From Syntrophaceae bacterium UBA1062 (GTDB taxonomy: Bacteria > Desulfobacterota > Desulfomonilia > UBA1062): 62,492 nt of DNA. The DNA is taken from NCBI GenBank assembly GCA_002316295.1, contig DCDF01000240.1:1-62492 (forward strand). The letters run 5' to 3'. How positions within the stretch are numbered: position 1 is the stretch's first letter; every line of letters starts with the position of its first letter. Positions 1 to 62,492 of the stretch are shown here, piece by piece. The position numbers were made by a program, and so were the translations under genes. Under the pieces are notes generated by a model, which was not told the origin of the DNA, ran no database searches, and saw only the letters and a list, made by a program, of their open reading frames with translations.

Positions 1-332
1 ATCCTGTCAAGGGGCATGTCGGGGAAATCCCCGAACCAGCAGATCCCGGCATTGTTCACCAGGATATCGATGTCTCCCGCCCGGGAGACGACCTCGTGGT
101 ATAGGCTTTCAGGGCCTTCCGCGTCGGTCAGATCCACGGTGAAGGTCCAGGTTCTGATGCCATAGCTCTTCGAAATGCGCCCCGCCCACTGCCTGAGATT
201 CGCTTCCTGAGACGGCAGATCCGCCAAGGCGAGGTCGGCGCCCTGTCTGGCAAGGCCTTCGGAAATTCCTCTGCCGATTCCCATGGCAGAGCCTGTGACC
301 AATGCCGTTTTTCCCTTGAAGTCCAGTGACAC
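1..332 (-). CDS. short-chain dehydrogenase/reductase (SDR), C-terminus cut by window edge
   Basis: Not in the ORF track because it runs off the window edge. The reverse frame from GTG at 332 (AGGGGG 6 nt upstream) reads MSLDFKGKTALVTGSAMGIGRGISEGLARQGADLALADL...GDIDILVNNAGI. This carries the SDR TGxxxGxG and NNAG motifs. Listed ORFs 109..354 and 128..358 are off-frame shadows. Confidence 0.75.
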   Translation of the reverse strand, partial: MSLDFKGKTALVTGSAMGIGRGISEGLARQGADLALADLPSQEANLRQWAGRISKSYGIRTWTFTVDLTDAEGPESLYHEVVSRAGDIDILVNNAGICWFGDFPDMPLDR

Positions 333-354
333 CGCCTACCCCCTCTGTTTTCAT

Positions 355-1305
355 TCAAGCCCGCTGCGAACGCACGTGCCGGGCGAAATCGTCAAAAGCC
401 TCTCTTGTCGTATACTTGAAGGTATAGTTCAGCTCCTTTTTTATCTTATCATTCCCCGCCGTCCAGCGGTACTGCATCAGATTCAGGCACGGGCTCGGAA
501 ACTCCGTGATCCATGACGCCCGCAACCTCCAGAACAGCGCATTCATGTGATAGAGAAGCCTGTTCGGTATTTTCAGCGGCACATTGCTAAGGGCGCGTAT
601 CATCTCCTCAAAGGTCATGGTACCGTCCGCCGCCAGGTTGAACACGCCCTGCCTGCCGGTCTTGAGCAGGAGATAGATGATCTCGGACAGATCGTCTTCG
701 TGGATGAACTGCATGGGAGTGGTGTTTCTGCCGATGATCACGACCTTTTTCCTCAGATGCCGGGCGAGCGGGTTGTCAAATCCCGGGCCCACGACAAAGC
801 ACGGCCTGATGACAGTCAGTCGGATCTCCGGGTTGCTCGCACGGAATTTCTCCATGATCCCCTCGATCTCCCGCTTGTTCTTTGCATAGGCGAAGTCCTC
901 GTTTCCCCTGAGCTCAGAGTCTTCGGTCAGAATTTCCGGGTTGTCGGGGTGAAAGCCGTAGGCGGTGGTGGACGAGCAGTCCAGGATATGTCTCACTCCC
1001 GCCTGCGCGCATGCACGAAGGACATTTTTCGTGCCGTTGATATTGACGTCTTCCATCAGCGCCGTGTCGTGGATGGGATCGAGAATGTAGGCGGCATGGA
1101 TCGCACAGTCGATGTCTCTGCCAAAAAGGATGCCGTCCAGGCTGTCCCGGACATCGTGCCTGATGAACACGAGTTTGCCGGACAACGACCTTGGGGGCCG
1201 AATATCTATGCCGATGATACGCTCCACCTCGGCCTTGCCGTCCAGGAGCGAGACGAGCTTGCTGCCGAAGTACCCTGAAACCCCGGTAATGAAAATATTC
1301 TTCAT
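355..1305 (-). CDS. NAD-dependent epimerase/dehydratase family protein (extended SDR, 3-beta-HSD-like)
   Basis: 316 aa. N-terminal Rossmann motif ITGVSGYFGS and YxxxK (YAKNK). 22-nt gap to the downstream SDR. Confidence 0.85.
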   Translation of the reverse strand: MKNIFITGVSGYFGSKLVSLLDGKAEVERIIGIDIRPPRSLSGKLVFIRHDVRDSLDGILFGRDIDCAIHAAYILDPIHDTALMEDVNINGTKNVLRACAQAGVRHILDCSSTTAYGFHPDNPEILTEDSELRGNEDFAYAKNKREIEGIMEKFRASNPEIRLTVIRPCFVVGPGFDNPLARHLRKKVVIIGRNTTPMQFIHEDDLSEIIYLLLKTGRQGVFNLAADGTMTFEEMIRALSNVPLKIPNRLLYHMNALFWRLRASWITEFPSPCLNLMQYRWTAGNDKIKKELNYTFKYTTREAFDDFARHVRSQRA

Positions 1306-1408
1306 CCCCCGTCCTCACGAGCCCTGACCCCAGCAGCGATTCCGTCTCCAGCCGGCTCCTCCCGAACGATCGTCATGGCGAGCCGGCCTCCTGCGCCAAC
1401 TGGGAGCC

Positions 1409-2647
1409 CTATACCTTTTCCAGGATGTGAATGGTCATAGAGGCCTCCTCCACCCCCAAGTTCCCTCCGCCGTTTTCCGTCAGACCGATCCTGGCTCCCT
1501 TCACCTGACGCTTTCCGGCTTCTCCTCTCAGCTGGCAGACCACCTCGTGAATCTGGGCCAGGCCCGATGCTCCAATGGGATGGCCCCTGCATTCGAGCCC
1601 GCCGCTCGTATTGACCGGAATCGCCCCTCCCAGCCTGGTGGCTCCCGACTCGGCGAAAGGCCCACCCTCACCGAGCGGGCAGAACCCCATGGCTTCGTAC
1701 TGATGGAGTTCGCCGTATGCTGTTGCGTCATGAAGCTCCGCCAGATCGATGCCGTCCGGGCCCAGGCCGGCGATCTCGTAGGCTTGCTTCGAGAGACGCT
1801 CGCCGATATCCACTCCGTCGAGATCCCTGTCTGTTCCCGAACCCAGCACAGAGGCCCGTATCCTGACCGGCCTGGCGCCGGAGAGCTTCTTCAGGTAGTT
1901 CTCGGAGCACAAAATGGCTGCGGCCGCACCGTCTCCCACCGGAGCACACATAGGCCTGGTCAGCGGATAGGTCACGGGTTTCGCTGCCAGAACATCTTCG
2001 ACGGTCATATTCTCCTGATACTGCGCCTTGGGGTTCATCGATCCGTGCCAGTGATTCTTGGCGCATATTGCAGCCAGCTGGCGCTGGGTGGTCCCGAAGG
2101 TTTTCATGTGCCATCTGGCTCCCATGGCATAGGCGTCCATGAAGATGCTCCTACCCTCGCCCGGAGGCGTCTCGCCGTCCGGGAGCCTGAAATCGAGCTT
2201 TTTGTTGAGCTCCATGAACATGTTGATGTGCGACTCGAAGTTCTCGACATCCATGCAGGTGGCGTACGCGCTCAGCGAGAGCGCCTTGTTCTCATGGGTG
2301 ATCTTTTCCGAGCCCAGCGCCATCACCACATCATACATCCCGGATCGAACAGCCATGTATCCGAGATGCAGCGCCGTCGATGCACCGGCACAGGCGTTTT
2401 CGCAGTTGACGATGGGAATGCCCTTGAGTCCCACATCCCAGAGCATGACCTCGCCCCGTATAGAGTGCTGGTTGGAGAACATGCCCCAGAAGGTATTCGA
2501 CACATAGGCGGCCTGGATGTCATCCTTCTCCAACCCGGCGTCATCCAGAACTAGCTGCACGGCTTCGTTTGCCATGCCTCTGACTGTCCCTTGAGGGTAC
2601 TTGCCGAATCGGATCATGCCCACACCGATGATGTACACGTTATCCAT
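1409..2647 (-). CDS. thiolase family protein (SCP-x / nonspecific lipid-transfer type acetyl-CoA C-acyltransferase)
   Basis: 412 aa. MDNVYIIGVGMIRFGK start, active-site Cys context NCENACAGAS, C-terminal GGLECRGHPIGASG and ENGGGNLG thiolase motifs. AAGGAG RBS. Confidence 0.9.
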   Translation of the reverse strand: MDNVYIIGVGMIRFGKYPQGTVRGMANEAVQLVLDDAGLEKDDIQAAYVSNTFWGMFSNQHSIRGEVMLWDVGLKGIPIVNCENACAGASTALHLGYMAVRSGMYDVVMALGSEKITHENKALSLSAYATCMDVENFESHINMFMELNKKLDFRLPDGETPPGEGRSIFMDAYAMGARWHMKTFGTTQRQLAAICAKNHWHGSMNPKAQYQENMTVEDVLAAKPVTYPLTRPMCAPVGDGAAAAILCSENYLKKLSGARPVRIRASVLGSGTDRDLDGVDIGERLSKQAYEIAGLGPDGIDLAELHDATAYGELHQYEAMGFCPLGEGGPFAESGATRLGGAIPVNTSGGLECRGHPIGASGLAQIHEVVCQLRGEAGKRQVKGARIGLTENGGGNLGVEEASMTIHILEKV

Positions 2648-2679
2648 AAGAGATGCTCCTTGTTATGTAATGACGTTCG

Positions 2680-3945
2680 CTAGTAGGGTTTTTCGCCGAA
2701 CAGGATGTCGTGGCCGATCGCGAGCGTCAGGCTTTCGTTCGAGCCATCCTCGATCCGCGTGGAGGTGATGTCGCGGAAGAGCTTTTCGATCAGGTATTCC
2801 TTGGAAAGTCCGTTCCCGCCGAATATCTGAACCGCCTGCTGGGCAACGTCGAAGGCCATGTTGGAGCAGAACACCTTGGAGGTCATCGAATAGCCTGTCA
2901 TGGGAGGGAAGTTGTAGAGGTTGAAGCTCATGACGTTCCGGGAGAGCTGCCTTCCGGCCTCGATCTTTATGAACATGTCCGCGAGCTTGCGCTGGACGTC
3001 CTGGTGCTCGCACAGGGCCTTTCCTCCCTGAATACGCTCCCTCGAGTATCGAAGCGTCTCCTCGAATGCCGCGCGCGCCCCGCCCAGGCACATGATCGCC
3101 ATGTGGGCGTTCGCTGCACCGAGAACGAGGTCGGTCATGTTCTCATATGCCTCATGGTCGCAGACAACCCGGTCTTTCGAGACACGGACGTCATCGAAGT
3201 AGATCTCTCCCTGCGGGAGGTCCCGCTGGCCGATCTTGTCCAGCGGCTTGCCGCGCGATACGCCCTTCTCCTCAAGATCCGCGATGGCGATGCCGCCTCC
3301 CGCCAGCCCCATGGATCTGTCCGTGCCGAAAAACAGCAGAGCCATGGTGGCGGTGGTGCCGTTGGAGACCCAGGCGGCCTTCTGACCGTTCAAGATCCAG
3401 TCGTCCCCGTCTCTCTTCCCGACGAGCTGGTGGCTGATCTTGGGGTTGTGGAAGTGGGCCTGGAAGGGGGTGAGAATATCCGATCCATGCTCGGGCTCGG
3501 TGATGGCCCAGCAGCCAAGCATGCTGCAGTCCTTGTCGGCGACGTACGGTCTGAGGATACTGTCTTCGAGCTCGGGGAACTCGGGCAGAATCATGGCGGC
3601 GAAGAAGGTGGGGAATACGTCCACTCCGCACGCCACTGCCAGGCCGATGCTTCCGAATGCCATCTCCTCGAAGAAAATGTGCAGGCCAAGGGCATCCAGC
3701 CCTATACCGCCGTATTCCTCCGGTATGAAGATAGTATGATAGCCCAGCTCGTGCATCTGCCTCATGCACTGCCAGTACGGCGAATCTTTCTTGACGACAT
3801 CGTCCGGGCTCATCTTGTCGAGCTCTATGGATGCCGGCCGTATGACCTCGGCCACGAATTTTCGGACCGATTTCTTGAGATCTTCGTGATCCTCGGTATA
3901 TGCTATCTGATCTCCCTGCTGCAGATCTGTGTAATCGTATGCCAC
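2680..3945 (-). CDS. acyl-CoA dehydrogenase
   Basis: 421 aa, GTG start with GAAAGGAG RBS. ACAD-type motifs (CWAITEPEHGSD, QIFGGNGLSKEY). Confidence 0.9.
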   Translation of the reverse strand: MAYDYTDLQQGDQIAYTEDHEDLKKSVRKFVAEVIRPASIELDKMSPDDVVKKDSPYWQCMRQMHELGYHTIFIPEEYGGIGLDALGLHIFFEEMAFGSIGLAVACGVDVFPTFFAAMILPEFPELEDSILRPYVADKDCSMLGCWAITEPEHGSDILTPFQAHFHNPKISHQLVGKRDGDDWILNGQKAAWVSNGTTATMALLFFGTDRSMGLAGGGIAIADLEEKGVSRGKPLDKIGQRDLPQGEIYFDDVRVSKDRVVCDHEAYENMTDLVLGAANAHMAIMCLGGARAAFEETLRYSRERIQGGKALCEHQDVQRKLADMFIKIEAGRQLSRNVMSFNLYNFPPMTGYSMTSKVFCSNMAFDVAQQAVQIFGGNGLSKEYLIEKLFRDITSTRIEDGSNESLTLAIGHDILFGEKPY

Positions 3946-4095
3946 TGGCGTTCTCCTTTCATTACATGATCATTTCTTACCGAGGCGTTTCCTGTGAGCA
4001 TGCGCGGGTGAACATGTATTGCCCCGATACGATTTCCTGTAGTGAAAATGCCCATCTTTCCGCACTTCACACCCCGGCGCGCCGGGCGACCGTCT

Positions 4096-5703
4096 TCAGC
4101 GGTAATCTCCCGAGCCGAAGACATTTTTCGCATCCTTGGCGAACTCGCCTCTGAGAATGCGGTCCAGGTTCTTTTCAGAGGCGCTCTTGGGGATCTCGTC
4201 CACCACCTGGAGGTAGGAGGGAACGGAGTTGTTGTCGAGGCTTGCGGAAAGACGCCTGAATATGCTCCCAGGATCGATGGTCTTTCCCACCGCAGGGACG
4301 ACGGCGGCCACGATGTCGCTCTCCCCCGGAGCCCCGGATTCAGCCGGGATGCCGTACACGCAGACGTCCGACACCTCGTCCATATCGGCCAGCACTTTTT
4401 CTATGTACTCCGGCTGGATGAAATCACCCTGCCTCCTCAAGCCTCCGCCTTTGCGGAAATTGAAATAGAACCAGCCGTTCTCGTCCCGGTGGCACATATC
4501 TCCCGAACGCAGGACGCCTCCCCGAGTCTTCTCCCTCGAAGCCTTCTTCTTTCCGACGTACTCGACCTCGGCCTTCCCCTCTTTGGGTATGAACACGAGC
4601 TCGCCGATCTCGTGCGGGGCGCACTCGGTATCGTCCTCGCGCACCACCTTCATCTCCATGACCCCCTCCAGAGTCTTGCCGAAGGACCCCACCGGGCCCG
4701 CGCCCGGAGGATTGTGGGCGAAGCCGCCTTCCACTGCCGCGTACCATTCGTGGATCTTGACATCGAAGCGCTTTTCGAAGTCCTCCCAGATCGCGATCGG
4801 GGTGCCCGCGCTGATGACCTTTTTCACCGGATTGTCCGCATCGTTCGGCCTTCTGGGCTCGCTGTATATCCCCATCATCATGCCGCCGAGCAGGGAGAAC
4901 GTCGTGCAGCCGTGTTTTCTGCAGATGTCCCAGAGCCTGCTCTTGGTGAACTTGCGGCTGATGACGGACGGGACGCCGAGCATGAGCGAGGGAACGAGTG
5001 TGACGGCCTGGGCGTTGCCGTGGGTGAGGGACAGACCGGTATAGAGCTTGTCGGCATCCGTGTAGCCCCAGACAAACTGGGCGAGCAGCTTGAACATGGG
5101 CATCCGGTTCCCCTTGATGAGGACTCCCTTGGGGTCGCCCGTGGTCCCGGATGTATAGATGATTTCGAGCGGCGCCTTGACGTCGTCGTTGCGTCCGTCC
5201 ACCGGAGGCACTTCAGGTCCGCTCAGGATCTCGTTGAAATCCCGATATTTCTCACGCGGGGGCGCGGCAAACCCATCCTTGTGAACAACTCCGAGCACCT
5301 TCACACCGTTGAGGGCTGCAAGCGATTTTTCCACCTCTTCCGTAAATTCGCTGGTGAAAATGACTCCCTTGGACGAGGAGTCCTTTATCTGATAGCTCAG
5401 CTTGCCTCCCTTGGACCTGGGATCGATGGGCACGACCACAGCCCCCAGCATGGAGGCGGCTCCCATGCAGTAGAGGAATTCAGGATGGTTTCTCATGACG
5501 AGGCTGAACGTGTCGCCTCTGCCGATGCCCGAATCTTTCAAACGCCTCGCGACCTTGCAGGTGTTCACGAAAAGGTCTCGGTACGTCAGCGGCTCGTCCC
5601 CATACTCGCCGTTTTCAAAGGTGACGATGGTGGTGTCGGGCGTTTTTTCACATTTTACCATCAGTTCGTCAAAGAACATGCCCTCTATGATCTTTTGCGA
5701 CAT
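4096..5703 (-). CDS. AMP-dependent acyl-CoA synthetase/ligase
   Basis: 535 aa. AMP-binding signature IIYTSGTTGDPKGV and a C-terminal ligase domain. Confidence 0.9.
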   Translation of the reverse strand: MSQKIIEGMFFDELMVKCEKTPDTTIVTFENGEYGDEPLTYRDLFVNTCKVARRLKDSGIGRGDTFSLVMRNHPEFLYCMGAASMLGAVVVPIDPRSKGGKLSYQIKDSSSKGVIFTSEFTEEVEKSLAALNGVKVLGVVHKDGFAAPPREKYRDFNEILSGPEVPPVDGRNDDVKAPLEIIYTSGTTGDPKGVLIKGNRMPMFKLLAQFVWGYTDADKLYTGLSLTHGNAQAVTLVPSLMLGVPSVISRKFTKSRLWDICRKHGCTTFSLLGGMMMGIYSEPRRPNDADNPVKKVISAGTPIAIWEDFEKRFDVKIHEWYAAVEGGFAHNPPGAGPVGSFGKTLEGVMEMKVVREDDTECAPHEIGELVFIPKEGKAEVEYVGKKKASREKTRGGVLRSGDMCHRDENGWFYFNFRKGGGLRRQGDFIQPEYIEKVLADMDEVSDVCVYGIPAESGAPGESDIVAAVVPAVGKTIDPGSIFRRLSASLDNNSVPSYLQVVDEIPKSASEKNLDRILRGEFAKDAKNVFGSGDYR

Positions 5704-5756
5704 ACAACCCCCTCAAAGAGATGTTGATCATTCACGAAAAAACGCGGTGTGCGGGG

Positions 5757-6140
5757 CTACAGCCCGTGCTTCGCCATGTACTGCGGGTAGAACTCGTAGG
5801 CGGGCTTCACCACGGGCAGGAGCTTCATGACCTTGGCGATATTGCCCTTGGAAACGATCTTCCTCTTGGCCAGTGCGACCGGCAGGCTGATATCCTTTTT
5901 CCAGTAGGCGTGGCAGGTGTCTGCCGAGAGCCTCATGGTGACATCGGCTTTTGCGCTCTTCTCCCCGAACTCGATCCCGTCGGGGCTCACCCAGATCACG
6001 GCCGCGGGGTCCGAGATCTCGAATTTGATGGTGAGATCCGCTTTTTTCAGCGCGCCGCTGAATGCATCGTTGTCATACAGGAACTTCCAGAACCCTCCCA
6101 ACGTCTCATACAGATGGTCCGTATCCTTGAATACTGCCAT
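5757..6140 (-). CDS. SCP2 sterol/lipid-carrier domain protein
   Basis: 127 aa. Its size and pattern (TIKFEISDP...VIWVSPDG...KADVTMRLSADT...GNIAKVMKL) are typical of stand-alone SCP2 domains. It is the first gene behind the sigma-54 promoter. Confidence 0.7.
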   Translation of the reverse strand: MAVFKDTDHLYETLGGFWKFLYDNDAFSGALKKADLTIKFEISDPAAVIWVSPDGIEFGEKSAKADVTMRLSADTCHAYWKKDISLPVALAKRKIVSKGNIAKVMKLLPVVKPAYEFYPQYMAKHGL

Positions 6141-6221
6141 GGGCCTCCTCCTTTGATCGAATGCAGTTCATATCCCATCATGATGCCGCCATCTGATGAT
6201 GGCGCGGTTACATCGCCATCC

Positions 6222-6237
6222 AGCAATGTGCATGCCA
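6222..6237 (-). promoter_or_regulatory. sigma-54 (RpoN) -24/-12 promoter
   Basis: The reverse strand reads TGGCATGCACATTGCT, matching TGGCAY-N5-TTGCW with correct GG/GC spacing. It lies about 80 nt upstream of the SCP2 start codon, and a sigma-54 EBP gene is adjacent. Confidence 0.7.
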
Positions 6238-6335
6238 TAACGGATTGAACGATTTGAAATGCATTTATAATTATTCACTTACATGAAAAGAGATGCGTAC
6301 TGCGACGAACCGGCTGCTGCAACGGTCCGATAAAT

Positions 6336-6350
6336 TTTTGCAGGAATGCA
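6336..6350. promoter_or_regulatory. candidate enhancer (UAS) site 1, TTTTGCAGGAATGCA
   Basis: 14/15 identical to the copy at 6416. Contains the dyad TGCA-N4-TGCA. About 100 nt upstream of the sigma-54 promoter. Confidence 0.4.
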
Positions 6351-6415
6351 AAACAAAAGGTCACGGAATATGCTTCCCGGCCTTGAACAGCCAGGCTTTC
6401 GCGCTTTGTCCACTG

Positions 6416-6430
6416 TTTTGCAGGAGTGCA
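6416..6430. promoter_or_regulatory. candidate enhancer (UAS) site 2, TTTTGCAGGAGTGCA
   Basis: Second copy, 80 bp from the first and about 180 nt upstream of the sigma-54 promoter, just after the regulator stop codon. Confidence 0.4.
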
Positions 6431-6436
6431 TAACCA

Positions 6437-7798
6437 TCAGTTAAATTTGTTTTTTTTGCGGTACAGGGTGGACAGATCGAGGCCCGAGATCCGGGAGGCC
6501 TTTTTCATATCGTGTCCGGAATATTCCATGAGGCTCCTCAGATAGCCTTTCTCAAAAAGGGCGCGCGCCTTCTCATAGCCCATGACCATATCGCCGGCAG
6601 GGGCTTCGGGTGCGGCATCCCGGTAATCCAGGGGCATGTCCCTGACATCGATTACCCGTCCCCTGGTCATCACGATAAGCCGCTCCACGAGGTTGCGCAT
6701 CTCCCGTACATTGCCCTCCCAGGGCAGGCTCCTCAGGTACGACAGGGCCTTGGGGGTAAACTCCTTGGCATGCAGGGCGTTTTTTTCGCATATCTCTTTC
6801 ATGAAGTGATCGAGGAGCAGGGGGATGTCTTCCTTGCGTTGCCGCAAGGGAGGCATGTCCACCTTGATCACGTTGATTCGGTAAAAGAGGTCCTTTCTGA
6901 ATCCGCCCTGCCTGACCGTACAAGCCAGGTCTCGGTTTGTGCTCGAGATAAGGCGGAAGTCGACCTTGATGGCCTTCGTGCCGCCCACCCGCATGATTTC
7001 GCTCTCCTGAAGCACTCGCAGGAGCTTCACCTGAAACGCGGGCGCCGTTTCTGTGATCTCGTCCAGGAATATCGTGCCCCCGCAGGCCGCCTCGAAGTAT
7101 CCCGGAGTCGTCCTGTCCGCACCGGTGAAGGCACCTTTCTCGTAGCCGAAGAGGGCCGGCTCCAGCAACGTATCGCTCAGCGCCCCGCAGTTCACGGCGA
7201 AAAAGGGGGCTTCACGTCGGCTGCTGTTCACATGGATATAGCGGGCGATGACCTCTTTGCCCGTCCCGGATTCACCTTGTATGAGGACCGGGCTGTCCAG
7301 CATCGAGGCCCGCGTGGCGAGATCCACTACGTCTCTCATGGCCTTGCTGGCATACACCATGTTCACCTGCCCCGAACTCTCGCGGACCTGGTTCTTCAGC
7401 CGGTAGTTCTCCCGGATGAGCCACTTGCGGTCCAGTGCATTTCTGATGTCGAGCTTGATCTTGTCGATACTGCCGAAGGGTTTGGTGAAAAAGTCGTTTG
7501 CGCCGAGCTTCATGGCATCGATCACGGAATCCATATCTCCGTAGGCGGATACCATGATGACCATGGTATCGCTGTCCGAAGACCGGATCTGCCTGAGCAC
7601 GTCCATCCCGTCCATTTTGGGCATTCGGATATCCATGATGATGAGATCGAAGTACTGAGTCGCCCATGCATCGAGGGCCTCCCGGCCGTTCTCCGCGAAG
7701 CTGACCCGGTAGTTTTCGTCCATGAGAATGTTGCGGAAGAATGTGCGGGTGTATTCCTCATCGTCGACGATGAGTATTCTGGGTTCCTGAGCATCCAT
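6437..7798 (-). CDS. sigma-54-dependent response regulator (NtrC/AtoC family enhancer-binding protein)
   Basis: 453 aa. REC domain (ILIVDDEE), AAA+ Walker A GESGTGKE, GAFTGA loop (EKGAFTGA), C-terminal HTH. Confidence 0.95.
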   Translation of the reverse strand: MDAQEPRILIVDDEEYTRTFFRNILMDENYRVSFAENGREALDAWATQYFDLIIMDIRMPKMDGMDVLRQIRSSDSDTMVIMVSAYGDMDSVIDAMKLGANDFFTKPFGSIDKIKLDIRNALDRKWLIRENYRLKNQVRESSGQVNMVYASKAMRDVVDLATRASMLDSPVLIQGESGTGKEVIARYIHVNSSRREAPFFAVNCGALSDTLLEPALFGYEKGAFTGADRTTPGYFEAACGGTIFLDEITETAPAFQVKLLRVLQESEIMRVGGTKAIKVDFRLISSTNRDLACTVRQGGFRKDLFYRINVIKVDMPPLRQRKEDIPLLLDHFMKEICEKNALHAKEFTPKALSYLRSLPWEGNVREMRNLVERLIVMTRGRVIDVRDMPLDYRDAAPEAPAGDMVMGYEKARALFEKGYLRSLMEYSGHDMKKASRISGLDLSTLYRKKNKFN

Positions 7799-7809
7799 AA
7801 CCGCCCCTT

Positions 7810-9579
7810 TCAGCTCACCTTGGCGGGCAGGGAGATGATGAATGTGGTCCCCTTCCCCGGCTCGCTCTCGACCTCGATCCTGCCCTTGTGGTCCTGGATG
7901 ATCCAGAAAACGAGGCTGAGCCCGATGCCGGTCCCCTTTCCGGCGCTTTTTGTAGTGAAGAAGGGCTCAAATATCCTGGATATGTCCTCCGGGGGTATCC
8001 CGTGACCGTTATCGGATATGGTTACCTCGACCTGCCTGCCCATCCCGTACACCCCTGAACAGCAGACCCGGATATCTCCCTGGCCTTCCACAGCCTGCGC
8101 GCTGTTGAAGAGGATGTTCATGAACGCCTGCTGAAGGAGAACCGGGTCCCCCCGGATCAGGGGGCTTGCATGAAAATCGCGCGAGAGCCGGATCTTCTGA
8201 AAGAGGGAATGCTTGCTCACCAGCTGGATGCTGGCATCGAGGACGTCGTGGACATCCACCTCGACCAGGGTGTTCTTGTCCGGCTTTCTCGAGAAGGCGA
8301 GCAACCGAGAGATAATTTCCTGGCAGGTGTCGCCCGCATCCCGTATCATCTTGATGAGGGCATAGTTCCGGTCGTCCCGGGTCATCCTTCTCAGGAGCAC
8401 GTCAGCGATGTTCACCACTCCTACCAGAGGATTGTTCAGCTGATGGGCAAGAGCGCTCACGAGCTCTCCGATAAAGTTCATCTTCTGCGACTGGATGAGG
8501 TTTTTCCTCAGCCTCTCCCGTTCCTCGATGTCGACGCCCAGAAGCAGCGTTGCGGTTTCTTTCCCTGATTCAGAGTCCTTGATCTTCGTTGCATAAAGCT
8601 CGATCTGAAAGGTCGTCTTGTCGTAGCGGTAGATGTTCGTGGTGCCGAACCAGAGCGTTGGAGAGGCGGCGGCGTCATGAAGCTTGGGCAGATCTTCAGG
8701 GGGGAAGAATCGGTCCACCGGGGTATTGAACACCTGAGAGGGCGAAAAGCCCAGAAGGCGCTCCGCGGTTTTGTTGAAGCTCACCACACGCCTGCGGTTG
8801 TCGATGGAGATCACCATGTTGGGAGATGCGTCCAGCACCTGGGCAAGGAACGTCTGCGACTGTCTGAGCTTCTGTCCGGTCTTTTCGGCCTTGCGCTTCT
8901 CCCGGTAGAGCGCATCTTCGATCTCCACGAAAAGAACGGTCCAGTCGATCTCTTCGAGCCGGTATCCGAGGAACTTGATGATCATGTCCTTGCGGTAGAA
9001 CTGGGGATAGTAGTGATCGACGAAGACGGAAAAGCGCTTTTGCCTGCCCTCGAACAGAACGCTGTACATCTCCTGGACCCCCGGATGCTCGAACGCCCGT
9101 GGATACACATCCCGGATGGATCGGTTGAGGATCTCATCACGTTTTTTCCGGGAGTTCTCTTCCTGCTTGCGGTTGATGTACGCGATCCTGCCGGATTCAT
9201 CGATAAACATGATGCCGATGGGAGCCTCTTCGATCACGCTCAGAAGATGCTTGTTGTTCTCTCTGAGCATCCGCAGCTCCTCAGGTTCCTCGCATGACTT
9301 CCCTTCGGCAGGGGACGGGATGAAGAAAAAACTGACGAGCCTGCCCGCCGGCAGGACATGGATATCGTTCAGGAGGCCGCCCAGGGACACTCTCTCAAGA
9401 ACCGTCTCCCGATGTCCGTTTTCGAGGGATATTCTCCCCTCAAGTGCAGGGAAGTGGTCGAACAGGTGATCGTTCTCGCTGATGCAGCCGCGGGCGGAAA
9501 GCGCGGACGCTCTTTCGTTGGAAGATACGACCCTCCAGTCAGTCCCCGTAATGACGAGCCCCTTCATCATTTTCGCCAT
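7810..9579 (-). CDS. PAS-domain sensor histidine kinase (cytoplasmic)
   Basis: 589 aa. PAS repeats, H-box ALAHQLNNPL, HATPase N/G boxes (ILFNSAQA, DNGHGI, GKGTGIGLS). No obvious TM helices. Confidence 0.9.
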   Translation of the reverse strand: MAKMMKGLVITGTDWRVVSSNERASALSARGCISENDHLFDHFPALEGRISLENGHRETVLERVSLGGLLNDIHVLPAGRLVSFFFIPSPAEGKSCEEPEELRMLRENNKHLLSVIEEAPIGIMFIDESGRIAYINRKQEENSRKKRDEILNRSIRDVYPRAFEHPGVQEMYSVLFEGRQKRFSVFVDHYYPQFYRKDMIIKFLGYRLEEIDWTVLFVEIEDALYREKRKAEKTGQKLRQSQTFLAQVLDASPNMVISIDNRRRVVSFNKTAERLLGFSPSQVFNTPVDRFFPPEDLPKLHDAAASPTLWFGTTNIYRYDKTTFQIELYATKIKDSESGKETATLLLGVDIEERERLRKNLIQSQKMNFIGELVSALAHQLNNPLVGVVNIADVLLRRMTRDDRNYALIKMIRDAGDTCQEIISRLLAFSRKPDKNTLVEVDVHDVLDASIQLVSKHSLFQKIRLSRDFHASPLIRGDPVLLQQAFMNILFNSAQAVEGQGDIRVCCSGVYGMGRQVEVTISDNGHGIPPEDISRIFEPFFTTKSAGKGTGIGLSLVFWIIQDHKGRIEVESEPGKGTTFIISLPAKVS

Positions 9580-9796
9580 AACCCCCCATTATACGACAAT
9601 CGATATGATTATTCTATTATATTACAACAGATAAGGGAACGGTGTCGTACAGGCTTTCCCGGACAGGGCGTTCGCCGGCCATGAATGCACCACAAATGAA
9701 TTCCTCGCATCATGATACCGGGAGACATTCATAAATTATTGACACACGCACCATGTCCATGCAATATCTTGCAAGACATCCCACTGGGGGCTTGAA

Positions 9797-10042
9797 ATGG
9801 GGTTTGGAGAAATAAAAAGTAATACAAAACTCATCGGCATCGCCGTCGGGGTGGTGCTCCTGATCATTTTCCTCCTCCAGAATTTCGAGATGACCTCGTT
9901 TCAATTCCTCGTTTTCACCCTGTTCGTGGCGCCCAAATGGCTGGTGGTCACGGTCACTTTCCTCCTGGGATTCATGCTCGGCTATCTCTATGCAAAGAAG
10001 AAGTCCTGGACCGGAGCGAAGAGAAGCGAGCCGCTCGTCTAG
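9797..10042 (+). CDS. small membrane protein, LapA/DUF1049-like
   Basis: 81 aa. Two hydrophobic helices followed by a basic tail (YAKKKSW). Confidence 0.55.
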   Translation: MGFGEIKSNTKLIGIAVGVVLLIIFLLQNFEMTSFQFLVFTLFVAPKWLVVTVTFLLGFMLGYLYAKKKSWTGAKRSEPLV

Positions 10043-10264
10043 CCTTCTCAGCAGCTCGTCTCGAATGAGACCATTCGCTCCTCACCCTTGAAGCGTCCCC
10101 GGGCCTTACCCGCCTGATCCTTGCAGACCTTCTTCGAACGATGCCGGTAAAGACCGGCGGTCTTCAAGCAGGTCTCGTTCGACAGAGGCGTATGGAGGGC
10201 GAAAAGACGGATGGGGAGGAGCGCGCAGACTCAGGAAGGAAGTATTGCTTGAGAAAAAGAGGTT

Positions 10265-10339
10265 TGGAGCGGGAAACGGGATTCGAACCCGCGACTTTAA
10301 CCTTGGCAAGGTTACACTCTACCACTGAGTTATTCCCGC
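10265..10339 (-). tRNA. tRNA-Gly (anticodon GCC)
   Basis: The reverse strand reads GCGGGAATAACTCAGTGGTAGAGTGTAACCTTGCCAAGGTTAAAGTCGCGGGTTCGAATCCCGTTTCCCGCTCCA. It folds into a full cloverleaf: 7-bp acceptor stem, anticodon loop TTGCCAA, TTCGAAT T-loop, encoded CCA. Confidence 0.95.
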
Positions 10340-10597
10340 CCAAAAACATCCCACCTTATAAGCAACAACTTTTCCTTTGTCAAGGTGCTTTTGCCTGCCT
10401 TCGGCCGGGCTTATACCCTGTGATCTCCTGTTTTCTCAGGTTCAGTTCTCTGAGGTGATTATCAAATTACCGCCCCCGATATCCATTGACAAATTCCCCT
10501 CCTCTCTTACCTTTCTCTTATGTAGGAAGCGTGATGTCTTGTTGATGGCAAGAGGAAGCATCCTACCTTGTGAACCGATACTGAGAAGAGGTGTCTC

Positions 10598-11482
10598 ATG
10601 AGTGGAAGCGAGAAGGCGAACCCCGATCTTCAGACAATCATCAGGCAATGGCTGAAGACAGGAAGCCCATCAGGGGCGGAGACTGAGCCTGGCAGCGGCG
10701 AACGTTCCTCCGAGCAAGGACAGAAAGCGCAGGCTGAACGGCTTTCGAAAGACGCCTACTTTTCCATGATGAGAACCTTCCAGGCGGTCTCATCGGCCAT
10801 GAGCGAGCCGCCGGTCCTCGACGCCCTCTTCCGCAGTGCGAACATTCTTCCGGATATCGTGTCCACCTTTGTCATCACAGGGTTGAAAGGATATTTCGCC
10901 CTCCATCAGCAGGTCATCGACAAGATGGGGAAAATTGGAAGCCATACAGACGCGTACAGCTTCGACAACATTGATCAGGAAGCCCTGCGCGTCTGGTCCG
11001 AGATTTACAAGAATGAGATCAGGCAGTACTTCAACGTGCCTCAGCTGGGCCTGAGCAGATTTTACCAGGAAAGAGTCAACCAGGCTCTCGACAAGTTCAA
11101 TATCTTCAGCTCTGCTCTGGCCGAATTTCTTCAGCTGCTCTCACTGCCTTTTGAAAAATCCTTTCGCGTTCTGCAGGAAAAGATCGAAGATCTCACCAGA
11201 ACCGGGAGCCTCCCGGAAGATTCCCGTGGGTATTATCAGATGTGGGTGAAAATCCTCGAAGGTCATTTCATGACCCTGTTCCAGTCGCCCGAGTACAACA
11301 AGTCTCTCGGCGAGACGATGACGGCGCTGGAGGACTACATCTCCGCCCGCAACAGGATTCTTCAGGACATGCTCCAGTCGATGCCTGTGCCGACGAGAAA
11401 GGAGATGGATGATCTTTATAAGGAAATATATCTCCTGAAAAAGAAGGTCCGCGATCTCGAAAAGGCGAACGGGAAGCAGTAG
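10598..11482 (+). CDS. phaE: class III PHA synthase subunit PhaE
   Basis: 294 aa. Conserved PhaE tail YQMWVKILEGHF...PEYNKSLGE...PVPTRKEMDDLYKEIYLLKKKVRDLEK. 16 nt upstream of phaC. Confidence 0.8.
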   Translation: MSGSEKANPDLQTIIRQWLKTGSPSGAETEPGSGERSSEQGQKAQAERLSKDAYFSMMRTFQAVSSAMSEPPVLDALFRSANILPDIVSTFVITGLKGYFALHQQVIDKMGKIGSHTDAYSFDNIDQEALRVWSEIYKNEIRQYFNVPQLGLSRFYQERVNQALDKFNIFSSALAEFLQLLSLPFEKSFRVLQEKIEDLTRTGSLPEDSRGYYQMWVKILEGHFMTLFQSPEYNKSLGETMTALEDYISARNRILQDMLQSMPVPTRKEMDDLYKEIYLLKKKVRDLEKANGKQ

Positions 11483-11498
11483 CAACAAAGGAGAAGCC

Positions 11499-12764
11499 AT
11501 GAACAAGCCGAAAATACCTGTGGATATCATTCTGAAACATCTTGCCGAGCAGGCGGAGGTGAGCCGGGAGCGGGTGCAGAAGGCGACCGATGTCCTGCTT
11601 GGCAACCTCGATACCGATATCGCAGCCACCCCGTACGAGGTGGTGTATGAGGAAGACCGTGTCAAACTCAAACACTATGCACGGTCTCCGAAGGCGGAAG
11701 ACGCCATGCAGACCCCTCTTCTGGTGGTCTACGCGCTCATCAACCGCGAGACTATGCTCGATCTCCAGCCGGAACGAAGCGTCGTGAAAAGCTTACTGGC
11801 AGACGGGGTCAATCTCTACATGGTGGACTGGGGATACCCCACCTATAAGGACAAGTTCCTCACCATAGACGATCATGTCAACGGCTATATGGACAATATC
11901 GTCGATTTCATCCTGAAGCGGGAAAAGGTCGAAAAGATCAACCTCATGGGAATCTGCATGGGGGGAACCTTCAGCGTCATGTATTCCGCCCTTCATCCCC
12001 ACAAGGTCAAAAACCTGGTGACCACGGTATGTCCTACGAACTTCGATACGAGGCAGGGGCTGCTGCACATCTGGATGAAGTGGATGGATGTGGACAAAAT
12101 GATCGACACCTTCGGCAACATGCCCGGGGACCTCATGAATTTCGGGTTTCTCCTGCTCAATCCGGCACGCCTCATGATAGACAAGTATATCGGATTCCTG
12201 GAAAATATGGACAACAAGGCCTTTGTCGAGAATTTCGTCAGGATGGAGAAATGGATTTTCGACAGCCCCGACGTGCCGGGTGAGACCTTCCGGCAGTTCA
12301 CCAAGGATCTCTACCAGAACAATCTCCTGATCGAGAACAGGCTTCACATCGGCGGCAGACATGTAGATCTCCGCAATATCACCATGCCGATGCTCAACAT
12401 ATACGCCCGGTACGACCATCTGGTGCCTCCGGAGGCGGCCGAAAAGATCACCAGTGTGGTAGGGAGCACCGACACCGAGAACGTGTGCCTCGAGACCGGA
12501 CATATCGGTATCTACGTCAGCTCCAAGACGCAGAAGGAGTTCGCTCCGAAAATCATCAGCTGGCTCAGGGAAAGAGAAGGCCGGCGTGAACCCGTGAACC
12601 AGGCCGGCCTGTACCGGAGAAAGTCCGTGCCGAAAAGGGCGCGTTCTTCCATAAGAAACTCATCTCTCAGCACCAAAAGAAAGAAGGAGTTGAGCCATGC
12701 CGGAAAGAAAAGACTTTTTTTCAACAATTTGCAAGGTGAGCAGGGCGTTCGGGACCACCCTTGA
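11499..12764 (+). CDS. phaC: class III PHA synthase catalytic subunit PhaC with basic C-terminal extension
   Basis: 421 aa. Lipase-box Cys GICMGG, Asp (ARYDHLVP), His (ETGHIGIY). The canonical end ...KIISWL is followed by 65 extra residues. Confidence 0.9.
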   Translation: MNKPKIPVDIILKHLAEQAEVSRERVQKATDVLLGNLDTDIAATPYEVVYEEDRVKLKHYARSPKAEDAMQTPLLVVYALINRETMLDLQPERSVVKSLLADGVNLYMVDWGYPTYKDKFLTIDDHVNGYMDNIVDFILKREKVEKINLMGICMGGTFSVMYSALHPHKVKNLVTTVCPTNFDTRQGLLHIWMKWMDVDKMIDTFGNMPGDLMNFGFLLLNPARLMIDKYIGFLENMDNKAFVENFVRMEKWIFDSPDVPGETFRQFTKDLYQNNLLIENRLHIGGRHVDLRNITMPMLNIYARYDHLVPPEAAEKITSVVGSTDTENVCLETGHIGIYVSSKTQKEFAPKIISWLREREGRREPVNQAGLYRRKSVPKRARSSIRNSSLSTKRKKELSHAGKKRLFFNNLQGEQGVRDHP

Positions 12765-13749
12765 GAAGGAGGACCTGCTGGACCTGATCGTCCAGAGCGC
12801 CATCGAAACCATGAATGGAAAGGCTGCAAGCCTTTTCATGCAGGATGAAGACCGGAAGAGCCCGTATTACTTCCCCATCGCGCAGAAAGGGCTCTCCAGC
12901 AACTATCTCCACATGGAGCCGAAAGAGGCGAAACGCGCCGCCGACGAGATTCTCAAGAAGGGATACATTGCCATACACGATGCAACCAAGGATACCCGGG
13001 TCCAGAACCACGCACTGAAAAAGGCCGAGGGAATAGCCTCCATTCTCGTCGTGCCGGTAATGGTCAGAAACACCGTGATCGGTGTTCTCGGACTGTACAC
13101 CGCAACACCCAGACGATTTACCGATGAGGAGATCGAGTTCCTCACCGCACTGGCCGAGCAGGGAGGAATGGCTATCGAGCATGCGAGGCTCGTGGAGCAG
13201 ATCCGCAGGAACACCGATCTCTTCCTCAACCTCTCGACGAATATCAACTCCAGCTTGGACATCAGAGACATCCTGGACATTCTCACCGTTGACGTTGCGA
13301 GGGCCTTCGGGGTAAAGGCCGTCTCCGTACGCCTCCTGGACAGGGAGAAGAAGATCCTTCAGCTGGTGAGCAGCTACGGTCTGAGCGAGAAATATCTCAA
13401 GAAGGGGCCGGTCTATGCGGAGAAGAGCATCGCCGAGGCACTCAAAGGAAATATCGTGGCGATCCGCGACGCCTCCACGGATGAGGGAGTGCAGTACAAG
13501 AACGAGAAAAAAGCGGAGGGGATCATGTCGATTCTCTGTGTGCCCATCAAGGCCATGAATGAGATTATCGGCGTGCTCAGGCTCTACAGCGGAGTCCCCC
13601 GGGTGTTTACCGAAGACGAGATCAAGCTGGCTACCGCCATAGCCAACCAGGGGGGTCTGGCGATTCATAATGCATCGCTGTATCTTATGCTCAAGGAGGA
13701 CATCAAGGATCTCAGGGATGATATCTGGAGCCACCGGTTGTGGTTCTGA
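12697..13749 (+). CDS. tandem GAF-domain protein (no output domain)
   Basis: 350 aa. Internal duplication: SILVVPVMVRNTVIGVLGLYTATPRRFTDEEIEFLTALAEQGGMAIEHARL versus SILCVPIKAMNEIIGVLRLYSGVPRVFTEDEIKLATAIANQGGLAIHNASL. AAGGAG RBS 7 nt upstream. Overlaps the phaC tail by 68 nt. Confidence 0.85.
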   Translation: MPERKDFFSTICKVSRAFGTTLEKEDLLDLIVQSAIETMNGKAASLFMQDEDRKSPYYFPIAQKGLSSNYLHMEPKEAKRAADEILKKGYIAIHDATKDTRVQNHALKKAEGIASILVVPVMVRNTVIGVLGLYTATPRRFTDEEIEFLTALAEQGGMAIEHARLVEQIRRNTDLFLNLSTNINSSLDIRDILDILTVDVARAFGVKAVSVRLLDREKKILQLVSSYGLSEKYLKKGPVYAEKSIAEALKGNIVAIRDASTDEGVQYKNEKKAEGIMSILCVPIKAMNEIIGVLRLYSGVPRVFTEDEIKLATAIANQGGLAIHNASLYLMLKEDIKDLRDDIWSHRLWF

Positions 13750-13849
13750 TGATTCCGGAATGCATTCTCTTCCCGCATGCGGCTTCTTCCTGTCCACCCG
13801 TTGCTCTTAAGGCCGGCGTGGACGGAAATTGTACAAAAGGAGTTTCCAT

Positions 13850-14278
13850 ATGCCAGGAAAAACCATATCCGAGATGAAGATTGGTGATTACGCGGAATTC
13901 GCCAAAACAATCGCCGAGGCCGATATCTATCTGTTTGCAGGTCTTACCGGAGATCTCAACCCGGCTCATGTCAACGAAGAATATGCCAGGGAAACCTTTT
14001 TCAAGACACGTATCGCCCACGGGATTCTCCAGGCCGGCTTCATTTCCGCAGCGATCGGGATGCAGCTGCCCGGCCCCGGAACCATCTACATCCGACAGGA
14101 GCTCAATTTCCTGGCTCCTGTCCGGATCGGTGATACCGTCACCGCCCGCGTGGAAGTCGCCGAGATAAACGCGGAGAAAAACCGTGTCGTGCTCAAGACC
14201 ACGTGCAGAAACCAGAACCAGGAGACGGTTCTGGACGGGCAAGCCCTGGTGAGCCCTCCCAAGTCGCCGAAAAAATAG
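13850..14278 (+). CDS. phaJ: (R)-specific enoyl-CoA hydratase, MaoC/hot-dog family
   Basis: Hydratase-2 motif LFAGLTGDLNPAHV. The ATG at 13850 with an AAAGGAG RBS is preferred over the TTG at 13829. Confidence 0.85.
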   Translation: MPGKTISEMKIGDYAEFAKTIAEADIYLFAGLTGDLNPAHVNEEYARETFFKTRIAHGILQAGFISAAIGMQLPGPGTIYIRQELNFLAPVRIGDTVTARVEVAEINAEKNRVVLKTTCRNQNQETVLDGQALVSPPKSPKK

Positions 14279-14384
14279 GCTTGGCGCACCCGCCCGCTAC
14301 ACTGCTGTCCGTCGGTCACCCATATGTGATGACAGAGATGCGCACCGCTGTTCAGCACACAAAGGGCGACATGCTCGAACCAGG

Positions 14385-14957
14385 CTATGACTTGCTTCTG
14401 GTCCGCGATCCCTTCTTGGTTGCCGCCTCCGCAGCCTTGTGCGTTTCTTCAGTGCCCGCGGTTTCCTGGAAGATCTTTGAAAAACTGATCATCATATCCT
14501 GAAACTGTTGCGTCTGCTTCTTCATCAGGTTCTGAAATGCACTGATGCCTTCTCCCTGCAGAGAGAGCCTCTCGTCAAGGACACTCCGGAGACGGCCGAT
14601 TTCTTCCTCCTGGCGCTGTGTCTTTTCCTTGAGCTCCTCGTAGTCCTTGAGCAGAGCCTGATATTCCGACTGAAGGGGGTAGTTCCAGGGGCAGCTCATA
14701 AGCGAGAGGAATCCACCCGTGAAAGATTTTTGAAAATCTTCTGCGGCCTTGATGGAGGCGCTGAAATATTCCGGGAGATCACGGAGGAAGAAATCCATGC
14801 CCCACCACTTGGCGTACATTTCGAAAAGATCCTGAAAACTTCCCAGGTCGCCTTTCATCATACGGGAAAAGTCTTCCATGAGCTTCTGGCCCCGCGCGGC
14901 GTTGAGGAACATGTTTCCCCAGAGCTCAAACGCCTGTGTCTGCGTCTGCATGATCAT
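14385..14957 (-). CDS. short PhaE-like coiled-coil partner of the second PHA synthase
   Basis: 190 aa. FEMYAKWWGMDFFLRDLPEYFSASIKAAEDF aligns by eye with PhaE YQMWVKILEGHFMTLFQSPEYNKSLGETMTALEDY and is followed by a coiled coil (EYQALLKDYEELKEKTQRQEEEIGRL). Overlaps or abuts the upstream gene stop. The alternative ATG at 14951 has better AGGAGG spacing. Confidence 0.5.
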   Translation of the reverse strand: MIMQTQTQAFELWGNMFLNAARGQKLMEDFSRMMKGDLGSFQDLFEMYAKWWGMDFFLRDLPEYFSASIKAAEDFQKSFTGGFLSLMSCPWNYPLQSEYQALLKDYEELKEKTQRQEEEIGRLRSVLDERLSLQGEGISAFQNLMKKQTQQFQDMMISFSKIFQETAGTEETHKAAEAATKKGSRTRSKS

Positions 14958-16531
14958 CCTCCTTTGTACGATGGATCGCTCTCCAGCTGGAAAAGAACCG
15001 GACCGCGGTAATTCTTCTCTCCGAACCGCTTGTCCAGTGCGAATTCAGATTTCGGATTGGACCAGGACGTGGCGATGGCAAGATGGCCCTTGGGGAATTC
15101 ACTCACTTCGACATCGATGAAGTCCCGGGGAGCAAGCGCCGTTTCCTTCTCCACCAAGTCATCCCTCTCACCGTAGCAGATGAGCCACTTCACTCCCTTC
15201 TGCGGCAGGCGGTGGAGATCCAGCTTCCTGCCGAAAAGGCGTACCGGCAGAACCCCTTCTGTGGTGATGGGGATGTTGTATGAACGGAAGCTCATCTTGG
15301 TGACCTCAAGAGGCAGGTCGGTCCGTTCATAGGAGAGCCAGTAGTTGATCGCCAGAGCGGTCTTGTTGAATCCATGCTTTGCCTTTCCGTCGGCTGAAAG
15401 CATGACCATGTCCCGATAGAAGCTGATGAGCGGAAACTCGTCGTCGATCGCCCTGAGCTTGTACACCCATCCCATCAGCTTCCCGTCGCCCACCCTGTTC
15501 CCGTTGGGCAAAGTCTTGGTGCCGTAGGCGAGATCGTTGAACCGCGGGGGGAGATTGTTCAGAAATGTGGCAAGCCCCGGGCTCCTGGTCCCGTCCATGG
15601 GGGAGACGCAGGTGATGAGCAAATCCACGAGATTGTCCAGCTCGCCCGAGAGAATCCCGCACAGAGAAGTAAATCCGCCCTGGCAGTATCCACACAGGGT
15701 TACCGGCTTTCCGTGCTCTTTTTTGACGATCTCGGAAAAGTAGGCGGTGTCTCGGACGTCGTCTTCGCCGGTCATGACCTGGAATGCGGGGGTCGTCCAG
15801 ATGTTCTTGGCGATCCGTATGTAGGTCGGTATCCCCCTGTTGGCGAAGGCGTGCACGAAACTCTTGTTGTCTCCGGGGAGAAAGGCGAGGATATTCGTGC
15901 CCAGCACAAACGGGGGGATAATGACGACCGGTTTGCCGTTTTTCCTGACCGATACGTCCGTACGGGAAGGAAGCACCTGGTAGAGCATGAACCTCTCGGT
16001 TTCCCCCGCTTTTCTGTAGCCTTCCTGATCGAAGTGAAATCCGTATTCGCTCCTGATGTTGCGGATGGCCTTGGGATACTCGTACACGACCTTTTCCATG
16101 AGGGCTTCGTGCTCGGAAAGCAGAGACTGAATGTCTTTGCCGTCCCTGGAAAAGACCGTATTGATCCACGCGTCTGTGATTTCTCCGTATCGAGGGAGGT
16201 AGTACTGACCGATAGTGGAGATGCTTGCTTTCAGGGCCCTCTGAGCAAGCTGCACATTCAGCAGGAGCAGCTTGGTGTAGTCCTGGATTGTCTGGGCGGG
16301 AGGGATTTCGAGGATTTTCTTTCTTTCGACAGCCTGGAAATAGCTCGATGAAATGACGAAGGCATCGATAAAGTCATGGAAGTAACGCAGCAGTCCGTTG
16401 AGGTAAACCTGCCCTTCCTTCCCTTGCGCCAGCGAGGCGAGCCACAGTTTCTCCACAGTATCGCTCAAACGCTCCAGGGGCTCCGTCTGAAACATCCGAT
16501 CGTACAGGTACTGGTTTTCGTCAGAAGCCAT
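14954..16531 (-). CDS. PHA synthase-like alpha/beta hydrolase with long N-terminal domain (PhaC2)
   Basis: Lipase-box Cys GYCQGG, Asp (YGERDDLV), His (FPKGHLAI), and PVVIIPPFVLGTNILAFLP resembling the PhaC N-domain. The ATG at 16531 follows AGGAGG+5 nt; the longest ORF starts at 16564. Confidence 0.8.
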   Translation of the reverse strand: MASDENQYLYDRMFQTEPLERLSDTVEKLWLASLAQGKEGQVYLNGLLRYFHDFIDAFVISSSYFQAVERKKILEIPPAQTIQDYTKLLLLNVQLAQRALKASISTIGQYYLPRYGEITDAWINTVFSRDGKDIQSLLSEHEALMEKVVYEYPKAIRNIRSEYGFHFDQEGYRKAGETERFMLYQVLPSRTDVSVRKNGKPVVIIPPFVLGTNILAFLPGDNKSFVHAFANRGIPTYIRIAKNIWTTPAFQVMTGEDDVRDTAYFSEIVKKEHGKPVTLCGYCQGGFTSLCGILSGELDNLVDLLITCVSPMDGTRSPGLATFLNNLPPRFNDLAYGTKTLPNGNRVGDGKLMGWVYKLRAIDDEFPLISFYRDMVMLSADGKAKHGFNKTALAINYWLSYERTDLPLEVTKMSFRSYNIPITTEGVLPVRLFGRKLDLHRLPQKGVKWLICYGERDDLVEKETALAPRDFIDVEVSEFPKGHLAIATSWSNPKSEFALDKRFGEKNYRGPVLFQLESDPSYKGG

Positions 16532-16564
16532 TGTCCCCTCCTGTGCGCGGCCGGGGCCGGTCAT

Positions 16565-16840
16565 TTATTTTTTCGATTTTTCCGCGGCGCTGAAATACTC
16601 GTCCACCTTTCGAAAATTCTCATCCACGGATTTCTTGAAATCATCTCTTCCCTTCTTGTAGGCGCCGATCCATTGATTCAGGACACTTTTGCCTTCTTCG
16701 GGGAGCCAGTTCGCCTGATCGAGGAAGGTCTTGGCCATCTTTTCCGTTTGCTCCTGAATCAACACCATTGCGTTGAAGCTGTTGTCGAAAGAGGCCTTCT
16801 GAAAATCAATCACCTGTCTTACCATCTGTTTCTGATCCAT
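16565..16840 (-). CDS. small phasin-like protein, paralog 1 (YKKGRDDFKK family)
   Basis: 91 aa, directly upstream of PhaC2. About half its residues are identical to the products of 17456..17836 and 17873..18151. Confidence 0.6.
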   Translation of the reverse strand: MDQKQMVRQVIDFQKASFDNSFNAMVLIQEQTEKMAKTFLDQANWLPEEGKSVLNQWIGAYKKGRDDFKKSVDENFRKVDEYFSAAEKSKK

Positions 16841-17214
16841 GCTGCTTCCTCCTTGGAATGGAATATCTCCCGCGGGGCATCTGTGTACCGCGCTTCACAG
16901 CCGGGACACAGCCGCCCCCGGGGCGTGAGCCGGATGGGGATTGGTCGGGATATCCATGAATCCGTCATCCGATGCATTCTTGAATAATACGATCCGTCTC
17001 GGTTCTTTCAAGATTCACCTGCTTTCAGCAGTTTTCCCGGCCGATATTCGAAGGCATGATTCGGCTGCTCGGTGATTGCGATCAACACCTCCGCAGGCGA
17101 TGCCTCTCCGATCCGCCCGTGCGGTATCACGATCCGGCTCCAGAGAGACGGCATGCCGGAGAGCCTGGGTAATTCTCCGATATTCCTTGACTTCAATCTC
17201 TTCCCTTGTCCCGA

Positions 17215-17380
17215 TCAGGTTATACTTCGAGTGAGCTTGCATGTCGTCGTCCTCTGTCGTCCCCGTACATCGGCGGCATGAAAACAGAGCGTCAAGCTCT
17301 TATTCGACCTCACTTCCTCCGGGATATCTGCAATTGCAAGAGCTTCAAGGCGATCCAGGAAAATATCAAAACAGTGATAT
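17215..17380 (-). pseudogene. possible decayed copy of the phasin-like family
   Basis: One reverse frame gives FDIFLDRLEALAIADIPEEVRSNKSLTL (compare FFLDRVPWMPEESKQLIL). A shifted frame gives MYGDDRGRR (compare MYKKGRDDLKR). No intact ORF or start codon. Confidence 0.25.
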
Positions 17381-17455
17381 TTTGGAGGATTTTCCGCGGC
17401 GCCGCCCGCCTGTGACCATTTTTCTTGAACGACCGGCAGACAGGCGGCTCTTCCC

Positions 17456-17836
17456 CTACTTTTCCGAACTCTTCTCCGCAGCTTTTCTCGATTCCGACGC
17501 AGCCCTGGAAGCCTGCTGAGCACTGCGTCTGGTTGTCTGCTGCGCCTGCTGGGCGGCACGCTCAGTAGCTTCGACTGTGGAAACCAGGTACGACTCCATT
17601 TTGTCATACCCGTCGTCCACGGCTCTCTTCAGATCGTCCCTGCCCTTTTTGTACATATTCCCCCACTCCAGGATTAACTGTTTGCTTTCCTCGGGCATCC
17701 ACGGGACCCTGTCAAGGAAGAAGCTGACGGACTTTTCCGCCTGGTCCTGGATAGTGACCATACTCCTGTACACGTTATCAAAGGCGCTTTTCTGAAAATC
17801 GAACGCCTGCTTGACCATGGTTTTCTGATCCATCAC
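17456..17836 (-). CDS. small phasin-like protein, paralog 2, with Ala/Gln/Ser-rich tail
   Basis: 126 aa. Shares DFQKSAFDN...IQDQAEK...FLD...WMPEESK...MYKKGRDDLKRAVDDGY with its paralogs. Confidence 0.6.
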   Translation of the reverse strand: MMDQKTMVKQAFDFQKSAFDNVYRSMVTIQDQAEKSVSFFLDRVPWMPEESKQLILEWGNMYKKGRDDLKRAVDDGYDKMESYLVSTVEATERAAQQAQQTTRRSAQQASRAASESRKAAEKSSEK

Positions 17837-17872
17837 CGGTCCCCCTTTCTCAAGTGCCCATCTATCGTCACA

Positions 17873-18151
17873 CTACCGTCCCACTCTGCCGAGCGAGGAA
17901 GTGAGATAGCCGCCGAGGTGATCAAATCCGTCATCTACGGCCTTCTTGAAGTCATCTCTGCCTTTTTTGTACATGCTCACCCATTCACTCAGAACGCCCT
18001 TGCTCTCCGATGGAAACCACCCTGTCTGATCCACGAAGGCATTGAAGACTTTCTCGGCCTGGTCCTGCATGGTAACGAGCGTCTCATAACCGTTGTCGAA
18101 GGCGGCTTTCTGCAAATCCACCATTTGTAAGGCCATGCTTTTCATGTCCAT
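17873..18151 (-). CDS. small phasin-like protein, paralog 3
   Basis: 92 aa. DLQKAAFDN...MQDQAEK...WFPSESK...MYKKGRDDFKKAVDDGF. AAGGGGGA RBS. 36 nt upstream of paralog 2. Confidence 0.6.
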   Translation of the reverse strand: MDMKSMALQMVDLQKAAFDNGYETLVTMQDQAEKVFNAFVDQTGWFPSESKGVLSEWVSMYKKGRDDFKKAVDDGFDHLGGYLTSSLGRVGR

Positions 18152-18192
18152 GATTCAATCCCCCTTTGCTTGAAAGCATTGATCTCAAACCA

Positions 18193-18220
18193 ATAATAGG
18201 GCTCCATGGTCAATTGTCAA
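18193..18220 (-). promoter_or_regulatory. candidate sigma-70 promoter of the phasin-like genes
   Basis: The reverse strand reads TTGACA-N16-TATTAT, about 40 nt upstream of the start codon at 18151. Confidence 0.45.
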
Positions 18221-18231
18221 GATAATTTTTG

Positions 18232-18241
18232 CATTGCAACA
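18232..18241. promoter_or_regulatory. CATTGCAACA motif, copy 1 (candidate PhaR operator)
   Basis: Lies just upstream of the -35 of the phasin promoter. An inverted copy is at 18353..18362. Confidence 0.3.
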
Positions 18242-18352
18242 TGCTGGATGAATCGCCTTTTTGCTGACAGAGATTGTATCTACCAGATTATATTAATATA
18301 TAATTATGTTCTTCCACCGTCTCAAATCGATTCCGTTGCCGAAGCAGAAAAT

Positions 18353-18362
18353 TGTTGCAATG
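18353..18362. promoter_or_regulatory. TGTTGCAATG motif, inverted copy 2 (candidate PhaR operator)
   Basis: Exact reverse complement of 18232..18241. About 135 nt upstream of phaR. Confidence 0.3.
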
Positions 18363-18495
18363 TAACATTCGTGTGGCGTTTGAGGTTTCCCTGTGATATA
18401 CAGACATGGACCGCCGGAGAAGAGAAGGCTTCTTGCCCGGCAACAACGCCGGGACAACCCTTTCCTTCGAGGGAAAGTTCTATCGGGGTGTATGA

Positions 18496-18966
18496 ATGGC
18501 TGACAGAGAAAAACTCAGGCTGAAAAAATACGGGAACCGGCGCCTGTATGATACGGCCCGGAGCACCTACGTCACGCTGAATCAGGTCGCGGATATCATC
18601 AAGCAGGGAACGGACGTGGAGGTCGTCGACGCGAAGACACAGGAAGATGTGACGGCATTTATTCTCACCCAGATCGTGCTGGAGCAGGCACGGAGAAAAA
18701 ACGCCCTTCTCCCCGTGGAGCTTCTCCATCTGATTATCCGCTATGGCGAAAACCTGCTGCAGGAATTTTTCCAGAAATATCTCGAGCAGACGATCAATGG
18801 GTATCTCCAGTTCAAGAGGTCCATGGACGAGCAGTTCAGCAAATGGATCGATATGCAGCTCAACTATTCGGATATGGCGCAGAAAACGTTTTCCGGACTG
18901 ACTCAATTGCAGAACATCTTCGGCCGGTCCCGGCAGACTCCGGGATCGAAAAACGACAAAGACTGA
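18496..18966 (+). CDS. phaR: PHA synthesis repressor PhaR
   Basis: 156 aa. N-terminal KKYGNRRLYDTARSTYVTLNQVADIIKQG matches the PHB/PHA accumulation regulator DNA-binding domain. Divergent from the phasin-like genes. Confidence 0.9.
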   Translation: MADREKLRLKKYGNRRLYDTARSTYVTLNQVADIIKQGTDVEVVDAKTQEDVTAFILTQIVLEQARRKNALLPVELLHLIIRYGENLLQEFFQKYLEQTINGYLQFKRSMDEQFSKWIDMQLNYSDMAQKTFSGLTQLQNIFGRSRQTPGSKNDKD

Positions 18967-19127
18967 TCCGCGAGCGGCCCCCGGAGCGCCGCCTCCGTTT
19001 ATCACGAGCGAAACCCGGTTCTTGCCTCGGGCCATCCTGAAGCCCGAACCGCCCGGGACACGCACCGACAACGGATCGCCCTCTCAACCATAAGGGCATC
19101 CGGGCCCGGTTTCCCCGTCACGGAGGC

Positions 19128-20204
19128 TCAGCCGGCGGCCGCCAACCCTGTCAAATCGGAAGCGGCTATCCTGCCCTTTATCGAGTACGCGGCCTCTTCG
19201 ACAAAGGCAAGGGCGGCGGGCCATTCGTGCTGCAGCGCTCTTCTGCCCATGAACACCGAGATGTGACCGGCCAGAGGAATCACCGCCTTGAAAATCTGGT
19301 CCCTGGGCGTTGAAGCATACAATTCGAGATTATGCACCTGGGGTATGAGGGTGATGTCGTCCCGCTCGCCGGCGAGCAGAGCCAGAGGGCACGATATATT
19401 CTGAAGGTCTACGTATTCACAGAGAACCTCCAGCGTGCCCTTGATGAGCCGGTTCTGCATGAAGAGCTTCTCCACTGCCTCGAGGTACCACCGTCCGGAG
19501 ATATCCTGGGTATACTCGTACCAGCGGCTGAATGTTTTTGTCCTCTTCAGATAATTCTCGTCCCTCACGTGTATCCAGAGGTTCAGATAGTCCCGGACGA
19601 ACCGGTCGTAGGCGTTCATCATCTTCCACCCCATGAGCATGAGGTCGCCGGACATGTTCCCCCCGCCGCAGTTTACGAGATACTGATAATACATGAGAGG
19701 AAGTGTATTCACGATATCCTGTATCTTCCCACCTCCGGCCGTGAAATCGATCGGAGCCGCGGCCAGCATGAGGGCACGGACATCTCCGGGAAACAGGGCG
19801 GCATAAATCGTGGCGAGCCATCCGCCCTGGCACAGGCCCGCGAGAACAACGGGCGCGCCCGCCTTTTTCACGCAGAGCATGACCTGCTGCACCAGATCGT
19901 CGATGGTCTCTTCTCTCCTGCTGAGCGTGCTCGATTTCCATTCGATTACATACACCGGACGGGCCGTATGCTTGAGGCATGTCTGAACCAGGCTCTGGCC
20001 GGGGGCATAGTCTGCAATGCTCGAATGGTGGCCAGCCTGGGGAGGGACGATCAGGATCGGGTCTCCTGTGCGGTCCTCATCGAATCTCCTCAAGACAACC
20101 GCCTTATCTTCGAAGATTTTCCTGTTCGGCGATATGAACTCCGGTTTTCCACGCGATGATGCGGTCTGAAAGAACTTCATGAGATCTGCATAAGGCGTAT
20201 TCAT
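19128..20204 (-). CDS. Cys-Asp-His alpha/beta hydrolase, PhaC class III-like or Cys-type intracellular PHA depolymerase (PhaZ-like)
   Basis: 358 aa. GLCQGG box, LAGERDDIT, PLAGHISVFMGRR. PPQAGHH and GHxxxFxGRR recall PhaZ-type depolymerases (from memory only). AAGGAG RBS. Confidence 0.75.
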   Translation of the reverse strand: MNTPYADLMKFFQTASSRGKPEFISPNRKIFEDKAVVLRRFDEDRTGDPILIVPPQAGHHSSIADYAPGQSLVQTCLKHTARPVYVIEWKSSTLSRREETIDDLVQQVMLCVKKAGAPVVLAGLCQGGWLATIYAALFPGDVRALMLAAAPIDFTAGGGKIQDIVNTLPLMYYQYLVNCGGGNMSGDLMLMGWKMMNAYDRFVRDYLNLWIHVRDENYLKRTKTFSRWYEYTQDISGRWYLEAVEKLFMQNRLIKGTLEVLCEYVDLQNISCPLALLAGERDDITLIPQVHNLELYASTPRDQIFKAVIPLAGHISVFMGRRALQHEWPAALAFVEEAAYSIKGRIAASDLTGLAAAG

Positions 20205-20524
20205 GGTGCATCTCCTTGGTGTATGAAATTGTGCCTTGCGGCTGGGGAGCGCTGATAAGAACCGATGATCCCGAGAGGGTACGCCGGTGCTGCCCTTGGT
20301 GCTGATACGGGTGCAAAAACAACTCGTTGATGCCCTTTCACGCCTTTCTTATACATCTTTTCCCAGTGCCAGTCCAGGAAGAAGTTAACACTGTAGAAAT
20401 CTTCGATTATCTGAGAATTTCTCGCAATAGGTTTGTGTTCCAACGTGTTGATATTTGTGAGAAATCGAATCCATCTCCATGAAGCGGTCGCCTTCCGGCC
20501 CACCGCCCGTTTTCTTAATTCCAT
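20201..20524 (-). CDS. hypothetical protein, divergent or truncated phasin-like paralog 4
   Basis: 107 aa from the ATG at 20524. SVNFFLDWHWEKMYKKG compares with SVSFFLD...WGNMYKKG in paralog 2. Its stop overlaps the start of the downstream hydrolase (ATGA). Weak RBS; the start is uncertain. Confidence 0.3.
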   Translation of the reverse strand: MELRKRAVGRKATASWRWIRFLTNINTLEHKPIARNSQIIEDFYSVNFFLDWHWEKMYKKGVKGHQRVVFAPVSAPRAAPAYPLGIIGSYQRSPAARHNFIHQGDAP

Positions 20525-20928
20525 CACGAAACAGCTTCCGGTGCGCTCCCTGTCAGGCCCCTGTGATAGATTCCGCAGCGATCTCGGCGATACCCGCTGT
20601 CCGTATCCGGCCTTGCAGTCCCACCGTCTTGACGGCATCGTCCGGCATGCGGCAGCACTGAGGGCGTGAGACCATCAGGGTGACGGCCCCGGTCACCAGC
20701 TCCTCCCTGACGCGGACGCGGCTGGAGAGGCGCATCCGGTCCCGAGCACATCGGTGAAGAATTTGCCTCAACCGCCGCAGCATAGGTTGTTCTGCATGGC
20801 ACAATCCATCTCACGGACCGAAGCCTCTGCATGAGGCCTCCTCTCACCGAGCAGGAATTCTGCCGCCTGATGATGCCTGTCCACGGCTCCGCTGCCTGCG
20901 GACGGGAATCGCTCGAATTTTCTGTTTC

Positions 20929-21846
20929 TTACTTTGCCTTCACGTCACCGGCGAGGAACCCCGGCTCGCCGTATGAGGGGTTCGGATACTTGTAGAAGCC
21001 TTCCTTGGTCTTGAACCCCAGGAGCCCTTTGTCCACATACCCTTTCAGAAAAGCCGCATTCGCCAGGGCCTGTGGATCGCCGGTCTTCCTGGCCCAGTAA
21101 TCGGTAATGGTATAGACCGTGGAGAGCCCGACCTGGTCCATGATGCCGAAGGGTCCGATCGGGGTGTGCATGACGCCCATCCACGAACGGTCGATGTCCT
21201 CGATAGAAGCCACCCCCTTCGATGCCAGAGAGAGCGAGGAGAAGAACAGGCTCGAAAGCATGGTGTTGAACACATAGCCGTTGTTTTCGCGGTTGAGCGT
21301 AATGACGATCTGCCCGATGCTCCTGGCAAACTCGCGGACGAGCTCGGTCACCTCCGGCGCGGTGCCCGGATGGGGCATGACGTCCACCACGCTGGAGGTC
21401 CGGACGTCATGGAAATGCAGGGCCGCGAACTTCTCCGGCCTGCCCGTCTTGTCCGCGATCATGGAGGGAACCAGCATCGATGTGTTGGTCGTGAAGATAG
21501 TCCTCTCCGGACAGAGCTCGTTGAACTGGTTGAATACCCGGGCTTTGACCGCCGGGTCCTCCGGCACGGACTCGCTGATGAAATCGGCGTCGCGGGCGGC
21601 AAGAGCCGGGTCCGAGGTGCCGGAGATGCGCGCCATGATCTCGCCGAGCTGCTCGGGGGCGATACGGCCTGTGGAGACAAACCACGACCCGAGCTTCTGC
21701 ATGCGGCTGATGGATTTGTCCAGGATCTCCTGGGAAATATCGTACATGACCACAGTGTATCCGTGCATTGCACAGGTGAACCCGATCTGCTGGCCCATCG
21801 TCCCTGCACCGAGGATGAGAACGCGCCTGATGTCGGAAAGTTTCAT
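20929..21846 (-). CDS. hbd: 3-hydroxyacyl-CoA (3-hydroxybutyryl-CoA) dehydrogenase
   Basis: 305 aa. Rossmann motif ILGAGTMGQQIG plus the HAD C-terminal domain. Confidence 0.9.
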   Translation of the reverse strand: MKLSDIRRVLILGAGTMGQQIGFTCAMHGYTVVMYDISQEILDKSISRMQKLGSWFVSTGRIAPEQLGEIMARISGTSDPALAARDADFISESVPEDPAVKARVFNQFNELCPERTIFTTNTSMLVPSMIADKTGRPEKFAALHFHDVRTSSVVDVMPHPGTAPEVTELVREFARSIGQIVITLNRENNGYVFNTMLSSLFFSSLSLASKGVASIEDIDRSWMGVMHTPIGPFGIMDQVGLSTVYTITDYWARKTGDPQALANAAFLKGYVDKGLLGFKTKEGFYKYPNPSYGEPGFLAGDVKAK

Positions 21847-21900
21847 GTCATTTCCTCCTTCAATAGTATGTATGCATCCGCCTTCTGCGGTGATCCGGGC

Positions 21901-22665
21901 TTACGCCAGCGCGCCTCCGTCCACCACGAACGATGCTCCGGTCGTGAAAGGCGCGGCGTCAGAAACCAGATAGAGCACCGCCCCGGCCATCTCCATGGGC
22001 TTCGCATGCCGCCCCATGGGGATCATCTTGACCGCGTAATCGTAGATCATGTCGTTTTCCATGATGGCCTTGGAGAAATGGGTGTCCACCAGGCCGGGTA
22101 GCAGGGCGTTGACCCGGATGTTCTTGGTTGCGAGCTCTTTGGCGAAGGCCTGTGTCATGGAGATGAGGCCGGCCTTGGTGATGGAGTAGATCCCCTGAAA
22201 CGGTGCGGGCTTGACGCCGTTGATGGAGGACACGTTCACGATGGAGCCACCGCCCGCCTCGATCATGAGCTTGGCCGCGTTCTGCACCAGGAAAAAGGGG
22301 CCCTTGAGATTCACGTCGAATGTCTTGTTCCACACCCCTTCGTCCGCGCCGAGCATCTCGCCGAAGTAGGGATTGGTGGCGGCGTTGTTGATGAGGATGT
22401 TGAGCGTGCCGTACTGCCGCCTGATCTTGCCGAAGAGCTCCTGGATCTGACCGAGATCGCCCACGTGGCAGGCCATCACCTCAGCCTTGCCTCCTCGGGA
22501 GGCGATCTTGCCGGCAACGCTTTGCAGGGCCTCCGCCTTTCTGCTCACCAGGATGCAGTGAGCCCCGTAATCGGCCAGAGTCACTGCGATGGCTTCCCCG
22601 ATACCCCTGCTCGCTCCGGTCACCAGGGCGATTTTTCCATCAAGCCGGAAATCTACCTTCTCCAT
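21901..22665 (-). CDS. SDR family oxidoreductase (FabG/LvaD-like)
   Basis: 254 aa. TGASRGIGEAIA, NNAA, and catalytic YSITKAG. Confidence 0.9.
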   Translation of the reverse strand: MEKVDFRLDGKIALVTGASRGIGEAIAVTLADYGAHCILVSRKAEALQSVAGKIASRGGKAEVMACHVGDLGQIQELFGKIRRQYGTLNILINNAATNPYFGEMLGADEGVWNKTFDVNLKGPFFLVQNAAKLMIEAGGGSIVNVSSINGVKPAPFQGIYSITKAGLISMTQAFAKELATKNIRVNALLPGLVDTHFSKAIMENDMIYDYAVKMIPMGRHAKPMEMAGAVLYLVSDAAPFTTGASFVVDGGALA

Positions 22666-22763
22666 ACATTCTCCTCCCGAATTCTCGGAAATTTCTGTTC
22701 GCTCCGCTCAAAGAGAAGACCTCTGCGCCGGGTGGATACTGATATCCCAACCCTTTCGTCTTC

Positions 22764-23831
22764 CTACAGGCCGCCGTTTTTGATGAAATTCAACGCGCTC
22801 TTCTCCAGGATATGAACGCCGAAGATGAGCACACTGAACCGCTCGTCCTTTGTCTGCCCGTGGTAAAACCGGTAGTAGATCTGCTGTGCGATGACCGCGA
22901 GACGGAAAATCCCGAAGCACAGGTAAAAATCGAAGTTGTCGACGGTGATGCCGGCGAGGGTTTCATACCTCCTCACCATCTCGGTGCGGGTCATGGCGCC
23001 GGGGAGTGTGGTTGGAAGCATCCGGGCCGCCTGTAATTCTTCCGGATCGTCGGCCTGGACCCAGTATCCAAGCGAACTGCCCAGGTCCATGAGAGGGTCG
23101 CCTATGGTCGCCATCTCCCAGTCGAGCACGCCGATGATCTCCTGCGGATTTTCGGGGTTCAGCACCACGTTGTCGAACTTGTAGTCGTTGTGGATCACAC
23201 CGGGCTTGGGAGAATCGGGCGGCATCTTCTCGAAAAGCCACTGCATGACGGTTTCGAAGTCCGGGGCGTCCGGAGTGCGCGCGGCCCGGTATCGATCAGA
23301 CCAACCTTCCACCTGCCGTTTCACATACCCTTCTGGCCTGCCGAACCCATCGAGACCGACGGCCTTGTAATCGATCGCATGAAGCTTGTACTGAACATCG
23401 AGGAGATTCTCGCACAGGGTGCGCATCTGCTTTGGAGTGAACTCGAGGCCCTTGGGCAGATTCTTCCTCAGGATGATGCCCGGGATGCGCTCCATCACAT
23501 AGAAGGGGCAGCCCATCACCGACTCGTCCTCGGTGTAGAGCAGCGGCCTGGGACAGTAGGGATACACGCCCTTGAGCGCGCTCAAGATCCGGTACTCCCT
23601 TCCCATGTCGTGGGCGGTCTTGGCCTTCCTGCCGAACGGCGGTCTCCTCAGGACGAGCTCGGTGGCGCCTACGCGTATCAGATAGGTGAGGTTGGAAAAA
23701 CCGCTCGGAAACTGCTCGACGATCATCTCACCCGAGAGCCCCGGTATGGAGCCTCTCAAAAACTCCCCCACCTTGCCGGTGTCGAGCTCTTCACCCTGCC
23801 TGATGTGCACTGCCTTATCGGAAAAATCCAT
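22764..23831 (-). CDS. phosphotransferase (APH/LvaA-like kinase family)
   Basis: 355 aa. Catalytic loop VIHNDYKFDN and DWEMATIGDP. Same architecture as the kinase domains that partner with ACADs. Confidence 0.9.
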   Translation of the reverse strand: MDFSDKAVHIRQGEELDTGKVGEFLRGSIPGLSGEMIVEQFPSGFSNLTYLIRVGATELVLRRPPFGRKAKTAHDMGREYRILSALKGVYPYCPRPLLYTEDESVMGCPFYVMERIPGIILRKNLPKGLEFTPKQMRTLCENLLDVQYKLHAIDYKAVGLDGFGRPEGYVKRQVEGWSDRYRAARTPDAPDFETVMQWLFEKMPPDSPKPGVIHNDYKFDNVVLNPENPQEIIGVLDWEMATIGDPLMDLGSSLGYWVQADDPEELQAARMLPTTLPGAMTRTEMVRRYETLAGITVDNFDFYLCFGIFRLAVIAQQIYYRFYHGQTKDERFSVLIFGVHILEKSALNFIKNGGL

Positions 23832-24531
23832 GGCCCTCCTCCTCTTTCTTCTTCACCAGGATATATGAAAGGATGATATCCATAAGGGACGCCGCATACT
23901 GCTCGACCGTGACCCTGCGCCGTTCGTACTTCCATCTCTTGAGGTACCAATCCTGGAGCATCGCCTTGATGAGAGCGGCGCTCAGCCGGGAGTCCACCTG
24001 CCTGAACGACCCTTCTCTCACGCCCGCCTCAATGATGTCGGCAAAGATCTGCTCGGTGAACAACTCCGCCTCGATGGCCTTCTTGTGGGCTTCTCTGGGC
24101 AGATTCTTGGTTTCCATGTAGGAGAAATAGAACCAGGGCTGAAGGACCTCGCTCAGGTAGAGATGTACCTGTACAGCCGTTTTCAACCTTTCCTGCGGAT
24201 CTTCGACGCCCTCGAGGTTTTCGGTCATCACCCTCAGTATCACGCTCCTGCCCTGCTGCTGGATCATATCCAGGAGCTCTTCCTTGCTTGAAATGTACGA
24301 ATACAGAGCCCCCATGCTCAGACCCGCTTCGCTGCTCAGGTCCCGCAGGCTCATGGAGGCAAAGCCCTTGACGTTGCTGATGGCGAGCGCGGCATCCATG
24401 ATCTTCACCAGATTCCTGACTGCAACTTTCTCTTTCTTGATCTTGATGCGGTCTCTGTTCTCGGCCAGCAGCTCCCGGGAGATGTCCTCCTTGGAAAGCT
24501 GGACCGATTTCCTGAATGTCTCGAATTTCAA
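23815..24531 (-). CDS. TetR family transcriptional regulator
   Basis: 238 aa. N-terminal HTH SMSLRDLSSEAGLSMGALYSYISSKEELL. Overlaps the kinase gene by 17 nt. Confidence 0.9.
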   Translation of the reverse strand: MKFETFRKSVQLSKEDISRELLAENRDRIKIKKEKVAVRNLVKIMDAALAISNVKGFASMSLRDLSSEAGLSMGALYSYISSKEELLDMIQQQGRSVILRVMTENLEGVEDPQERLKTAVQVHLYLSEVLQPWFYFSYMETKNLPREAHKKAIEAELFTEQIFADIIEAGVREGSFRQVDSRLSAALIKAMLQDWYLKRWKYERRRVTVEQYAASLMDIILSYILVKKKEEEGHGFFR

Positions 24532-24547
24532 TGCCGCTCCCCTGTCT

Positions 24548-25756
24548 TCAGCGCACTTCCCGGCCTTCGTATTCCTTCAGGATCCGCCTTGCCAGCGACA
24601 CTTTGTGCACCTCGTCGGCACCGTCGTAGATTCTTGCCGCCCGCTCGTGACGGTAAAAGAAGGGGATGATGATATCGTCGGTCATGCCGAGCCCCCCGTG
24701 GACCTGCAGGGCCTTGTCGATCACGCTCTGCATGACATTGGCGGTAAAGAACTTGATCATGGAGACATCCTGCCTGGCCGCCTTGTTCCCGTACTTCTCC
24801 ATCTTCCAGGCCGTATTGAGAATCATGAGCCGTGCGGCCTGAATATTGGCAGCGCACTCGGAGATCCACGCCTGGATGATCTGCCTGGTGGCGAGGGTCC
24901 TGCCGTCCGGGGTGATGGCTCGTTTGGACGCCCGGGAGCACATGAGATCGAAGCAGCGGTTGCAGATGCCGATCCATCTCATACAGTGGTGGATCCTGCC
25001 CGGGCCGAGGCGTTCCTGTGCGATGATGAACCCATTACCCTCGCCGCCCAGAAGGTTCTTCTGCGGCACGCGGCAGTTCTGGTAGAGGATCTCGCCGTGA
25101 CCCGTGTAATCCGTGCCCGCCTCCCCCATGACCGGGATGTTCCTCACCTGGTTGAAGCCCGGCGTGCTGCAGGGCACGATGATCATGCTCGCCTGGAGGT
25201 AGGTGGGGGCATCGGGATTGGTGACCGCCATGACGATGGCGAACTCGGCGCCGTCGGAGGAGGACGTATACCACTTCTGGCCGTTGATGACATAATCGTC
25301 GCCGTCCTTGACCGCCGTAGTCGCCATCATGACCGGGTTGGAGCCGGGCATCTCCACCTCTGTCATGGAGAAGCAGCTCCTGATCTTTCCTTCGACCAGC
25401 GGCCTCAGGTATTTCTCCTTCTGCTCCGGTGTCCCGTGGAGGTGCAGGATTTCGATGTTGCCGGCGTCGGGTGCCTGGCACCCGAACACATAGTGCCCGA
25501 TAGGTGTCCTGCCGAGCGATTCCGATACGAAGGCATGCTCCACAAGGTTCAATCCCATGCCGCCGTACTCCTTGGGATGGTTCGGCGCCCATAGCTCCAT
25601 CTTCTTGACCATATTGCGCTTTTCCTCGAGGACGGGAAGCATCTCCCTGAAGCTTTTGTTGAGGAATTCCCTCTCCATGGGGATGAGCTCCCTGTCCACG
25701 AACTCGTCGATCATCTCCGTGATCGCCTTGATCTTGTCCGGAACCTCGAAATCCAT
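24548..25756 (-). CDS. acyl-CoA dehydrogenase family protein
   Basis: 402 aa. ACAD fold motifs (CFSMTEVEMPGSN, QVHGGLGMTDD). Confidence 0.9.
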   Translation of the reverse strand: MDFEVPDKIKAITEMIDEFVDRELIPMEREFLNKSFREMLPVLEEKRNMVKKMELWAPNHPKEYGGMGLNLVEHAFVSESLGRTPIGHYVFGCQAPDAGNIEILHLHGTPEQKEKYLRPLVEGKIRSCFSMTEVEMPGSNPVMMATTAVKDGDDYVINGQKWYTSSSDGAEFAIVMAVTNPDAPTYLQASMIIVPCSTPGFNQVRNIPVMGEAGTDYTGHGEILYQNCRVPQKNLLGGEGNGFIIAQERLGPGRIHHCMRWIGICNRCFDLMCSRASKRAITPDGRTLATRQIIQAWISECAANIQAARLMILNTAWKMEKYGNKAARQDVSMIKFFTANVMQSVIDKALQVHGGLGMTDDIIIPFFYRHERAARIYDGADEVHKVSLARRILKEYEGREVR

Positions 25757-25783
25757 ATCCTTACCCTCCTTTTTGGGGTTTGT

Positions 25784-26497
25784 TCACCGGTAGCTCACGA
25801 GCGTGAGCCGGTCGGGGTGAAGATCGAGATGGGCGGAGCAGTTGAAGCACGCCAGGGTGATCCGCCTGCCGTTGTACATGAACTTGGTGTACGATGTATT
25901 GATCACCTGCCAGTTGAGCCGGATGGCCGCGTCCGGAGTCAGTGACAGCGCATACTGCACGGCCGCCGCGATGGGTCCTCCGGAGGTGAACGCAAAAACG
26001 GTCCTGCCCCTTCCCTGCTCCTCCATGATCCGATCGATGGAACCGGACACACGGGCGGAGAACTCCTTCCATGTCTCTACGCCGGGGCTGTCGGACCTGC
26101 CGGACACCCACCGGAGCATGGCGTCTTCAAAGACCCTCTTGAACGATTCCTTGCTCTTGTACATGAGCGGCAAATGATCCGCAAGCCGGGGGTCGTCCGC
26201 CTGCATTCCGGGGAGCTGGGAGAGGACGATGGAGGAGGAATCGAACTCGTCGAGGCCGCTCGAGACATTGACCTCGGGAAGAACGTTTCCGCGTCTCTCA
26301 TAGCATGCCCGAACCTCTTTCTCGGTATCCTTCTGTCGGGTCATTGTTCCGCAGTAGACGGCATCAGGCGTCACCCCGGCTTTACAGAGATGCTCTCCGA
26401 GAATGAATGCCTGCCGCCTGCCCATGGGAGAGAGCCTGTCATAATTTTCCGCACCGAACGATGCCTGCCCGTGACGGATGAGATACAATACGCTCAT
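25784..26497 (-). CDS. histidine phosphatase (phosphoglycerate mutase) family protein
   Basis: RHG motif LYLIRHGQASFG. The ATG at 26497 is preferred over the TTG at 26533, which coincides with a -35-like hexamer. Confidence 0.85.
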   Translation of the reverse strand: MSVLYLIRHGQASFGAENYDRLSPMGRRQAFILGEHLCKAGVTPDAVYCGTMTRQKDTEKEVRACYERRGNVLPEVNVSSGLDEFDSSSIVLSQLPGMQADDPRLADHLPLMYKSKESFKRVFEDAMLRWVSGRSDSPGVETWKEFSARVSGSIDRIMEEQGRGRTVFAFTSGGPIAAAVQYALSLTPDAAIRLNWQVINTSYTKFMYNGRRITLACFNCSAHLDLHPDRLTLVSYR

Positions 26498-26503
26498 GAA
26501 AAT

Positions 26504-26533
26504 ACTATACCAAGCCGGGACCGGGCGAGTCAA
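26504..26533 (-). promoter_or_regulatory. candidate sigma-70 promoter, TTGACT-N18-TATAGT
   Basis: The -10 element ends 6 nt before the ATG at 26497, implying a leaderless or near-leaderless transcript. Confidence 0.4.
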
Positions 26534-26566
26534 TAAAAAAAGAACGAACGTTCGATTTTTTTATTG
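26531..26566. promoter_or_regulatory. 36-bp imperfect palindrome (candidate TetR operator)
   Basis: CAATAAAAAAA-GAACGAACGTTCGA-TTTTTTTATTG. The 11-nt arms are perfectly complementary and the core holds the perfect 10-bp palindrome CGAACGTTCG. It lies in the divergent intergenic region and overlaps the -35. Confidence 0.5.
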
Positions 26567-26629
26567 CATAAGCAGACCTGCTCGGTTATAAAGATATGCA
26601 ATGGGTTTCAGGAGTGCGGAGAGAAGACC

Positions 26630-27406
26630 GTGAAGATCCTCGTCTGCGTAAAGCAGGTATATGACAGCCCTGATACACTTGTATTCAACGAGTCGTCCGG
26701 TCGGGTGGAGTTCGGCTCTCACACCGTTTTCCGTATGAACCGTTATGACGAATATGCGGTCGAAGAAGCGCTGCGCATCCGCGAGCGAATCACGGGCGTT
26801 GCTGTCGATGCGGTCTCCGTCGGTCCCGACCGGGTCAGGAAAACCATCCGCCGCGCACTGGAGATGGGAGCGGATCACGGCATTCACATACGGACCGGGT
26901 GCGAAACAGATCTCGATCCCCTTGAGCGCGCGCATCTCATCGCCTCTCTGGCACGAGGCAGGCGCTATGATCTCATCCTCACCGGCGTCATGGCGGAAGA
27001 CGACATGCAGTCTCAGGTGGGAGGGCTTCTGGCCGGTATACTTGGATTTACGTGTGCGACCGGCATCATTTCCCTGGAGATGCACGGGAACCCCCGGGAG
27101 ATTCTTCTCGAGCGGGAGATCGAGGGAGGCAGACGGGAATGTCTTACCCTCGGGTTTCCCTGCGTTCTCACCATTCAGTCCGGCATCAATACTCCCAGAT
27201 ATCCCTCGCTTTCGCACGTGCTCAGAGCGCGGTCGGAAGAGCTCGAGCTGATAGAGGCCCCTTCTCCGGCCCCATCGCCGCCTCTCCTGAGCGTCAAGCG
27301 CTTCCTTCTTCCGGAAGAGGGAGAAAAGGGGGAAATCATCACGGGCACGCCCGGCGAGAAGGCGGCGAGGCTCCTGAGCATTCTCCGCGAGCATTCCCTG
27401 CTATAG
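26630..27406 (+). CDS. etfB: electron transfer flavoprotein beta subunit
   Basis: The GTG at 26630 gives VKILVCVKQVYD... (typical EtfB N-terminus) with a GGAGAG RBS. Confidence 0.9.
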   Translation: MKILVCVKQVYDSPDTLVFNESSGRVEFGSHTVFRMNRYDEYAVEEALRIRERITGVAVDAVSVGPDRVRKTIRRALEMGADHGIHIRTGCETDLDPLERAHLIASLARGRRYDLILTGVMAEDDMQSQVGGLLAGILGFTCATGIISLEMHGNPREILLEREIEGGRRECLTLGFPCVLTIQSGINTPRYPSLSHVLRARSEELELIEAPSPAPSPPLLSVKRFLLPEEGEKGEIITGTPGEKAARLLSILREHSLL

Positions 27407-27420
27407 GAGGCCATAGCAAT

Positions 27421-28401
27421 ATGATCGAGACCCGGTGCTATGTCATAGCCCTGCACGACAACGGCAGAGTCGCCGAGGAGACGTATGAGACGGCGGCATT
27501 CGCCCGCAGGTACGTCGCCGCGGACCCCTGTGTGGTGGTGCTCTCGGGAGGCGGGGAAATCGAACCCCTCGCCGGGCGCCTGGCGGACAGGACCGGACTA
27601 ACGGTCATCGGCCTTGCCGGGGATATCGTCCGGGAATACTGTGCAGAGGCATACACCGCTTCTCTCATCTCGTTCCTTCGGAAGAAGGGAAACGCGTTCG
27701 TCTGCATTCCCCACACCGCGCGGGGGATCGATTTCGCCCCTCAGCTCTCGGTGGGTATAGGGGCCTGCTGCATAACCGCCGTAGAAGGTGCCGGAGAAGG
27801 CACATTCATCCGATCGGTCTACAGCGGCAGATTCCGCAGCGAGGTGCGGCCGGAGACCCCCTCGGCCGTCCTGACCGTCATGCCGGGGGCGTTCAAGCCT
27901 GAAAAGGGCGCCATGCAGGGCCCGGGAAGCGTGAAGATTGTTCCGCTCAGGGCTTTTGAACTCTCAACGAAAACCCGGGGCACCCGCGAGGCCGTCCATG
28001 CAAACATGACACTGTCCAGGGCCGAGGTCGTCGTATCCGCCGGAAGGGGGCTTGGTTCCGCGGAGAACCTCAGGCTCGTGGAAATGCTCTCGGGAATATT
28101 CCCGAAGTCGGCAATCGGCGCGACTCGGGGTGTGTGCGACTTGGGCTGGCTGGATTACTCTCATCAGATTGGAACCACAGGCAATACCGTCGCTCCCCGG
28201 CTCTATCTGGCCTGCGGCATCTCAGGGGCCGTCCAGCACGTCTCCGGGATGAAGAATTCGCAGCTTATCGTTGCAATCAACACTGACCCCGATGCCTCGA
28301 TTTTCCGCACAGCCCACTTCGGCATTGTGGAGGATCTGAAGGTGTTCATTCCCCTGCTGGTGGATATGTACCGGGAAAAACACGGAGACGGTGACGCATA
28401 A
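27421..28401 (+). CDS. etfA: electron transfer flavoprotein alpha subunit
   Basis: ATG at 27421 after AGGAGG. C-terminal FAD-binding motif PRLYLACGISGAVQHVSGM. Confidence 0.9.
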   Translation: MIETRCYVIALHDNGRVAEETYETAAFARRYVAADPCVVVLSGGGEIEPLAGRLADRTGLTVIGLAGDIVREYCAEAYTASLISFLRKKGNAFVCIPHTARGIDFAPQLSVGIGACCITAVEGAGEGTFIRSVYSGRFRSEVRPETPSAVLTVMPGAFKPEKGAMQGPGSVKIVPLRAFELSTKTRGTREAVHANMTLSRAEVVVSAGRGLGSAENLRLVEMLSGIFPKSAIGATRGVCDLGWLDYSHQIGTTGNTVAPRLYLACGISGAVQHVSGMKNSQLIVAINTDPDASIFRTAHFGIVEDLKVFIPLLVDMYREKHGDGDA

Positions 28402-28435
28402 GAAGTGTATCATACTATTTCATGGGAGGTTTCTT

Positions 28436-28966
28436 GTGATCTATTCATATAACGGCAAAACACCGGTCATAGGCGAGGGAACATGGATAGCCCCCAATGC
28501 ATACATCATCGGAGATGTGAGAATCGGCAGCCGGTGCTGGATCGGGCCGAGCGCGGTGATCAGAGGCGATTTCGGAGTCATATCCATCGGTGACGAGACT
28601 GCGGTGGAAGACGGGGTGGTGATTCACACTCCCTCTTCTGTGACCATCGGCCGTGCCGTCATCATCGGCCATCTGGCCCTGGTGCACGGGAGCAGGGTGG
28701 GGGATTGCTCGGTGATCGGGATGCATGCGACCCTGGGAGACAATTCCGTGGTGGGGAGCTGGGCGATCATTGCGGAGCACTCGCTGGTGAAGAAAAACCA
28801 GAACGTTCCGGACTACAAGCTCTACGCAGGCTCTCCCGCCGTGGAAAAGGGCGATGTGAGTGAGAGGTACCGCGAGATCATGGCCTTGGGCAAGCAGATG
28901 TATGTGGAGCTGGCCGAACGGTACCGGACCTCGCTCATTGCAGTGCAACCGCCCGACAGAGAGTGA
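28436..28966 (+). CDS. gamma-carbonic-anhydrase-like / hexapeptide-repeat (PaaY-like) protein
   Basis: GTG at 28436 after GGGAGG. Left-handed beta-helix repeats (IGDVRIGSRCWIGPSAVIRGD...). Confidence 0.85.
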   Translation: MIYSYNGKTPVIGEGTWIAPNAYIIGDVRIGSRCWIGPSAVIRGDFGVISIGDETAVEDGVVIHTPSSVTIGRAVIIGHLALVHGSRVGDCSVIGMHATLGDNSVVGSWAIIAEHSLVKKNQNVPDYKLYAGSPAVEKGDVSERYREIMALGKQMYVELAERYRTSLIAVQPPDRE

Positions 28967-29089
28967 CCGGCGGCGGCAGAAAGCCGTCCATCCAAATGAT
29001 GTACCTCAGGCCGATCAGCGGGCTGTCTTCCGAATGAAGCATGAAAACACATCAGGCGTGAATCCGGCCTCATCTCCCTCAGATGCTTC

Positions 29090-29698
29090 CTACCTGATTT
29101 TCTCCAGCTCGTGGATGATCTCTTCGAGAGGCGGTCTCTTGTTGATGTTGTGAAGGGCGATATAGCGGATCTTGCCCTTTTTGTCGACGATGATGATCGT
29201 GCGGTCCGCCATGCCGTCCGATCTGAGCACCCCGTATTTGGCCGCTGCTTCTCCGTGGGGCCAGAAATCGGAGAGGACCGGGAACCACAGCCCCCCCATC
29301 TGCGAGGTCCACGCGTGCAGTGTCGGGATGTTGTCGGTGCTGATGCCCAGGATTACGGCGTTGTGCTTTCTGAACACGTCCTGAGCGATATTGTACCCGG
29401 GCCACTGATCTGAGCAGGCAGGGGTCCATGCTGCCGGAATGAAAGAGACGACCACTGTGTTTTTCCCCCGATAGTCGGACAGGGACACCGTCTTTCCCGA
29501 CAGGGACTTCAGCGTGAAGTCCGGCGCCTGCTCCCCAACCCGCACCTTGAGCAGGCTGTCGGTCGCCTTGAGCGGCCCTGGATCGTAGATCAAGTCCTTC
29601 CTGGCCATCACCGTCGGGGCGACCGCCGCCCCCAGCAAAATAATCAACCCTCCCAGAAGAGCCGCCCTGAATGTCATTTTCATGGCTTTCCTCCTCAT
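29090..29698 (-). CDS. secreted peroxiredoxin (AhpC/TSA-redoxin family)
   Basis: 202 aa. Signal peptide ending VMA, peroxidatic Cys context AAWTPACSDQ. Confidence 0.85.
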   Translation of the reverse strand: MRRKAMKMTFRAALLGGLIILLGAAVAPTVMARKDLIYDPGPLKATDSLLKVRVGEQAPDFTLKSLSGKTVSLSDYRGKNTVVVSFIPAAWTPACSDQWPGYNIAQDVFRKHNAVILGISTDNIPTLHAWTSQMGGLWFPVLSDFWPHGEAAAKYGVLRSDGMADRTIIIVDKKGKIRYIALHNINKRPPLEEIIHELEKIR

Positions 29699-30270
29699 TT
29701 GATCCCCGATTCCTTCACGATCATGTCGAGAAACGCCTCTGCATCGGGAAAAGCACCCGATTTCGAGTACACTATTTCATGAATCGATCCCTCCCTGATC
29801 CGAAGCGCGAAGTAATGCGGGGTGTATATCCCGCTGATCGTGCTCAGTGCAACGGAATCCCTGTCATCGAACATGGGGAAGGGAGACGAGTATTTGTCTT
29901 TGAATATCCCCACCTCATAGCGCGAGTTCCCCACCCCGATGCCAATCATCTTCACTTTGTTCCTGATATCTTTTCTGCTGTCGAGAACGCGAAAGAGCTT
30001 GTTGGCGTCAGGGGCGTGCTTCTGGCAATGAGGGCAGTACATGCTGAAAATCTCTACGATGAGGATCTCTGCGTCGATCTGTCCGAGGGAAATCTTCTCT
30101 TCCTCATCATCAAGCCCGAGGTACTCCCGGTCTCCGGCGGCTTCAGGCGCGTACAGGGTGAGCGCATTCAACGCGCGCAGATGATCGTCCCGCGCCTCCA
30201 GAGTCGATGCCGCACTGAAAAGAACGAGAGCCGCCATTCCCATGCCCGCCATGATAGCAGGAATACGCAT
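29695..30270 (-). CDS. secreted thioredoxin-fold protein (TlpA-like), CPHC motif
   Basis: 191 aa. Signal peptide, then SMYCPHCQKH. 4-nt overlap with the peroxiredoxin gene. Confidence 0.75.
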   Translation of the reverse strand: MRIPAIMAGMGMAALVLFSAASTLEARDDHLRALNALTLYAPEAAGDREYLGLDDEEEKISLGQIDAEILIVEIFSMYCPHCQKHAPDANKLFRVLDSRKDIRNKVKMIGIGVGNSRYEVGIFKDKYSSPFPMFDDRDSVALSTISGIYTPHYFALRIREGSIHEIVYSKSGAFPDAEAFLDMIVKESGIK

Positions 30271-30357
30271 AATCCGGCTCCTAATGGTTCCGGCCCGTAT
30301 TCCCCGGAGAGCACTGTCCTTCCCGAAGAATGCGGACCGGCGGATAGTTGAGAGACC

Positions 30358-30933
30358 TTACCAGTTTTCACCCAGCAGCTCGAAGTGATCCCTCGGGTGA
30401 GCGCAGGCGGCACAGGCCGCAGGGGCTTCCGTTCCCGTGTGCAGATACCCGCAGTTGCGGCATCTCCACACCACCTCGGCATCCCGCTTGAAAACGCGCC
30501 CCTGGTCGATGTTTGCCGCGAGGTCTCTGTAGCGTTTCTCGTGCTGTTTTTCAGCCACGCTGACAGCTTCCCATACCCGGGCGATGGCTTCGAACCCCTC
30601 TTCACGCGCCGTCTTGGCAAAACCCGGATACATCACGGTGTGCTCGTGATTCTCTCCTGCGGCGGCAGCCTTGAGATTCTCCAGGGTCGTGCCGATGACC
30701 CCGGCCGGGAAGCTCGCCTTGATTTCCACCTCTCCTCCTTCGAGGAACTTGAAGAACCGCTTTGCATGCTCTTTTTCCTGATTGGCCGTTTCTTCGAATA
30801 TGTCCGCGATCTGGACATACCCTTCCTTGCGCGCCTGACTCGCAAAGTAGGTATAGCGGTTGCGAGCCTGGGCCTCCCCTGCAAACGACGCAAGGAGATT
30901 CTTTTCTGTCTGCGTCCCGGTCAGTTTTCCCAT
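30358..30933 (-). CDS. rbr: rubrerythrin
   Basis: 191 aa. Diiron ferritin-like E..EH motifs plus a C-terminal rubredoxin domain (CRNCGY...CAACAH). Confidence 0.95.
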
Positions 30934-30945
30934 AAATCCCCCTTT

Positions 30946-31401
30946 CTATTTTCGTAGGATATTGTTTTTCCTGCTGTCATCTCGTATGACTTTTTCTGTA
31001 TTCCCGCTGCGGCATCGGGGGCAGATTCCATAGAGATCCACGGAAAAGCCCTTCACCTCATACCCGGCAATCTTCTCCGCATCTCTCTTGATGGAGTCGA
31101 TACCTGCATTCGCACTCGGGCGGATATCGTCGACCCGATTGCAGACAAGGCACCTGATGTGATGGTGATCGTCCGTTACGGCATCGAACCTTCGCTGTCC
31201 CGAGCCCATATCAAGGCGGCTGATGAGCCCCTGTGATGAGAGGACCTCCAGATTCCGGTATACCGTGCCCAAGCTGATATGCGGAAGGCGCCTTCTGACC
31301 TTCTCGTAGACATCCGAGGCGCTCGGATGCCCGCGGGTTCTGCCGATCTCCTCGAGTATCATGCGTCTCTGCTCTGTCATCCTGTGTTTTTTCAAAGACA
31401 T
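30946..31401 (-). CDS. perR: Fur family regulator, PerR-like
   Basis: 151 aa. HHHIRCLVCNRV and CPRC metal sites. Immediately upstream of rbr. Confidence 0.85.
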   Translation of the reverse strand: MSLKKHRMTEQRRMILEEIGRTRGHPSASDVYEKVRRRLPHISLGTVYRNLEVLSSQGLISRLDMGSGQRRFDAVTDDHHHIRCLVCNRVDDIRPSANAGIDSIKRDAEKIAGYEVKGFSVDLYGICPRCRSGNTEKVIRDDSRKNNILRK

Positions 31402-31461
31402 TCCATTCCCGCCAGGCCGGAGAAAGCCTTCAACCCGGCGTTCCGACCTGGCTTTTACGGT

Positions 31462-31476
31462 TAATGATAATTATTA
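31462..31476. promoter_or_regulatory. Fur/PerR-type 7-1-7 box TAATGAT-A-ATTATTA
   Basis: One mismatched pair. 61-75 nt upstream of the perR start. Confidence 0.5.
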
Positions 31477-31693
31477 CTGTCAGTCAACGACAAATCAAGA
31501 CCTGCATTGGAAAAAATATATAAACAATCGGCATTCCTTTCAGGCTCTCTTCGGGTAAGCCTCTCCTCCCTTCGGATCAATCATTTTCCACAAAAACACG
31601 CATGCGCGAGGTGTTCAGGCCGAATATCCTTCTGCCGGCCATCCGGCGGCGGTTCTCAGCATGTACCGGACAAATCCGCCGGACAGGCAGAGG

Positions 31694-32209
31694 TCATTTC
31701 TTTGTGTATCCCTCAAAGCTCAGAGCCTTCTTTATGATGTTCTTGGCAAAAAACTGTGCATCATCGAGATCGGCCCTGTCCGGATGCGACTTGGCTGATT
31801 GGGCTTCCGCGGCCCACGCCCTGTGCTCCGGCCTGTTCATCAGCTCGTCGATGATTTCCTGCTCCACTCCCCCTCTGCAAGTGAACGAGCCGAGCACCTC
31901 GGCCTTGACCAGGCCGACGGCATTATTGATTGCCTCCTTGGGCATCTGCCCCTCTCTCTGGGAGCCGTGAGTGGAAAACAGGGCCACTTTTGCCTCAGGC
32001 TGAATCTTCTTCAGAAAACTCTGCGCAGCTACGGGAACACTGTGCGCGTGAACGGGAAACCCGCAGAATATGAGATCATATCCTTGGACATCTTCGATCT
32101 CTTTCATGGGCTTGAGAGTCTTGTCGTTTTTGTCCAGAGCCTCGTATATGGCTTCTGCGACCTTCTTGGTATTGCCGGTCTTCGTGTAATAGGCGACCAG
32201 TATCTTCAT
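31694..32209 (-). CDS. flavodoxin family protein
   Basis: MKILVAYYTKTGNTKKVAE N-terminus. The ATG at 32209 follows GGAGAGGAG. Confidence 0.8.
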   Translation of the reverse strand: MKILVAYYTKTGNTKKVAEAIYEALDKNDKTLKPMKEIEDVQGYDLIFCGFPVHAHSVPVAAQSFLKKIQPEAKVALFSTHGSQREGQMPKEAINNAVGLVKAEVLGSFTCRGGVEQEIIDELMNRPEHRAWAAEAQSAKSHPDRADLDDAQFFAKNIIKKALSFEGYTKK

Positions 32210-32440
32210 TCGATTCTCCTCTCCTGATATTTTTATTCTCACAATCTTGTTAAAAATCCCAATAACGGAAGTATAGAGTTAATATCAGAAAAATCAATAG
32301 CATATCTGCGCTCAAGGCATGAGAATCACCTCCCGCCCGCACAAGCAACAGGGTGATGGAGCCTCACGATCGGCTGGCTGCAATCGATCTGAGCTCGTCG
32401 AGTAAAGAAAAAGTGCATGCAAATTTCACCGGGATGCCCT

Positions 32441-32457
32441 ATTATACATTGTATTAT
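32441..32457. promoter_or_regulatory. Fur/PerR-type inverted repeat ATTATACA-T-TGTATTAT
   Basis: 8-1-8 dyad with one mismatched pair. 24 nt upstream of the thioredoxin start. Confidence 0.45.
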
Positions 32458-32480
32458 GAAAATTTGCGGCAGGCGGTGAG

Positions 32481-32792
32481 ATGTTGAAAGAGATCAACGA
32501 GGCGTGCCTTGATGGATTCCTCGTGCATCCGGTGGCCGTTCTGATCTTTTCTTCGCCGTGGTGCACATCGTGCAAAAAACTCGCGACATCCCTGGAAGGG
32601 CTTTGCAGGCGGCTTGAAAGCCGGGTTGCCTTCGGGATGTGCGATATCAGCGCAAACCCATCCATCCCGTCGAAAATGCAGGTATTCAGTGTGCCGGCCC
32701 TGATCGTCTTCAAGGAAGGCCGTGAGGTGAGACGGCTCCAGGGGCAGGCGTCCGAAGCGGAAATATCGAAGGCGCTGGAAGTATACCTATGA
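32481..32792 (+). CDS. thioredoxin family protein
   Basis: 103 aa. WCTSC active site. Confidence 0.85.
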   Translation: MLKEINEACLDGFLVHPVAVLIFSSPWCTSCKKLATSLEGLCRRLESRVAFGMCDISANPSIPSKMQVFSVPALIVFKEGREVRRLQGQASEAEISKALEVYL

Positions 32793-33496
32793 GTCTGGAT
32801 TTTCTGGCCGGTTTCGAGGCATACCTTTCCGGAACATCTCTGATGGCGTATGTCATGGCGTATTTCGCCGGGCTTATGGTGAGCTTCACCCCCTGCATCT
32901 ATCCGATGATTCCGGTGACGGTCGCCTATATCGCGTCCCAGAGCTCGGGCTCCAGGATCAGAGGGTTCATCCTGTCGCTGTTCTATGTGCTGGGAACATC
33001 TTTTACGTACACGGTCATGGGCTACGCGGCCGCTGTTTCCGGGCAGCTGTTCGGCCAGATACAGACCAGCCCGTGGACATATTTCTTCGTGGCGAATATC
33101 TGCATCCTCATGGGTCTTTCCATGCTCGGGGTGTTCACCCTGCCGCTGCCAAGGTTCCTAAGCGGCCGGCCGGCGCGGCCGGGGAGAGGGCTCCTCGGGG
33201 CCTTCGTTCTGGGGGCAAGCGTCGGTCTCATTCTGGGGCCGTGCTCGGCACCCGTCCTCGGAGTGCTCCTCGGCTACGTCGCGACCCAGCAGAATCCTCT
33301 GTTCGGCACGAGCCTGCTCTTTGTCTTCGCCTTTGGGATGGGAACCCTTCTCATCGCCCTGGGCACGTTCACGGGTCTTCTCACCAATCTTCCCAGGGCG
33401 GGAAAATGGATGGTCATCATCCAGAAGGCGTTCGGCTGGGCGCTCATTGCACTGGGTGAGTATTTTCTCATCTCTGCGGGGCAGTTCATGATCTAA
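32789..33496 (+). CDS. ccdA: CcdA/DsbD-family thiol-disulfide transmembrane electron transporter
   Basis: 235 aa. Multi-TM protein with conserved Cys in SFTPCIYPMIP and GPCSAPVL. Confidence 0.9.
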   Translation: MSLDFLAGFEAYLSGTSLMAYVMAYFAGLMVSFTPCIYPMIPVTVAYIASQSSGSRIRGFILSLFYVLGTSFTYTVMGYAAAVSGQLFGQIQTSPWTYFFVANICILMGLSMLGVFTLPLPRFLSGRPARPGRGLLGAFVLGASVGLILGPCSAPVLGVLLGYVATQQNPLFGTSLLFVFAFGMGTLLIALGTFTGLLTNLPRAGKWMVIIQKAFGWALIALGEYFLISAGQFMI

Positions 33497-33510
33497 ACGG
33501 GAGAATATCT

Positions 33511-34020
33511 ATGATACGAAGAATCGTCGTCTGTTCGATGCTGCTGTTCATCGCCGTGCTGCCCTTCGCTTCGTGCGATGAAGGCACACCCCAAAAGAAG
33601 GTCGGCACTCCTGCCGAAGCACTCGGCATGGCCCCCGGATTCAGTCTTCAGGACCTTTCGGGCAGGACCTTCAGCCTCGAGGAATACCGGGGCAAGGTGG
33701 TTCTGGTCTACTTCACCACCACCTGGTGTCCATACTGCAAGAGGGACATCCCCAATCTCAAAAAGATGTACGACCGCTACAGGGATCGGGATTTCGAGAT
33801 TCTCTCCATTTTCATCCAGGAGAGCCGTCAGAAAGTCTCTTCCTTTGCAGAGAGATACGAACTGCCCTACCCGGTGCTCCTGGATCCGGATGGCGCCGTC
33901 GCCGCGCGCTACGGGGTGAGGGGCGTGCCCACAAAAATCGTCGTCTCACCCGACGGGACCATGGTCTGCTGGATGTGCGGGGACCTGGAAGGGTCCCTGG
34001 AGAAGCTTCTCGGGAAATAA
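33511..34020 (+). CDS. TlpA/ResA-family thiol-disulfide oxidoreductase lipoprotein
   Basis: 169 aa. Lipobox FASC and WCPYC active site. Confidence 0.9.
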   Translation: MIRRIVVCSMLLFIAVLPFASCDEGTPQKKVGTPAEALGMAPGFSLQDLSGRTFSLEEYRGKVVLVYFTTTWCPYCKRDIPNLKKMYDRYRDRDFEILSIFIQESRQKVSSFAERYELPYPVLLDPDGAVAARYGVRGVPTKIVVSPDGTMVCWMCGDLEGSLEKLLGK

Positions 34021-34036
34021 TGATCCCCTCGTTCAC

Positions 34037-36460
34037 CTACTCCACGAGACTCTGTACGACCCTCACCGCATCCACGCCGTCCTTCGCGTAATGGGCGCCG
34101 ATTGAATCCGCGTAGGCTTTCGTAACCACGGCCCCGCCCACCAGGAAGGGGCATGAAATTCCGGCCTCGCGGGCCTGTCGGATGATGCTCTCCATACGCA
34201 CCATGGTGGTGGTCATGAGGGCGGAAAGCCCCACGACTTGAGGCTTGTGCAGCACGGCGGCATCGATGATCTCTCGGTCGGGGACATCCTTCCCAAGATC
34301 TATCACCTCAAACCCGTGGTTCTTCAGCATCAGCGAGACAATGTTTTTGCCGATGTCGTGGATATCGTCTTTGACCGTCGCCAGAACGATAGTCCCCTTT
34401 TTCTTCAGGCAGGTCCCAGCACTCTTGAGAAGAGGCTCCAGGCGCTCGAAGCCTTTTTTCATGGCCTCTGCGCTCGCAATGAGCTGCGGCAGGAAAAAAA
34501 CCCTGCTTTCATAGAGGCTTCCCACCTCCTGGATTGCGGGAACCATGGCGTTGTCCACCAGTTGCTGGGGTGTTATGTTTTCGGCTGTCGCCCTGTCGAT
34601 GAGATCAATGATCTCATCTCGAGAACCATCGATGACGGCGTCGTACACCCTCTCAAGCGCGGAGCGTTCCTTGCCTTTCACCCCGTCAGCACCCGACTGT
34701 TTCGCTGCATCGTCAGCGGGAGCGGAGCCCGCCAGATGAGCGATATAATCCCTTGCCTGGGGGTCCCGGTTCATGAGCACGTCGGATGCACGCTTGATCT
34801 GCATGAACTCGGCGTTCATAGGGTTGGCTATAGCCAGGGTAAGGTCGCACGATGACGCCATTGCCACAAACGCCGAGTTGATCCACTTGCGCTCAGGCAG
34901 ACCGAAAGAAACGTTGGACAGTCCGAGCACGGTTCGTACGCCGAACTCCGCAGAGCACCACCGGAGGGTGGCAAGGGTCTCCAGGGCGGCCCGGGGATCG
35001 GCCGATACCGCCATGGTCAGCGCATCCACCACGATATCGTCCTTCAAGAATCCGTAGCCGACTGCCCGCACATACATATCCTCGACGATTTTCTGCCGTT
35101 CCAGCGAGCTTCGAGGAAGCTTTTTCCCAGTCAGGGGGAGGAGTATGAACATGGCTCCGTAACGTTTTGCGGTTTCCAGCAGCTCTTCGAGCTTGTGCTC
35201 CTCTCCGGAGATGGAGTTGATGAGTGCGCGGCCGGGGTAGATTCTCAGAGCCTTTCCGATGGCATCGGGAATGGAGGAGTCGATGCAGAGCGGAGCATCG
35301 GACGTCGCCGACAGGGTCTTGACGACCTCTCTCAAGGTCAGCGCTTCGTCGATGCCGGGCATGCCCACGTTCACATCCAGCAGGGAGGCCCCGCTCATCG
35401 TCTGCTCATGTGCAAACTTCTTAACCAGGGCCGTTCGGCCCGAAAGCAGCTCCTCTTGGAGATCTTTCTTCCCTGTGGGGTTGATGCGTTCGCCGATAAT
35501 GACCAGCGGCCCCTCCCTGTCGAGCCGGATTGTCTTCCGGGCCGAGCTCAGGGCGGACGGAACGCTGCCAGTGTCCTGCACGGGGGTGATGTGCGCAGCC
35601 CTATCCTTCAGCGCCCGGATATGCTCCGGCGTCGTTCCGCAACAGCCGCCCAGGAAAACCGCGCCGGACGCCGCAAACTCACCCGCGAACCCTGAGAACT
35701 CCTCCGGGGCCATGGGAAACACGGCCTTTCCATCGCGCAACACCGGCAGCCCGGCGTTTGGTTTCGCTACAAGGGGCACCTTCGCATACGGCGCCATTGC
35801 CCTGACCAACGGGAGCATTCCCTCAGGCCCCATGGAGCAGTTGCATCCCACGGCATCGGCCCCGAGAGACTGAAGCGTGACCAGCGCAGAGACCGGATCC
35901 GTGCCATTCAAGGTGCGGCCGGCCGACTCATATGTCATGGTGACGATAGTGTATGCATCGGTGAGCTCCCGCACGGCGATCAGCGCAGCCCGCGCCTCCT
36001 GGATGTCGATCATGGTCTCGATCACCAGAAGATCGACACCTCCATCCAGAAGACCCTGTACCTGGTCCTTGAATGCAGACACGGCGTCCTCGAAACCCAG
36101 GTCGCCGAACGGCTCGATGAACCTCCCCGTTGGACCCACATCTCCTGCAATGAGGCAGGCATCCCCGACCGCCTGCCGGGCAAGCCGGGCCAGATCCCGG
36201 TTGATCTCCCGGACACCCGTCTCCCCGTACTGTGAGAGCTTGTATGCGTTTGCGCCGAAGGTCGACGTATAGACGATGTCAGCCCCGGCCGAATGGTAGC
36301 CCCGATGCACCGCCTTGAGGCTTTCCGGGTTCTTCAGGCACCACAGCTCCGGGCAGGCGCCTCCCGGCATGCCCCGTTCCTGCAGCTGGGTCCCGGTCGC
36401 TCCGTCGAGGATCACGAGCCTTTGCGCCTTCACGCGTTCGATTCTCTCTTTCGTCTTCAC
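34037..36460 (-). CDS. metH: methionine synthase MetH lacking the AdoMet activation domain
   Basis: 807 aa. Hcy S-methyltransferase, pterin-binding and B12-binding (DIHDIGKN) domains. Confidence 0.9.
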   Translation of the reverse strand: MKTKERIERVKAQRLVILDGATGTQLQERGMPGGACPELWCLKNPESLKAVHRGYHSAGADIVYTSTFGANAYKLSQYGETGVREINRDLARLARQAVGDACLIAGDVGPTGRFIEPFGDLGFEDAVSAFKDQVQGLLDGGVDLLVIETMIDIQEARAALIAVRELTDAYTIVTMTYESAGRTLNGTDPVSALVTLQSLGADAVGCNCSMGPEGMLPLVRAMAPYAKVPLVAKPNAGLPVLRDGKAVFPMAPEEFSGFAGEFAASGAVFLGGCCGTTPEHIRALKDRAAHITPVQDTGSVPSALSSARKTIRLDREGPLVIIGERINPTGKKDLQEELLSGRTALVKKFAHEQTMSGASLLDVNVGMPGIDEALTLREVVKTLSATSDAPLCIDSSIPDAIGKALRIYPGRALINSISGEEHKLEELLETAKRYGAMFILLPLTGKKLPRSSLERQKIVEDMYVRAVGYGFLKDDIVVDALTMAVSADPRAALETLATLRWCSAEFGVRTVLGLSNVSFGLPERKWINSAFVAMASSCDLTLAIANPMNAEFMQIKRASDVLMNRDPQARDYIAHLAGSAPADDAAKQSGADGVKGKERSALERVYDAVIDGSRDEIIDLIDRATAENITPQQLVDNAMVPAIQEVGSLYESRVFFLPQLIASAEAMKKGFERLEPLLKSAGTCLKKKGTIVLATVKDDIHDIGKNIVSLMLKNHGFEVIDLGKDVPDREIIDAAVLHKPQVVGLSALMTTTMVRMESIIRQAREAGISCPFLVGGAVVTKAYADSIGAHYAKDGVDAVRVVQSLVE

Positions 36461-36478
36461 AAGCCCCCCGTCTTTGCG

Positions 36479-37147
36479 TCAAGGATTCCCCGCCCTGATG
36501 CCTGCAACCGCGGTCACGGACTTTTCAGGAATCAGGATGCACGAATCCGTAATCTCCACACCAATCTCGCCGAGCCTCAGCCGTTCGTACATGATCCTCT
36601 GATTCTCCAGCTCGAAATCTCCATACCCTGCTGAAAAGCGCCGGGAGGTGATCGCCAGGCCCTCTCTTCTCACCTGCCGCCCGATATATGCAGATATCCA
36701 GTCCAAGGCGCAGTCGGTCATCTCGCTCGCCGCAGCGTCGAGCACCACCGCCCGGGAAAGATTTCCCTTCTCGGAGACCTTCCGGATCTCTTCCATGATC
36801 CTTCCGCCGGCCGTTGCGCCCATGACGAGCACCTTATGCGATCCGGAAAGCATCCGGGCGAGACCGGCGCTCCTGAGCGCTTCACCCGTGCCCAGCACAA
36901 CAGTGTCGCCGTGACGCACCTCAACAGGGAGTATCAAGGCGGAACCCTTGAGCTCGATGAAGCGGGCGGCATCCTGGAGCGCGGCCTCTACCTCCCGCCG
37001 CTGCTCCCGGCTGACCCGTGTGAGCGCCTTCCGGTATCCGAGCCGGCGGTAGACCGCGTCGACGGGCATATCCAGATGAATGGCATGAAAAAGAACCGGA
37101 TCCTTCACCATCTGCTCAGATCTAGTCATAAATCCGATAAGTTTCAA
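36479..37147 (-). CDS. stand-alone methionine synthase activation-domain protein
   Basis: 222 aa. RFSAGYGDFELENQ...GVEITDSCILIPEKSVTAVAGI is typical of the Met_synt_B12 domain. Confidence 0.75.
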   Translation of the reverse strand: MKLIGFMTRSEQMVKDPVLFHAIHLDMPVDAVYRRLGYRKALTRVSREQRREVEAALQDAARFIELKGSALILPVEVRHGDTVVLGTGEALRSAGLARMLSGSHKVLVMGATAGGRIMEEIRKVSEKGNLSRAVVLDAAASEMTDCALDWISAYIGRQVRREGLAITSRRFSAGYGDFELENQRIMYERLRLGEIGVEITDSCILIPEKSVTAVAGIRAGNP

Positions 37148-37339
37148 GCCATTCTTTGATCTGCACGTTCCAGGGCCGCGACACGAAAAAGTAATTGCCC
37201 TTTCACCGAGGATTCCTGTATCTATTATTGGCCTTCATCATACATGAATACCAGGAAAAACAAGGGAAATATCTTGGTAATTTGTTTGTCTTATGATAAC
37301 ATGATAACACATACTGTGTATTGACAACGAGGTGTTCGC

Positions 37340-38812
37340 ATGGATCTCACGAGACTTTTTTTCCCCCGCACGATTGCGGTAATCGGAGCATCTCCCCATC
37401 TGGGAGGAGGAAAGCTTCCCTACTATCAGGTTATTCAGCTCGCAGGATATCAAGGCAGGCTCTACCCGATAAACCCAAAGTACCAGGATATCAACGGGGC
37501 AAAGGTCTATGCCTCTCTGGACGATATTCCCGAGCCCATCGATCTGGCCATCGCTTCCGTCCCGGCCAAACTCGCGCTTGAAACCGTTGAATCCGCCGCG
37601 AGGAACAAGGTCGCATTCCTGCACTTCTTCACGTCGGGCTTCTCCGAGGTCGGCAACAGGAAGCTCGAAGAGGACATGCTCGAAGCCGCCCGGAAAGGCG
37701 GGACCAGGATTGTCGGCCCCAACTGCATCGGAATCCACTGCACCGAGTCCGGGGTCACCTGCGACCTTCCCAAGAGCCCGATGAAGGGAATCGGAAATGT
37801 GGCTTTTCTGGGGCAGTCGGGCGGCATGACCCATAACTTCATGCGCATGGCCCACTCGCGCTATCTGGAGCTGAACAAGGTGGTGTCCTACGGCAACCAG
37901 ATCGATCTCAAGGTCGAGGACTATCTCGACTACTTCGCGGATGACGATACCATCAAGGCGGTGGCCGCATACATCGAAGATATCAAAGACGTGAGGCGCT
38001 TTCTGAAGGTCCTCGAGAAAACCACGGCGATCAAGCCCGTGATCATCCTCAAGGGCGGCACCACCGAGCAGGGAGCCCGCGCAGCTGCATCACACACCGG
38101 AGCGATGGCGGCGCGCCATGATCTCTGGTCTTCTGTCATGCGGCAGTACGGCTGCATCGAGGCGCATAATTTCGAGCACATGGTGGATCTCGCCATGATG
38201 GCGGTCGCACAGAAGGTCCCCTGCGGAAACAGGCTCGGGTTCCTGGGCGCCGGGGGAGGAACATCGGTTTTGTTCACGGATTTCGCCTCCCATCACGGCC
38301 TCGTTCTCCCCGAACTCGGAAGCATTGCACAGGAGAAGATCGGCCGCAAGATCAGCAACGTGAACACGAGCACAACCAACCCGGTGGACCTGGGCTTCTA
38401 CGGGTTCGACTTTCACATCATGGCCCACACTATTCAGGCCATGGCCGAGGACGACAACATCGACGTCATCATCCCCTATTTTTCTCTCGACTTCATCACC
38501 TCCTTCCAGAGCGACCAGGTCGAAAGCGGGCCTCACGCCATTGTCGAGGCGTTTCAGACGACGGACAAGCCCGTTGTGCCCATCCTCTCCCGCTTCACGG
38601 AAAACATCCTGGAGATCGAGAAGGTGCGCATCCGGATCACCGAGCTGTTCAGGAAGGCGGGGCTCGCGGTGTTCAGCACCCCGCAAGACGCCATCGCCTC
38701 CATCAGCGGCATCCTCAGATGGAAAAGATATCACTCCGGCCTGAACGCCCCTTCCAATCCCGCCGCTATTGATGTAAGGATTCTGGAAGCTGAAAGGGAA
38801 TGCAAGAGATGA
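37340..38812 (+). CDS. CoA-binding acetyl-CoA synthetase (ADP-forming) alpha-like protein
   Basis: 490 aa. N-terminal CoA-binding motif IAVIGASP...YPINPKY and a succinyl-CoA-ligase-like flavodoxin domain. Confidence 0.8.
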   Translation: MDLTRLFFPRTIAVIGASPHLGGGKLPYYQVIQLAGYQGRLYPINPKYQDINGAKVYASLDDIPEPIDLAIASVPAKLALETVESAARNKVAFLHFFTSGFSEVGNRKLEEDMLEAARKGGTRIVGPNCIGIHCTESGVTCDLPKSPMKGIGNVAFLGQSGGMTHNFMRMAHSRYLELNKVVSYGNQIDLKVEDYLDYFADDDTIKAVAAYIEDIKDVRRFLKVLEKTTAIKPVIILKGGTTEQGARAAASHTGAMAARHDLWSSVMRQYGCIEAHNFEHMVDLAMMAVAQKVPCGNRLGFLGAGGGTSVLFTDFASHHGLVLPELGSIAQEKIGRKISNVNTSTTNPVDLGFYGFDFHIMAHTIQAMAEDDNIDVIIPYFSLDFITSFQSDQVESGPHAIVEAFQTTDKPVVPILSRFTENILEIEKVRIRITELFRKAGLAVFSTPQDAIASISGILRWKRYHSGLNAPSNPAAIDVRILEAERECKR

Positions 38813-39753
38813 GATATCTGGTCATGGGCGCCGGCGCCTTGGGAAGCGTCTTCGGCGGCCTGCTCGCAGAGAAGGGCCGACAGGTGACGTTCGTAGGGCT
38901 CGACGATCATCTGAAGGCCATGCAGGATCGTGGCCTCACCATCAGGGGCATCTGGGGGGATCACGTAATCCCGGAGGTCAGGGCCTTCTACGGCGTGCAG
39001 GGGCTCCAGGGGGCCTTCGATATCGTGCTCCTAAGCGTGAAGTCCTATAACACCTCCCGGGTGATCCAGCAGGCCCTGCCCTTCATGCATGACCGCACCC
39101 TGGTGTTCTCGATCCAGAACGGCCTGGGGAACTGGGAGGCGATCGCGCGGGTCGTGGGGTGGAACCGGACCGTAGGGGCCCGGGTGATCTTCGGGGCCGA
39201 AATCGAGGAGCCGGGTATTGCGCGCGTCACGGTCTATGCGGACAAGGTGCTGCTGGGAAGCCCCTCAGGCGACGTGCCCGAAGAGAGGATCCGGCAGGTT
39301 GCGGACGACTTCAACCAGGCCGGCATCCCGACTGCGTTGAGCGACCACATCGAATCGTCCCTGTGGGGCAAGGTCCTCTACAACTGCTCGCTGAACGCTC
39401 TGGGCGCCATACTGAACGTGCCGTACGGGCATCTCGAGACCGTACCCGAGCTGCGTGAAACCCTTCGGCGGATCATTTCCGAGATCTTCGCCGTGGCCAA
39501 GGCCAAGGGGGTCGCGCTTCCCTATGCGGGGCCGGAGGAATACTACCGGTTTCTCATGCAGGAGCAGCTCCCGCCCACTGCGGCCCACCGGTCGTCCATG
39601 CTCCAGGACTTGGACCGGGGGAATCTGACCGAGATCGATGCCTTAAACGGCGCCATCGTACGCTACGGAAAGGATCTCTCGGTACCCACGCCCGTAAACG
39701 AGGTTGTCACAGCCATCATCAAGGGCATAGAGGCGAGGGGTGCGGGGGCCTGA
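38809..39753 (+). CDS. panE: 2-dehydropantoate 2-reductase (ApbA/PanE family)
   Basis: MRYLVMGAGALGSVFGG Rossmann motif. ATGA overlap with the upstream stop. The alternative ATG is at 38800. Confidence 0.85.
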   Translation: MRYLVMGAGALGSVFGGLLAEKGRQVTFVGLDDHLKAMQDRGLTIRGIWGDHVIPEVRAFYGVQGLQGAFDIVLLSVKSYNTSRVIQQALPFMHDRTLVFSIQNGLGNWEAIARVVGWNRTVGARVIFGAEIEEPGIARVTVYADKVLLGSPSGDVPEERIRQVADDFNQAGIPTALSDHIESSLWGKVLYNCSLNALGAILNVPYGHLETVPELRETLRRIISEIFAVAKAKGVALPYAGPEEYYRFLMQEQLPPTAAHRSSMLQDLDRGNLTEIDALNGAIVRYGKDLSVPTPVNEVVTAIIKGIEARGAGA

Positions 39754-39912
39754 TCCCTGCCCGTGAAATCCCCGGGAAGCCCGGCATCCGGGAAGACGCG
39801 TGACTTCCGCCTCCTCCCGGCCGCGGCGCGTGTCCGCCTTCCGCTTATCGTCACGGCAGAGGAAATCCCTTGGGCCCGGAAGATCCCGGAAACCGCCTGA
39901 CCGGCCGCCAGA

Positions 39913-41313
39913 TCATTCCGCGCCGGTCCTCTCTCCCGCCTCCTGCGCAGAGGGCGCTTCGCTCCCGGCTGCGAGCCTGATCTCCCGGTACATGGACAGA
40001 TCGAGTCCCTCCCAGGCGCAGGGAAGCAGCGTGTTGTTGTGCAACAGGGGGTCCTCGTCCAGAGGGTATCTGCTCGTCCGTACGGCCTTCTCCCACATGC
40101 CGGTGCCGGGCAGGGGCGAATACTCGGCGATGACGGGTCTGGCGCCCGAGCTCCTGACGAACTCGACGGCATCGAGGACCTCCCGCGCATGCTGGCCCGG
40201 CAGGCCGCAGAGGATATACACTCCGATATCCGAGGGGTTGAATCCCGCGCGGGTGAGGTTTTCCAACGCCCTCAAGAACTCATCGTTGGAGACCTTTCCG
40301 CCGGTAGCTTCCTGCAGGGCGGGGTCCGAGGTCTCCAGGCCGAGCCGTATGGTGGCGAACCCGCTTTCCTTCATGGCTGAAGCCACCTCCCGGCTCAAGT
40401 ATCGGGCGTGAAGGGCATTGGGGCAGTGAAACCGGACGTCAAGCCGCCTCCGGGCGATCTCCTTCATGAACGGCAGGGCGAGCCTCCCGCTCCGGAAGAG
40501 AAAGGCGTCGTCATACAGGGCGAAATCAGCCACCCGGTTTCGCCGGTGCCAATGCTCGACCTCGTCGGCCACCTTGAGCGGATCTCTCGTTCGCAGGCCG
40601 GGCGCGAGCAGATGTGAGGCGCAGTAGGTGCAGCGAAACGGGCACCCCCGGGAGGTCTGGATGCAGACATACCTCAAGGGCTCAACGAGGTCGAACAGGG
40701 GATAGGGAAGGCTGTCGAGATTCTCCATGTCAGGATAATACTCCGGGCTTGTACCCCAGAGCCTGCCGAGCACCTGCAGTACCTCGAGCTCGCCCTCCCC
40801 GCACAGGACATGGTCGGCGCCTGAGTGTTCCCGGGCGTGGTTGCTGCACAGGGTCGCATAGATTCCCCCCAGCAGGATCACGGCCCCGGGAAAGGCCCCA
40901 CGCACGCACGTAATCGTCTCGTGCACTCCCGGATACCAGTAGGTCATCCCCGAGGTGATCAGGATCGCATCCGGCTCTTCTATCCGCTCGAGATCATGGA
41001 AAAACGCCTCCCGGCTGATGCCGTACCTGCCGTATCGCCTGGGAAACCCTTTCAGGGGAGCAGGAGAATCCACGATCCGGCGATAGAACTTGCCGCGCCC
41101 GCCCGGATGCACCTTGGGAGGCTTGTCGCTCATCTGTTCGTGGGGCGTCTTGAGGCAGTCCACAAAGGACACCTCGCACCCGTTGAGCTTGAGGAGCGCG
41201 CCCAGATAGAGGAGCCCCAGCGGCTTTGCCCACAGATCGTACGCTGCAAAGTCATAGATCCAGGGGTTGACCAGGAGAACCCGTTTTCCTTTCATGCCTT
41301 GCCGTCCCTTCAC
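39913..41313 (-). CDS. B12-binding-domain radical SAM protein
   Basis: 466 aa. RVLLVNPWIYDFAAYDLWAKPLGLLYL N-domain and CxxxCxxC (GCPFRCTYC). The alternative ATG is at 41295. Confidence 0.9.
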   Translation of the reverse strand: MKGRQGMKGKRVLLVNPWIYDFAAYDLWAKPLGLLYLGALLKLNGCEVSFVDCLKTPHEQMSDKPPKVHPGGRGKFYRRIVDSPAPLKGFPRRYGRYGISREAFFHDLERIEEPDAILITSGMTYWYPGVHETITCVRGAFPGAVILLGGIYATLCSNHAREHSGADHVLCGEGELEVLQVLGRLWGTSPEYYPDMENLDSLPYPLFDLVEPLRYVCIQTSRGCPFRCTYCASHLLAPGLRTRDPLKVADEVEHWHRRNRVADFALYDDAFLFRSGRLALPFMKEIARRRLDVRFHCPNALHARYLSREVASAMKESGFATIRLGLETSDPALQEATGGKVSNDEFLRALENLTRAGFNPSDIGVYILCGLPGQHAREVLDAVEFVRSSGARPVIAEYSPLPGTGMWEKAVRTSRYPLDEDPLLHNNTLLPCAWEGLDLSMYREIRLAAGSEAPSAQEAGERTGAE

Positions 41314-41424
41314 CCTCGCCTGTCATGGCCTCCCATACTTCCGGGCACGGCTATCCTACCTCTGTCGCTCCATGGATGGCAAGCCGCTGCAAAGGGTGTT
41401 GCCCCCCCATAATCGAGCCGGCCC

Positions 41425-42543
41425 TTACCGGAATGTGGCCTTGAACCGGTACATGGCCCCGATGAACAGCACCGTGCCGATGAGAGCCATGGCAACGAGT
41501 TGCGGCCATACTGTGCCGAGCCCGGCATCCTTGAACAGGACTCGCGCGCAGAACTCCAAGTAGTGGGTGGTCGGCGCGAACTGCATGATGTTCTGCAAAA
41601 GCGGCGGCATTGACTCTAAGGGTGTGGTCCCGCCGTGCAGTATTCCTATGGGAACAATGATGGGCATGCTCAAGAGCCCTGCCTGGGGCATGTTCTTGGC
41701 AATGGTCGCAAGGAACACCCCGAGCTCGGTGGCTGCATAGAGAAACACGACGGTGCCGAAGAGAAAGAGAACGGTGGAGCCGTGGATCGGCGCTCCGATG
41801 ACCCCCTTTATGGCAAAGAAGAGTGAGAACATGGCCCCTGTGGCAACGATGAAGCTGTTGGCCCAGACCTTTGCGATGGTGATCTCCACAGGGAGCAGCG
41901 GCATGACGAGCAGATGCTCCACGGTGCCGCGCTCCTTCTCCTTGATCAGGGCAGCGGTGGGCAGGACGATGGACAGCATGGTGATCATCTGGGTGAGGAA
42001 CACGACACTCATGTACCACGAGTTTTCCCGGTTCTGGTTGTAGAGCACACGGGTGACCAGCCGGATGGGCAGGTCGGCTTCGGTGCTCACGCCGGTCACG
42101 AAGGTATTGATCTCATCGTTGATGATCCTCATGAGGTAGCCTGCCCCGAGCCTGGCATGGCCGATGGCCGTGGCGTCGACATCTATGCGGACCCCTGGGT
42201 TCTTTCCCGCCAGCACGTCCCGCTGGAACCCGCGCGGGATATGGATGACGAAGATGCACTCGGCGTTGTCGAGGACCCGGTCGATCTCGGAATATGCAAT
42301 GGCGCGGGGTTTCTTGAAATGCGGCTCTTGTATGGCGTCTATGATCCGTGCAGACAGGGTGGAGCAATCCTCGTCAACATAGGCCACCGAGGAGTTGCGC
42401 ACCTGGAGGCCCGTGCCCTTGGAGGGGACGATGATCATGATCGTGAAGCAGTATATGACCAGGGCCACCAGCACAAAGTCGTAGCGGAAGCTGATGAGCT
42501 CCTTGAGCCCGAGCCGGTAGATGTGCCAGACCTTTCTTTTCAT
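41425..42543 (-). CDS. ABC-2 type transporter permease (YhhJ-like)
   Basis: 372 aa. N-terminal TM helix plus large loop plus C-terminal ABC-2 membrane domain. Confidence 0.9.
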   Translation of the reverse strand: MKRKVWHIYRLGLKELISFRYDFVLVALVIYCFTIMIIVPSKGTGLQVRNSSVAYVDEDCSTLSARIIDAIQEPHFKKPRAIAYSEIDRVLDNAECIFVIHIPRGFQRDVLAGKNPGVRIDVDATAIGHARLGAGYLMRIINDEINTFVTGVSTEADLPIRLVTRVLYNQNRENSWYMSVVFLTQMITMLSIVLPTAALIKEKERGTVEHLLVMPLLPVEITIAKVWANSFIVATGAMFSLFFAIKGVIGAPIHGSTVLFLFGTVVFLYAATELGVFLATIAKNMPQAGLLSMPIIVPIGILHGGTTPLESMPPLLQNIMQFAPTTHYLEFCARVLFKDAGLGTVWPQLVAMALIGTVLFIGAMYRFKATFR

Positions 42544-42544
42544 G

Positions 42545-45301
42545 TCACGGCTCCTGCTTCTTCAATAAATAGACCGTCAGGGCCTGTACGGCGATGCAGT
42601 ACCCGATGAGATAGGCAAAGTTCCAGGCGAGCTCCGCAAACCCTATGCCCTTGGTGAAGGTCCCGACACTGATACTCAGGAAATATCGTGCAGGAAAGAT
42701 CCACGACATGACCTGCGCACCGCCTGTAAGGGCGGATACCGGTGTGGTGAGGCCCGAAAACTCGAAGGAGGGGACAAGCGTAAGGGCAAAGGCAGCCACG
42801 AGCGCCGCTATCTGTGTCCGGGTGAAGGTGGAGATCAGAAGACCGATGCTGGTGCTCGTCATGATATACAGCAACGCGCCCAGCGCCAGTGCAGCGGCGC
42901 TTCCCTTGAAGGGGATCCGGAACAGGAACAGGATCACGGCCACCAGGATGAGAAAGCTGACGAAGTTCAGGACAACGTAGGGGATCTGCTTTCCCCAGAG
43001 GTACTCCAGGCGTGTCATGGGGCTCGAATAGAAGTTCGAGATGGACCCCAGCTCTTTCTCCCTCACCACGCCGATTGCCGTGAGCATGGAGGGGACGAGC
43101 AGGAGCACCACTGCCATGAGCCCGGGCACGACGGAAAAGCGGCTCATCACGCGGGGATTGTACCAGTAACGGGGCTCGACGTTTGCGTATGAGAACCCGG
43201 CCGGCACCGGGGACAGATCGGCCAGGTCGGTGAGATAAGACAGATGCACTGTCTCGACATAGTTTTTCGTTGTCTCGGCGCGAAACGGCATGGTCCCGTC
43301 GATCCAGACCCCCACCTCAGGGCTTCTGCCCCGCTTGATGTCCTTTTCAAATCCCGGCGGGATCTCGATCACAAAGGTGAACTCGCTCTCCTGGAACCCC
43401 TTTTCGATCTCCAGGTGGGAGCGTATGGCGGGCTGTTCGTTGAAGAGGCGTGACCCCGAGTAGTACTCCAGATAATCCCGTCCCCAGAGCTTCTGATCAT
43501 AATCCAGAATGTTGAAGTTGATGTTCTCAATGTCCGTCGAGATGCCGAAGCCGAACACGATGAGAAGAAAGGGAGTGATGATGAGAGAGGTGATGAGCCT
43601 CACCGGGTCGCGGAAGAGCTCCATGGTTTCTCTCCGGGCAAGGGCTGCAAGCCGGCCCGTGTCGAAGAGCCCCCCTTGCGCGCGTTTTCGTTCTGGCGCG
43701 ACCATGAAGGGGATGCTTCTGGGCTCGTCGTCGACCTCTGGGAGACCTGAGTGCATCTTGATGTCATCTTCCATGTACCTGATGAACGCCTCCTCGAGGG
43801 TTGTGCAGCCTCGCCTGGCGATGAGCTCGGCAGGGGATGCGCAGGCCAGGACCCGGCCCATGCTCATGAGCGCCACCCGGTCGCACCGGGCCGCCTCGTT
43901 CATGTAGTGGGTGGTCACGAAGATCGTCACCCCGTGCTCGCGGGAAAACCTGATGAGGATCTCCCAGAAGTGGTCCCGGGCCACCGGATCGACGCCCGAG
44001 GTAGGCTCGTCGAGGATGAGTATCTCCGGAGAATGAATGGCCGCCACCGCAAGCGAGAGGCGCTGACGCATGCCGAGAGGGAGACGATCGGTCCGGTCGT
44101 CCATGACCTCGGTGAGCCCGAACTGCTCGGCCATCTCTGCGACCCGGGCCGGCACCTCGTCCATGGGCAGATCGAAGAGGTGGGCGTGCATATCCAGGTT
44201 CTGCCGGACCGTCAGCTCGCCGTAGAGCGAGAATGTCTGCGACATGTACCCGATGCGTTTCTTGATTTCGATGCTCCCGGCCTCTACCGGGCGCCCGAAA
44301 AGGAAGGCCTCGCCCTCGGTCGGCCTCAGCAGCCCGGTGAGCATCTTCATAGTTGTGGTCTTTCCGCACCCGTTGGAGCCCACGAAGCCGAAAATCTCAC
44401 CCCTGGGGATGGAAAAGGAGACATTGTCCACGGCAGTGAAATCTCCAAAGCGTTTGGTGAGGCCGCTGGCCTCGATTGCAGAGCCACTATCGGAACATAT
44501 GGGCGGCGGGGCCGTGAAAACACGGTGGCCGTAGCGCATCTCTTCGGGCAGCAGGGCGATGTAGGCCTCCTCGATAGTGGCCGTGCCGGCCCTCGCCTTC
44601 AATTCCGCGGGCGTTCCGCTGGCAAGGACGCGCCCTCCCTCCATCATGACCAGCCAGTCGAGGTGTTCCGCCTCCTCCATGTATGCGGTTGCGATGAGAA
44701 TGCTCATTCCTCCGCAAGACGTGCTCATGTCCTTGACGAGCTCCCAAAACTGCCGTCGGGACAGCGGATCGACCCCGGTTGTAGGCTCATCCATGATGAG
44801 CAGCTCAGGATCGTGGATCAGGGCGCAGCACAGGCCCAGCTTCTGCTTCATGCCTCCGGAAAGCTGTCCCGCTGGCCTGTCTGCAAAGGGCAAGAGGTTC
44901 GTCGCCTCGAGGAGGCGCTGGATGCGCTCCAGCCGCTCCGCTGAGGTAAAACCGAAGAGGCGGCCGAAAAAATCGACGTTCTCGTTTACTGAAAGGGTTG
45001 CGTAGAGATTCTGGCCCAGACCCTGGGGGATGTAGGCGATGTCGGAGCAGACTCCTCGCCGGTGAATGCCGGAGCGCATGTCGCCGCCCAGGACCGAGAC
45101 CGATCCCTGCTGGATCTTCTTCTGGCCGGCGATGATGCCGAGCAGGGTGGATTTACCCACTCCGTCGGGGCCGATGAACCCGACCTGGCAGGCGCCTGGG
45201 ATGTCGAGATCGATCCCGTTCAGGGCAATCTTGCTGCCATAGCGGTGCGTGAGGCCCCTGATCCGCGCGATGGTGCGGCGGTCGGCGGCGGAACTGCTCA
45301 T
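42545..45301 (-). CDS. fused double-ATPase/permease ABC transporter (RbbA/YhiH-like)
   Basis: 918 aa. Two Walker A motifs (GPDGVGKST, GSNGCGKTT), two signature motifs (LSGGMKQK, LPLGMRQR), C-terminal ABC-2 permease. Confidence 0.9.
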   Translation of the reverse strand: MSSSAADRRTIARIRGLTHRYGSKIALNGIDLDIPGACQVGFIGPDGVGKSTLLGIIAGQKKIQQGSVSVLGGDMRSGIHRRGVCSDIAYIPQGLGQNLYATLSVNENVDFFGRLFGFTSAERLERIQRLLEATNLLPFADRPAGQLSGGMKQKLGLCCALIHDPELLIMDEPTTGVDPLSRRQFWELVKDMSTSCGGMSILIATAYMEEAEHLDWLVMMEGGRVLASGTPAELKARAGTATIEEAYIALLPEEMRYGHRVFTAPPPICSDSGSAIEASGLTKRFGDFTAVDNVSFSIPRGEIFGFVGSNGCGKTTTMKMLTGLLRPTEGEAFLFGRPVEAGSIEIKKRIGYMSQTFSLYGELTVRQNLDMHAHLFDLPMDEVPARVAEMAEQFGLTEVMDDRTDRLPLGMRQRLSLAVAAIHSPEILILDEPTSGVDPVARDHFWEILIRFSREHGVTIFVTTHYMNEAARCDRVALMSMGRVLACASPAELIARRGCTTLEEAFIRYMEDDIKMHSGLPEVDDEPRSIPFMVAPERKRAQGGLFDTGRLAALARRETMELFRDPVRLITSLIITPFLLIVFGFGISTDIENINFNILDYDQKLWGRDYLEYYSGSRLFNEQPAIRSHLEIEKGFQESEFTFVIEIPPGFEKDIKRGRSPEVGVWIDGTMPFRAETTKNYVETVHLSYLTDLADLSPVPAGFSYANVEPRYWYNPRVMSRFSVVPGLMAVVLLLVPSMLTAIGVVREKELGSISNFYSSPMTRLEYLWGKQIPYVVLNFVSFLILVAVILFLFRIPFKGSAAALALGALLYIMTSTSIGLLISTFTRTQIAALVAAFALTLVPSFEFSGLTTPVSALTGGAQVMSWIFPARYFLSISVGTFTKGIGFAELAWNFAYLIGYCIAVQALTVYLLKKQEP

Positions 45302-46287
45302 TTGAGCCTCTCCGGCCAGTCGACTGCAGGATCCATGCGTATATACGCGACACCGGGCATGCCGGGCTTCAGACGGGGATCGTCATACTCTGACAAGCTC
45401 ACGGTCACCCGGAAAACAAGCTTCTGACGCTCTTCGACAGCCTCCACCTCTTTCGGGGTGAACTGGGCCTTTTCCGAAACATAGGCCACCCTCGCCGCGA
45501 AGGACCTGTCAGGAATGGCGTCCAGAACGACCTTTGCGTCGGTGCCCAAGGGAACCATTCCCGCAAGCCGCTCTGAGAGAAAAACATTCATATAGATATC
45601 CTGAACATTCACAATGGTCAGGACCTTGCCGCCCACGGGCAGAACCTCGCCCGGCTCGGCAAGGCGGATCAGGACAGGTCCATTGATGGGACATTTCAAC
45701 ATGCAGTCGCTGATATCCGCCCTCAGGCGTTCGGTCTGCGCAACGGCGGATACGATCGCAGCCTCGATCTCTGCAACGGACGATTTCGCCGCCTCGTACT
45801 CCACTTTGAGTGTCTGCTGCGCCAACCGGTCGCGGTCATACTGCTGCTCGGGCATAACGCCCCGGTCATAGAGGCTTTTCGACCGCTTGAGCTCCTTGTC
45901 GGCCAACTCGAGCCTGAGCCTCGCCCCCTCTACGCGGGAGATGGCGGTCAGGCGCGCCTGTCTGAGCCGTGTCACCTCTGCCTCTGCCTGTCTGAGCTGT
46001 GCCTCGAGGGCCGTGGTGTCCATCCTGGCCACGATCCGGCCCTCTTCAATGAGGTCTCCCTCATCGGCAAGCACCTCTGCGAGCCGTCCGGGCGTTTTGG
46101 TGGCAATGTCGACCTCGGTCGCCTCCAGCCGACCGTTCCCGTATGCAATCCCTGCCGGCAGGGCGTCGCCGTCTCCCTTGAGGAATACGTGATATGCCAG
46201 CGCGCCCGCCAGAGGTACGGCGATACACGCCAGTGAAATTCTCTTCAGAAAACGTCTGTCTCTCAACATGATACCTCCTCGCACCAA
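45298..46287 (-). CDS. HlyD-family membrane fusion protein
   Basis: 329 aa. N-terminal TM, coiled-coil hairpin, beta-barrel. 4-nt overlap with the ABC gene. Confidence 0.9.
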   Translation of the reverse strand: MVRGGIMLRDRRFLKRISLACIAVPLAGALAYHVFLKGDGDALPAGIAYGNGRLEATEVDIATKTPGRLAEVLADEGDLIEEGRIVARMDTTALEAQLRQAEAEVTRLRQARLTAISRVEGARLRLELADKELKRSKSLYDRGVMPEQQYDRDRLAQQTLKVEYEAAKSSVAEIEAAIVSAVAQTERLRADISDCMLKCPINGPVLIRLAEPGEVLPVGGKVLTIVNVQDIYMNVFLSERLAGMVPLGTDAKVVLDAIPDRSFAARVAYVSEKAQFTPKEVEAVEERQKLVFRVTVSLSEYDDPRLKPGMPGVAYIRMDPAVDWPERLK

Positions 46288-46391
46288 AGCAGTCGGATAA
46301 ATAATATCCGTCCGGTAAAAAAACAGTCTCGGGCAGCAGCAGCCGTTCCCCTGGCAGGCTCCTCGGAGTCCTGCCGGGGATCTCCGCGTGA

Positions 46392-47039
46392 TTATCCTTC
46401 GTCCTTCCCGGTGTTCGGAGAACCCGCAGGCCGCTTTTGACTTTTCTTTTCCGGCAGGAGTCTGTTCATGACTCCGGACACGCTCCGGCAGATCTCTGCC
46501 AGATCGAGGTCCTTGCTCAGGACCTGCCGGACGATTATCCCCTCCATCATGGCGATCATGAGTGCGGCATAGATCTTCTTGTCCGGAACGACAAATTCGC
46601 CGGCACGTTCACCGTCATCGAGAAGCCCGGTCAAGATCCGGTCGTAGAGGCGATACTGTTCCAGCAGCATCTCCCGGATGGATTCATCCACAAACGAGCT
46701 TTCCCAGAACACGACCAGCGCGCTGTAGAGCTCGATGTCTTCCTGCAGAGACCGGGTCAAGTGCTCACCAATGGCAGTGATCCTGTCTCTTGCCGAGCGG
46801 ATGCTCCCGATTTCGGTGAGAATCCTGTTCAGGTTCTCTTCGACAAATACCCGGAACAAATCGATGAGCACCGCCTTCTTCGATGGATAGTACCAGTAGA
46901 TGCTGCCCTTGGACATGCCGTATTCGGCTGCGATCTCGTCAATCGTGGTCTGGGCATAGCCCTTGCGCTGGAAACAGCGCTTGGCCGCAGCGAGTATCTG
47001 CTGCTTTCTGATCCCGGAAGACACTCTGGGGCCTTTCAC
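46392..47039 (-). CDS. TetR family transcriptional regulator
   Basis: 215 aa, GTG start. HTH TTIDEIAAEYGMSKGSIYWYYPSKK. Confidence 0.9.
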   Translation of the reverse strand: MKGPRVSSGIRKQQILAAAKRCFQRKGYAQTTIDEIAAEYGMSKGSIYWYYPSKKAVLIDLFRVFVEENLNRILTEIGSIRSARDRITAIGEHLTRSLQEDIELYSALVVFWESSFVDESIREMLLEQYRLYDRILTGLLDDGERAGEFVVPDKKIYAALMIAMMEGIIVRQVLSKDLDLAEICRSVSGVMNRLLPEKKSQKRPAGSPNTGKDEG

Positions 47040-47061
47040 AATCCTCCCTCGTTCATAACAT

Positions 47062-47075
47062 ACTGACTAGTCAGT
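47062..47075. promoter_or_regulatory. perfect 14-bp palindrome ACTGACTAGTCAGT (candidate TetR operator)
   Basis: 23 nt upstream of the TetR start. Overlaps the candidate -10 of a reverse-strand TTGACC-N17-TAAACT promoter (47073..47101). Confidence 0.55.
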
Positions 47076-47223
47076 TTAGTTCATTTTCTCATATGGGTCA
47101 ACTGGGTAATAGACAGGGCAATGATCACCAGAGAGCTAAAAAGAGCAGAAGCTCCGGGTGGATTTCCGGGCCGCGCTTTATGCCGTACGACAGGGCGAAG
47201 CAGCCTCCCGAGAGAATCATGGC

Positions 47224-47253
47224 TTGACATATACTGTGTTTTCAAGGTAGTAT
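47224..47253 (+). promoter_or_regulatory. candidate sigma-70 promoter TTGACA-N18-TAGTAT
   Basis: Perfect -35. The -10 ends 6 nt before the ATG at 47260. Confidence 0.4.
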
Positions 47254-47259
47254 CGAAGA

Positions 47260-47616
47260 ATGCCCATCATGAAGGAAAAGCGCGCATTCGAGAGGATCGG
47301 CCTTGACAACATCCGCGGGTCTGTGGAGCTCATGGAAATCGTGAAACCCATCTCCATCGTCAATGCCTGCGAGGAAGGCGTTTGTGTGAATGGTGCCGAT
47401 TTTCCGGTAGGCTCCGTGGTTCGTCTTGCAATCGCCTCTCAGGAGGAACATCCGGATATATCCCTGTACTGCAAGGTCGTCTGGGCGTCACACAAGGAGG
47501 ACCCTGAGAGGAAATCCGGCCTCTTTTTCCTGAACACGAACAAGATCCTGTTCCGGAAGGACCTGCTCTCCTTCGCCAGGCTGATCGAATCGACCCGCAA
47601 GCAGTCTGCGCTCTAA
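47260..47616 (+). CDS. PilZ domain protein
   Basis: 118 aa. N-terminal KEKRAFERI (RxxxR-like) and a beta-barrel pattern. Confidence 0.65.
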   Translation: MPIMKEKRAFERIGLDNIRGSVELMEIVKPISIVNACEEGVCVNGADFPVGSVVRLAIASQEEHPDISLYCKVVWASHKEDPERKSGLFFLNTNKILFRKDLLSFARLIESTRKQSAL

Positions 47617-48620
47617 CCGCCCAGGGTATTCATCAGCGTGGAGCAACCCTGGCCGGCTGCCGAAGAAGTGCCTGCGCAGAGGCCGTGGTTCAGCTTCTTC
47701 ATCTTCACGCCCTCTTCGATCAGGGCTTCCAGCTCGCGGTCGGAAATGCCCTGCCTCATGGGCGTCAGGAGATCGATCTCCTCTCCCGAGAACAGGCACG
47801 GCCTGAGGTGGCCGTTCGCCGTTATCCTGATCCGATTGCATCTGCCGCAGAAGGCGTGCTCGCTCAAAGCCCCGATGAGGCCTATAGTTCCCTGCGCCCC
47901 GCGTATACGATAAACCTTCGCAGGCCCGTGATTATACTCCACCGGCTCAAGGGTCCCGAACCTCTCTTCGATCTTTTCCCGGATCTCGGGGGCACCGATG
48001 AGTTCGTATTCCCCATACCGTGTTGCGCACCCCATGGGCATGAGCTCGATAAATCTCACTTCTACCGGGGACCGTCGTGTCATTTCCGCGAAAGCTGGTA
48101 TCTCATCGTCGTTGAATCCCCTGATGGCCACGACATTGATCTTGATCGGAGACAGTCCGGCATCGAACGCGCGCCGTATCCCTGCAATGACCCTCTCGAA
48201 GGCATCCACCCGGGTGATGTGAGCGAATTTCTCCCTGTCGAGAGTGTCCAGACTGATATTGAGCCTGTTCAACCCCGCCTTCTTGAGGGAGCCCGCCATC
48301 GTGTCCAACATCACGCCATTGGTGGTGAGCGACAGGTCTCTGAGCCCCTGCATCTCCCGGATGCATCGGATGAACGGCACAACTCCTTTGCGTATCAGCG
48401 GCTCGCCGCCGGTGATGCGGACCTTGTCCACACCGCGCGCAATGCAGATGCGCAGTACGCGCAGAAACTCCTCATACCGCATGATATGCTCATGGGGGAT
48501 CCACTCGATCCCTGAAGAAGGCATGCAGTATCTGCACCGGAAGTTGCACCGGTCGGTTATCGATATGCGGACATAGTGAATCTGCCTGTTATATTCGTCA
48601 ATGAGCGGCTTCATGTTCAA
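47613..48620 (-). CDS. moaA: GTP 3',8-cyclase MoaA
   Basis: 335 aa. CNFRCRYC radical SAM cluster and C-terminal CGRCNRIRITANG. Confidence 0.95.
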   Translation of the reverse strand: MNMKPLIDEYNRQIHYVRISITDRCNFRCRYCMPSSGIEWIPHEHIMRYEEFLRVLRICIARGVDKVRITGGEPLIRKGVVPFIRCIREMQGLRDLSLTTNGVMLDTMAGSLKKAGLNRLNISLDTLDREKFAHITRVDAFERVIAGIRRAFDAGLSPIKINVVAIRGFNDDEIPAFAEMTRRSPVEVRFIELMPMGCATRYGEYELIGAPEIREKIEERFGTLEPVEYNHGPAKVYRIRGAQGTIGLIGALSEHAFCGRCNRIRITANGHLRPCLFSGEEIDLLTPMRQGISDRELEALIEEGVKMKKLNHGLCAGTSSAAGQGCSTLMNTLGG

Positions 48621-49396
48621 ATCTCCCTGATGATCTTCTTCATGGCTGCATTTTTATACAAAATCTGAGTTCCGCCGCCTTCCATGACGATATCCATGGC
48701 CCGCCGGGCATCGACGACCCTGCACCCGGCGATGAGGGTAATCGGCGTAGCGGAAAAGGCCTTTGGAAGCATGGGCGTGGACGGCCCCATGAGAATCACG
48801 GCCCTCGCCCTGGTCTTGAGTGCGAGGATATCCCGGATACTCCCGTTGACGATGGTGGTTGCAGTCAGGATGACGATATCGGCCCGGGACATGCTCTCTT
48901 CCATGGCGTCATGCGGACGGATACGCTCATCGCGAATATCGCGGTGCTCGAAAACATCGACGGTGCATCCCCCGGCCTTCAGCATGGCGGCCACCGGCGC
49001 GATAAATCCCACCATGGTCGCCCTGTCCGACTGGCGGACCCCGACCTTATCGAACACATCCCCTTCGTACCCGCTTCCTTCCTGATTGCTTACGGCATTG
49101 ACCGTTGCCAGAGCGATGGAGCGGCTCAGGAGATCGGTCTTTCGCCCGAGATCGAGGATGTCCGCAACCGTGGAGCCCTTCAACGAGCCGGCCCGGGCGA
49201 AGACCGTGCAGCTCGTCTTTTCTTCGGGCAGTATATTGGCGCACAACCCCACACCCGATCCCTCTACCTCTACCGCGATGTATCCGAGACCCAGCACCAC
49301 CTGGCGTATTTTCTGCTGATGGCTGATTTTCGGCACTTCTCTGATGATTTCTTCGATCACTCGGCCAGTGTATTCTTTTTGAGTATGCTTTGTCAA
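48617..49396 (-). CDS. DUF364/DUF4213 Rossmann-like (putative metal-chelation) protein
   Basis: 259 aa. The pattern VVLGLGYIAVE...ALATVNA...MVGFI...ILTATTIVNGS is typical of this family. Confidence 0.75.
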   Translation of the reverse strand: MTKHTQKEYTGRVIEEIIREVPKISHQQKIRQVVLGLGYIAVEVEGSGVGLCANILPEEKTSCTVFARAGSLKGSTVADILDLGRKTDLLSRSIALATVNAVSNQEGSGYEGDVFDKVGVRQSDRATMVGFIAPVAAMLKAGGCTVDVFEHRDIRDERIRPHDAMEESMSRADIVILTATTIVNGSIRDILALKTRARAVILMGPSTPMLPKAFSATPITLIAGCRVVDARRAMDIVMEGGGTQILYKNAAMKKIIREI

Positions 49397-49442
49397 ATAT
49401 ATGTTGGCTTGTATATAAAGGTGACTGGGGAGAAAAGGCTGA

Positions 49443-49943
49443 TCACGCCTGTGTTCCGGCCACAGGGATCCCCTCGAGCCTGAGCAGGATCTCCTTCCGG
49501 AAGAGTCCGGAGCTGAAGCCGCCCAGGGAATTATATGCCAACACCCGATGGCAAGGCACTATGATCGGGACCGGATTGCGTTTGCACGCCTGCCCGACGG
49601 CTCGCGCCAGGTGCGGGTTGCCGAGGGACCTGGCGATATCACCGTAGGTGCTCACCCTCCCGAAGGGGATATGCGAGACGGCCAGAAGTGCGCGGTCCGA
49701 CACTCGACGGGGAGGATGGGAGGCCTTTTCCCGGACCCATACCGGCCGCGTTTCCTCAAAAGAGAGCGTACCGGGAAACCGGGCTTCCCGGCCCGTAAAA
49801 TAGTCGCCGAGAGGGCCGAGTATCCAGTCGAGCTCGCCTGTGTGCGGAGGGCCTGGTATACTATCCCAGCTCACCTCGAAAACAGAATCCTGATTGCCGG
49901 ATATCCAGAGCCTACCGCAGGGGGTGTCGATCTTCGCGATCAT
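49443..49943 (-). CDS. ogt: methylated-DNA--protein-cysteine methyltransferase
   Basis: 166 aa. Active site IIVPCHRVL. Confidence 0.9.
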   Translation of the reverse strand: MIAKIDTPCGRLWISGNQDSVFEVSWDSIPGPPHTGELDWILGPLGDYFTGREARFPGTLSFEETRPVWVREKASHPPRRVSDRALLAVSHIPFGRVSTYGDIARSLGNPHLARAVGQACKRNPVPIIVPCHRVLAYNSLGGFSSGLFRKEILLRLEGIPVAGTQA

Positions 49944-50920
49944 GTGGACGGACCTGGCTTCGGCCTGATGCCTGATTCTTGCCGCTCAATTTTTTCAACC
50001 AGTCTCTCCAGCAGGATCCTGGTCCGGCGCTGCTCATCGAGCAGGTCGCGAATCATTCCTCTCAGGTCTCCGTTCTTCTGGACATCGGCGGGAGAGGGAG
50101 ACTTTGCGATCCTGGGCTTCGGAGACTTCAGAATCATGGTGATCAGGCGGGTCCAGAACCTTTCATGATCCACCTCCGCCGCACCCTGCCCCAGAAGCGT
50201 CGATGCAATGATCCGGTAGCACCGGGAGATGTCGGAGGTGGGATATCTGACCACGGCCGGGACCTGATCGGATACGGCCCTGGAGAGTTTCTCATCCTGG
50301 TATATGCTCCCCAGATATTCCACATGGGTGTCGAGAAACCGCTGGGATGCGGACGAAATCTTTTTGTAGAGGTTGTGCCCGGAGGAGCTGTTCTTCACCA
50401 TGCTTGAGAACATGGAGATTCTGCCCTGATACTCGTTTTTGCGGAGCACCTTGATCATCGCATAGGCGTCCGTAAGGCTGGTGGGCTCGGGGGTTACGCC
50501 GATGATCACCTCGGGAGCGGCCATGAGAAAGGAGATGACGCCTGTGGAGATGCCGGACGCCGTGTCGACGAGCAGGTAATCCGAAGATGCGGAAATGCTG
50601 GAAACCTGCTTCACCAGAGCCTCTATCCGCTCCCTGCTCAGGTCGGCAATGTCCTGTGTGCCGGAGCAGCCCGGGATCAGATCGACCCGGTAGTCGGTCC
50701 TGATGATGATGTCGCCGATGCCGGTTTCCCCGAGGATCACGTCCTCAAGCGTCCTTTGGGGCCGTATGCCCAGAAGCACATCGATATTGGCGAGCCCGAG
50801 ATCGGCGTCGAGGATGCATACCCGATGATCCATCATGGCGAGGCAGATGCCGACATTAAGCACAAAATTGCTCTTCCCTACGCCGCCTTTTCCGGATGTT
50901 ACCGCAATTATCCTCGCCAT
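49940..50920 (-). CDS. MinD/ParA/FlhG-family P-loop ATPase with C-terminal extension
   Basis: 326 aa. Deviant Walker A SGKGGVGKS and DADLGLANID. Confidence 0.85.
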   Translation of the reverse strand: MARIIAVTSGKGGVGKSNFVLNVGICLAMMDHRVCILDADLGLANIDVLLGIRPQRTLEDVILGETGIGDIIIRTDYRVDLIPGCSGTQDIADLSRERIEALVKQVSSISASSDYLLVDTASGISTGVISFLMAAPEVIIGVTPEPTSLTDAYAMIKVLRKNEYQGRISMFSSMVKNSSSGHNLYKKISSASQRFLDTHVEYLGSIYQDEKLSRAVSDQVPAVVRYPTSDISRCYRIIASTLLGQGAAEVDHERFWTRLITMILKSPKPRIAKSPSPADVQKNGDLRGMIRDLLDEQRRTRILLERLVEKIERQESGIRPKPGPST

Positions 50921-51039
50921 TGTTCTATCCTGGTCATTTGTGCTTGCAATATACGTGCAAAGATTCCATATGAAAAATAAACGGATTTTTCAAGGTTTTT
51001 GCGCTGGATGGAAAATTATTTCCTTGACAGGAGAATTAT

Positions 51040-54000
51040 TTATCCCTCAGCGTCTTTCAGCACCATGGATACCACTTTGCTGATTCCCGGAACATCGAAG
51101 GTCACGCCGTAGAGGATATCCGCCATTTCCATGGTGTGCCGGTTATGGGTGACGATGATGAACTGCGAGTCGCCGGCAAAGGTCCGTATCAGGCGGTTGA
51201 AACGCACCACGTTCGCATCGTCCAGGGGTGCGTCCACTTCGTCAAGGATGCAAAAGGGAGACGGCCTTACCTGGAACAGGGCGAATATGAAGCTCAACGC
51301 GCACAGCGTCTTCTCTCCTTCGGAAAGCAGGCTCATGGACTTCAGCCTCTTGAACGGCGGGCAGGCCAATATCTCCACCCCGGAATCCGAAGAATTGCCG
51401 TCCAAGAGAACGAGATCCGCATTGCCCCCTCCGAACATGGTGATGAAGAGCTCCTGGAAGTAGCGCCTTACCAGCTCGAACGTCTCGGTGAACGCCTTTA
51501 CGCTCTGTCTTTCGATGTTCGTGATGACCTCCTTCAGCCGTTCGCTCGCCTGAACGATGTCCTCGTACTGGCGGTGGAGATCATCCCATCTGGCCTGGGT
51601 ATGCTCGAACGCATCCAGTGATGCGAAATTGATCTGGCCCATCTTCTCGATTCTGGCCTCAAGGGCTTCCGCCTTCCGCTGAGCCTCTTCAGGAGAAAAA
51701 CCCTCGGGTATTTCCGGCAGCGGCTCGCCGGAAAACCGTGACTCGAACCGCTCCGTGCTCATGGAAAGGGCGATTTCCTGCTCCTTGCATTTCAGGAAAA
51801 TGTCGTTCTTTCTCTTTTCAAGAGCCGCCAGTGTGTCCCGGCACTCATCCCTGTTCTGGGAGAGAGAAGCCAGGGCATCCGCAAGCTCCTCGTGCTCGGG
51901 AGTGAGGTTCTCGATTTCCTCCTCGTAATGTGCAGACTCGCCCTGCTGCTGCCGAAGTCGTTCACGAACAGCCTCTGTTGACTCGAGCACGTGGCTGCGC
52001 GTCTTCTGAAGCTCGTCCCGCTTCTCCGTGTCCCGGGCGATCTGGCGGGCCAACCCCTGCATCTGCTCCCCCGTGCCCTCGAGTCTCTGCCGGGTTGATG
52101 CCGCTGAGACCCTAAGCTCTCCAAGCATCTGCATGTGGGCCCGAATCGCCTCCCGGGCCTTCTCGAGGCGCTGCTTCTCGGCGAGCCTCCTGCCGTCCAG
52201 ATCTTTGATCTCATCCTGGATAATTTCGATCTCTCTGTCGAGGTCTTCCTTCTGCGCAAGAACAGCGGCAAGATCTCCGGAAATCTTCGCCGCCATCTCT
52301 TCCCACATTTCTATGTCTCTGCCATACGACTGCTCACGCTCTGACAACCGTTCCACATCGCGCAATGCGGCGTTTCTCTTCTCGGCAATAAGCGCCATCT
52401 CTTCCCGGAGAGATTTTTCCTCCCTCCCGGCCTCTTCCTGCTCTTTCTTCAGTTGCTGTATTTCTTGTTTGAGATGTTCATTCAGCTCTTTAGCTGCGGC
52501 GATCTCCTGCTCCATGGATTCCTTCAGGCGCAGGAGCTCTTCCTTTTCCGCCTTTGCCTTGAGTCCCTCCGCATATTTGGCCATTTCCGCCGTGGTGCGG
52601 ACGACTCCTGTGGGCTCGAGCACCACGCCGTCCTGCGTGACAAAGGAACATGATCTCCATCCCTGTTTCCACAGTGAAAATGCGCAATGGATGTCTTCCA
52701 CCACCCACATGTCACGGGAGAGTGCATGAACCACGTCTTCATATCCTTCGTGGGCCTCCACGAGATCCTTCAGGCATGCGATGATCCCCTTCCCCTCAGG
52801 CGTGGTCTTCGTCTCCCGCCCGTTTACATGAGGCCTTCGGGGAATGTATCCGGGGCCTGCTTCGGCGATCGGACCCAGTTTCAGAATCTCCTCGTGATCC
52901 TGGATGATCAGATAGTCCAGAGACCTGCCCAGCGATCTCCCGACGGTTTCTTCGAACCCGCTTCTCACCCTTAGCGCATCCGCGACCCGCCTCGTGCCGT
53001 TGCTGTGGGAAAGGGACTCCGGCGGCGGTATGGTGCCCGAGCGGATGATCCGATCGAGCATGGATTCCTTGGCCAGGAGCTGGGCATAGGATTTTTCCAG
53101 GGAAGCCGCCATGTGCGCTGCTTTTTCAGCCTCTGCCTGAAGATCGTGAAGCTTCTCTCCAAGAGCTTGGAGGGCGGCGTCGACGGCTTCCGCCCGGGAT
53201 ATTTTCCGGGCATGCTCATCTTCGAGGCCGTCAAGTCCGGCTGCCAGCGCCTCTCTGTCGGCCTTGAGCCCGGACAGGTCGGCCCTGCGTTTTTTTGCGT
53301 TGGACATGGCCTCGTGATGCCTTGTTTCCAGAGACGAGATCCGTTGCTGAACCGCTCTGGAATGGCCGATGGCATCGAAGAGCCTTGTCCGCTTCTGGTT
53401 GTATTCTCCTTCGACGGCCCCGTGGTCCTTTTCTATCGTCTCGAGGTTGCCCTGCAGGGATTCCATCTCCTCTTCGAGACGGGTGATGTCCCGGGCGATT
53501 CTTTCCAGTTCGCGGCTGTCCTGTTCGCTCTTTCCGAGAAGCTCCGCGGTTTCGCGGTTCATCTGCTCGATGCGGTTGTGGAGCATGTCGAGGGTGGAAG
53601 AGATGTCCTGCTCTCTCCTGGTATTTGCCTCGATCTCGCCTTGAGAGAGCAGCTCTCGGGAGCGCGAATCGTTCAACCCACGCCGTGCTTCGTCCATCTT
53701 CCGGCGGACGACCGAAAGCTTGGCGCTGGTCGCCTCGACCACCCGGGAATACTCCTGAAGCTGTCTTTCGAAGGCCTCTCTCTGCTGCTGGAGCGCCGCT
53801 GCTTCTCCATCGAGCTTCTCTTTCCTGTCCATGATTTTTCTGATCTCGGACGCCCAGAGCAGCCTGGTGAGCTCGTTGATCTCCGAACGCAATGCCTGAT
53901 ATCTTCGCGCCTTGTTCGCCTGTGATTTCAGCTCGTCTTTCTGCCTGGATACCTCCGTCAGCAGGTCTCTCACCCTTTCGAGGTTCGCTGCAGCCGCTTC

Positions 54001-54552
54001 CAGACGCTTGATGGCATCGGCTCTCTTGAAGCGGAATTTCCCCACTTCGGCGGCCTCTTCGATAAGATAGCGGATATCCTCGGGCCGCGACTGGATGATG
54101 TCCTTGACCTTGCCCTGCTCGACGATTGCATAGCCGTTCCGGTCGAGCCCGGTGTCCAGAAAGAGATCGGTGATGTCTTTCAGTCTGCACCTCACACCGT
54201 TGAGAGAATAGATGCTCTCTCCGGTGCGGTAAAGTCTCCGGGCGATGGACACTTCGTCGAAGCCGTCAAGGGTCTTGGGGAAGTAGCCGTTATCCCGAAC
54301 GAACTCCAGGATCACCTCGGCCATGGACCCCGGCGGCGTGTCCTGGGTGCCGGAAAAGATGACCTCGCTCATGGACGCCGCCCTGAGCGAACGGTTTGAC
54401 TGTTCTCCCAGCGCCCACCGGACGGCGTCGATGATATTGCTTTTCCCGCATCCATTGGGACCCGCTATGCAGGTCACTCCATCGGCGATGGGCAGCGATG
54501 TTTTTTTGGCGATGGACTTGAAGCCCCTGATTTCAACTCTCTTCAATTTCAC
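51040..54552 (-). CDS. smc: chromosome segregation protein SMC
   Basis: 1170 aa. Walker A GPNGCGKSN, long coiled coils, hinge, signature LSEGEK, Walker B CILDEVDAPLD. Confidence 0.95.
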   Translation of the reverse strand: MKLKRVEIRGFKSIAKKTSLPIADGVTCIAGPNGCGKSNIIDAVRWALGEQSNRSLRAASMSEVIFSGTQDTPPGSMAEVILEFVRDNGYFPKTLDGFDEVSIARRLYRTGESIYSLNGVRCRLKDITDLFLDTGLDRNGYAIVEQGKVKDIIQSRPEDIRYLIEEAAEVGKFRFKRADAIKRLEAAAANLERVRDLLTEVSRQKDELKSQANKARRYQALRSEINELTRLLWASEIRKIMDRKEKLDGEAAALQQQREAFERQLQEYSRVVEATSAKLSVVRRKMDEARRGLNDSRSRELLSQGEIEANTRREQDISSTLDMLHNRIEQMNRETAELLGKSEQDSRELERIARDITRLEEEMESLQGNLETIEKDHGAVEGEYNQKRTRLFDAIGHSRAVQQRISSLETRHHEAMSNAKKRRADLSGLKADREALAAGLDGLEDEHARKISRAEAVDAALQALGEKLHDLQAEAEKAAHMAASLEKSYAQLLAKESMLDRIIRSGTIPPPESLSHSNGTRRVADALRVRSGFEETVGRSLGRSLDYLIIQDHEEILKLGPIAEAGPGYIPRRPHVNGRETKTTPEGKGIIACLKDLVEAHEGYEDVVHALSRDMWVVEDIHCAFSLWKQGWRSCSFVTQDGVVLEPTGVVRTTAEMAKYAEGLKAKAEKEELLRLKESMEQEIAAAKELNEHLKQEIQQLKKEQEEAGREEKSLREEMALIAEKRNAALRDVERLSEREQSYGRDIEMWEEMAAKISGDLAAVLAQKEDLDREIEIIQDEIKDLDGRRLAEKQRLEKAREAIRAHMQMLGELRVSAASTRQRLEGTGEQMQGLARQIARDTEKRDELQKTRSHVLESTEAVRERLRQQQGESAHYEEEIENLTPEHEELADALASLSQNRDECRDTLAALEKRKNDIFLKCKEQEIALSMSTERFESRFSGEPLPEIPEGFSPEEAQRKAEALEARIEKMGQINFASLDAFEHTQARWDDLHRQYEDIVQASERLKEVITNIERQSVKAFTETFELVRRYFQELFITMFGGGNADLVLLDGNSSDSGVEILACPPFKRLKSMSLLSEGEKTLCALSFIFALFQVRPSPFCILDEVDAPLDDANVVRFNRLIRTFAGDSQFIIVTHNRHTMEMADILYGVTFDVPGISKVVSMVLKDAEG

Positions 54553-54866
54553 AACTTTTTTGTATCAGAGCTTGGTGGTGATCGCAAGCACGGTTCTCTT
54601 CCCGCATGCTCGCGACCGCGCCCTTCCTTCACGTGAAATATGGATGATCGATATGTCCCCGGTGTGATGCACGGACAGCACGGTCGGGTATTGTTCGACA
54701 CGGAGCTGTGGGAGCCGCCCGCAGTCATTGACAGCCGGCTGCGGATCTTGTCTGCACATGCCCTCATGAACTCCTCTGGGATCGAAGGAGAAAAATCCTT
54801 GCAATATCTTTCGGAAAACGGCAAAAGAGGAAGGAATATTTCCCAAGGGTGTGCCGGGAGGGAATC

Positions 54867-55463
54867 ATGTATGATGTGAACAATCCCCTTGCGTTCGTCG
54901 GACAACTGCTCCACGTGGGACTCACCGTCTATCTGTGGATCATCATCATCGGCGCCCTGATATCCTGGGTTAACCCTGATCCCTATAACCCTGTCGTCCG
55001 CTTTCTCCGGCGGGCCACCGACCCGCTTTTCATCTGGCTCAGGCGCCATGTTCCCCTCATTTTCGGAGGAATCGACTTCTCACCCATCATTGCCATCGCG
55101 TTCATCATCTTTCTCGATGTCTCCCTCGTGCCCATCCTGAGAGAGCAGGGCAACATCCTCGCGAATATTCTCATCGGGCTCGGACAGTCTCTTTCCATGC
55201 TCCTGAACTTCTACCTCATCGTCGTGATCGTAGCCGCTGTCATCAGCTTCGTGAATCCGAGCCCCTATAACCCCATCGTCCGCATTCTTTCAGCGCTCAC
55301 GTATCCCGTGTTCTCCTGGTTCCGCAGGCGGCTGCCGCTGAGTTTCGGAGGTATCGATTTCACTCCGGTTCTGGTCATCGCCCTGATATTCCTTGTCAAT
55401 ACATACGGCGCACATACCCTCATACGGATGGGGTTGAACTTAAAATTGAAAGGGGGATTCTGA
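54867..55463 (+). CDS. yggT: YggT family membrane protein (two YGGT repeats)
   Basis: Repeated ISWVNPDPYNPVVRFL / ISFVNPSPYNPIVRIL. The ATG at 54867 follows GGGAGGGA. Confidence 0.8.
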   Translation: MYDVNNPLAFVGQLLHVGLTVYLWIIIIGALISWVNPDPYNPVVRFLRRATDPLFIWLRRHVPLIFGGIDFSPIIAIAFIIFLDVSLVPILREQGNILANILIGLGQSLSMLLNFYLIVVIVAAVISFVNPSPYNPIVRILSALTYPVFSWFRRRLPLSFGGIDFTPVLVIALIFLVNTYGAHTLIRMGLNLKLKGGF

Positions 55464-55993
55464 TGCAGCTGACACCGGAAATGATTCGGGAGCAGCGCTT
55501 CCGGACGAGGTTCTCGGGGTTCGACAAGGAGGAGGTCGCTGGTTTTCTGGTGGGAATCGCCGAGGACATGGACGAGTTACTGGAGGAGAACAATCTGCTG
55601 AGAAGCGAGCTGGGCTCTCTTAAGGAGAAGCAGAAAGATCTCGAAGACATCTTCCTCTCCGCGAAGCAGTTCTCGGACGAAAAGAAACGGCTGGCCGAAC
55701 AGGAGGCGCAGCTGAAGACAGCGGAAGCCCAGAGGAAGGCATCGGCGATCCTTTCAGAGGCCAATGAGAAGATCGAGGCCGCCGACCACAGGGCGCGGGA
55801 GATCGAGGAGCAGGCACATGCGAAGGCTCGCGAGATTCTCAAGGAGGCCCAGCAGATAAAGGCCTCACTCGAAAAAGAGCTCGCCGAGCTCAAGGCCAAG
55901 AGGGCGAATCTCTTCACAGAGCTCAAATCTGTCCTCGATTCCTACCAGAACTGGATCCGGGAGATGGGGAATGTGGATCCGGCCGGAAGGTGA
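55463..55993 (+). CDS. divIVA: DivIVA domain protein
   Basis: 176 aa. N-terminal LTPEMIREQRFRTRFSGFDKEEV followed by a coiled coil. Confidence 0.85.
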   Translation: MQLTPEMIREQRFRTRFSGFDKEEVAGFLVGIAEDMDELLEENNLLRSELGSLKEKQKDLEDIFLSAKQFSDEKKRLAEQEAQLKTAEAQRKASAILSEANEKIEAADHRAREIEEQAHAKAREILKEAQQIKASLEKELAELKAKRANLFTELKSVLDSYQNWIREMGNVDPAGR

Positions 55994-56291
55994 CGGCACG
56001 CTCCTCGTGTGCAGAATCCACCCCAACGCCAGGAAAGACTCGATCGACGGCCCTCGGCAAGACGCGCTGTCCATCCACCTGAACGCCCCTGCGGTGGAGG
56101 GAAAGGCCAATAAAGCACTGGTGCAACTTCTCGCCAAGAAGATGCGCATCGCGAAGTCGAAAATCGCCATCAGGACCGGGGAAAAGGGTAAAACAAAGGT
56201 CCTTGCCGTCAGCGGGCTTGCTCCCCGGGAAGTGGCGGAGAGCCTGGGGCTCAGTCTACCACCTTCACGCCGCGATACCCCAGCTGAATGA
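55971..56291 (+). CDS. yggU: DUF167 (YggU) family protein
   Basis: 106 aa. IHLNAPAVEGKANKALVQLLAKK is the family core. Confidence 0.8.
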   Translation: MWIRPEGDGTLLVCRIHPNARKDSIDGPRQDALSIHLNAPAVEGKANKALVQLLAKKMRIAKSKIAIRTGEKGKTKVLAVSGLAPREVAESLGLSLPPSRRDTPAE

Positions 56292-56850
56292 GCTCCTCGG
56301 CTATGGCCGCGGTATCCCCGCCGGAGATCCGGAAGTGGTGGGCGTCTTCATCACCGCTGATGGTCATCCCCGCGCTGATGATATACCCGCCGTTGCGCTC
56401 GATGACAGACACCACCTCATCGAACGATCCGTGGACGTTCTTGAGAATCACGTCGATCCGGGAGCCCGACTTGAGCACTCCCATGATCTCGATAAAGGCC
56501 TTCAGGATGTCCTTGATGGTGATGATCCCAACGATCTTTCCTTCCTCCACTACCGGCAGGCACCCGATATTCTTTTCGTAGATGATTCCCGCCGCTTTTT
56601 CCAGCGGGGTATCCCGGGTAATGGTATACGGATTCTGGAGCATGACGTCGCTGACTTTCAGAGTTTCCAACATGGAGGCGAGGATAGCCTGCTTGAGGTC
56701 TCCGGAGGTGACCAGGCCGATAAAGAGGCCGCTCTCCACCACCGGGAGGTGGCGCACGGAGTACTTTTTCATGACCGTCAGCGCGTCTCTGATTCCCGCT
56801 TCTTTCCCTATGGTGACGATGTCGGTGACCATCCATGATTCGACGTTCAT
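56251..56850 (-). CDS. CBS-pair domain protein with ACT-like C-terminus (AcuB-like)
   Basis: 199 aa. Two CBS motifs (HLPVVESG..., CLPVVEEGKIVGIIT). Confidence 0.85.
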   Translation of the reverse strand: MNVESWMVTDIVTIGKEAGIRDALTVMKKYSVRHLPVVESGLFIGLVTSGDLKQAILASMLETLKVSDVMLQNPYTITRDTPLEKAAGIIYEKNIGCLPVVEEGKIVGIITIKDILKAFIEIMGVLKSGSRIDVILKNVHGSFDEVVSVIERNGGYIISAGMTISGDEDAHHFRISGGDTAAIAEELIQLGYRGVKVVD

Positions 56851-56939
56851 GTCATTTGTATATCAGATTTAGTGCAAAATAGGAACCGTGAACACATGCA
56901 CTGCGGCCCGGGAAAAGGGTTTCCCCGGCGATCTGTGTC

Positions 56940-58310
56940 TTAACCGAAGAATCTGCGCAGGTATTCGATCGCCTCGCTTCGAGTCCGTATCGATCCCCGG
57001 GCCCGCGCTTCTTCGACAGCCTGCAACCATCTCCCCACCTCGGGCCCGGAAGCAACGCCGAAGAGCGTGATGACATCGCTTCCGGACACCAGCGGGTCTT
57101 CCTTGTACGCCCGGTAGACCGTGCGATAGTACTCCCATATTCGAGCGGCGGTCTGTCTGGGCAGTGCTTCATGCGTCTGCACTCGAGACAGAGACAGGAG
57201 CAGGGCCTCGGGAACATACTCACCGGCGTCCTCGCAGAATCGATGGATATCGACCGGTGAAGGATCCCCTTTCAAAAGCATCTCTTCCGTTCGTCCGTGG
57301 CTGCCCAGGAGGTCCCTGACCATTCCGACGGATCGGGAAGAGAAATGGAGTGAGGAACAGAAAGCGGCAGCTCTGTCCCGGGGCGAGTCACGGTAAGAGG
57401 GATCTTTTCCTCCCCGATTCAGACGAAGCTCATTTTCCAGGTTTTCCAGCCCCAGCAGGAAGCCGGCCAGTCTCAAAAGAACGGATCGCTTCACCCCCGC
57501 CTGGGTTTCCTGATCAAGCCGGACGGAGCAGCCGGGCATCAAGGCGTCACAGGCGTATATGATCCCGTCCAGCTCCTGGCATGCGGGGATGACCGTCAGA
57601 AAGAGGGCATTCGCGAGATCCTGAGGGGGGCCATGTTCTGAAGAGAAATAGGGAGCGAACAGAACAGGCACCAACATCTTCCAGGTGAGGAGCCGGAAGA
57701 ACTTGGACCCGTGCATGGAGCCCAGCGCCTGAACGAACTCCTGCATGATGCGTTCTGAGGAGACGTTCTTGATCCTCGAAGCGTTCCTTTTGATCATCTG
57801 ACAGGACCCTGCATCCATGGCGAAGTCCAGCGTGACCGAGAACCTGATGGCCCGCAACCCCCGCAAAGGATCGTCAATCAGATTTTCCTCGGAGATGAGT
57901 CTGATTATTCCTCGGGACAGATCTTTCGCGCCTGAAAGAGGGTCGATGAGAAGCCGGCGGGAAACATCGTATGCCATGGCATTGATCGTGAGATCACGCG
58001 ACCTGAGATCTTCTTCGATGTCCGCCCCCTTTGGCCTGGATATGTCGATGCTCACACCCTCTGGCTTCAGGACAACCCTCATGACCCCCCGCTTTTCATC
58101 CATCCAGAAGGGTCTGGATTTCAGCCTCTCGGCGATGCCCCGGGCGAGATCCTCTACCGGATCGAAGGTGACGAGATCGAGATCCGTCGGGACCCTGCCG
58201 AGCAGCATATCCCGGATACAACCGCCCACAAGGTAGGTCCGGCCGGGGAGGATGTCTTCTATCCTCTCGATAATATCATTATCTGATACGATTCTCGACA
58301 GATCGTGCAT
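56940..58310 (-). CDS. cca: CCA-adding enzyme / poly(A) polymerase-family tRNA nucleotidyltransferase
   Basis: Start at MHDLSRIV (58310). Head-domain motif LVGGCIRDMLLGRVPTDLDLV. The longer ORF to 58616 would run through hisD. Confidence 0.85.
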   Translation of the reverse strand: MHDLSRIVSDNDIIERIEDILPGRTYLVGGCIRDMLLGRVPTDLDLVTFDPVEDLARGIAERLKSRPFWMDEKRGVMRVVLKPEGVSIDISRPKGADIEEDLRSRDLTINAMAYDVSRRLLIDPLSGAKDLSRGIIRLISEENLIDDPLRGLRAIRFSVTLDFAMDAGSCQMIKRNASRIKNVSSERIMQEFVQALGSMHGSKFFRLLTWKMLVPVLFAPYFSSEHGPPQDLANALFLTVIPACQELDGIIYACDALMPGCSVRLDQETQAGVKRSVLLRLAGFLLGLENLENELRLNRGGKDPSYRDSPRDRAAAFCSSLHFSSRSVGMVRDLLGSHGRTEEMLLKGDPSPVDIHRFCEDAGEYVPEALLLSLSRVQTHEALPRQTAARIWEYYRTVYRAYKEDPLVSGSDVITLFGVASGPEVGRWLQAVEEARARGSIRTRSEAIEYLRRFFG

Positions 58311-59565
58311 GAGCCTCCAGTCCTTCCGCCCGTGCGATCTGAACTGCAAGCGTGCCCAGCTCCCTGACGGCAGGCTCAGTTGCATAGATGATCGATGATC
58401 TCTTGACAAAGTCGTACACGCCGAGAGGAGAGGAAAATCTTGCCGTCGACCCGGTGGGAAGGGTGTGGTTCGGCCCGGCGATATAGTCTCCGATAGCCTC
58501 CGGGGTATGGTACCCGAGGAATACGGCCCCGGCGTTCCTGACCTTGCCCAGATGCTCGAACGCGTTTTCCACCATGAGCTCAAGATGCTCGGGCGCCACC
58601 GTATTTGCAACGGCAAGGGCCTCTTCGAGATCCCTGGTGATGATGCACAGGCTGTGCTCGTTCAATGATCGCTCGAGCACGTCTCTTCTGGGCAGTGTCT
58701 GCGCATAGGCGGCGACCTTCGCGGTGACGTCACGGGCCAGGCTCTCATGGGGCGTCACCAAGATCGCCGATGCCGTGGGATCGTGCTCGGCCTGGGAGAG
58801 GAGATCCATGGCGACGATGTCCGGATCCGCTCCCGAGTCGGCGATGACGAGTATCTCCGAAGGCCCGGCAAAGGCGTCGATCCCCACCCGGTCTTGCACC
58901 AGCCGCTTGGCGTGGGCGACATAGATGTTTCCGGGGCCGACTATCTTGTCGACCTTCGGCACCGTAGCGGTCCCGAAGGTGAGCGCCGCTACGGCCTGGG
59001 CGCCGCCGATGCGGAAGATCCGGTCAACGCCTGCGATATGAGCGGCGGCAAGAAGGGCGTCGCTCACCATGCCTCCCGGCGTTGGCGACGCTACGACAAT
59101 TTCACCGACTCCCGCGATCTTCGCGGGGATGACGTTCATCAGAAGCGTCGACGGAAAGGCATTCCTTCCGCCGGGCACGTACACCCCGACACAGCTCAAG
59201 GGAGTCACCATCTGTCCGAGAATCATTCCGCTGTCTTCGGGAGCAATCCAGGACCGTTCCTTCTGCCGGGAGTGGAACGCCTCGATCCGGGATGCGGCCG
59301 CGGCCAGCGCCGAGCGGAGATCTGCATCGACCCTGGAGGCCGACTGTTCGATCATTTCCCGGGAGATGACAAATCCCTCTGCAATGGGATCGAAGCCGTC
59401 GAAGCGCCCCGTATACTCCGCCAGCGCGGCGTCGCCGCGCACCCGGACGTCCCGGATGATCATGCGAACGGTTTCATCCACTTCTTCAGGGATGGCCGTC
59501 ATCCGGTCCAGAATTTTTCCCAGGGCATCGCGCCATTCCGGCCTACCGGTCGAGAGTATCTCCAT
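58279..59565 (-). CDS. hisD: histidinol dehydrogenase
   Basis: 428 aa from MEILSTG. Conserved SQAEHDP and PNHTLPT. TGATG junction with murA. Confidence 0.95.
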   Translation of the reverse strand: MEILSTGRPEWRDALGKILDRMTAIPEEVDETVRMIIRDVRVRGDAALAEYTGRFDGFDPIAEGFVISREMIEQSASRVDADLRSALAAAASRIEAFHSRQKERSWIAPEDSGMILGQMVTPLSCVGVYVPGGRNAFPSTLLMNVIPAKIAGVGEIVVASPTPGGMVSDALLAAAHIAGVDRIFRIGGAQAVAALTFGTATVPKVDKIVGPGNIYVAHAKRLVQDRVGIDAFAGPSEILVIADSGADPDIVAMDLLSQAEHDPTASAILVTPHESLARDVTAKVAAYAQTLPRRDVLERSLNEHSLCIITRDLEEALAVANTVAPEHLELMVENAFEHLGKVRNAGAVFLGYHTPEAIGDYIAGPNHTLPTGSTARFSSPLGVYDFVKRSSIIYATEPAVRELGTLAVQIARAEGLEAHARSVENRIR

Positions 59566-60833
59566 CACAGCCCCCCCTTCTCCCTCGTCACCTGGGCTCC
59601 GAGCTTCGCCAGCTTCTTGTCCAGGCCCTCGTATCCCCGGTCCAGGTGGTAGATCCTCCGGATCTCTGTATATCCGTTGGCGTTGAGCGCGGCGATCACC
59701 AGGCTCGCTGAGGCCCTCAGGTCTGTGGCCATGACGGAAGCGCCCTGGAACCGGCTGACTCCTTGCACGATCACCGTGTTGCCGGCCTCCTGGAGATCGG
59801 CGCCCATGCGCACCAGCTCCGGAACGTGCATGAATCGGTTCTCGAAGATATTTTCGGTTATGCGGGAGACTCCTTTTGCCACGCACGCAAGCGCCATGAT
59901 CTGCGCCTGCATGTCAGTAGGAAACCCGGGATAGGGAACTGTCTCCACCTGGACGGGCTGCAGGTCTCCGGTGCCGTCCACTACGAGACCTCCATCCGGG
60001 AGCTCTTGGATGGAAACCCCCATCTCGACGAGCTTCTCTATGACCGCCACCATGTGGTCTGTCCGATGCCCTCTCAAGGTGACCCGCCCTTTGGTGATGG
60101 CGCCTGCAACCAGCAGGGTGCCGGCCTCTATCCGGTCCGGAATAATGCGGTAGTTCACCCCGTGAAGGGACTTCACGCCCTCTATGGTTACCGTGCTCTC
60201 CCCGGCTCCCTGGATGCGCGCCCCCATGGCGTTGAGGGCATTGGCGAGATCCACCACCTCGGGCTCCTTCGCCGCGCCCTGAATGACCGTCACGCCGTCT
60301 GCAAGCGCGGCCGCCATGAGAATGTTCTCGGTACCGCCCACCGTGGTGTTGTCGAACACGATTGTGGCGCCTTTAAGACGGCCGTTCACCCCGGCCATGA
60401 CATATCCATGAGAGAGATTGATCTCCGCTCCCATTTTCGCCAGGGCCTTGAGGTGCATGTCGATGGGCCTGACTCCGATGGCGCATCCGCCCGGGAGAGA
60501 CACCTTCGCCCGGCCGAACTTCGCGAGCAGCGGCCCGAGCACCAGGATGGATGCCCTCATGCTCTTGACAAGGTCGTACGGGGCTTCGAATGCATCGATA
60601 CCCGCCGGATCGATGTCGATGGCGTCCTCGCCGGTTCTGATGACATTCATTCCCAGGGTGGAGAGTACCTTCTCCATGGTGCTGATATCCTGCAATCTGG
60701 GCACGTTGGTATAGGAGCATGGCCCGTCGGCAAGAATGGAAGAGCACATGATCGGCAGAGAGGCATTCTTCGACCCGGATATTGCCACATCCCCTCTCAG
60801 TGGCTTTCCTCCGCTGATGATAAATTTATCCAT
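59565..60833 (-). CDS. murA: UDP-N-acetylglucosamine 1-carboxyvinyltransferase
   Basis: Start at MDKFIISGGKPLRG. Active-site context LPGGCAIG. Confidence 0.95.
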   Translation of the reverse strand: MDKFIISGGKPLRGDVAISGSKNASLPIMCSSILADGPCSYTNVPRLQDISTMEKVLSTLGMNVIRTGEDAIDIDPAGIDAFEAPYDLVKSMRASILVLGPLLAKFGRAKVSLPGGCAIGVRPIDMHLKALAKMGAEINLSHGYVMAGVNGRLKGATIVFDNTTVGGTENILMAAALADGVTVIQGAAKEPEVVDLANALNAMGARIQGAGESTVTIEGVKSLHGVNYRIIPDRIEAGTLLVAGAITKGRVTLRGHRTDHMVAVIEKLVEMGVSIQELPDGGLVVDGTGDLQPVQVETVPYPGFPTDMQAQIMALACVAKGVSRITENIFENRFMHVPELVRMGADLQEAGNTVIVQGVSRFQGASVMATDLRASASLVIAALNANGYTEIRRIYHLDRGYEGLDKKLAKLGAQVTREKGGL

Positions 60834-61677
60834 GCGCCTTCTCCACAACGACAGCCCGGTCGAAGCCGGCTAGGTCTTTGACCCACTGGATCATTTTCAA
60901 GCCCCTGTTCCTCTGTATTATCCGCTCCACCTCAAGCCGCTGACCATACCCTGTTTCCATGACGAGTTTCCCTCCCGGCACCAGATAGTTCCCAACATAG
61001 GCCAGGATCTTTCTTATTACATCAAGACCGTCATTTCCAGCAAAAAGGGCACCCGGCGGCTCGTAGCGAACGACCTCCTCCTGGAGCCCATCCGCCTCGG
61101 TTGCAGCGATATAGGGAGGATTCACAACGATGGTTGGATACTGCCGGGAGAGGGCATCGAACAGATCCCCCTGAAAGAGACGGAGCCTGTCGGAGACGTC
61201 GTGCAGCCGGGCATTCTCCCGGGCAACATTCAGGGCTCTCTTGCTGACGTCGTTCCCCAGGCCTTCGAGGTCCGGCCTGCTCAGGAGGATCGAGATGATC
61301 ACCGCCCCCGAGCCTGCGCCCATCTCGAAGACGGTGCTTCCCTGAGGCGCCAGCTCGGAGGCCTTTTCCACCAGGATCTCGGTCTCGCTGCGGGGAATGA
61401 GCACGTCGCGGTTCACGAGAAAGGTATGGGAAAAGAACTCCTTGCGTCCGAGAATATACGCGACAGGCTCTCTGTGTGAGCGCCTTTTGAGAAGGACCCG
61501 ATATCCGGCCAGCTCGTCGGCCGAAAGGGGTTTGTCCATATCGAGGTAGAGCTCGATACGCTCCTTGCCCAATGCATGGGACAGGAGAAGCTCAGCGTCA
61601 AGTCGTGGACTGTCGACGCCCTTGTCCTGAAGATACCCCTTTGCCCAGGCAAGAACCGACCGGATGGTCCATATCAC
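60826..61677 (-). CDS. prmC: release-factor glutamine N5-methyltransferase
   Basis: 283 aa. SAM motif EMGAGSG and NPPY (VVNPPYI). Confidence 0.95.
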   Translation of the reverse strand: MIWTIRSVLAWAKGYLQDKGVDSPRLDAELLLSHALGKERIELYLDMDKPLSADELAGYRVLLKRRSHREPVAYILGRKEFFSHTFLVNRDVLIPRSETEILVEKASELAPQGSTVFEMGAGSGAVIISILLSRPDLEGLGNDVSKRALNVARENARLHDVSDRLRLFQGDLFDALSRQYPTIVVNPPYIAATEADGLQEEVVRYEPPGALFAGNDGLDVIRKILAYVGNYLVPGGKLVMETGYGQRLEVERIIQRNRGLKMIQWVKDLAGFDRAVVVEKAHG

Positions 61678-61680
61678 GAA

Positions 61681-62492
61681 TCAACTCCCGGTGTGCTTGA
61701 GGGCCTCTGCCTGGTAGTGGGCGGTGAGCTCGTCAACGAGCTCGTCGATATTTCCTTCCAGGATCTGGGGAAGCTTGTGGAGGGTCAGGTTGATCCGGTG
61801 GTCGGTCACCCGCCCCTGGGGGTAATTGTAGGTGCGGATGCGCTCGCTCCTGTCTCCGGTGCCCACCTGCAGCCGCCTCTGGGAGGCGATCTCCTCTTCC
61901 TGATCCTCCTGATACTTTTGGAGAAGTCTTGATCTGAGCACTCGCATGGCCTTTGCCTTGTTCTTGTGCTGGGACTTCTCGTCCTGGCAAGAGACCACGA
62001 TGCCGGTGGGGATATGCGTAATGCGCACAGCGGATTCGGTTTTGTTCACATGCTGGCCGCCCGCACCTGACGACCGGTAGGTGTCGATGCGCAGGTCCTG
62101 GGGATCGATCTGGACGTCGACCTCCTCGGCCTCTGGCAGAACCGCCACGGTCACCGCCGAGGTGTGGATCCTGCCGCTCGCCTCGGTCACCGGAACCCGC
62201 TGAACCCGATGAACCCCGCTCTCGAACTTGAGGCGGGAGTAGGCTCCCCGGCCGCTGATCCCGGCGACGACCTCCTTGATCCCTCCGATTCCGGTTTCAT
62301 TGATGCTCAGGAGCTCGACTCTCCAGCCCCTCTCTTCCGCATACCGTGTATACATTCTGAAGAGATCGGCGGCGAACAGCCCCGCCTCCTCTCCTCCGGT
62401 GCCGGCCCGGATCTCCAGGATGACATCCTTCTCGTCGTTGGGGTCCTTCGGGGTCATGAGAAGCTTTAAGGTGTGCTCGAGCTCGTGCTTCT
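61681..62492 (-). CDS. prfA: peptide chain release factor 1, N-terminus beyond window
   Basis: PVT tripeptide (RVPVTE), GGQ ([10 protein letters not shown]). The frame stays open to the window edge. Confidence 0.95.

What the first reader, a model, noticed from the sequence alone, without database searches (positions are those of the whole stretch)
10598..20204. Three different Cys-Asp-His PhaC-type hydrolases within 10 kb
The locus encodes three alpha/beta hydrolases carrying the PHA-synthase lipase-box cysteine:
- PhaC1: GICMGG, 421 aa, with PhaE.
- PhaC2: GYCQGG, about 525 aa, with a 190-aa PhaE-like partner.
- A 358-aa protein: GLCQGG, with no PhaE.

Each has downstream Asp (YDHLV / ERDDLV / ERDDIT) and His (GHIGIY / GHLAI / GHISVF) residues. 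Most described PHA producers carry a single synthase class per locus. Here a class III pair, a class I-length enzyme with a class III-type partner, and a third minimal enzyme sit together with phaJ, phaR and a GAF protein. This implies either substrate specialisation or a combined synthesis and mobilisation machine.
Basis: partly seen in the sequence, partly recalled or inferred. Interest (0 to 1): 0.7.

Follow-up and report, generated by a model that had tools for sequence, protein, structure and literature searches.

The report
Three PhaC-like enzymes, one PHA locus
A bioplastic-storage (PHA) gene cluster of an anaerobic Desulfomonilia bacterium encodes one ordinary PHA synthase and two further intact relatives, one of which belongs to a widespread, unnamed and mislabelled family that may be a new kind of PHA synthase or breakdown enzyme.

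Summary
Window 10598-20204 encodes three very divergent (22-27% identical) Cys-Asp-His alpha/beta hydrolases of the PHA synthase/depolymerase superfamily, and each triad is invariant across its own family.

- **PhaE + PhaC1:** a canonical class III synthase (TIGR01836, 443 bits, above cut-off).
- **PhaC2 (524 aa):** no Pfam hit and no passing NCBIfam model. Public records call its relatives "metal transporter" or hypothetical. A profile search and a pLDDT-93 model both put it nearest to class I PHA synthases. It is translationally coupled to a 190-aa coiled-coil partner and follows three small phasin-like genes next to phaR.
- **Conserved cassette:** this arrangement, with phaEC, a GAF gene and phaJ, recurs across about 80 Desulfobacterota genomes, including Desulfococcus multivorans and Desulfonema magnum.
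- **The 358-aa protein:** it sits between class III PhaC and intracellular PhaZ, carries PhaZ-type motifs, and elsewhere lies beside class I-type synthases. It is most likely the depolymerase.

Best reading: one synthase, a second synthase-like heteromer of an undescribed class, and a depolymerase. The direction of PhaC2's reaction is unproven. I rate this a new variant of a known kind, of moderately high interest.

The parts
10598..11482 (+). phaE, class III synthase subunit (294 aa)
   Evidence: PF09712 scores 94.5 bits, above the 25.7 cut-off. TIGR01834 matches only the C-terminal part and falls below cut-off. It is 39% identical to the D. multivorans PhaE locus.
11499..12764 (+). phaC1, class III PHA synthase catalytic subunit (421 aa); C153/D306/H335; basic 60-aa tail
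   Evidence: TIGR01836 scores 442.8 bits, above the 365.3 cut-off. The triad is kept in 43 of 43 orthologues. It is 63% identical to the D. multivorans PhaC locus.
12697..13749 (+). stand-alone double-GAF protein (350 aa), conserved between phaC1 and phaJ
   Evidence: Two GAF domains: GAF_2 122 bits and GAF 116 bits. It is present in 39 of 46 long loci.
13829..14278 (+). phaJ-type (R)-specific enoyl-CoA hydratase, MaoC fold (149 aa)
   Evidence: PF01575 scores 82 bits. It is present in 29 of 46 long loci.
14385..14957 (-). 190-aa coiled-coil partner of PhaC2 (new family, no model)
   Evidence: No Pfam or NCBIfam family. A homologue lies directly downstream of PhaC2 in 64 of 77 loci. Its ATG overlaps the PhaC2 stop. 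The family has about 540 members, all hypothetical. It shows only a weak similarity to the PhaE C-terminus.
14954..16528 (-). PhaC2: divergent PhaC-superfamily enzyme (524 aa) with an N-terminal three-helix domain and an alpha/beta core; C294/D468/H494 in the numbering of the 536-aa ORF
   Evidence: No Pfam hit, and TIGR01836 gives only 25 bits. A family profile finds PHA synthases 5xav, 5hz2, 5t6o and 9knj. The AF2 model has pLDDT 93, and its top Foldseek hits are PhaC structures. The triad is invariant in 59 of 59 members.
16565..16840 (-). small phasin-like protein (91 aa)
   Evidence: One of three paralogues (45-46% identical to the other two; alignment A4). Small genes lie upstream of PhaC2 in 76 of 81 loci. 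Homologues also sit next to class I-type PhaC genes in L094 and L095. No Pfam family.
17456..17836 (-). small phasin-like protein (126 aa, basic tail)
   Evidence: Alignment A4.
17873..18151 (-). small phasin-like protein (92 aa)
   Evidence: Alignment A4. A sigma-70-like site matching 11 of 12 positions lies just upstream at 18220-18193.
18152..18495 (.). divergent phaR / phasin-operon control region with three TTnTTGCnnnGyAACA repeats
   Evidence: A role as PhaR operator is inferred only.
18496..18966 (+). phaR, PHA-responsive repressor (156 aa)
   Evidence: PF07879 scores 91 bits. TIGR01848 scores 106.3 bits, just under its 109.45 cut-off. It lies divergent from the phasin/PhaC2 operon in 60 of 67 loci.
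19128..20204 (-). 358-aa PhaC/PhaZ-intermediate hydrolase (DUF3141 + PHB_depo_C); C125/D282/H314; predicted depolymerase
   Evidence: PF11339 scores 60 bits and PF06850 scores 50.7 bits, both above cut-off. TIGR01836 (129 bits) and TIGR01849 (70.5 bits) are both far below cut-off. hhalign gives 9e-41 to class III PhaC and 3e-27 to PhaZ. It carries the PhaZ-type motifs PPQAGHH and DDIT.
20929..22665 (-). 3-hydroxyacyl-CoA dehydrogenase and SDR, co-directional and upstream of the 358-aa gene (context)
   Evidence: Pfam assignments. The string ACAD-TetR-APH-SDR-3HCDH-third is conserved in 7 loci.

Best explanation
The region is a complete, conserved Desulfobacterota PHA-granule gene cluster with a division of labour.

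1. **Main synthase.** PhaE-PhaC1 is the standard class III synthase. It polymerises (R)-3-hydroxyacyl-CoA, which PhaJ supplies from the beta-oxidation genes flanking the locus.
2. **Regulator and phasins.** PhaR sits back to back with an operon that starts with three small phasin-like proteins.
3. **Second polymerase-type enzyme.** The same operon encodes PhaC2 and its translationally coupled 190-aa coiled-coil partner. PhaC2 is a catalytically intact, very divergent PhaC homologue with a class I-like architecture: an N-terminal helical domain followed by a catalytic domain. I read the pair as a second, heteromeric, polymerase-type enzyme of an undescribed class. It would be made once PhaR is titrated off by nascent granules.
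4. **Depolymerase.** The 358-aa Cys enzyme is the intracellular depolymerase of the set. It probably acts through an acyl-Cys intermediate that CoA can resolve (thiolysis), feeding 3-hydroxyacyl-CoA to the adjacent dehydrogenases.

**Shown:** homology, fold, intact triads, operon structure and conservation of the cassette.

**Inferred:** every catalytic direction, the granule association of the small proteins, and the PhaC2-partner complex.
For: **PhaC1/PhaE.**
- PhaC1 passes the class III cut-off.
- It is orthologous (63% identity) to the D. multivorans PhaEC locus. Hai et al. 2004 identified that locus as a class III PhaEC synthase; only the reference, as cited in PMC2939530, could be seen here, and its heterologous activity is recalled from memory.

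**PhaC2.**
- A profile of 59 members hits only PHA synthases in the PDB at E below 1e-3: 5xav 5e-10, 5hz2 8e-8, 5t6o 2e-5, 9knj 1e-4. In the two best hits shown residue by residue (5xav, 5hz2), Cys, Asp and His fall on the catalytic residues.
- The AF2 model has pLDDT 93. Its first 15 Foldseek hits are all PhaC structures, with full-length A. caviae PhaC first at 2.6e-14.
- NCBIfam: 38 of 59 members weakly hit class III PhaC, 7 hit class I, and none hits PhaZ.
- hhalign: class III 6e-15, class I-type 2e-10, third family 2e-20, PhaZ 0.015, which is not significant.
- Motifs are PhaC-like: PPxVLGxNILxFLP, GYCQGG and W..ERTDLP.
- It occupies the same slot, downstream of the small phasin-like genes, that a class I-type PhaC occupies in L094, where the genes share a strand and order. 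In L095 the class I-type PhaC lies beside, but convergent to, the small genes.
- The ATGA overlap with the partner suggests a stoichiometric complex, as in PhaEC.

**Third protein.**
- It passes the PHB_depo_C cut-off.
- It shares GH in the beta3 loop, CQ at the nucleophile and DDIT at the Asp with real PhaZ sequences from Methylorubrum and Rhizobium. These motifs are conserved in 108-112 of 112 members.
- hhalign to PhaZ gives 3e-27.
- It has no partner and no N-terminal domain.
- It lies beside synthases of different classes in different genomes.
- It ends a conserved co-directional ACAD-SDR-3HCDH string.

**Precedent.** PhaZa1 with a phasin releases 3HB-CoA from granules when CoA is present (Uchino 2007, as summarised in PMC7147478).
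Against: - No experiment exists for any member of the PhaC2 or third families.
- PhaC2 replaces the Asp-His pair seen in all 43 PhaC1 orthologues and in the class I PhaC sequences aligned here, and universal in PhaCs as far as I recall, with Asp-Asp. PhaZ and the third family do the same. This could mark a hydrolytic or thiolytic enzyme.
- PhaC2 co-occurs with PhaEC in 40 of 46 long loci and does not replace it. That pattern suits a complementary function such as mobilisation better than a redundant second synthase.
- Most cassette genomes lack the third-family gene nearby (10 of 46). Their depolymerase is therefore unaccounted for, and PhaC2 is a candidate.
- The third family scores higher against class III PhaC (290) than against PhaZ (201) in hhalign.
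- The closest plasmid relative of the third protein sits in a stress island with no pha genes.
- An intact triad does not guarantee polymerase activity, as H. mediterranei PhaC2 shows (PMC2939530).
Confidence: 0.42

Rival explanations
1. PhaC2 with its partner is the conserved mobilisation enzyme of these anaerobes. On this reading it is a PhaC-derived, granule-bound, Cys-dependent depolymerase that runs the synthase reaction backwards (thiolysis to 3-hydroxyacyl-CoA), which saves the thioester bond. PhaEC is then the only synthase, and the 358-aa protein is an accessory second depolymerase or oligomer hydrolase present in some lineages.
For: - PhaC2 co-occurs strictly with PhaEC and does not replace it (40 of 46 long loci).
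- No other depolymerase candidate exists in most cassettes, since the third family is nearby in only 10 of 46.
- PhaC2 shares the Asp-Asp and Cys-Gln motifs with PhaZ.
- It is co-transcribed with phasin-like genes, and PhaZa1 needs a phasin for thiolysis (PMC7147478).
- Syntrophs and sulfate reducers live on tight energy budgets (general knowledge).
Against: - PhaC2 shows no significant profile similarity to the PhaZ family (hhalign E 0.015), and 0 of 59 members hit TIGR01849.
- Its beta3-loop motif is PhaC-type, not the GH of PhaZ.
- Its N-terminal helical domain and obligate-looking partner are synthase features.
- In L094 a bona fide class I-type PhaC occupies the same slot downstream of the small genes.
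Confidence: 0.28
2. All three proteins are PHA synthases specialised for different substrates, for example short-chain versus medium-chain 3-hydroxyacyl-CoA from beta-oxidation, or for different conditions.
For: - All three keep Cys-Asp-His and the GxCxGG box.
- The third family's best profile match is class III PhaC at 9e-41.
- The locus is embedded in fatty-acid degradation genes and has a PhaJ.
- Organisms with several PhaCs are known (PMC2939530).
Against: - The third protein fails every PhaC cut-off, passes PHB_depo_C, and carries PhaZ-type motifs.
- It has no PhaE- or PhaR-type partner, whereas every known synthase of about 350 aa (classes III and IV) needs one (established knowledge).
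- From memory, only short-chain PHA was reported in sulfate reducers by Hai et al. 2004, a paper not held here.
Confidence: 0.12
3. PhaC2 and/or the 358-aa protein do not act on PHA at all. They could be acyltransferases or thioesterases for other (thio)esters, or non-catalytic granule scaffold proteins that merely sit in the locus.
For: - Solitary PhaC2 paralogues exist with no pha context: L022, L036, L070 and L076.
- The B. vietnamiensis relative of the third protein has no pha neighbours.
- H. mediterranei PhaC2 is inactive despite an intact triad (PMC2939530).
Against: - The triads are invariant over wide divergence, which argues for catalysis.
- Linkage to phaR, phasin-like genes and phaEC is very tight across orders of Desulfobacterota.
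- The only detectable relatives of both proteins are PHA enzymes.
Confidence: 0.1

Closest known systems
Class III PHA synthase PhaE/PhaC (Allochromatium vinosum type; D. multivorans PhaEC)
   Same: PhaE-PhaC1 is a member: it passes the family cut-off, has the phaE-phaC gene order and the Cys-Asp-His triad with the DH motif. PhaC2 also resembles it in having a small coiled-coil subunit encoded next to the catalytic subunit.
   Different: PhaC2 scores only 25 bits against the class III model. It is 524 aa long and has a 160-aa N-terminal helical domain. The gene order is reversed, with the catalytic gene first. The partner is not recognisably PhaE. The motif is DD rather than DH.
Class I PHA synthase (C. 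necator, Chromobacterium sp. USM2, Aeromonas caviae; PDB 5t6o, 5hz2, 5xav, 6k3c, 9knj-l)
   Same: These are the best structural and profile matches for PhaC2. They share its overall length, its architecture of an N-terminal helical domain plus an alpha/beta core with a cap, and the positions of the catalytic Cys, Asp and His.
   Different: Identity is 15-20%. No PhaC_N or Abhydrolase_1 Pfam hit is found. TIGR01838 is hit weakly by only 7 of 59 members. Class I enzymes work as homodimers without a partner subunit. His448 of the DH motif lies in the class I dimer interface (PMC5509742), and it is Asp in PhaC2.
Intracellular PHB depolymerase PhaZa1 family (TIGR01849; PF06850)
   Same: It uses the same Cys-Asp-His triad. 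The 358-aa protein shares its beta3-loop GH, its CQ nucleophile motif and its DDI[TC] Asp motif, and passes PF06850. PhaC2 shares only CQ and DD.
   Different: The 358-aa protein scores 70 bits against a cut-off of 301, is 50-80 aa shorter, keeps the GG of the lipase box and the Trp of the PhaC W..D motif, and is nearer to class III PhaC in profile space.
DUF3141 proteins (PF11339; e.g. the 796-aa Rhizobium protein in L087; the granule-associated A0671/B1632 of C. necator, from memory)
   Same: The 358-aa protein passes the PF11339 cut-off over model positions 64-327. hhalign to a Rhizobium DUF3141 protein gives 8e-18.
   Different: The Pfam model spans about 580 positions and the one example examined is 796 aa. 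The 358-aa protein covers only their hydrolase core. The combination DUF3141 + PHB_depo_C was noted as peculiar to a Desulfobacteraceae protein in bioRxiv 10.1101/693432.
Multi-PhaC organisms (Haloferax mediterranei phaC, C1-C3; Pseudomonas phaC1-phaZ-phaC2)
   Same: These have several PhaC-superfamily genes in one organism or locus, and in Pseudomonas the synthase and depolymerase are clustered.
   Different: Those paralogues are 43-58% identical and of one class (PMC2939530). Here the three are 22-27% identical and belong to three different families, one of them unnamed.

Membership tests
Class III PHA synthase (PhaC1/PhaE) | The catalytic subunit passes the TIGR01836 curated cut-off | tested here: met
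   442.8 bits against a cut-off of 365.3, matching model positions 4-350 of 350.
Class III PHA synthase (PhaC1/PhaE) | An adjacent phaE subunit gene | tested here: met
   PF09712 scores 94.5 bits against 25.7. phaE ends 16 nt before phaC1.
Class III PHA synthase (PhaC1/PhaE) | Cys-Asp-His triad with GxCxGG and DH | tested here: met
   C153, D306-H307 and H335, kept in 43 of 43 orthologues.
Class III PHA synthase (PhaC1/PhaE) | Polymerase activity on short-chain 3-hydroxyacyl-CoA | not testable with these tools
   Inferred from 63% identity to the D. multivorans PhaC locus. Hai et al. 2004 is not held here.
PHA synthase, any described class I-IV (PhaC2) | Passes a class model (TIGR01836, TIGR01838 or TIGR01839) or Pfam PhaC_N/Abhydrolase_1 | tested here: not met
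   No Pfam hit. TIGR01836 gives 25 bits against 365. Across 59 family members the best E-value is 4e-12, and none is near the cut-off.
PHA synthase, any described class I-IV (PhaC2) | PhaC fold with the catalytic Cys-Asp-His in equivalent positions | tested here: met
   Profile-to-PDB alignments place Cys, Asp and His on the PhaC catalytic residues. The first 15 Foldseek hits are all PhaC structures. The triad is invariant in 59 of 59 members.
PHA synthase, any described class I-IV (PhaC2) | Asp-His pair at the catalytic Asp | tested here: not met
   The family consensus is GExDDLVE. D468 is invariant and D469 is at least 90% conserved in the 27 close relatives.
PHA synthase, any described class I-IV (PhaC2) | The partner is a PhaE or a class IV PhaR homologue | tested here: inconclusive
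   hhalign of the partner against the PhaE C-terminus gives probability 21-26% and E about 1e-3, against a reversed control of 0.036. One of 18 members hits PF09712 at 0.038.
PHA synthase, any described class I-IV (PhaC2) | Polymerase activity | not testable with these tools
   Needs expression and assay.
Intracellular PHA depolymerase PhaZ (TIGR01849) (358-aa protein) | Passes the TIGR01849 cut-off | tested here: not met
   70.5 bits against a cut-off of 300.75.
Intracellular PHA depolymerase PhaZ (TIGR01849) (358-aa protein) | PHB_depo_C domain (PF06850) | tested here: met
   50.7 bits against a cut-off of 27. All 120 listed relatives carry PF06850.
Intracellular PHA depolymerase PhaZ (TIGR01849) (358-aa protein) | PhaZ-type motifs: GH in the beta3 loop, CQ at the nucleophile, DDI[TC] at the Asp, GH at the His | tested here: met
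   Alignment with Methylorubrum and Rhizobium PhaZ. Conserved in 108-112 of 112 members.
Intracellular PHA depolymerase PhaZ (TIGR01849) (358-aa protein) | Depolymerase or thiolytic activity on native granules | not testable with these tools
   Needs an assay.
Class III/IV PhaC (358-aa protein) | Passes TIGR01836 and has a PhaE/PhaR-type partner | tested here: not met
   128.8 bits against 365.3. The gene is monocistronic relative to any small coiled-coil gene.
DUF3141 (PF11339) (358-aa protein) | Passes the Pfam cut-off | tested here: met
   60 bits against 29.7, but only model positions 64-327 of 582 are covered.
Phasins (small 91/126/92-aa proteins) | Match to a phasin model (PF09361, PF05597, PF09602 and others) | tested here: not met
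   Only 2 of 24 members give sub-threshold Phasin_2 hits. The assignment rests on context: next to phaR, and upstream of PhaC2 or a class I-type PhaC.

The most novel reading that the evidence does not exclude
PhaC2 and its 190-aa partner define a fifth, heteromeric class of PHA synthase. It would have a class I-like catalytic subunit with an N-terminal helical domain and its own coiled-coil subunit. It is restricted to anaerobic Desulfobacterota (sulfate reducers, syntrophs, partners of alkane oxidisers), has been overlooked because databases call it 'metal transporter', and works alongside the class III enzyme. An equally new alternative is that it is the first synthase-derived, partner-dependent thiolytic depolymerase.
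Probability: 0.4. Interest if true: 0.75.

Novelty: new variant of a known kind. Interest (0 to 1): 0.6.

Why it matters
**Classification.** PHA synthases are sorted into four classes, and that scheme underlies both genome annotation and bioplastic enzyme engineering. Here a fifth, structurally PhaC-like family with its own partner is conserved next to phaR and phaEC. It occurs in about 440 of 185,579 species-representative genomes. Even so, it matches no Pfam family, passes no NCBIfam model, and carries a wrong name.

**Consequences for surveys.** PHA capacity in anoxic sediments, digesters and syntrophic consortia is probably being misread by marker-gene surveys.

**If it is a synthase.** It offers a new scaffold and a natural two-synthase system to study.

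**If it is a depolymerase.** It would show how energy-limited anaerobes recover storage carbon without losing the thioester bond.

**The 358-aa family.** It bridges PhaC and PhaZ in sequence space, so it is a useful handle on how polymerase and depolymerase diverged.

Tried and rejected
1. **PhaC2 as a rearranged PhaE-PhaC fusion.** The idea was that its N-terminal domain equals the PhaE N-part and the partner equals the PhaE C-part. hhalign of PhaC2 residues 1-165 against PhaE, the partner and the small proteins gave nothing (probability at most 5%). Rejected.
2. **Partner = PhaE.** Only a weak co-linear match to PhaE 192-294 was found. A profile search of 5.8 billion proteins listed only family members without Pfam domains in the top 120, so it could not show a link. 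Left inconclusive.
3. **Single-sequence searches for PhaC2.** Pfam, the PDB and phmmer against 1.84 billion representatives never reached a canonical PhaC. Only profiles and structure did.
4. **First AF2 model.** Built from 27 close homologues, it was poor (pLDDT 65) and was not used. The 59-sequence alignment gave pLDDT 93.
5. **Sigma-54 promoter under the upstream NtrC-type regulator.** No convincing site lies near the pha genes, and matches were fewer than chance.
6. **Rfam scan of 9500-21000.** It found only the tRNA-Gly.
7. **Context of solitary PhaC2 paralogues (L022, L036).** The neighbours are unrelated genes, which is uninformative.
8. **Literature.** Hai et al. 2004 is not held.
9. 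**'Metal transporter' or cation-efflux annotation.** Nothing in sequence, profile or structure supports it.

Full report
**1. What is in the sequence.**

The ORF map and family scans give the following gene order.

| Coordinates | Strand | Product |
|---|---|---|
| 6437-9579 | - | NtrC-type response regulator and histidine kinase |
| 9797-10042 | + | Small membrane protein |
| 10265-10339 | - | tRNA-Gly |
| 10598-11482 | + | phaE |
| 11499-12764 | + | phaC1 |
| 12697-13749 | + | Double-GAF protein |
| 13829-14278 | + | MaoC/PhaJ hydratase |
| 14385-14957 | - | 190-aa protein |
| 14954-16564 | - | PhaC2 |
| 16565-16840, 17456-17836, 17873-18151 | - | Three paralogous small proteins |
| 18496-18966 | + | phaR |
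| 19128-20204 | - | 358-aa hydrolase |

Both flanks carry beta-oxidation-type genes: a thiolase, acyl-CoA dehydrogenases, an acyl-CoA synthetase, a 3-hydroxyacyl-CoA dehydrogenase and an SDR.

Near-identical proteins in public data come from Desulfomonilia MAGs.

**2. The three hydrolases are real, intact and only distantly related.**

- Pairwise BLASTP gives 22.5% identity for PhaC1-third (3e-24), 27% for PhaC2-third (3e-10) and 24.5% for PhaC1-PhaC2 (1e-6). These are ancient paralogues, not recent duplicates.
- The Cys-Asp-His residues are invariant in 43 of 43 PhaC1 orthologues and in 111-112 of 112 members of the 358-aa family.
- In the PhaC2 family they are invariant in 59 of 59 members down to 19% identity. 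There, only five columns are invariant at all, and three of them are the triad.
- None of the three looks like a decayed pseudoenzyme.

**3. PhaE/PhaC1 is ordinary.**

- PhaC1 scores 443 bits on TIGR01836 (cut-off 365), and PhaE passes PF09712.
- PhaC1 is 63% identical to the PhaC encoded at the Desulfococcus multivorans pha locus. Hai et al. 2004 identified that locus as a class III PhaEC. Only the reference, as cited in PMC2939530, could be seen here, so the reported heterologous activity is from memory.

**4. PhaC2 is the unusual part.**

*No existing model recognises it.*
- It has no Pfam hit and no PDB sequence hit. Its only NCBIfam hit is 25 bits to class III PhaC.
- phmmer against 1.84 billion cluster representatives finds just 259 relatives and no canonical PhaC.
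- Public names for its relatives are 'metal transporter', 'cation-efflux family protein' or 'hypothetical'. Only occasional pipelines call it PhaC.

*Profiles and structure place it with PHA synthases.*
- A profile of 59 members recovers only PHA synthases in the PDB at E below 1e-3: 5xav 5e-10, 5hz2 8e-8, 5t6o 2e-5 and 9knj 1e-4. In the two best hits shown residue by residue (5xav, 5hz2), the Cys of GYCQGG aligns on the GFCVGG Cys, and the Asp and His align on the catalytic residues.
- With the same alignment, AlphaFold gives a confident model (pLDDT 93, pTM 0.89). It has three long N-terminal helices (residues 15-160) followed by an alpha/beta core with an inserted cap.
- The first 15 Foldseek hits are all PhaC structures. 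Full-length Aeromonas caviae PhaC comes first (2.6e-14, about 540 aligned columns), then Chromobacterium and C. necator. Lipases follow four or more orders of magnitude weaker, at about 1e-8.

*Profile-profile scores.*

| Pair | hhalign E-value |
|---|---|
| PhaC2 - third family | 2e-20 |
| PhaC2 - class III PhaC | 6e-15 |
| PhaC2 - class I-type PhaC | 2e-10 |
| PhaC2 - PhaZ | 0.015 (not significant) |

- Thirty-eight of 59 members weakly hit TIGR01836, and none hits the PhaZ model.
- PhaC2 is therefore a deep, separate branch on the synthase side of the superfamily.
- One difference from known synthases stands out. The residue after the catalytic Asp is Asp, not His (GExDDLVE). In Chromobacterium PhaC that His lies in the dimer interface (PMC5509742).

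**5. The cassette around PhaC2 is conserved.**

A scan of one genome per species found 438 relatives. Eighty loci were fetched, and three more came from contig look-ups. tblastn with the window's proteins gives these counts.

| Feature | Loci with the feature |
|---|---|
| Partner homologue directly downstream of PhaC2 | 64 of 77 |
| Small genes upstream of PhaC2 | 76 of 81 |
| phaR divergent upstream | 60 of 67 |
| PhaC1 (loci longer than 15 kb) | 40 of 46 |
| PhaE (loci longer than 15 kb) | 40 of 46 |
| GAF protein (loci longer than 15 kb) | 39 of 46 |
| MaoC (loci longer than 15 kb) | 29 of 46 |
| True orthologue of the 358-aa gene (loci longer than 15 kb) | 10 of 46 |

- The hosts span Desulfomonilia, Syntrophaceae and Desulfobacterales. 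They include D. multivorans (L001), Desulfonema magnum (L043), Desulfatibacillum, Desulfotignum and an Eth-SRB2 MAG (a Desulfobacteraceae bacterium).
- The PhaC2 stop overlaps the partner's ATG (ATGA), and a GGAGG lies inside PhaC2's last codons. PhaC2's own start is M13, behind an AGGAGG.
- Sigma-70-like sites and three TTGC..AACA repeats lie in the phaR-phasin intergenic region.

**6. The partner and the small proteins.**

- Neither has a Pfam or NCBIfam model.
- The partner family has about 540 members, all hypothetical.
- The partner's central segment (VPxxEYxxLxxKYExLKxK...) aligns co-linearly with the C-terminal 100 residues of PhaE, but only weakly: probability 21-26%, E about 1e-3, reversed control 0.036. 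I call this inconclusive.
- The small proteins are helical, about 90 aa long, and occur in one to three tandem copies.
- Homologues of the small proteins also lie next to class I-type PhaC genes in Desulfatiferula (L094) and another MAG (L095). Together with their position opposite phaR, this supports a phasin-like role.
- No phasin model is matched. Only 2 of 24 members give sub-threshold hits.

**7. The 358-aa protein sits between synthase and depolymerase.**

- It passes Pfam PHB_depo_C (50.7 bits against 27) and DUF3141 (60 bits against 29.7). It fails TIGR01836 (129 against 365) and TIGR01849 (70 against 301).
- I fetched eight real PhaZ genes from plasmids. hhalign then gives third-class III 9e-41, third-PhaZ 3e-27, third-DUF3141 8e-18 and third-class I 2e-16, whereas class III-PhaZ is only 4e-8. 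The family is a hub joining PhaC and PhaZ.
- At motif level it shares several features with PhaZ:
  - the beta3-loop GH (PPQAGHH against APLSGHY);
  - the CQ at the nucleophile;
  - the DDIT at the Asp.
- It also keeps two PhaC features, the GG and the Trp. All of these are near-invariant in its family.
- It has no partner.
- Elsewhere it lies beside class I-type synthases. Here it lies beside class III and PhaC2.
- In seven related loci it ends a conserved co-directional string ACAD-TetR-APH-SDR-3HCDH.
- This is the behaviour expected of a locus depolymerase. The Cys nucleophile would allow the CoA-dependent thiolysis shown for PhaZa1 with a phasin (PMC7147478 summarising Uchino 2007).
- Two cautions apply. 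Its best profile partner is class III PhaC. Its nearest plasmid relative (43% identity, B. vietnamiensis pBVIE02) sits among FtsH, MFS and ATPase genes with no pha neighbours.
- A 2019 preprint had already remarked on the DUF3141 + PHB_depo_C combination in a Desulfobacteraceae protein (10.1101/693432).

**8. How it most likely works, and the main rival.**

*Best reading (confidence about 0.42).*
- PhaEC starts and makes PHA from PhaJ-supplied monomers.
- Nascent polymer titrates PhaR. This releases the operon that makes the phasin-like proteins and PhaC2 with its partner, a second polymerase-type heteromer of a new class.
- The 358-aa enzyme mobilises the polymer.

*Main rival (about 0.28).*
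- PhaC2 with its partner is itself the conserved mobilisation enzyme, a synthase run in reverse.
- Three observations favour it: PhaC2 always accompanies PhaEC and never replaces it, most cassettes have no other depolymerase candidate nearby, and PhaC2 shares DD and CQ with PhaZ.
- Four observations count against it: no detectable affinity to the PhaZ family, a PhaC-type beta3 loop, the N-terminal domain with a partner, and a true PhaC occupying the same slot in L094 (L095 places one beside, but convergent to, the small genes).

*Less likely readings.*
- Three specialised synthases (0.12).
- Enzymes that do not act on PHA (0.10).

The H. mediterranei case is a warning that an intact triad does not prove polymerase activity (PMC2939530).

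**9. Novelty and verdict.**

- Several PhaC paralogues, and synthase-depolymerase clustering, are both known.
- The new elements are these:
  - a conserved, catalytically intact, structurally PhaC-like family with its own partner family and its own phasin-like family;
  - none of these families matches a Pfam model or passes an NCBIfam cut-off, and PhaC2's relatives are mislabelled 'metal transporter';
  - all sit in a fixed cassette across Desulfobacterota.
- I found no description of it in the held literature. That library is incomplete.
- I rate it a new variant of a known kind, with interest 0.6.
- The decisive experiments are simple expression and granule assays.

Noticed in passing
window 12576-12764 (PhaC1 residues 360-421); also the C-termini of the partner (about 14385-14450) and of the 126-aa small protein (about 17456-17550): PhaC1 ends in a 60-aa basic Ser/Lys/Arg-rich tail beyond the class III model. 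The tail overlaps the start of the GAF ORF by 68 nt. Both the tail and the overlap are conserved in related loci and in D. multivorans. The partner and one small protein also end in basic low-complexity tails. These recall the histone-like DNA-binding tails of PhaM and PhaF (from memory).
   Followed up: partly
window 12697-13749: A stand-alone double-GAF protein with no output domain is conserved between phaC1 and phaJ in 39 of 46 long loci. Its role in PHA metabolism is unknown.
   Followed up: partly
window 18152-18495: The phaR / phasin-operon intergenic region holds three copies of TTnTTGCnnnGyAACA (18226, 18352, 18430), two of which form a 13-nt inverted pair. It also holds divergent sigma-70-like sites, including an 11-of-12 match at 18220-18193. 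These are candidate PhaR operators.
   Followed up: partly
window 16841-17455: A 616-bp non-coding gap separates the first two small genes from the third. It has its own sigma-70-like site (17011-16984, 10 of 12). This suggests a second promoter for the 91-aa gene-PhaC2-partner unit.
   Followed up: no
window 10265-10339 (-): A tRNA-Gly(GCC) lies between the small membrane protein gene and phaE.
   Followed up: yes
window 20929-25756; L005, L006, L008, L010, L013, L016, L024: The string ACAD-TetR-APH kinase-like-SDR-3HCDH runs co-directionally into the 358-aa gene and is conserved in seven related loci. A 725-bp gap (20205-20928) with no convincing ORF separates 3HCDH from the 358-aa gene.
   Followed up: partly
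L084 (B. vietnamiensis G4 plasmid pBVIE02, 5905-6987): The closest relative of the 358-aa protein in the plasmid collection (43% identity, annotated 'PHB de-polymerase domain protein') sits among FtsH, MFS, UbiB-like and P-type ATPase genes. It has no pha genes nearby.
   Followed up: partly
L022 (Desulfonema magnum, second copy), L036, L070, L076: These are solitary PhaC2 paralogues without the partner, the small genes, phaR or phaEC. Their neighbours are unrelated (histidine-degradation genes, an ABC transporter, a sigma-54 activator).
   Followed up: partly
L094 7839-13715 (Desulfatiferula olefinivorans): Downstream of the third-family gene, and next to a class I-type PhaC, lie three ORFs without any Pfam family (317, 190 and 1342 aa). 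The 190-aa ORF is not detectably related to the PhaC2 partner.
   Followed up: no
window 6437-9579: A PAS histidine kinase and a sigma-54-dependent response regulator lie just upstream of the pha cluster. No sigma-54 promoter motif was found near the pha genes, and this pair is not conserved next to the cassette in other genomes.
   Followed up: partly

What the first reader, a model, noticed from the sequence alone, without database searches (positions are those of the whole stretch)
14385..16564. Long PhaC coupled to a truncated PhaE: a hybrid two-component synthase architecture
PhaC2 carries about 170 residues N-terminal to the hydrolase core, a length typical of class I enzymes. Its stop is nonetheless fused to the start of a 190-aa coiled-coil gene, either as an ATGA overlap at 14954-14957 or as a 2-nt gap to the ATG at 14951.

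The middle of that partner (FEMYAKWWGMDFFLRDLPEYFSASIKAAEDF, then a heptad-rich EYQALLKDYEELKEKTQRQEEEIGRL) aligns by eye with the C-terminal half of the bona fide PhaE at 10598..11482. The partner lacks the roughly 100-residue N-terminal half of PhaE.

A phasin-like paralog sits at most 33 nt upstream, giving a three-gene unit: phasin-like, PhaC2, short PhaE. This combination does not fit the classical class I-IV scheme.
Basis: partly seen in the sequence, partly recalled or inferred. Interest (0 to 1): 0.6.

Follow-up and report, generated by a model that had tools for sequence, protein, structure and literature searches.

The report
Unnamed PHA synthase with PhaE-like partner
An expressed three-gene operon in an anaerobic-digester bacterium encodes a granule protein, a very divergent bioplastic (PHA) synthase-like enzyme that databases mislabel as a "metal transporter", and a small coiled-coil protein with a short stretch resembling the tail of the known synthase subunit PhaE; the pairing is common but not obligatory.

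Summary
A 525/536-aa PhaC-like gene ends in an ATGA overlap with a 188/190-aa all-helical gene, and a 91-aa phasin-like gene lies 0-33 nt upstream. Metatranscriptome contigs cover the three genes as one unit.

PhaC2 belongs to a large Desulfobacterota family (at least 1,961 90%-identity clusters). It has no Pfam hit, and sources name it "metal transporter" or "hypothetical". The Cys-Asp-His triad is invariant. The AF2 model (pLDDT 90.6) best matches full-length class I PhaC, including an N-terminal helical domain. In two 99%-complete genomes it is the only PhaC-type gene, sitting beside phasins, PhaR, a thiolase and an SDR. It is therefore probably a real synthase.

The partner fails the PhaE and phasin models. 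Its own HMM nevertheless hits 84 of 118 PhaE sequences in one register (about 65 residues of the PhaE C-terminus) and none of 1,298 shuffled or reversed controls. It also has a unique N-terminal motif and a roughly 70-residue C-terminal extension.

The partner usually follows PhaC2, including in cultured Desulfococcus multivorans. It also occurs without PhaC2, and PhaC2 occurs without it. It is more likely a shared PhaE-tail-like granule or synthase accessory than an obligate subunit. This is a new variant of a known kind, and no function has been tested.

The parts
16984..17011 (-). Promoter-like site (TTGAAA-16 nt-TATTAT) upstream of the phasin-like gene. RNA contigs end at about 16956-16979.
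   Evidence: One search gives a 10/12 match. In one search, RNA contigs stop at 16956/16966/16977 and depth is near zero (at most 1.4) across 16980-17300.
16565..16840 (-). 91-aa phasin-like protein, first gene of the unit. It is one of three paralogs in the window.
   Evidence: ORF. One search finds it conserved directly upstream of PhaC2 in most related loci. It has the highest RNA contig depth. It has no Pfam or NCBIfam hit.
14954..16564 (-). PhaC2, a divergent PhaC-type Cys-Asp-His alpha/beta-hydrolase. The likely start is the ATG at 16531 (525 aa). It has an N-terminal three-helix domain (about residues 15-172) and a catalytic domain from about residue 183.
   Evidence: No Pfam hit and TIGR01836 at only 25 bits. 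C294, D468 and H494 are invariant in 32 homologs. AF2 pLDDT is 90.6. Foldseek's best matches are PhaC structures. The PDB profile search gives 5xav at 1e-9.
14954..14957 (-). ATGA stop/start overlap between PhaC2 and the partner. The alternative start at 14951 follows a 6-nt-spaced AGGAGG.
   Evidence: Similar overlaps or gaps of 20 nt or less occur in the closer relatives.
14385..14957 (-). p190, a 188/190-aa all-helical coiled-coil protein. It has an N-terminal LE(F/L)WGN..LNAA(R/K)GQ motif, a PhaE-tail-like segment (about residues 45-115), a long helix at 94-178 containing QTxQFQ(D/E)LM, and a short basic tail.
   Evidence: AF2. PhaE similarity.
14328..14384 (-). 3' untranslated end of the transcription unit. 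RNA contigs from two independent studies end at 14328.
   Evidence: X24 record 4 covers 14328-15841 and X27 record 17 covers 14328-16454, both with 0 mismatches.
11261..11482 (+). C-terminal segment of the bona fide PhaE (gene 10598-11482) that the p190 family profile recognises.
   Evidence: the only other hit in the organism's own genome, E=1.2e-4, model positions 42-124; p190 model 43-110 aligns to PhaE 223-290. PhaE itself scores 94.5 bits against PF09712.
11499..12764 (+). Canonical class III PhaC (comparator), co-resident with PhaE.
   Evidence: TIGR01836 at 442.8 bits, above the cut-off of 365.3.
18496..18966 (+). PhaR-type repressor, a constant neighbour of the phasin/PhaC2/p190 genes.
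   Evidence: PF07879 at 91 bits and TIGR01848 at 106 bits. Present in nearly all related loci.

Best explanation
The stretch is the distal two-thirds of an expressed operon: phasin-like gene, then PhaC2, then p190.

PhaC2 belongs to a large, unnamed family of PhaC-type enzymes found across the phylum that GTDB calls Desulfobacterota. It keeps the GxCxGG box and the Cys-Asp-His triad. It also carries its own N-terminal helical domain, as class I synthases do. It is most likely a working PHA synthase that runs beside the canonical class III PhaEC encoded 2 kb away (inferred; not assayed).

p190 is an elongated coiled-coil protein. Its central segment of about 65 residues is remotely homologous to the phasin-like C-terminal tail of PhaE. 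It most likely sits on the PHA granule or synthase surface as an accessory or scaffold, made together with PhaC2 through translational coupling.

The same protein family persists in genomes that have only PhaEC and in genomes that have only PhaC2. It is therefore better read as a shared PhaE-tail-like accessory of the PHA machinery than as a dedicated, obligatory second subunit of PhaC2.
For: Expression and unit. RNA contigs with 0 mismatches span the p190/PhaC2 junction in two studies, flanking depth is near zero (at most 1.4) across 16980-17300, and a promoter-like site lies at 17011-16984.

PhaC2 is PhaC-like:
- The triad is invariant.
- The best PDB sequence hits are PhaCs.
- 21 of 32 members touch TIGR01836 and none touches PhaZ.
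- The AF2 model has pLDDT 90.6, and its best Foldseek hits are full-length Aeromonas caviae PhaC, then PhaC catalytic domains.
- The N-domain of class I enzymes is a helix-bundle dimerisation module (PMC12184317).

PhaC2 can be the sole synthase. Genomes G154 and G244 (both 99% complete) carry PhaR-phasin-PhaC2-p190-SDR plus a thiolase. They have no hit to PhaE, TIGR01836 or TIGR01838.

p190 resembles the PhaE tail:
- hhalign score 38.1 against 0 of 300 shuffles.
- PhaE is the only second hit in the organism's own genome.
- Among 3,510 locus ORFs, only p190 and PhaE ORFs are hit.
- 84 of 118 PhaE sequences are hit in one register, against 0 of 1,298 controls.

p190 is not tied to PhaC2:
- Smithella-type loci have phasins followed by p190 with no PhaC2, and whole-genome searches confirm this.
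- Seven genomes have PhaC2 without p190.

The adjacent pair also occurs in cultured Desulfococcus multivorans.
Against: - No biochemical or interaction data exist, and a complex could not be modelled here.
- Tight coupling (ATGA or gaps of 20 nt or less) and adjacency in about 24 of about 29 loci that hold both genes would also fit a true heteromer.
- The reverse search (PhaE HMM against p190) is not significant (0.5 bits).
- PF09712 and PF05597 do not detect p190, so the shared segment could be a convergent amphipathic motif.
- PhaC2 scores far below every PhaC family cut-off (25 bits against 365).
- PhaC2 lacks the His that follows the catalytic Asp in the class III PhaC of this same window (YDHLV against RDDLV). 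Polymerase activity is therefore not assured.
- Some PhaC2-only or p190-only calls come from incomplete MAGs.
Confidence: 0.5

Rival explanations
1. True two-component synthase. PhaC2 and p190 form an obligatory heteromer in which p190 plays the role of PhaE or PhaR. This would define a further synthase class: a long PhaC with a short PhaE-tail-like subunit.
For: - ATGA coupling.
- PhaC2 followed by p190 in most loci, across Desulfomonilia, Syntrophales and Desulfococcus.
- 13 of 16 co-occurring genomes have them adjacent.
- PhaE-tail homology.
- In G154 and G244 the pair is the only synthase-like system.
- Haloarchaea already show a long PhaC with an indispensable 20-kDa PhaE (PMC2939530).
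Against: - p190 is kept in genomes with no PhaC2.
- PhaC2 occurs without any p190, sometimes outside the PHA locus.
- The two genes sit at opposite ends of the cluster in four Desulfobacteraceae loci.
- PhaC2 already has the N-terminal helical domain that makes class I enzymes self-sufficient dimers (PMC12184317).
Confidence: 0.27
2. PhaC2 is not a polymerase. It would be a Cys-type intracellular PHA depolymerase, thiolytic enzyme or transacylase, co-expressed with granule proteins, and p190 would be just another phasin.
For: - PhaC2 is far below all PhaC cut-offs.
- It lies in a phasin operon rather than with PhaE.
- The window already has a complete PhaEC.
- From general knowledge, Cys-nucleophile depolymerases of the PhaZa1 type exist.
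Against: - No member hits the PhaZ model TIGR01849, whereas 21 of 32 hit class III PhaC.
- The nearest sequences and folds are synthases.
- G154 and G244 would then have phasins, PhaR, a thiolase and a reductase but no synthase at all.
Confidence: 0.13
3. The p190-PhaE resemblance is convergent: an amphipathic helix, a proline and a leucine zipper, as found in many granule proteins. On this reading p190 is an unrelated regulator or tether, for example a PhaM/PhaF-like protein that uses its basic tail.
For: - The similarity is short, one-directional in HMM searches, and falls in a coiled-coil region.
- Pfam hits for the family are generic coiled-coil families.
- p190 has a conserved basic C-terminal tail, and some PhaC2 homologs carry long Lys/Ala/Pro-rich tails.
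Against: - Composition- and periodicity-preserving controls (reversed sequences, block shuffles) do not reproduce the score.
- Only PhaE ORFs are hit among 3,510 ORFs, which include many helical proteins and 74 phasin-like sequences.
- A few members also touch TIGR01834 and TIGR01837 weakly.
Confidence: 0.1

Closest known systems
Class III PHA synthase PhaEC (Allochromatium vinosum type; the window's own copy at 10598-12764)
   Same: - A Cys-Asp-His PhaC catalytic core with a GxCxGG box.
- A small non-catalytic helical protein encoded next to it.
- p190 shares about 65 residues with the PhaE C-terminal tail.
- The catalytic domain's nearest NCBIfam model is TIGR01836.
   Different: - PhaC2 is about 170 residues longer at the N-terminus and scores 25 bits against a cut-off of 365.
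- The gene order is C then partner, not E then C.
- p190 lacks the first ~220 residues of PhaE, fails PF09712 and TIGR01834, and adds its own N-terminal motif and C-terminal helix.
- The pairing is not obligatory.
Haloarchaeal subtype of class III (Haloferax mediterranei PhaC 54.8 kDa with PhaE about 20 kDa; PMC2939530)
   Same: An enlarged PhaC combined with a roughly 20-kDa PhaE that lacks part of the bacterial PhaE, including the 'PhaE box'. Both genes are co-transcribed.
   Different: - There the extra PhaC sequence is C-terminal, whereas here it is N-terminal and helical.
- PhaE is indispensable there. The requirement for p190 is untested here, and comparative data argue against strict dependence.
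Class I PHA synthase (Aeromonas caviae PhaC, PDB 9knj/9knk/9knl; PMC12184317)
   Same: A single long chain with an N-terminal helix-bundle domain in front of the alpha/beta catalytic domain. These are the best Foldseek matches to the PhaC2 model (E about 5e-14).
   Different: - No PF07167 or TIGR01838 match for the window protein.
- 15-17% identity and TM about 0.43.
- Class I enzymes have no coupled small partner.
Class IV PHA synthase PhaRC (Bacillus/Priestia megaterium)
   Same: From general knowledge, a PhaC with a roughly 20-kDa coiled-coil partner of similar size to p190.
   Different: - Class IV PhaC is short (about 40 kDa).
- No profile for Bacillus PhaR was available in the libraries searched (10.1101/693432 notes that it has no Pfam domain), so relatedness could not be tested.
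Phasins and PHA granule-associated proteins (PF05597, TIGR01837)
   Same: Small amphipathic helical proteins encoded in PHA loci under PhaR control. Four of 32 p190 members touch TIGR01837 weakly. The PhaE tail that p190 resembles itself touches PF05597.
   Different: - p190 does not reach any phasin model.
- It is not detectably related to the 91-aa phasin-like family beside it (hhalign probability 6%).

Membership tests
PhaE (PF09712 / TIGR01834), tested for p190 | Score above the family's curated cut-off | tested here: not met
   There was no PF09712 or TIGR01834 hit for the window protein at E<=1. None of 32 members hit PF09712. Two of 32 touched TIGR01834 at best E 0.0096. PF09712 scanned over the whole genome finds only the true PhaE.
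PhaE (PF09712 / TIGR01834), tested for p190 | Detectable homology to PhaE sequence | tested here: met
   Only for about 65 residues (p190 47-111 to PhaE 228-294). hhalign gave score 38.1, probability 64%, with 0 of 300 shuffles reaching it. The p190 HMM scored 24.5 bits against the window's PhaE. It hit 84 of 118 PhaE sequences at E<1e-3, against 0 of 1,298 shuffled or reversed controls. The reverse HMM direction is not significant.
PhaE (PF09712 / TIGR01834), tested for p190 | Encoded next to, and always co-occurring with, its PhaC | tested here: inconclusive
   The genes are adjacent in most loci. However, among 401 genomes 16 have both, 7 have PhaC2 only and 5 have p190 only.
PhaE (PF09712 / TIGR01834), tested for p190 | Required for PhaC activity; forms a complex with PhaC | not testable with these tools
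   Needs co-expression, pull-down or complex modelling.
PHA synthase PhaC (any class), tested for PhaC2 | Lipase-box-like GxCxGG with a Cys nucleophile, and a conserved Cys-Asp-His triad | tested here: met
   The box reads GYCQGG. C294, D468 and H494 are invariant across 32 diverse homologs, and they align with the triad of the class III PhaC in BLASTP.
PHA synthase PhaC (any class), tested for PhaC2 | Score above the cut-off of a curated PhaC model (TIGR01836, 01838 or 01839; PF07167) | tested here: not met
   TIGR01836 scored 25 bits against a cut-off of 365.3. There was no Pfam family at E<=1.
PHA synthase PhaC (any class), tested for PhaC2 | PhaC fold (alpha/beta core with a CAP subdomain) | tested here: met
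   AF2 gave pLDDT 90.6 and pTM 0.86. The top 15 Foldseek hits are all PhaC structures.
PHA synthase PhaC (any class), tested for PhaC2 | Polymerises (R)-3-hydroxyacyl-CoA | not testable with these tools
   The evidence is only indirect. PhaC2 is the sole PhaC-type gene in G154 and G244, next to phasins, PhaR, a thiolase and an SDR.
Class I PhaC, tested for PhaC2 | N-terminal helical (dimerisation) domain on the same chain | tested here: inconclusive
   A confident three-helix N-domain is predicted. Full-length class I PhaC is the best structural match, but TM is only about 0.43. There is no PF07167 hit. Dimerisation was not tested.
Intracellular PHA depolymerase PhaZ (TIGR01849), tested for PhaC2 | Match to the PhaZ model | tested here: not met
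   There was no hit for the window protein or for any of the 32 homologs.
Phasin (PF05597 / TIGR01837), tested for p190 | Match to a phasin model | tested here: not met
   There was no PF05597 hit. Four of 32 members touched TIGR01837 at best E 0.0029, far below the cut-off.
Class IV PhaR (Bacillus), tested for p190 | Sequence homology to Bacillus PhaR | not testable with these tools

The most novel reading that the evidence does not exclude
PhaC2 together with the p190 family may define an undescribed fifth architecture of PHA synthase. It would combine a class-I-like long PhaC with a translationally coupled, PhaE-tail-derived coiled-coil subunit or activator. It is widespread in sulfate-reducing and syntrophic Desulfobacterota, is the only synthase in some of them, and is currently hidden behind 'metal transporter' or 'hypothetical' annotations.
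Probability: 0.27. Interest if true: 0.75.

Novelty: new variant of a known kind. Interest (0 to 1): 0.55.

Why it matters
PHA synthases are sorted into four classes, and that scheme drives genome mining and primer design for bioplastic producers. This enzyme family has at least 1,961 90%-identity clusters and no Pfam or NCBIfam family. Where sources name it, the name is mostly "metal transporter".

If PhaC2 is active, PHA capacity in anaerobic digesters, sediments and syntrophic consortia is being under-counted. A synthase with an unusual domain and partner arrangement would also become available for engineering.

The p190-PhaE link suggests that the PhaE tail is a portable granule- or synthase-binding module. 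That bears on the open question of what PhaE actually does. No PhaE structure was found in the PDB.

Cultured Desulfococcus multivorans carries the same gene pair, so the question can be tested directly.

Tried and rejected
- Pairwise BLASTP of p190 against PhaE was not significant (E=0.38). A first profile comparison with 15 close homologs gave only 0.8% probability. Only the deeper 42-sequence profile showed the signal.
- I suspected PhaC2-p190 fusions in loci L003 and L004. This was a bug in my ORF-extension script, and a stop codon is present in both.
- The long (640-670 aa) PhaC2 homologs are not p190 fusions either. Their extra C-termini are low-complexity Lys/Ala/Pro-rich tails.
- I tested whether PhaE was split, with its N-half fused to PhaC2 and its C-half becoming p190. 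The PhaC2 N-domain shows no similarity to PhaE or to p190 (hhalign probability 1.5% and 0.4%).
- p190 against the neighbouring 91-aa phasin-like family gave no relation (probability 6%).
- A 124-aa helical ORF after the tandem PhaC2 genes of genome G267 looked p190-like by eye. It is not matched by the p190 HMM (4 bits).
- The AF2 model of p190 alone is low confidence overall (pTM 0.29). I did not use it for fold search.
- Literature searches for this family in Smithella, Syntrophus and Desulfococcus, and for a described further synthase class, found nothing specific.
- G171 at first looked like a third genome with PhaC2 and p190 but no PhaEC. Its contig simply ends inside the GAF gene, so it does not count.
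Full report
**1. What is in the sequence**

On the minus strand the window carries three genes in a row:
- a 91-aa phasin-like ORF (16565-16840);
- a 536-aa ORF (14954-16564), called PhaC2 here;
- a 190-aa ORF (14385-14957), called p190 here.

The PhaC2/p190 junction reads AAAGGAGGATGATCATG. The PhaC2 stop TGA overlaps an ATG (the ATGA at 14954-14957). A second ATG at 14951 follows 2 nt after the stop and sits 6 nt behind AGGAGG. That is the better start, and it matches the public gene call of 188 aa (P0001).

At the other end, the phasin stop TAA abuts an ATG at 16564. An AGGAGG lies 6 nt before the ATG at 16531, which gives 525 aa, the length of the public call P0286.

The surrounding genes are:
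- PhaE (10598-11482; PF09712, 94.5 bits);
- a class III PhaC (11499-12764; TIGR01836, 443 bits);
- a tandem-GAF protein;
- a MaoC/PhaJ hydratase, convergent with p190;
- two more phasin-like paralogs;
- PhaR;
- a third PhaC/PhaZ-like hydrolase.

**2. The three genes are transcribed as one unit**

Public metatranscriptomes from activated sludge and wastewater contain this sequence. Assembled RNA contigs with zero mismatches run 14328-15841 (run X24) and 14328-16454 (run X27). Both cross the p190/PhaC2 junction.

Contigs stop at 16956-16979, and depth is near zero (at most 1.4) across 16980-17300. A sigma-70-like site (TTGAAA-16-TATTAT) lies at 17011-16984. Depth is highest over the phasin gene.

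Contigs carry no strand information and can contain DNA. The empty intergenic stretches argue for RNA. The unit therefore runs phasin, PhaC2, p190, from roughly 16977 to 14328.

**3. What PhaC2 is**

PhaC2 has no Pfam family at E<=1. Its only NCBIfam hit is class III PhaC at 25 bits, against a cut-off of 365. It is about 25% identical to the window's own class III PhaC across the catalytic domain, with Cys, Asp and His aligned.

An exhaustive HMMER search of 1.84 billion representative proteins found only 259 at E<=1e-3. The ordinary PhaC families are thus too distant to register. At finer clustering the family has at least 1,961 90%-identity clusters. Sources name them "hypothetical protein", "metal transporter" or "cation-efflux family protein", and in two listed cases a PHA synthase ("PhaC class III" and "poly(3-hydroxyalkanoate) synthetase"). 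None has a precomputed Pfam domain.

Evidence that the family is PhaC-like:
- Across 32 diverse members, C294 (in GYCQGG), D468 and H494 are invariant.
- The family profile's best solved relatives are PHA synthases (5xav at 1e-9, 5hz2 at 4e-8).
- 21 of 32 members touch TIGR01836 and none touches the PhaZ depolymerase model.
- The AF2 model is confident (pLDDT 90.6, pTM 0.86). It shows three long helices (27-86, 89-137, 145-172) before an alpha/beta core that starts at residue 183.
- Foldseek's best matches are the full-length class I PhaC of Aeromonas caviae (E about 5e-14, aligned over more than 500 columns but with TM only about 0.43), followed by PhaC catalytic domains.

In that class I enzyme the N-terminal helix bundles cover the CAP subdomain and mediate dimerisation (PMC12184317). 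It shows no sequence similarity to PhaE or to p190.

**4. Is PhaC2 a synthase?**

There is no assay, but comparative genomics helps. In 401 genomes sampled across the phylum, 23 carry PhaC2 and 42 carry PhaE.

Two 99%-complete genomes from different families (G154 and G244) have PhaC2 and p190. They have no hit to PhaE (neither the Pfam model nor my own PhaE profile), to TIGR01836 or to TIGR01838. Their loci read PhaR | phasin(s) - PhaC2 - p190 - SDR, with a thiolase a few kb away. That is a complete phaA/phaB/phaC-style set with PhaC2 as the only candidate polymerase.

A depolymerase-only reading would leave these genomes with granule proteins and no synthase. I put "active PHA synthase" at roughly two in three.

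**5. What p190 is**

The p190 family has no Pfam or NCBIfam assignment, only generic coiled-coil noise. AF2 predicts an all-helical protein with a long, confident helix at 94-178 but a low overall pTM of 0.29.

Conserved features across 42 sequences:
- an N-terminal motif, MD..(F/L)LE(F/L)WGN..LNAA(R/K)GQ;
- a central segment, (V)VPk(e/d)(d/e)y..L.keyE.LKek....E;
- a C-terminal QTxQFQ(E/D)LM;
- a short basic tail.

Tests of the relationship to PhaE:
- BLASTP was not significant, and a shallow profile comparison failed.
- With 42 p190 and 118 PhaE sequences, hhalign gave score 38.1 (probability 64%, P=6.6e-5). Column shuffles averaged 14.8 +/- 3.2 (maximum 37.8), 12-column block shuffles 20.6 +/- 3.8 (maximum 33.9), and the reversed alignment scored 20.5.
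- The p190 profile searched over the organism's whole genome finds one other place, the C-terminus of the true PhaE (E=1.2e-4).
- Over 3,510 ORFs from the related loci, it hits only p190 and PhaE ORFs.
- It hits 84 of 118 PhaE proteins at E<1e-3, always model 47-111 to PhaE 228-294. It hits 0 of 1,180 shuffled and 0 of 118 reversed PhaE sequences.
- The reverse direction (PhaE HMM against p190) is not significant.

I conclude that a segment of about 65 residues is genuinely shared. This is the same part of PhaE that itself resembles phasins (PF05597, E=2.8e-5). p190 is not a truncated PhaE in any simple sense. It lacks about 220 N-terminal residues of PhaE, and it adds its own N-terminal motif and about 70 C-terminal residues. 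It is not related to the 91-aa phasin-like family beside it.

**6. Is p190 the partner of PhaC2?**

In favour:
- Coupling is tight in the window and its closer relatives.
- The order phasin(s) - PhaC2 - p190 holds in about 24 loci from Desulfomonilia, Syntrophales and others.
- It also holds in cultured Desulfococcus multivorans, where a 202-aa p190 member (168 bits) starts 39 nt after PhaC2.
- Of 16 genomes with both genes, 13 have them adjacent.

Against an obligate pair:
- Eight loci, including Smithella-type ones, have phasins followed directly by p190 with no PhaC2. Whole-genome searches confirm that PhaC2 is absent there.
- Seven genomes have PhaC2 without p190. Three are from the sister family of the same class, where PhaC2 sits outside any PHA cluster.
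- In four Desulfobacteraceae loci the two genes lie at opposite ends of the cluster.
- In the loci fetched with enough flanking sequence, p190 lies beside phasin-like genes (usually with PhaR) and a PhaC-type synthase, either PhaEC or PhaC2.

The most economical reading is that p190 is a PhaE-tail-like accessory of the granule/synthase machinery, made with PhaC2 in this lineage. It is not a dedicated subunit that PhaC2 cannot do without. The fact that PhaC2 already owns a class-I-type N-domain points the same way. I could not model the complex, so an actual PhaC2-p190 interaction remains open.

**7. Comparison with what is known**

The classical scheme has class I and II (long PhaC alone), class III (about 40-kDa PhaC with about 40-kDa PhaE) and class IV (about 40-kDa PhaC with about 20-kDa PhaR) (10.1101/693432; PMC2939530). 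PhaC2 with p190 has the chain length of class I and a partner the size of class IV PhaR. Its catalytic core is closest to class III, and its partner segment derives from the PhaE tail. It fails every curated family cut-off.

The nearest precedent for "long PhaC with short PhaE" is the haloarchaeal subtype, with a 54.8-kDa PhaC whose extra C-terminus is indispensable and a PhaE of about 20 kDa (PMC2939530). There the extension is C-terminal and PhaE is required.

I found no paper describing this family. Absence from the held library is not proof of absence.

**8. Verdict**

The stretch encodes an expressed, widely conserved and un-annotated PhaC-type enzyme, probably a synthase, plus a PhaE-tail-like coiled-coil accessory.

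I file it as a new variant of a known kind, with moderate interest. It would rise if PhaC2 proves active and p190 proves to be a required subunit. It would fall if PhaC2 turns out to be inactive or a hydrolase.

Noticed in passing
window 14954-16564 and its homologs (P0301, P0309, P0312, P0347, P0348 and others): Public sources name orthologs of PhaC2 'metal transporter' or 'cation-efflux family protein'. This includes the copy in cultured Desulfococcus multivorans. It looks like a propagated misannotation of a PhaC-type alpha/beta-hydrolase.
   Followed up: partly
homologs P0136, P0137, P0139, P0141; L036 and L037 PhaC2 genes: Many PhaC2 homologs carry 100-150 extra C-terminal residues of Lys/Ala/Pro/Thr-rich low-complexity sequence. 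From memory this resembles the histone-like tails of PhaF and PhaM. p190 ends in a short conserved basic tail (..KK.S.S.RK.). Whether the tails and p190 substitute for each other was not tested.
   Followed up: no
window 16652-16979 versus 14328-16650: RNA contig depth over the phasin-like gene is 2-6 times that over PhaC2 and p190 in three runs. This suggests attenuation, processing or a second 3' end after the phasin gene. Contig depth is only a rough measure.
   Followed up: no
window 16980-17455: The roughly 480-bp spacer between the first and second phasin-like genes has essentially no RNA coverage, while both flanks do. The three phasin paralogs are therefore not one transcript.
   Followed up: partly
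window 19128-20204: The third hydrolase (358 aa, GLCQGG) scores against class III PhaC (129 bits), the PhaZ depolymerase model (70 bits), DUF3141 and PHB_depo_C. It may be a Cys-type depolymerase. It is conserved next to PhaR in the closest relatives.
   Followed up: partly
L040 (G154) 8053-8847 and 13283-14500; L042 (G244) 8257-9051, 13308-14399 and 16172-17365: In the two genomes where PhaC2 is the only PhaC-type gene, p190 is followed directly by an SDR (possibly PhaB-like), and a thiolase lies beyond PhaR. G244 also has a patatin-like lipase between the two phasin genes.
   Followed up: partly
L034 (G267:C43) 1936-6033: Two PhaC2 paralogs sit in tandem outside any PHA cluster. They are followed 48 nt later by a 124-aa helical ORF that is not matched by the p190 or PhaE profiles.
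   Followed up: partly
window 12567-12764: The class III PhaC frame continues about 65 residues past the usual end, giving a strongly basic tail that overlaps the start of the tandem-GAF gene. tblastn matches to PhaC_III in relatives extend to residue 420-421, so the tail appears to be conserved in them.
   Followed up: no
p190 family, residues 5-25 (window 14879-14939): The N-terminal motif LE(F/L)WGN..LNAA(R/K)GQ is the most conserved part of the family. G12 is invariant in 32 sequences spanning 20-74% identity. It has no counterpart in PhaE or in phasins. Its role is unknown.
   Followed up: no

Follow-up and report, generated by a model that had tools for sequence, protein, structure and literature searches.

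Three small proteins encoded in a polyhydroxyalkanoate locus of an anaerobic Desulfobacterota bacterium are probably phasins under predicted PhaR control

Introduction

Phasins govern the number, size, and stability of polyhydroxyalkanoate (PHA) granules, and they serve as affinity tags and biosurfactants. A review of 2017 recognized four sequence families, established largely on the basis of aerobic model bacteria, and gave hydrophobic moments of 0.34–0.40 for the helices of PhaP1 (PMC5658603). The regulator PhaR has been characterized in two systems that are close to the one described here. In Ralstonia eutropha, the experimentally derived PhaR motif is YTKNTGCRNYGCANMAR, in which a TGCR-N-YGCA palindrome immediately precedes the -35 element, and a second site belongs to phaR itself (PMC12849132). 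In Sinorhizobium meliloti, the experimentally derived PhaR core is YGCRNYGCR with AT-rich arms, and boxes of this kind lie on either side of the -35 element in the phaP1 and phaP2 promoters and were shown by gel shift to bind PhaR (PMC12542648).

PHA storage in anaerobic Desulfobacterota is poorly studied, and a survey of the literature on phasins in Desulfobacterota, Syntrophus, and sulfate reducers found no paper describing the small-protein family treated here. We analyzed a 62,492-nt stretch of DNA from Syntrophaceae bacterium UBA1062 (contig DCDF01000240.1; hereafter, the window), in which three small paralogous genes within a PHA locus had been proposed, in an original prediction from the DNA alone, to encode granule-surface (phasin-type) proteins.

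Results

Three Small Paralogous Genes on the Minus Strand

The three open reading frames that had been described on the minus strand, at 16565..16840, 17456..17836, and 17873..18151 (91, 126, and 92 aa), are present as claimed, and they align end to end with 35 invariant columns and with every motif block quoted in the original prediction. Pairwise identity among them is 46–55%, and 46–48% against paralog 1. When a profile of the three paralogs was run against the six-frame translation of the window, exactly three copies were detected (E 1e-50 to 1e-52), the next match having E > 1. Paralog 3 (17873..18151, 92 aa) is the first gene of the operon and represents an "sm3-type" orthogroup, and paralog 1 (16565..16840, 91 aa) is of the "core" type found family-wide and gives the top family-profile score, 146 bits. 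The reading frame of paralog 2 is likewise real, but its 126-aa form, starting with GTG at 17836, is absent from the public protein sets, in which the 125-aa form is present; this exact-sequence look-up supports the ATG at 17833, which is probably the start and gives 125 aa (17456..17833). Paralog 2 consists of the hairpin domain and a tail of 37 aa, which is confined to it among the three, as had been stated. The tail is mildly basic (net charge +4), of low complexity, and rich in Ala, Gln, Ser, Arg, and Thr, and it is retained in all sm2-type orthologs (110–137 aa). The exact proteins occur on 67–120 public contigs (120 for paralog 3), and their NCBI name is "hypothetical protein".

A PhaR-Operator-Like Palindrome at the Promoter

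The promoter previously noted ahead of the operon, TTGACA-N16-TATTAT of the sigma-70 type, was found on the minus strand at 18220..18193 with 11 of 12 positions matching, and both its -35 and its -10 element are kept across the window and 21 related loci. At 18227..18241, beginning 18 nt before the start of the -35 hexamer, lies a PhaR-operator-like palindrome, TGTTGCAATGCAA, whose core, TGCAATGCA, has A/T-rich flanks and is 9 nt before the -35 element. Each of 15 loci, which extend up to 16 kb, contains the exact palindrome TTGCANTGCAA a single time, and in the window and in 21 loci the distance from the start of the core TGCRNYGCA to the -35 TTGAC is 18–20 nt. A perfect YGCRNYGCR core was present in all 22 phaR-linked intergenic regions, 81–112 nt upstream of the first small gene; in one locus the distance is 176 nt.

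The window site, ATGTTGCAATGCAAAAA, agrees with the R. eutropha PhaR consensus at 16 of 17 positions (PMC12849132), and the palindrome also fits the S. meliloti core YGCRNYGCR. The arrangement resembles that of R. eutropha in having a TGCR-N-YGCA palindrome just ahead of the -35 element and a further site by phaR (PMC12849132), and that of S. meliloti PhaP1, PhaP2, and the AniA/PhaR regulon in the core, the AT-rich arms, and the position beside the -35 element of a phasin promoter (PMC12542648). It differs in that two boxes flank the -35 element in S. meliloti, whereas the window has one box at the promoter and one nearer phaR; moreover, S. meliloti belongs to a different phylum, and binding there was verified by gel shift, the window sites being putative. 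The second PhaR-box-like site, TGTTACATTGCAA, at 18353..18367, has one mismatch to the core and is presumed to be the site of phaR autoregulation. In 21 of the 22 phaR-containing intergenic regions, a site with at most one mismatch lies 23–141 nt from the phaR start. Other matches to the PhaR core in the window (28939..28947 and 21764..21772) occur about as often as expected by chance, which is roughly once in 62 kb.

A palindrome of the form TGCRNYGCA or YGCRNYGCR beside the -35 element is a trait of PhaR-regulon members, and it is the presence of the site that was observed, binding being predicted. We regard this operator-like palindrome as the strongest new evidence for the view that the three genes would be phasin genes derepressed from PhaR.

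Predicted Fold and Amphipathicity of the Small Proteins

AlphaFold2 (AF2) modeled paralog 3 confidently (pLDDT 91) as a hairpin of two long helices, residues 3–42 and 48–90. The hydrophobic moments of whole helices were 0.35–0.46, and the mean moment over 18-residue windows was 0.40 versus 0.20 in shuffled sequences, none of the 500 shuffles reaching 0.40; the structure check proposed earlier, for amphipathic helical hairpins, thus came out in favor of the prediction. No hydrophobic or transmembrane segments were detected in the small paralogs (maximum 19-residue hydropathy 0.64 or less). By the AF2 model and the sequences, the proteins share with phasins the traits of being small, mainly alpha-helical, and amphipathic and of lacking transmembrane segments. 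On the other side, the amphipathicity could stem merely from mutual packing of the two helices. When the AF2 model was compared with the PDB by Foldseek, generic hairpins were the only matches (LapD2, a Rop variant, and Esx proteins; E 1.5 or worse), and these are uninformative on function.

PhaP1 and the other R. eutropha phasins (PF09361) are likewise small, all-helical, and amphipathic and occur as several paralogs. There is, however, no detectable sequence relationship, and PhaP1 has 192 aa compared with 91–92 aa here, where a single two-helix hairpin is predicted and the genes form a tandem array in an operon with a PhaC-like enzyme. The Pseudomonas phasin PhaF (PF05597; COG3937) combines an amphipathic helical domain with a basic, Ala-rich, low-complexity tail, as does paralog 2, but in paralog 2 the 37-residue tail has a net charge of just +4 and lacks AAKP repeats, and profile alignment to PhaF and PhaI stayed at background. 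The regulator of the Pseudomonas phasins is PhaD, not PhaR.

Relationship to Known Phasin Families

None of the three paralogs matched any Pfam or NCBIfam model, phasin models included, and scans covering these paralogs together with 89 members of the family sustained the earlier remark that the motif belongs to no recognized phasin family. Among the 89 members, matches were scattered and below threshold, each family being represented in at most 3 members. Phasin_2 (PF09361, gathering threshold 24.9 bits) matched none of the three paralogs and 1 of the 89 members, at E 0.0038, below the cutoff. Phasin (PF05597, gathering threshold 28.8 bits) and PhaP_Bmeg (PF09602) matched neither the three paralogs nor the 89 members. 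The same holds for PHA_gran_rgn (PF09650), a "putative PHA system protein" of roughly 90 aa that is similar in length and also found in PHA loci. NCBIfam, whose library we take to include the TIGR phasin models, gave no relevant match for either set. Searches of Pfam, NCBIfam, PDB sequences, and Foldseek yielded no confident match to any non-phasin family; with both profiles, the PDB sequence searches gave nothing meaningful, the best match being a transposase C-terminal helix (E 0.005).

Profile-profile alignment with hhalign used phasin representatives whose sequences were validated by Pfam (53–185 bits; PhaF and PhaI, 148–152 bits). Scores against PhaF-N and PhaI (13.6–14.8) and against PhaP1 and Aeromonas PhaP (12.8–13.5) were at background level, near the mean of 11.4 for shuffled PhaP_Bmeg controls. 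The best score among the phasin families tested was obtained against 13 genuine PF09602 proteins (24.9 over 61 columns, pairwise E 0.002, probability 13%), the whole hairpin aligning to the C-terminal half of Bacillus PhaP. This score exceeds all 60 column shuffles (maximum 18.8), but the reversed-sequence control reached 21.4, and most of the signal therefore reflects helical periodicity and composition. Bacillus PhaP resembles the present proteins, as predicted here, in being a helical granule protein, and both come from loci with a two-subunit synthase; it differs in its length of 160–200 aa, in the lack of an HMM match, and in a reversed control nearly as high as the score itself.

These results bear on the classification of the family, namely on whether it is a very distant, single-repeat relative of PF09602 or of COG3937/PF05597 and not an independent family, a view that would be compatible with phasin function. 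In line with such descent are the PF09602 score, the single Phasin_2 match, and the name "polyhydroxyalkanoate synthesis regulator phasin" (the COG3937 name), which the JGI pipeline gives to 9 of the 120 members listed. Given the low hhalign probability, the reversed control, the near-background scores of the other phasins, and the unrelated COG names, or none, on the other JGI members listed, we consider this relationship unlikely, if still worth bearing in mind.

The PHA Locus and the Linkage to a PhaC-Like Enzyme

The gene order around the small genes is conserved: phaR is divergent from them, a 525-aa PhaC-like gene and a 190-aa coiled-coil gene follow them, and phaJ, a GAF gene, phaC, and phaE come next on the opposite strand. 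The small genes are divergent from phaR (18496..18966, plus strand), as originally described; its product is a homolog of the PHB-responsive repressor (PF07879, 91 bits; TIGR01848, 106 bits with a cutoff of 109). The block of phaE, class III phaC, the double-GAF gene, and phaJ (MaoC), at 10598..14278 on the plus strand, is convergent with the operon and was identified by PF09712 (phaE, 94 bits), TIGR01836 (phaC, 443 bits, above the cutoff), and GAF and MaoC domains. Adjoining phaR at 19128..20204 on the minus strand is a gene for a 358-aa PhaC/PhaZ-like hydrolase with a Cys nucleophile in GLCQGG (TIGR01836, 129 bits; TIGR01849, 70 bits; plus DUF3141 and PHB_depo_C), and the PHA locus of the window also holds a 3-hydroxyacyl-CoA dehydrogenase and an SDR. 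The small genes thus have a further trait of phasin genes, a place inside a locus of PHA synthesis and regulation. Of the 26 related loci that could be assessed, 22 have phaR as the adjacent divergent gene (exceptions L005, L018, L028, and L030), and phaE, phaC, phaJ, and the GAF gene stand alongside the small genes, with synteny conserved across three orders.

The gene immediately ahead of the PhaC-like gene (14954..16564) is paralog 1, in agreement with the original prediction. The 525-aa protein (14954..16531, minus strand; TIGR01836, 25 bits, E 8e-6), predicted to be co-transcribed after paralog 1, begins with a helical extension of about 170 aa, which is followed by an alpha/beta-hydrolase core with GYCQGG; class III PhaC and the 358-aa paralog share its Cys, Asp, and His columns. 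Its start is present in public sets under the NCBI name "metal transporter"; no multi-pass hydrophobic segments were found in it, and the label seems to have been misapplied to a PhaC-like enzyme. An AF2 model of the 525-aa protein from a three-sequence alignment had a pLDDT of 41. The last gene of the operon (14385..14957, minus strand) encodes the 190-aa coiled-coil protein, which has no family match in Pfam or NCBIfam and no similarity to PhaE by BLASTP (E 0.38).

The co-occurrence with the PhaC-like gene that had been proposed for testing holds in one direction: a family member is located directly upstream, on the same strand, in all 22 loci having the 525-aa gene, while members occur in the absence of that gene in L018, L021, L023, L028, L030, and L031. 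This strict linkage of paralog 1 is a point against the phasin reading, since it also fits a different role, in which the small proteins, paralog 1 above all, would serve the 525-aa enzyme and the 190-aa protein as dedicated accessory subunits or activators, in the manner of PhaE, class IV PhaR, or PhaM, and not a generic coat. Such a role would also accord with the place of the 190-aa gene behind the 525-aa gene in every locus long enough to show it, L024 excepted, with a paralog 1 stop 0–33 nt from the enzyme start in the window, and with the retained PhaC Cys, Asp, and His columns. We think it quite improbable in view of the six loci with members but no 525-aa gene, one of which (L021) carries five copies, and of the 3–5 tandem copies, which would be abnormal for stoichiometric subunits. 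Furthermore, a 615-nt spacer upstream of paralog 1 parts paralogs 2 and 3 from the enzyme, and it has its own putative promoter-like site, TTGAAA-16-TATTAT, at 16984..17011 on the minus strand (10 of 12 positions), which is kept in L001–L003. An Rfam scan of 14000..21000 gave nothing relevant.

A bolder proposal is that the hairpins, the 525-aa enzyme with its Cys-Asp-His residues, and the 190-aa protein would form an unrecognized PHA polymerase or granule-bound acyltransferase system in Desulfobacterota, with the hairpins as obligate partners that nucleate or organize the enzyme on the polymer and not just as a passive coat; we offer it as speculation with a rather small chance of being correct.

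A PhaR box alone is no proof of a phasin, because the S. meliloti PhaR regulon reaches far past phasins and includes non-phasin genes (PMC12542648). The small proteins might accordingly be PhaR-regulon members that act off the granule, as small helical stress, chaperone, or storage-state proteins co-regulated with PHA and not bound to the polymer. The family members of Smithellaceae (L028 and L030), which are encoded away from PHA genes behind a promoter without the operator, agree with this and also count against the phasin reading, and the fold searches gave generic helical hairpins only. In contrast, 22 loci have the small genes in the place that is classical for phaP, leading and divergent from phaR within a complete pha locus. 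The proteins agree with phasins in size, helicity, and amphipathicity, and no stress-protein family was matched, so that we hold an off-granule role to be very doubtful.

Selection, Family Breadth, and the Claimed Relics

Comparison of each paralog with its orthologs gave pN of 0.06–0.13 versus pS of 0.63–0.80, and dN/dS was about 0.1 or less for each (0.03–0.10 for paralog 3), indicating strong purifying selection. The idea that the frames are chance or decaying ones, for which nothing more than small size and "hypothetical protein" labels could be cited, is refuted by these dN/dS values, the strong Shine-Dalgarno sites, the family profile matches (590 clusters at E 1e-10 or better), and the confident AF2 fold. 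The three open reading frames are real genes under constraint.

The evolutionary part of the original prediction, a rapidly evolving family specific to one lineage, is contradicted by the data. Related loci were collected with a three-sequence alignment, and the family profile search gave 1208 clusters at the 50% identity level. In Desulfomonilia, Syntrophales, and Desulfobacterales, 31 loci carry 1–5 tandem family copies each. The three paralogs are separate, old orthogroups, each common to at least 10 species represented by MAGs. The family is a widespread one in Desulfobacterota with no curated model, rather than a fast-evolving oddity of a single lineage. Natural fused forms also occur, and such forms and tandem multi-copy arrays are expected of an abundant structural protein.

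Two stretches had been taken as relics of further copies and were examined by profile, tblastn, and blastn searches and by comparison with relatives. The first, 17215..17380, gave no profile match in any frame and only short, possibly chance, DNA matches. The second, 20201..20524, contains merely W-x-K-MYKKG in one frame (0.3 bits). Within it, a block of about 150 nt (20260..20413) is nearly invariant in DNA among the closest relatives, in which the same frame reads MYKEG; a decayed paralog was therefore rejected, and the block, which precedes the next gene, is a conserved non-coding element.

Discussion

Taken together, the operator, the fold, and the synteny make the phasin-type reading the best supported one, and this part of the original prediction stands, while its claims of relics, rapid evolution, and lineage specificity do not. 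We consider it reasonably probable, with substantial room for doubt, that the three genes encode phasins, coat proteins of PHA granules, belonging to a widespread Desulfobacterota family that lacks a curated model. PhaR binding, derepression by PHA, and granule association are what we infer by analogy and from the DNA and protein sequences.

Each of the three proteins, as predicted, is a soluble hairpin of about 10 kDa with two long amphipathic helices, to which paralog 2 adds its mildly basic low-complexity tail. By analogy with R. eutropha and S. meliloti, the divergently encoded PhaR would, in the absence of PHA, bind the TGCA-N-TGCA palindrome by the -35 element and repress the operon. Once the class III PhaEC synthase began a polymer, PhaR would be titrated onto the nascent granule and the promoter would fire, and the hairpin proteins could then cover the hydrophobic polymer through the apolar faces of their helices. 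Such a coat would set the number and size of the granules and keep unrelated proteins off them. Paralog 1, presumably co-transcribed with the PhaC-like enzyme and the coiled-coil protein, may also recruit or organize both on the granule.

As judged from the sites described above, the PhaR-operator logic of Alpha- and Betaproteobacteria appears to extend to Desulfobacterota almost unchanged. The family is large and unnamed (about 1200 clusters at 50% identity) and occurs in anaerobic Desulfobacterota, including digester-associated Desulfomonilia and Syntrophales. If the phasin reading is true, a two-helix phasin of 10 kDa would rank as the smallest PHA-binding module found in nature and would make a candidate minimal tag, and a Pfam or NCBIfam model built from this small-protein family would turn hundreds of "hypothetical proteins" into testable annotations.

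The Three Small Genes Are Constrained Paralogs

The three small minus-strand genes of the pha locus, paralog 1 (16565..16840, 91 aa), paralog 2 (17456..17836, 126 aa if a GTG start is used) and paralog 3 (17873..18151, 92 aa), were alignable over their full common length, with 46–48% identity to the first and 35 columns invariant in all three, including the blocks FDN, Q-x-Q-x-EK, W-x-P-x-E-x-K and YKKGRDD, confirming the end-to-end similarity originally described. Searched against the 62-kb window translated in six frames, an HMM built from them detected exactly these three copies (E 1e-50 to 1e-52) and no further copy better than E ~1. Strong Shine-Dalgarno sequences were present at all three genes. 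An exact-sequence look-up found the 125-aa form of paralog 2 in public protein sets but not the 126-aa GTG form, making the ATG at 17833 the most likely start codon. Set against their orthologs in the closest relatives, the genes showed 0.06–0.13 non-synonymous versus 0.63–0.80 synonymous differences per site (dN/dS ~0.1 or less), demonstrating that these are real, strongly constrained genes. The C-terminal 37 aa of paralog 2 (17456..17566, minus strand) are of low complexity, rich in Ala, Gln, Ser, Arg and Thr, with a net charge of about +4, and a tail of variable length was kept in every ortholog of this type (110–137 aa). A loose, speculative resemblance may be drawn to the basic tails of PhaF and PhaM, which bind the nucleoid.

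The genes and motifs of the original prediction thus stood, while its relics and evolutionary claims did not. The 615-nt spacer between paralogs 2 and 1, supposed to hold a decayed copy at 17215..17380, gave no profile match in any frame; its length and sequence differed among relatives, several of which lacked it and had the three genes contiguous, and its conserved part was a promoter-like TTGAAA-16-TATTAT (17011..16984). At the second supposed relic (20201..20524), only W-x-K-MYKKG was matched in one frame (0.3 bits), inside a ~150-nt block (20260..20413, minus strand) that was near-invariant at the DNA level in the window and five relatives (L001–L004 and L006), in which the synonymous sites of the neighbouring genes were saturated. 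In three relatives this frame read MYKEG, with stops just upstream. The block, which lies 56–210 nt upstream of the gene for a 358-aa hydrolase and had no Rfam match, is a conserved non-coding element that may combine a promoter with a 5' UTR or RNA element; a promoter-like T(A/G)GAC(G/T)-17-TATAA(A/G) was seen in it by eye.

A Large, Old Family in a Recurring pha Gene Order

A word-indexed search with a single sequence returned only 11 relatives, whereas a profile search of every one of 1.84 billion representatives returned 1208 clusters at E ≤1e-3 and 590 at E ≤1e-10. Members were mostly 85–100 aa, some with a second, partial copy; four natural fusions (P0162–P0165, 154–158 aa) joined a full hairpin to a second copy lacking most of helix 1, a hint that hairpins pack together in bundles. 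None of 89 diverse members reached any Pfam or NCBIfam family, phasin or other, Phasin_2 being touched by one of them below threshold (E 0.004). NCBI labels the window's small proteins "hypothetical protein", and the JGI pipeline applied "polyhydroxyalkanoate synthesis regulator phasin" to 9 of the 120 members listed, and unrelated names to others.

Scanning a single genome for each species yielded 27 related loci, to which contig look-ups added 4, giving 77 clear family members across 32 sources (31 loci and the window). Wherever the organism label was informative, the loci came only from Desulfomonilia, Syntrophales (Smithella, Syntrophaceae), Desulfobacterales or close relatives. In a neighbour-joining tree, paralogs 1, 2 and 3 fell into separate orthogroups, each found in at least 10 MAG species; therefore, the amplification is old and maintained. 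The proposal of a rapidly evolving, lineage-specific family was accordingly refuted by this distribution and by the low dN/dS. One locus, L021, had independently expanded to five copies. Paralog 1 represents the core type, found everywhere and in every case placed immediately ahead of the 525-aa gene.

The recurring order was phaR, divergent from one to five small genes, which were followed by the 525-aa and 190-aa genes and, convergently, by phaJ, the GAF gene, phaC and phaE. In the window, the plus-strand block upstream of the small genes comprises phaE (PF09712), a bona fide class III phaC (11499..12764; TIGR01836, 443 bits), a double-GAF gene (12697..13749) and a MaoC/PhaJ hydratase gene assigned by domain match; phaR (PF07879, 91 bits) diverges from paralog 3, and beyond it lie the genes for the 358-aa PhaC/PhaZ-like hydrolase, with a Cys nucleophile, a 3-hydroxyacyl-CoA dehydrogenase and an SDR. 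The phaC and double-GAF ORFs share 68 nt (12697..12764), an overlap recurring in related loci; the uncharacterised GAF protein is a conserved part of the pha locus. Downstream of paralog 1, on the minus strand, is the 525/536-aa protein gene (14954..16531 in the 525-aa form), followed by the gene for a 190-aa coiled-coil protein (14385..14957). The former, named "metal transporter" by NCBI, showed neither a Pfam domain nor multi-pass hydrophobic segments; it matched class III PhaC weakly, shared the GxCxGG Cys, Asp and His columns with class III PhaC and the 358-aa paralog, and was extended at the N-terminus by a helical stretch of about 170 aa. Judged by its sequence, it is probably the third PhaC-like enzyme of the locus, wrongly annotated. 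The 190-aa protein, without a family match or similarity to PhaE, was encoded after the PhaC-like gene in every sufficiently long locus except L024; in L021, its gene directly followed the five small genes, without the 525-aa enzyme.

A PhaR-Operator-Like Site at the Small-Gene Promoter

The predicted small-gene promoter was present at 18220..18193, matching 11 of 12 consensus positions. In the aligned phaR–small-gene intergenic regions, the palindrome TTGCANTGCAA stood right before the -35; in 15 loci, each up to 16 kb long, the exact 11-mer was present just once, and in the window and 21 loci the relaxed core TGCRNYGCA started 18–20 nt upstream of TTGAC. A perfect YGCRNYGCR core was found in all 22 phaR-linked intergenic regions, 81–112 nt (in one, 176 nt) upstream of the first small gene, and nearly all had a second site with 0–1 mismatch 23–141 nt from the phaR start. 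Two more TGCRNYGCA matches in the window, at the 3' end of a hexapeptide-transferase ORF (28939..28947) and inside the 3-hydroxyacyl-CoA dehydrogenase gene (21764..21772), are near the number expected by chance (~1 per 62 kb).

The experimentally based PhaR motif of Ralstonia eutropha is YTKNTGCRNYGCANMAR, with one site directly upstream of the phaP1 -35 (PMC12849132), and the window's ATGTTGCAATGCAAAAA equals this consensus at 16 of 17 positions. In Sinorhizobium meliloti, the PhaR core is YGCRNYGCR with AT-rich arms, and gel shifts that included mutated sites confirmed the boxes flanking the -35 of phaP1 and phaP2 (PMC12542648). The arrangement in the window is thus that of a classical phasin promoter, and PhaR would be expected to bind the predicted operator. 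In L005 (2363..2695), where phaR was lost and no longer separates the hydrolase gene from the small genes, the palindrome was also gone while the -10 region was kept, as expected if the palindrome is a PhaR operator.

Predicted Structure and Comparison with Known Phasins

AlphaFold2, given an 89-sequence alignment, confidently predicted a hairpin of two long helices (residues 3–42 and 48–90; pLDDT 91, pTM 0.76), with the conserved W-x-P-E-E-G-K motif at the turn. The helices were strongly amphipathic, as anticipated for phasin-type proteins, with whole-helix hydrophobic moments of 0.35–0.46; the 18-residue-window mean was 0.40 versus 0.20 in shuffles, a value reached by none of 500 shuffles. 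No membrane-spanning hydrophobic segment was found in the small proteins. A Foldseek search of the PDB with the model returned only generic hairpins (E 1.5 or worse); the predicted fold alone assigns no function.

Against representative phasin sequences, which Pfam validated at 53–185 bits, the family profile gave background scores for PhaF, PhaI, R. eutropha PhaP1 and Aeromonas PhaP, the best-scoring type being Bacillus PhaP. A comparison with a PF09602 profile built from 13 genuine PF09602 proteins scored 24.9 over 61 columns, but the probability was just 13%; reversing the alignment gave 21.4 and shuffling its columns at most 18.8, and therefore this signal is mostly helical periodicity, although a distant homology may exist. 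The HMMs for the four phasin families of Pfam listed in a review (PF05597, PF09602, PF09650 and PF09361), which reports moments of 0.34–0.40 for PhaP1 helices (PMC5658603), did not match the small proteins.

Candidate Function of the Small Proteins

The phasin-type reading is the most economical and is supported, the more so by the operator evidence. Two observations speak against it. The amphipathicity may simply serve packing inside the hairpin, and two Smithellaceae-type loci (L028, 8001..8591; L030, 8001..8590) hold a tandem pair of members (97 and 87 aa) adjoining a DUF374 gene, with no PHA genes within 8 kb and a promoter lacking the PhaR box, which points to a subgroup that is regulated differently and possibly has another role. 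The chief competing functional reading would make paralog 1 a partner dedicated to the 525-aa enzyme: a family member always precedes this gene, and the enzyme keeps the Cys, Asp and His columns of PhaC. Members also occur without the enzyme, however, so any dependence would not run in the reverse direction, of the small proteins on the enzyme. On balance, we lean towards paralogs 1–3 being phasins from a family that lacks a curated model, whose operon would be derepressed when nascent polymer titrates PhaR. As judged from sequence, the family would be new and unnamed, while its candidate functional kind, phasin, and the putative PhaR logic are well known.
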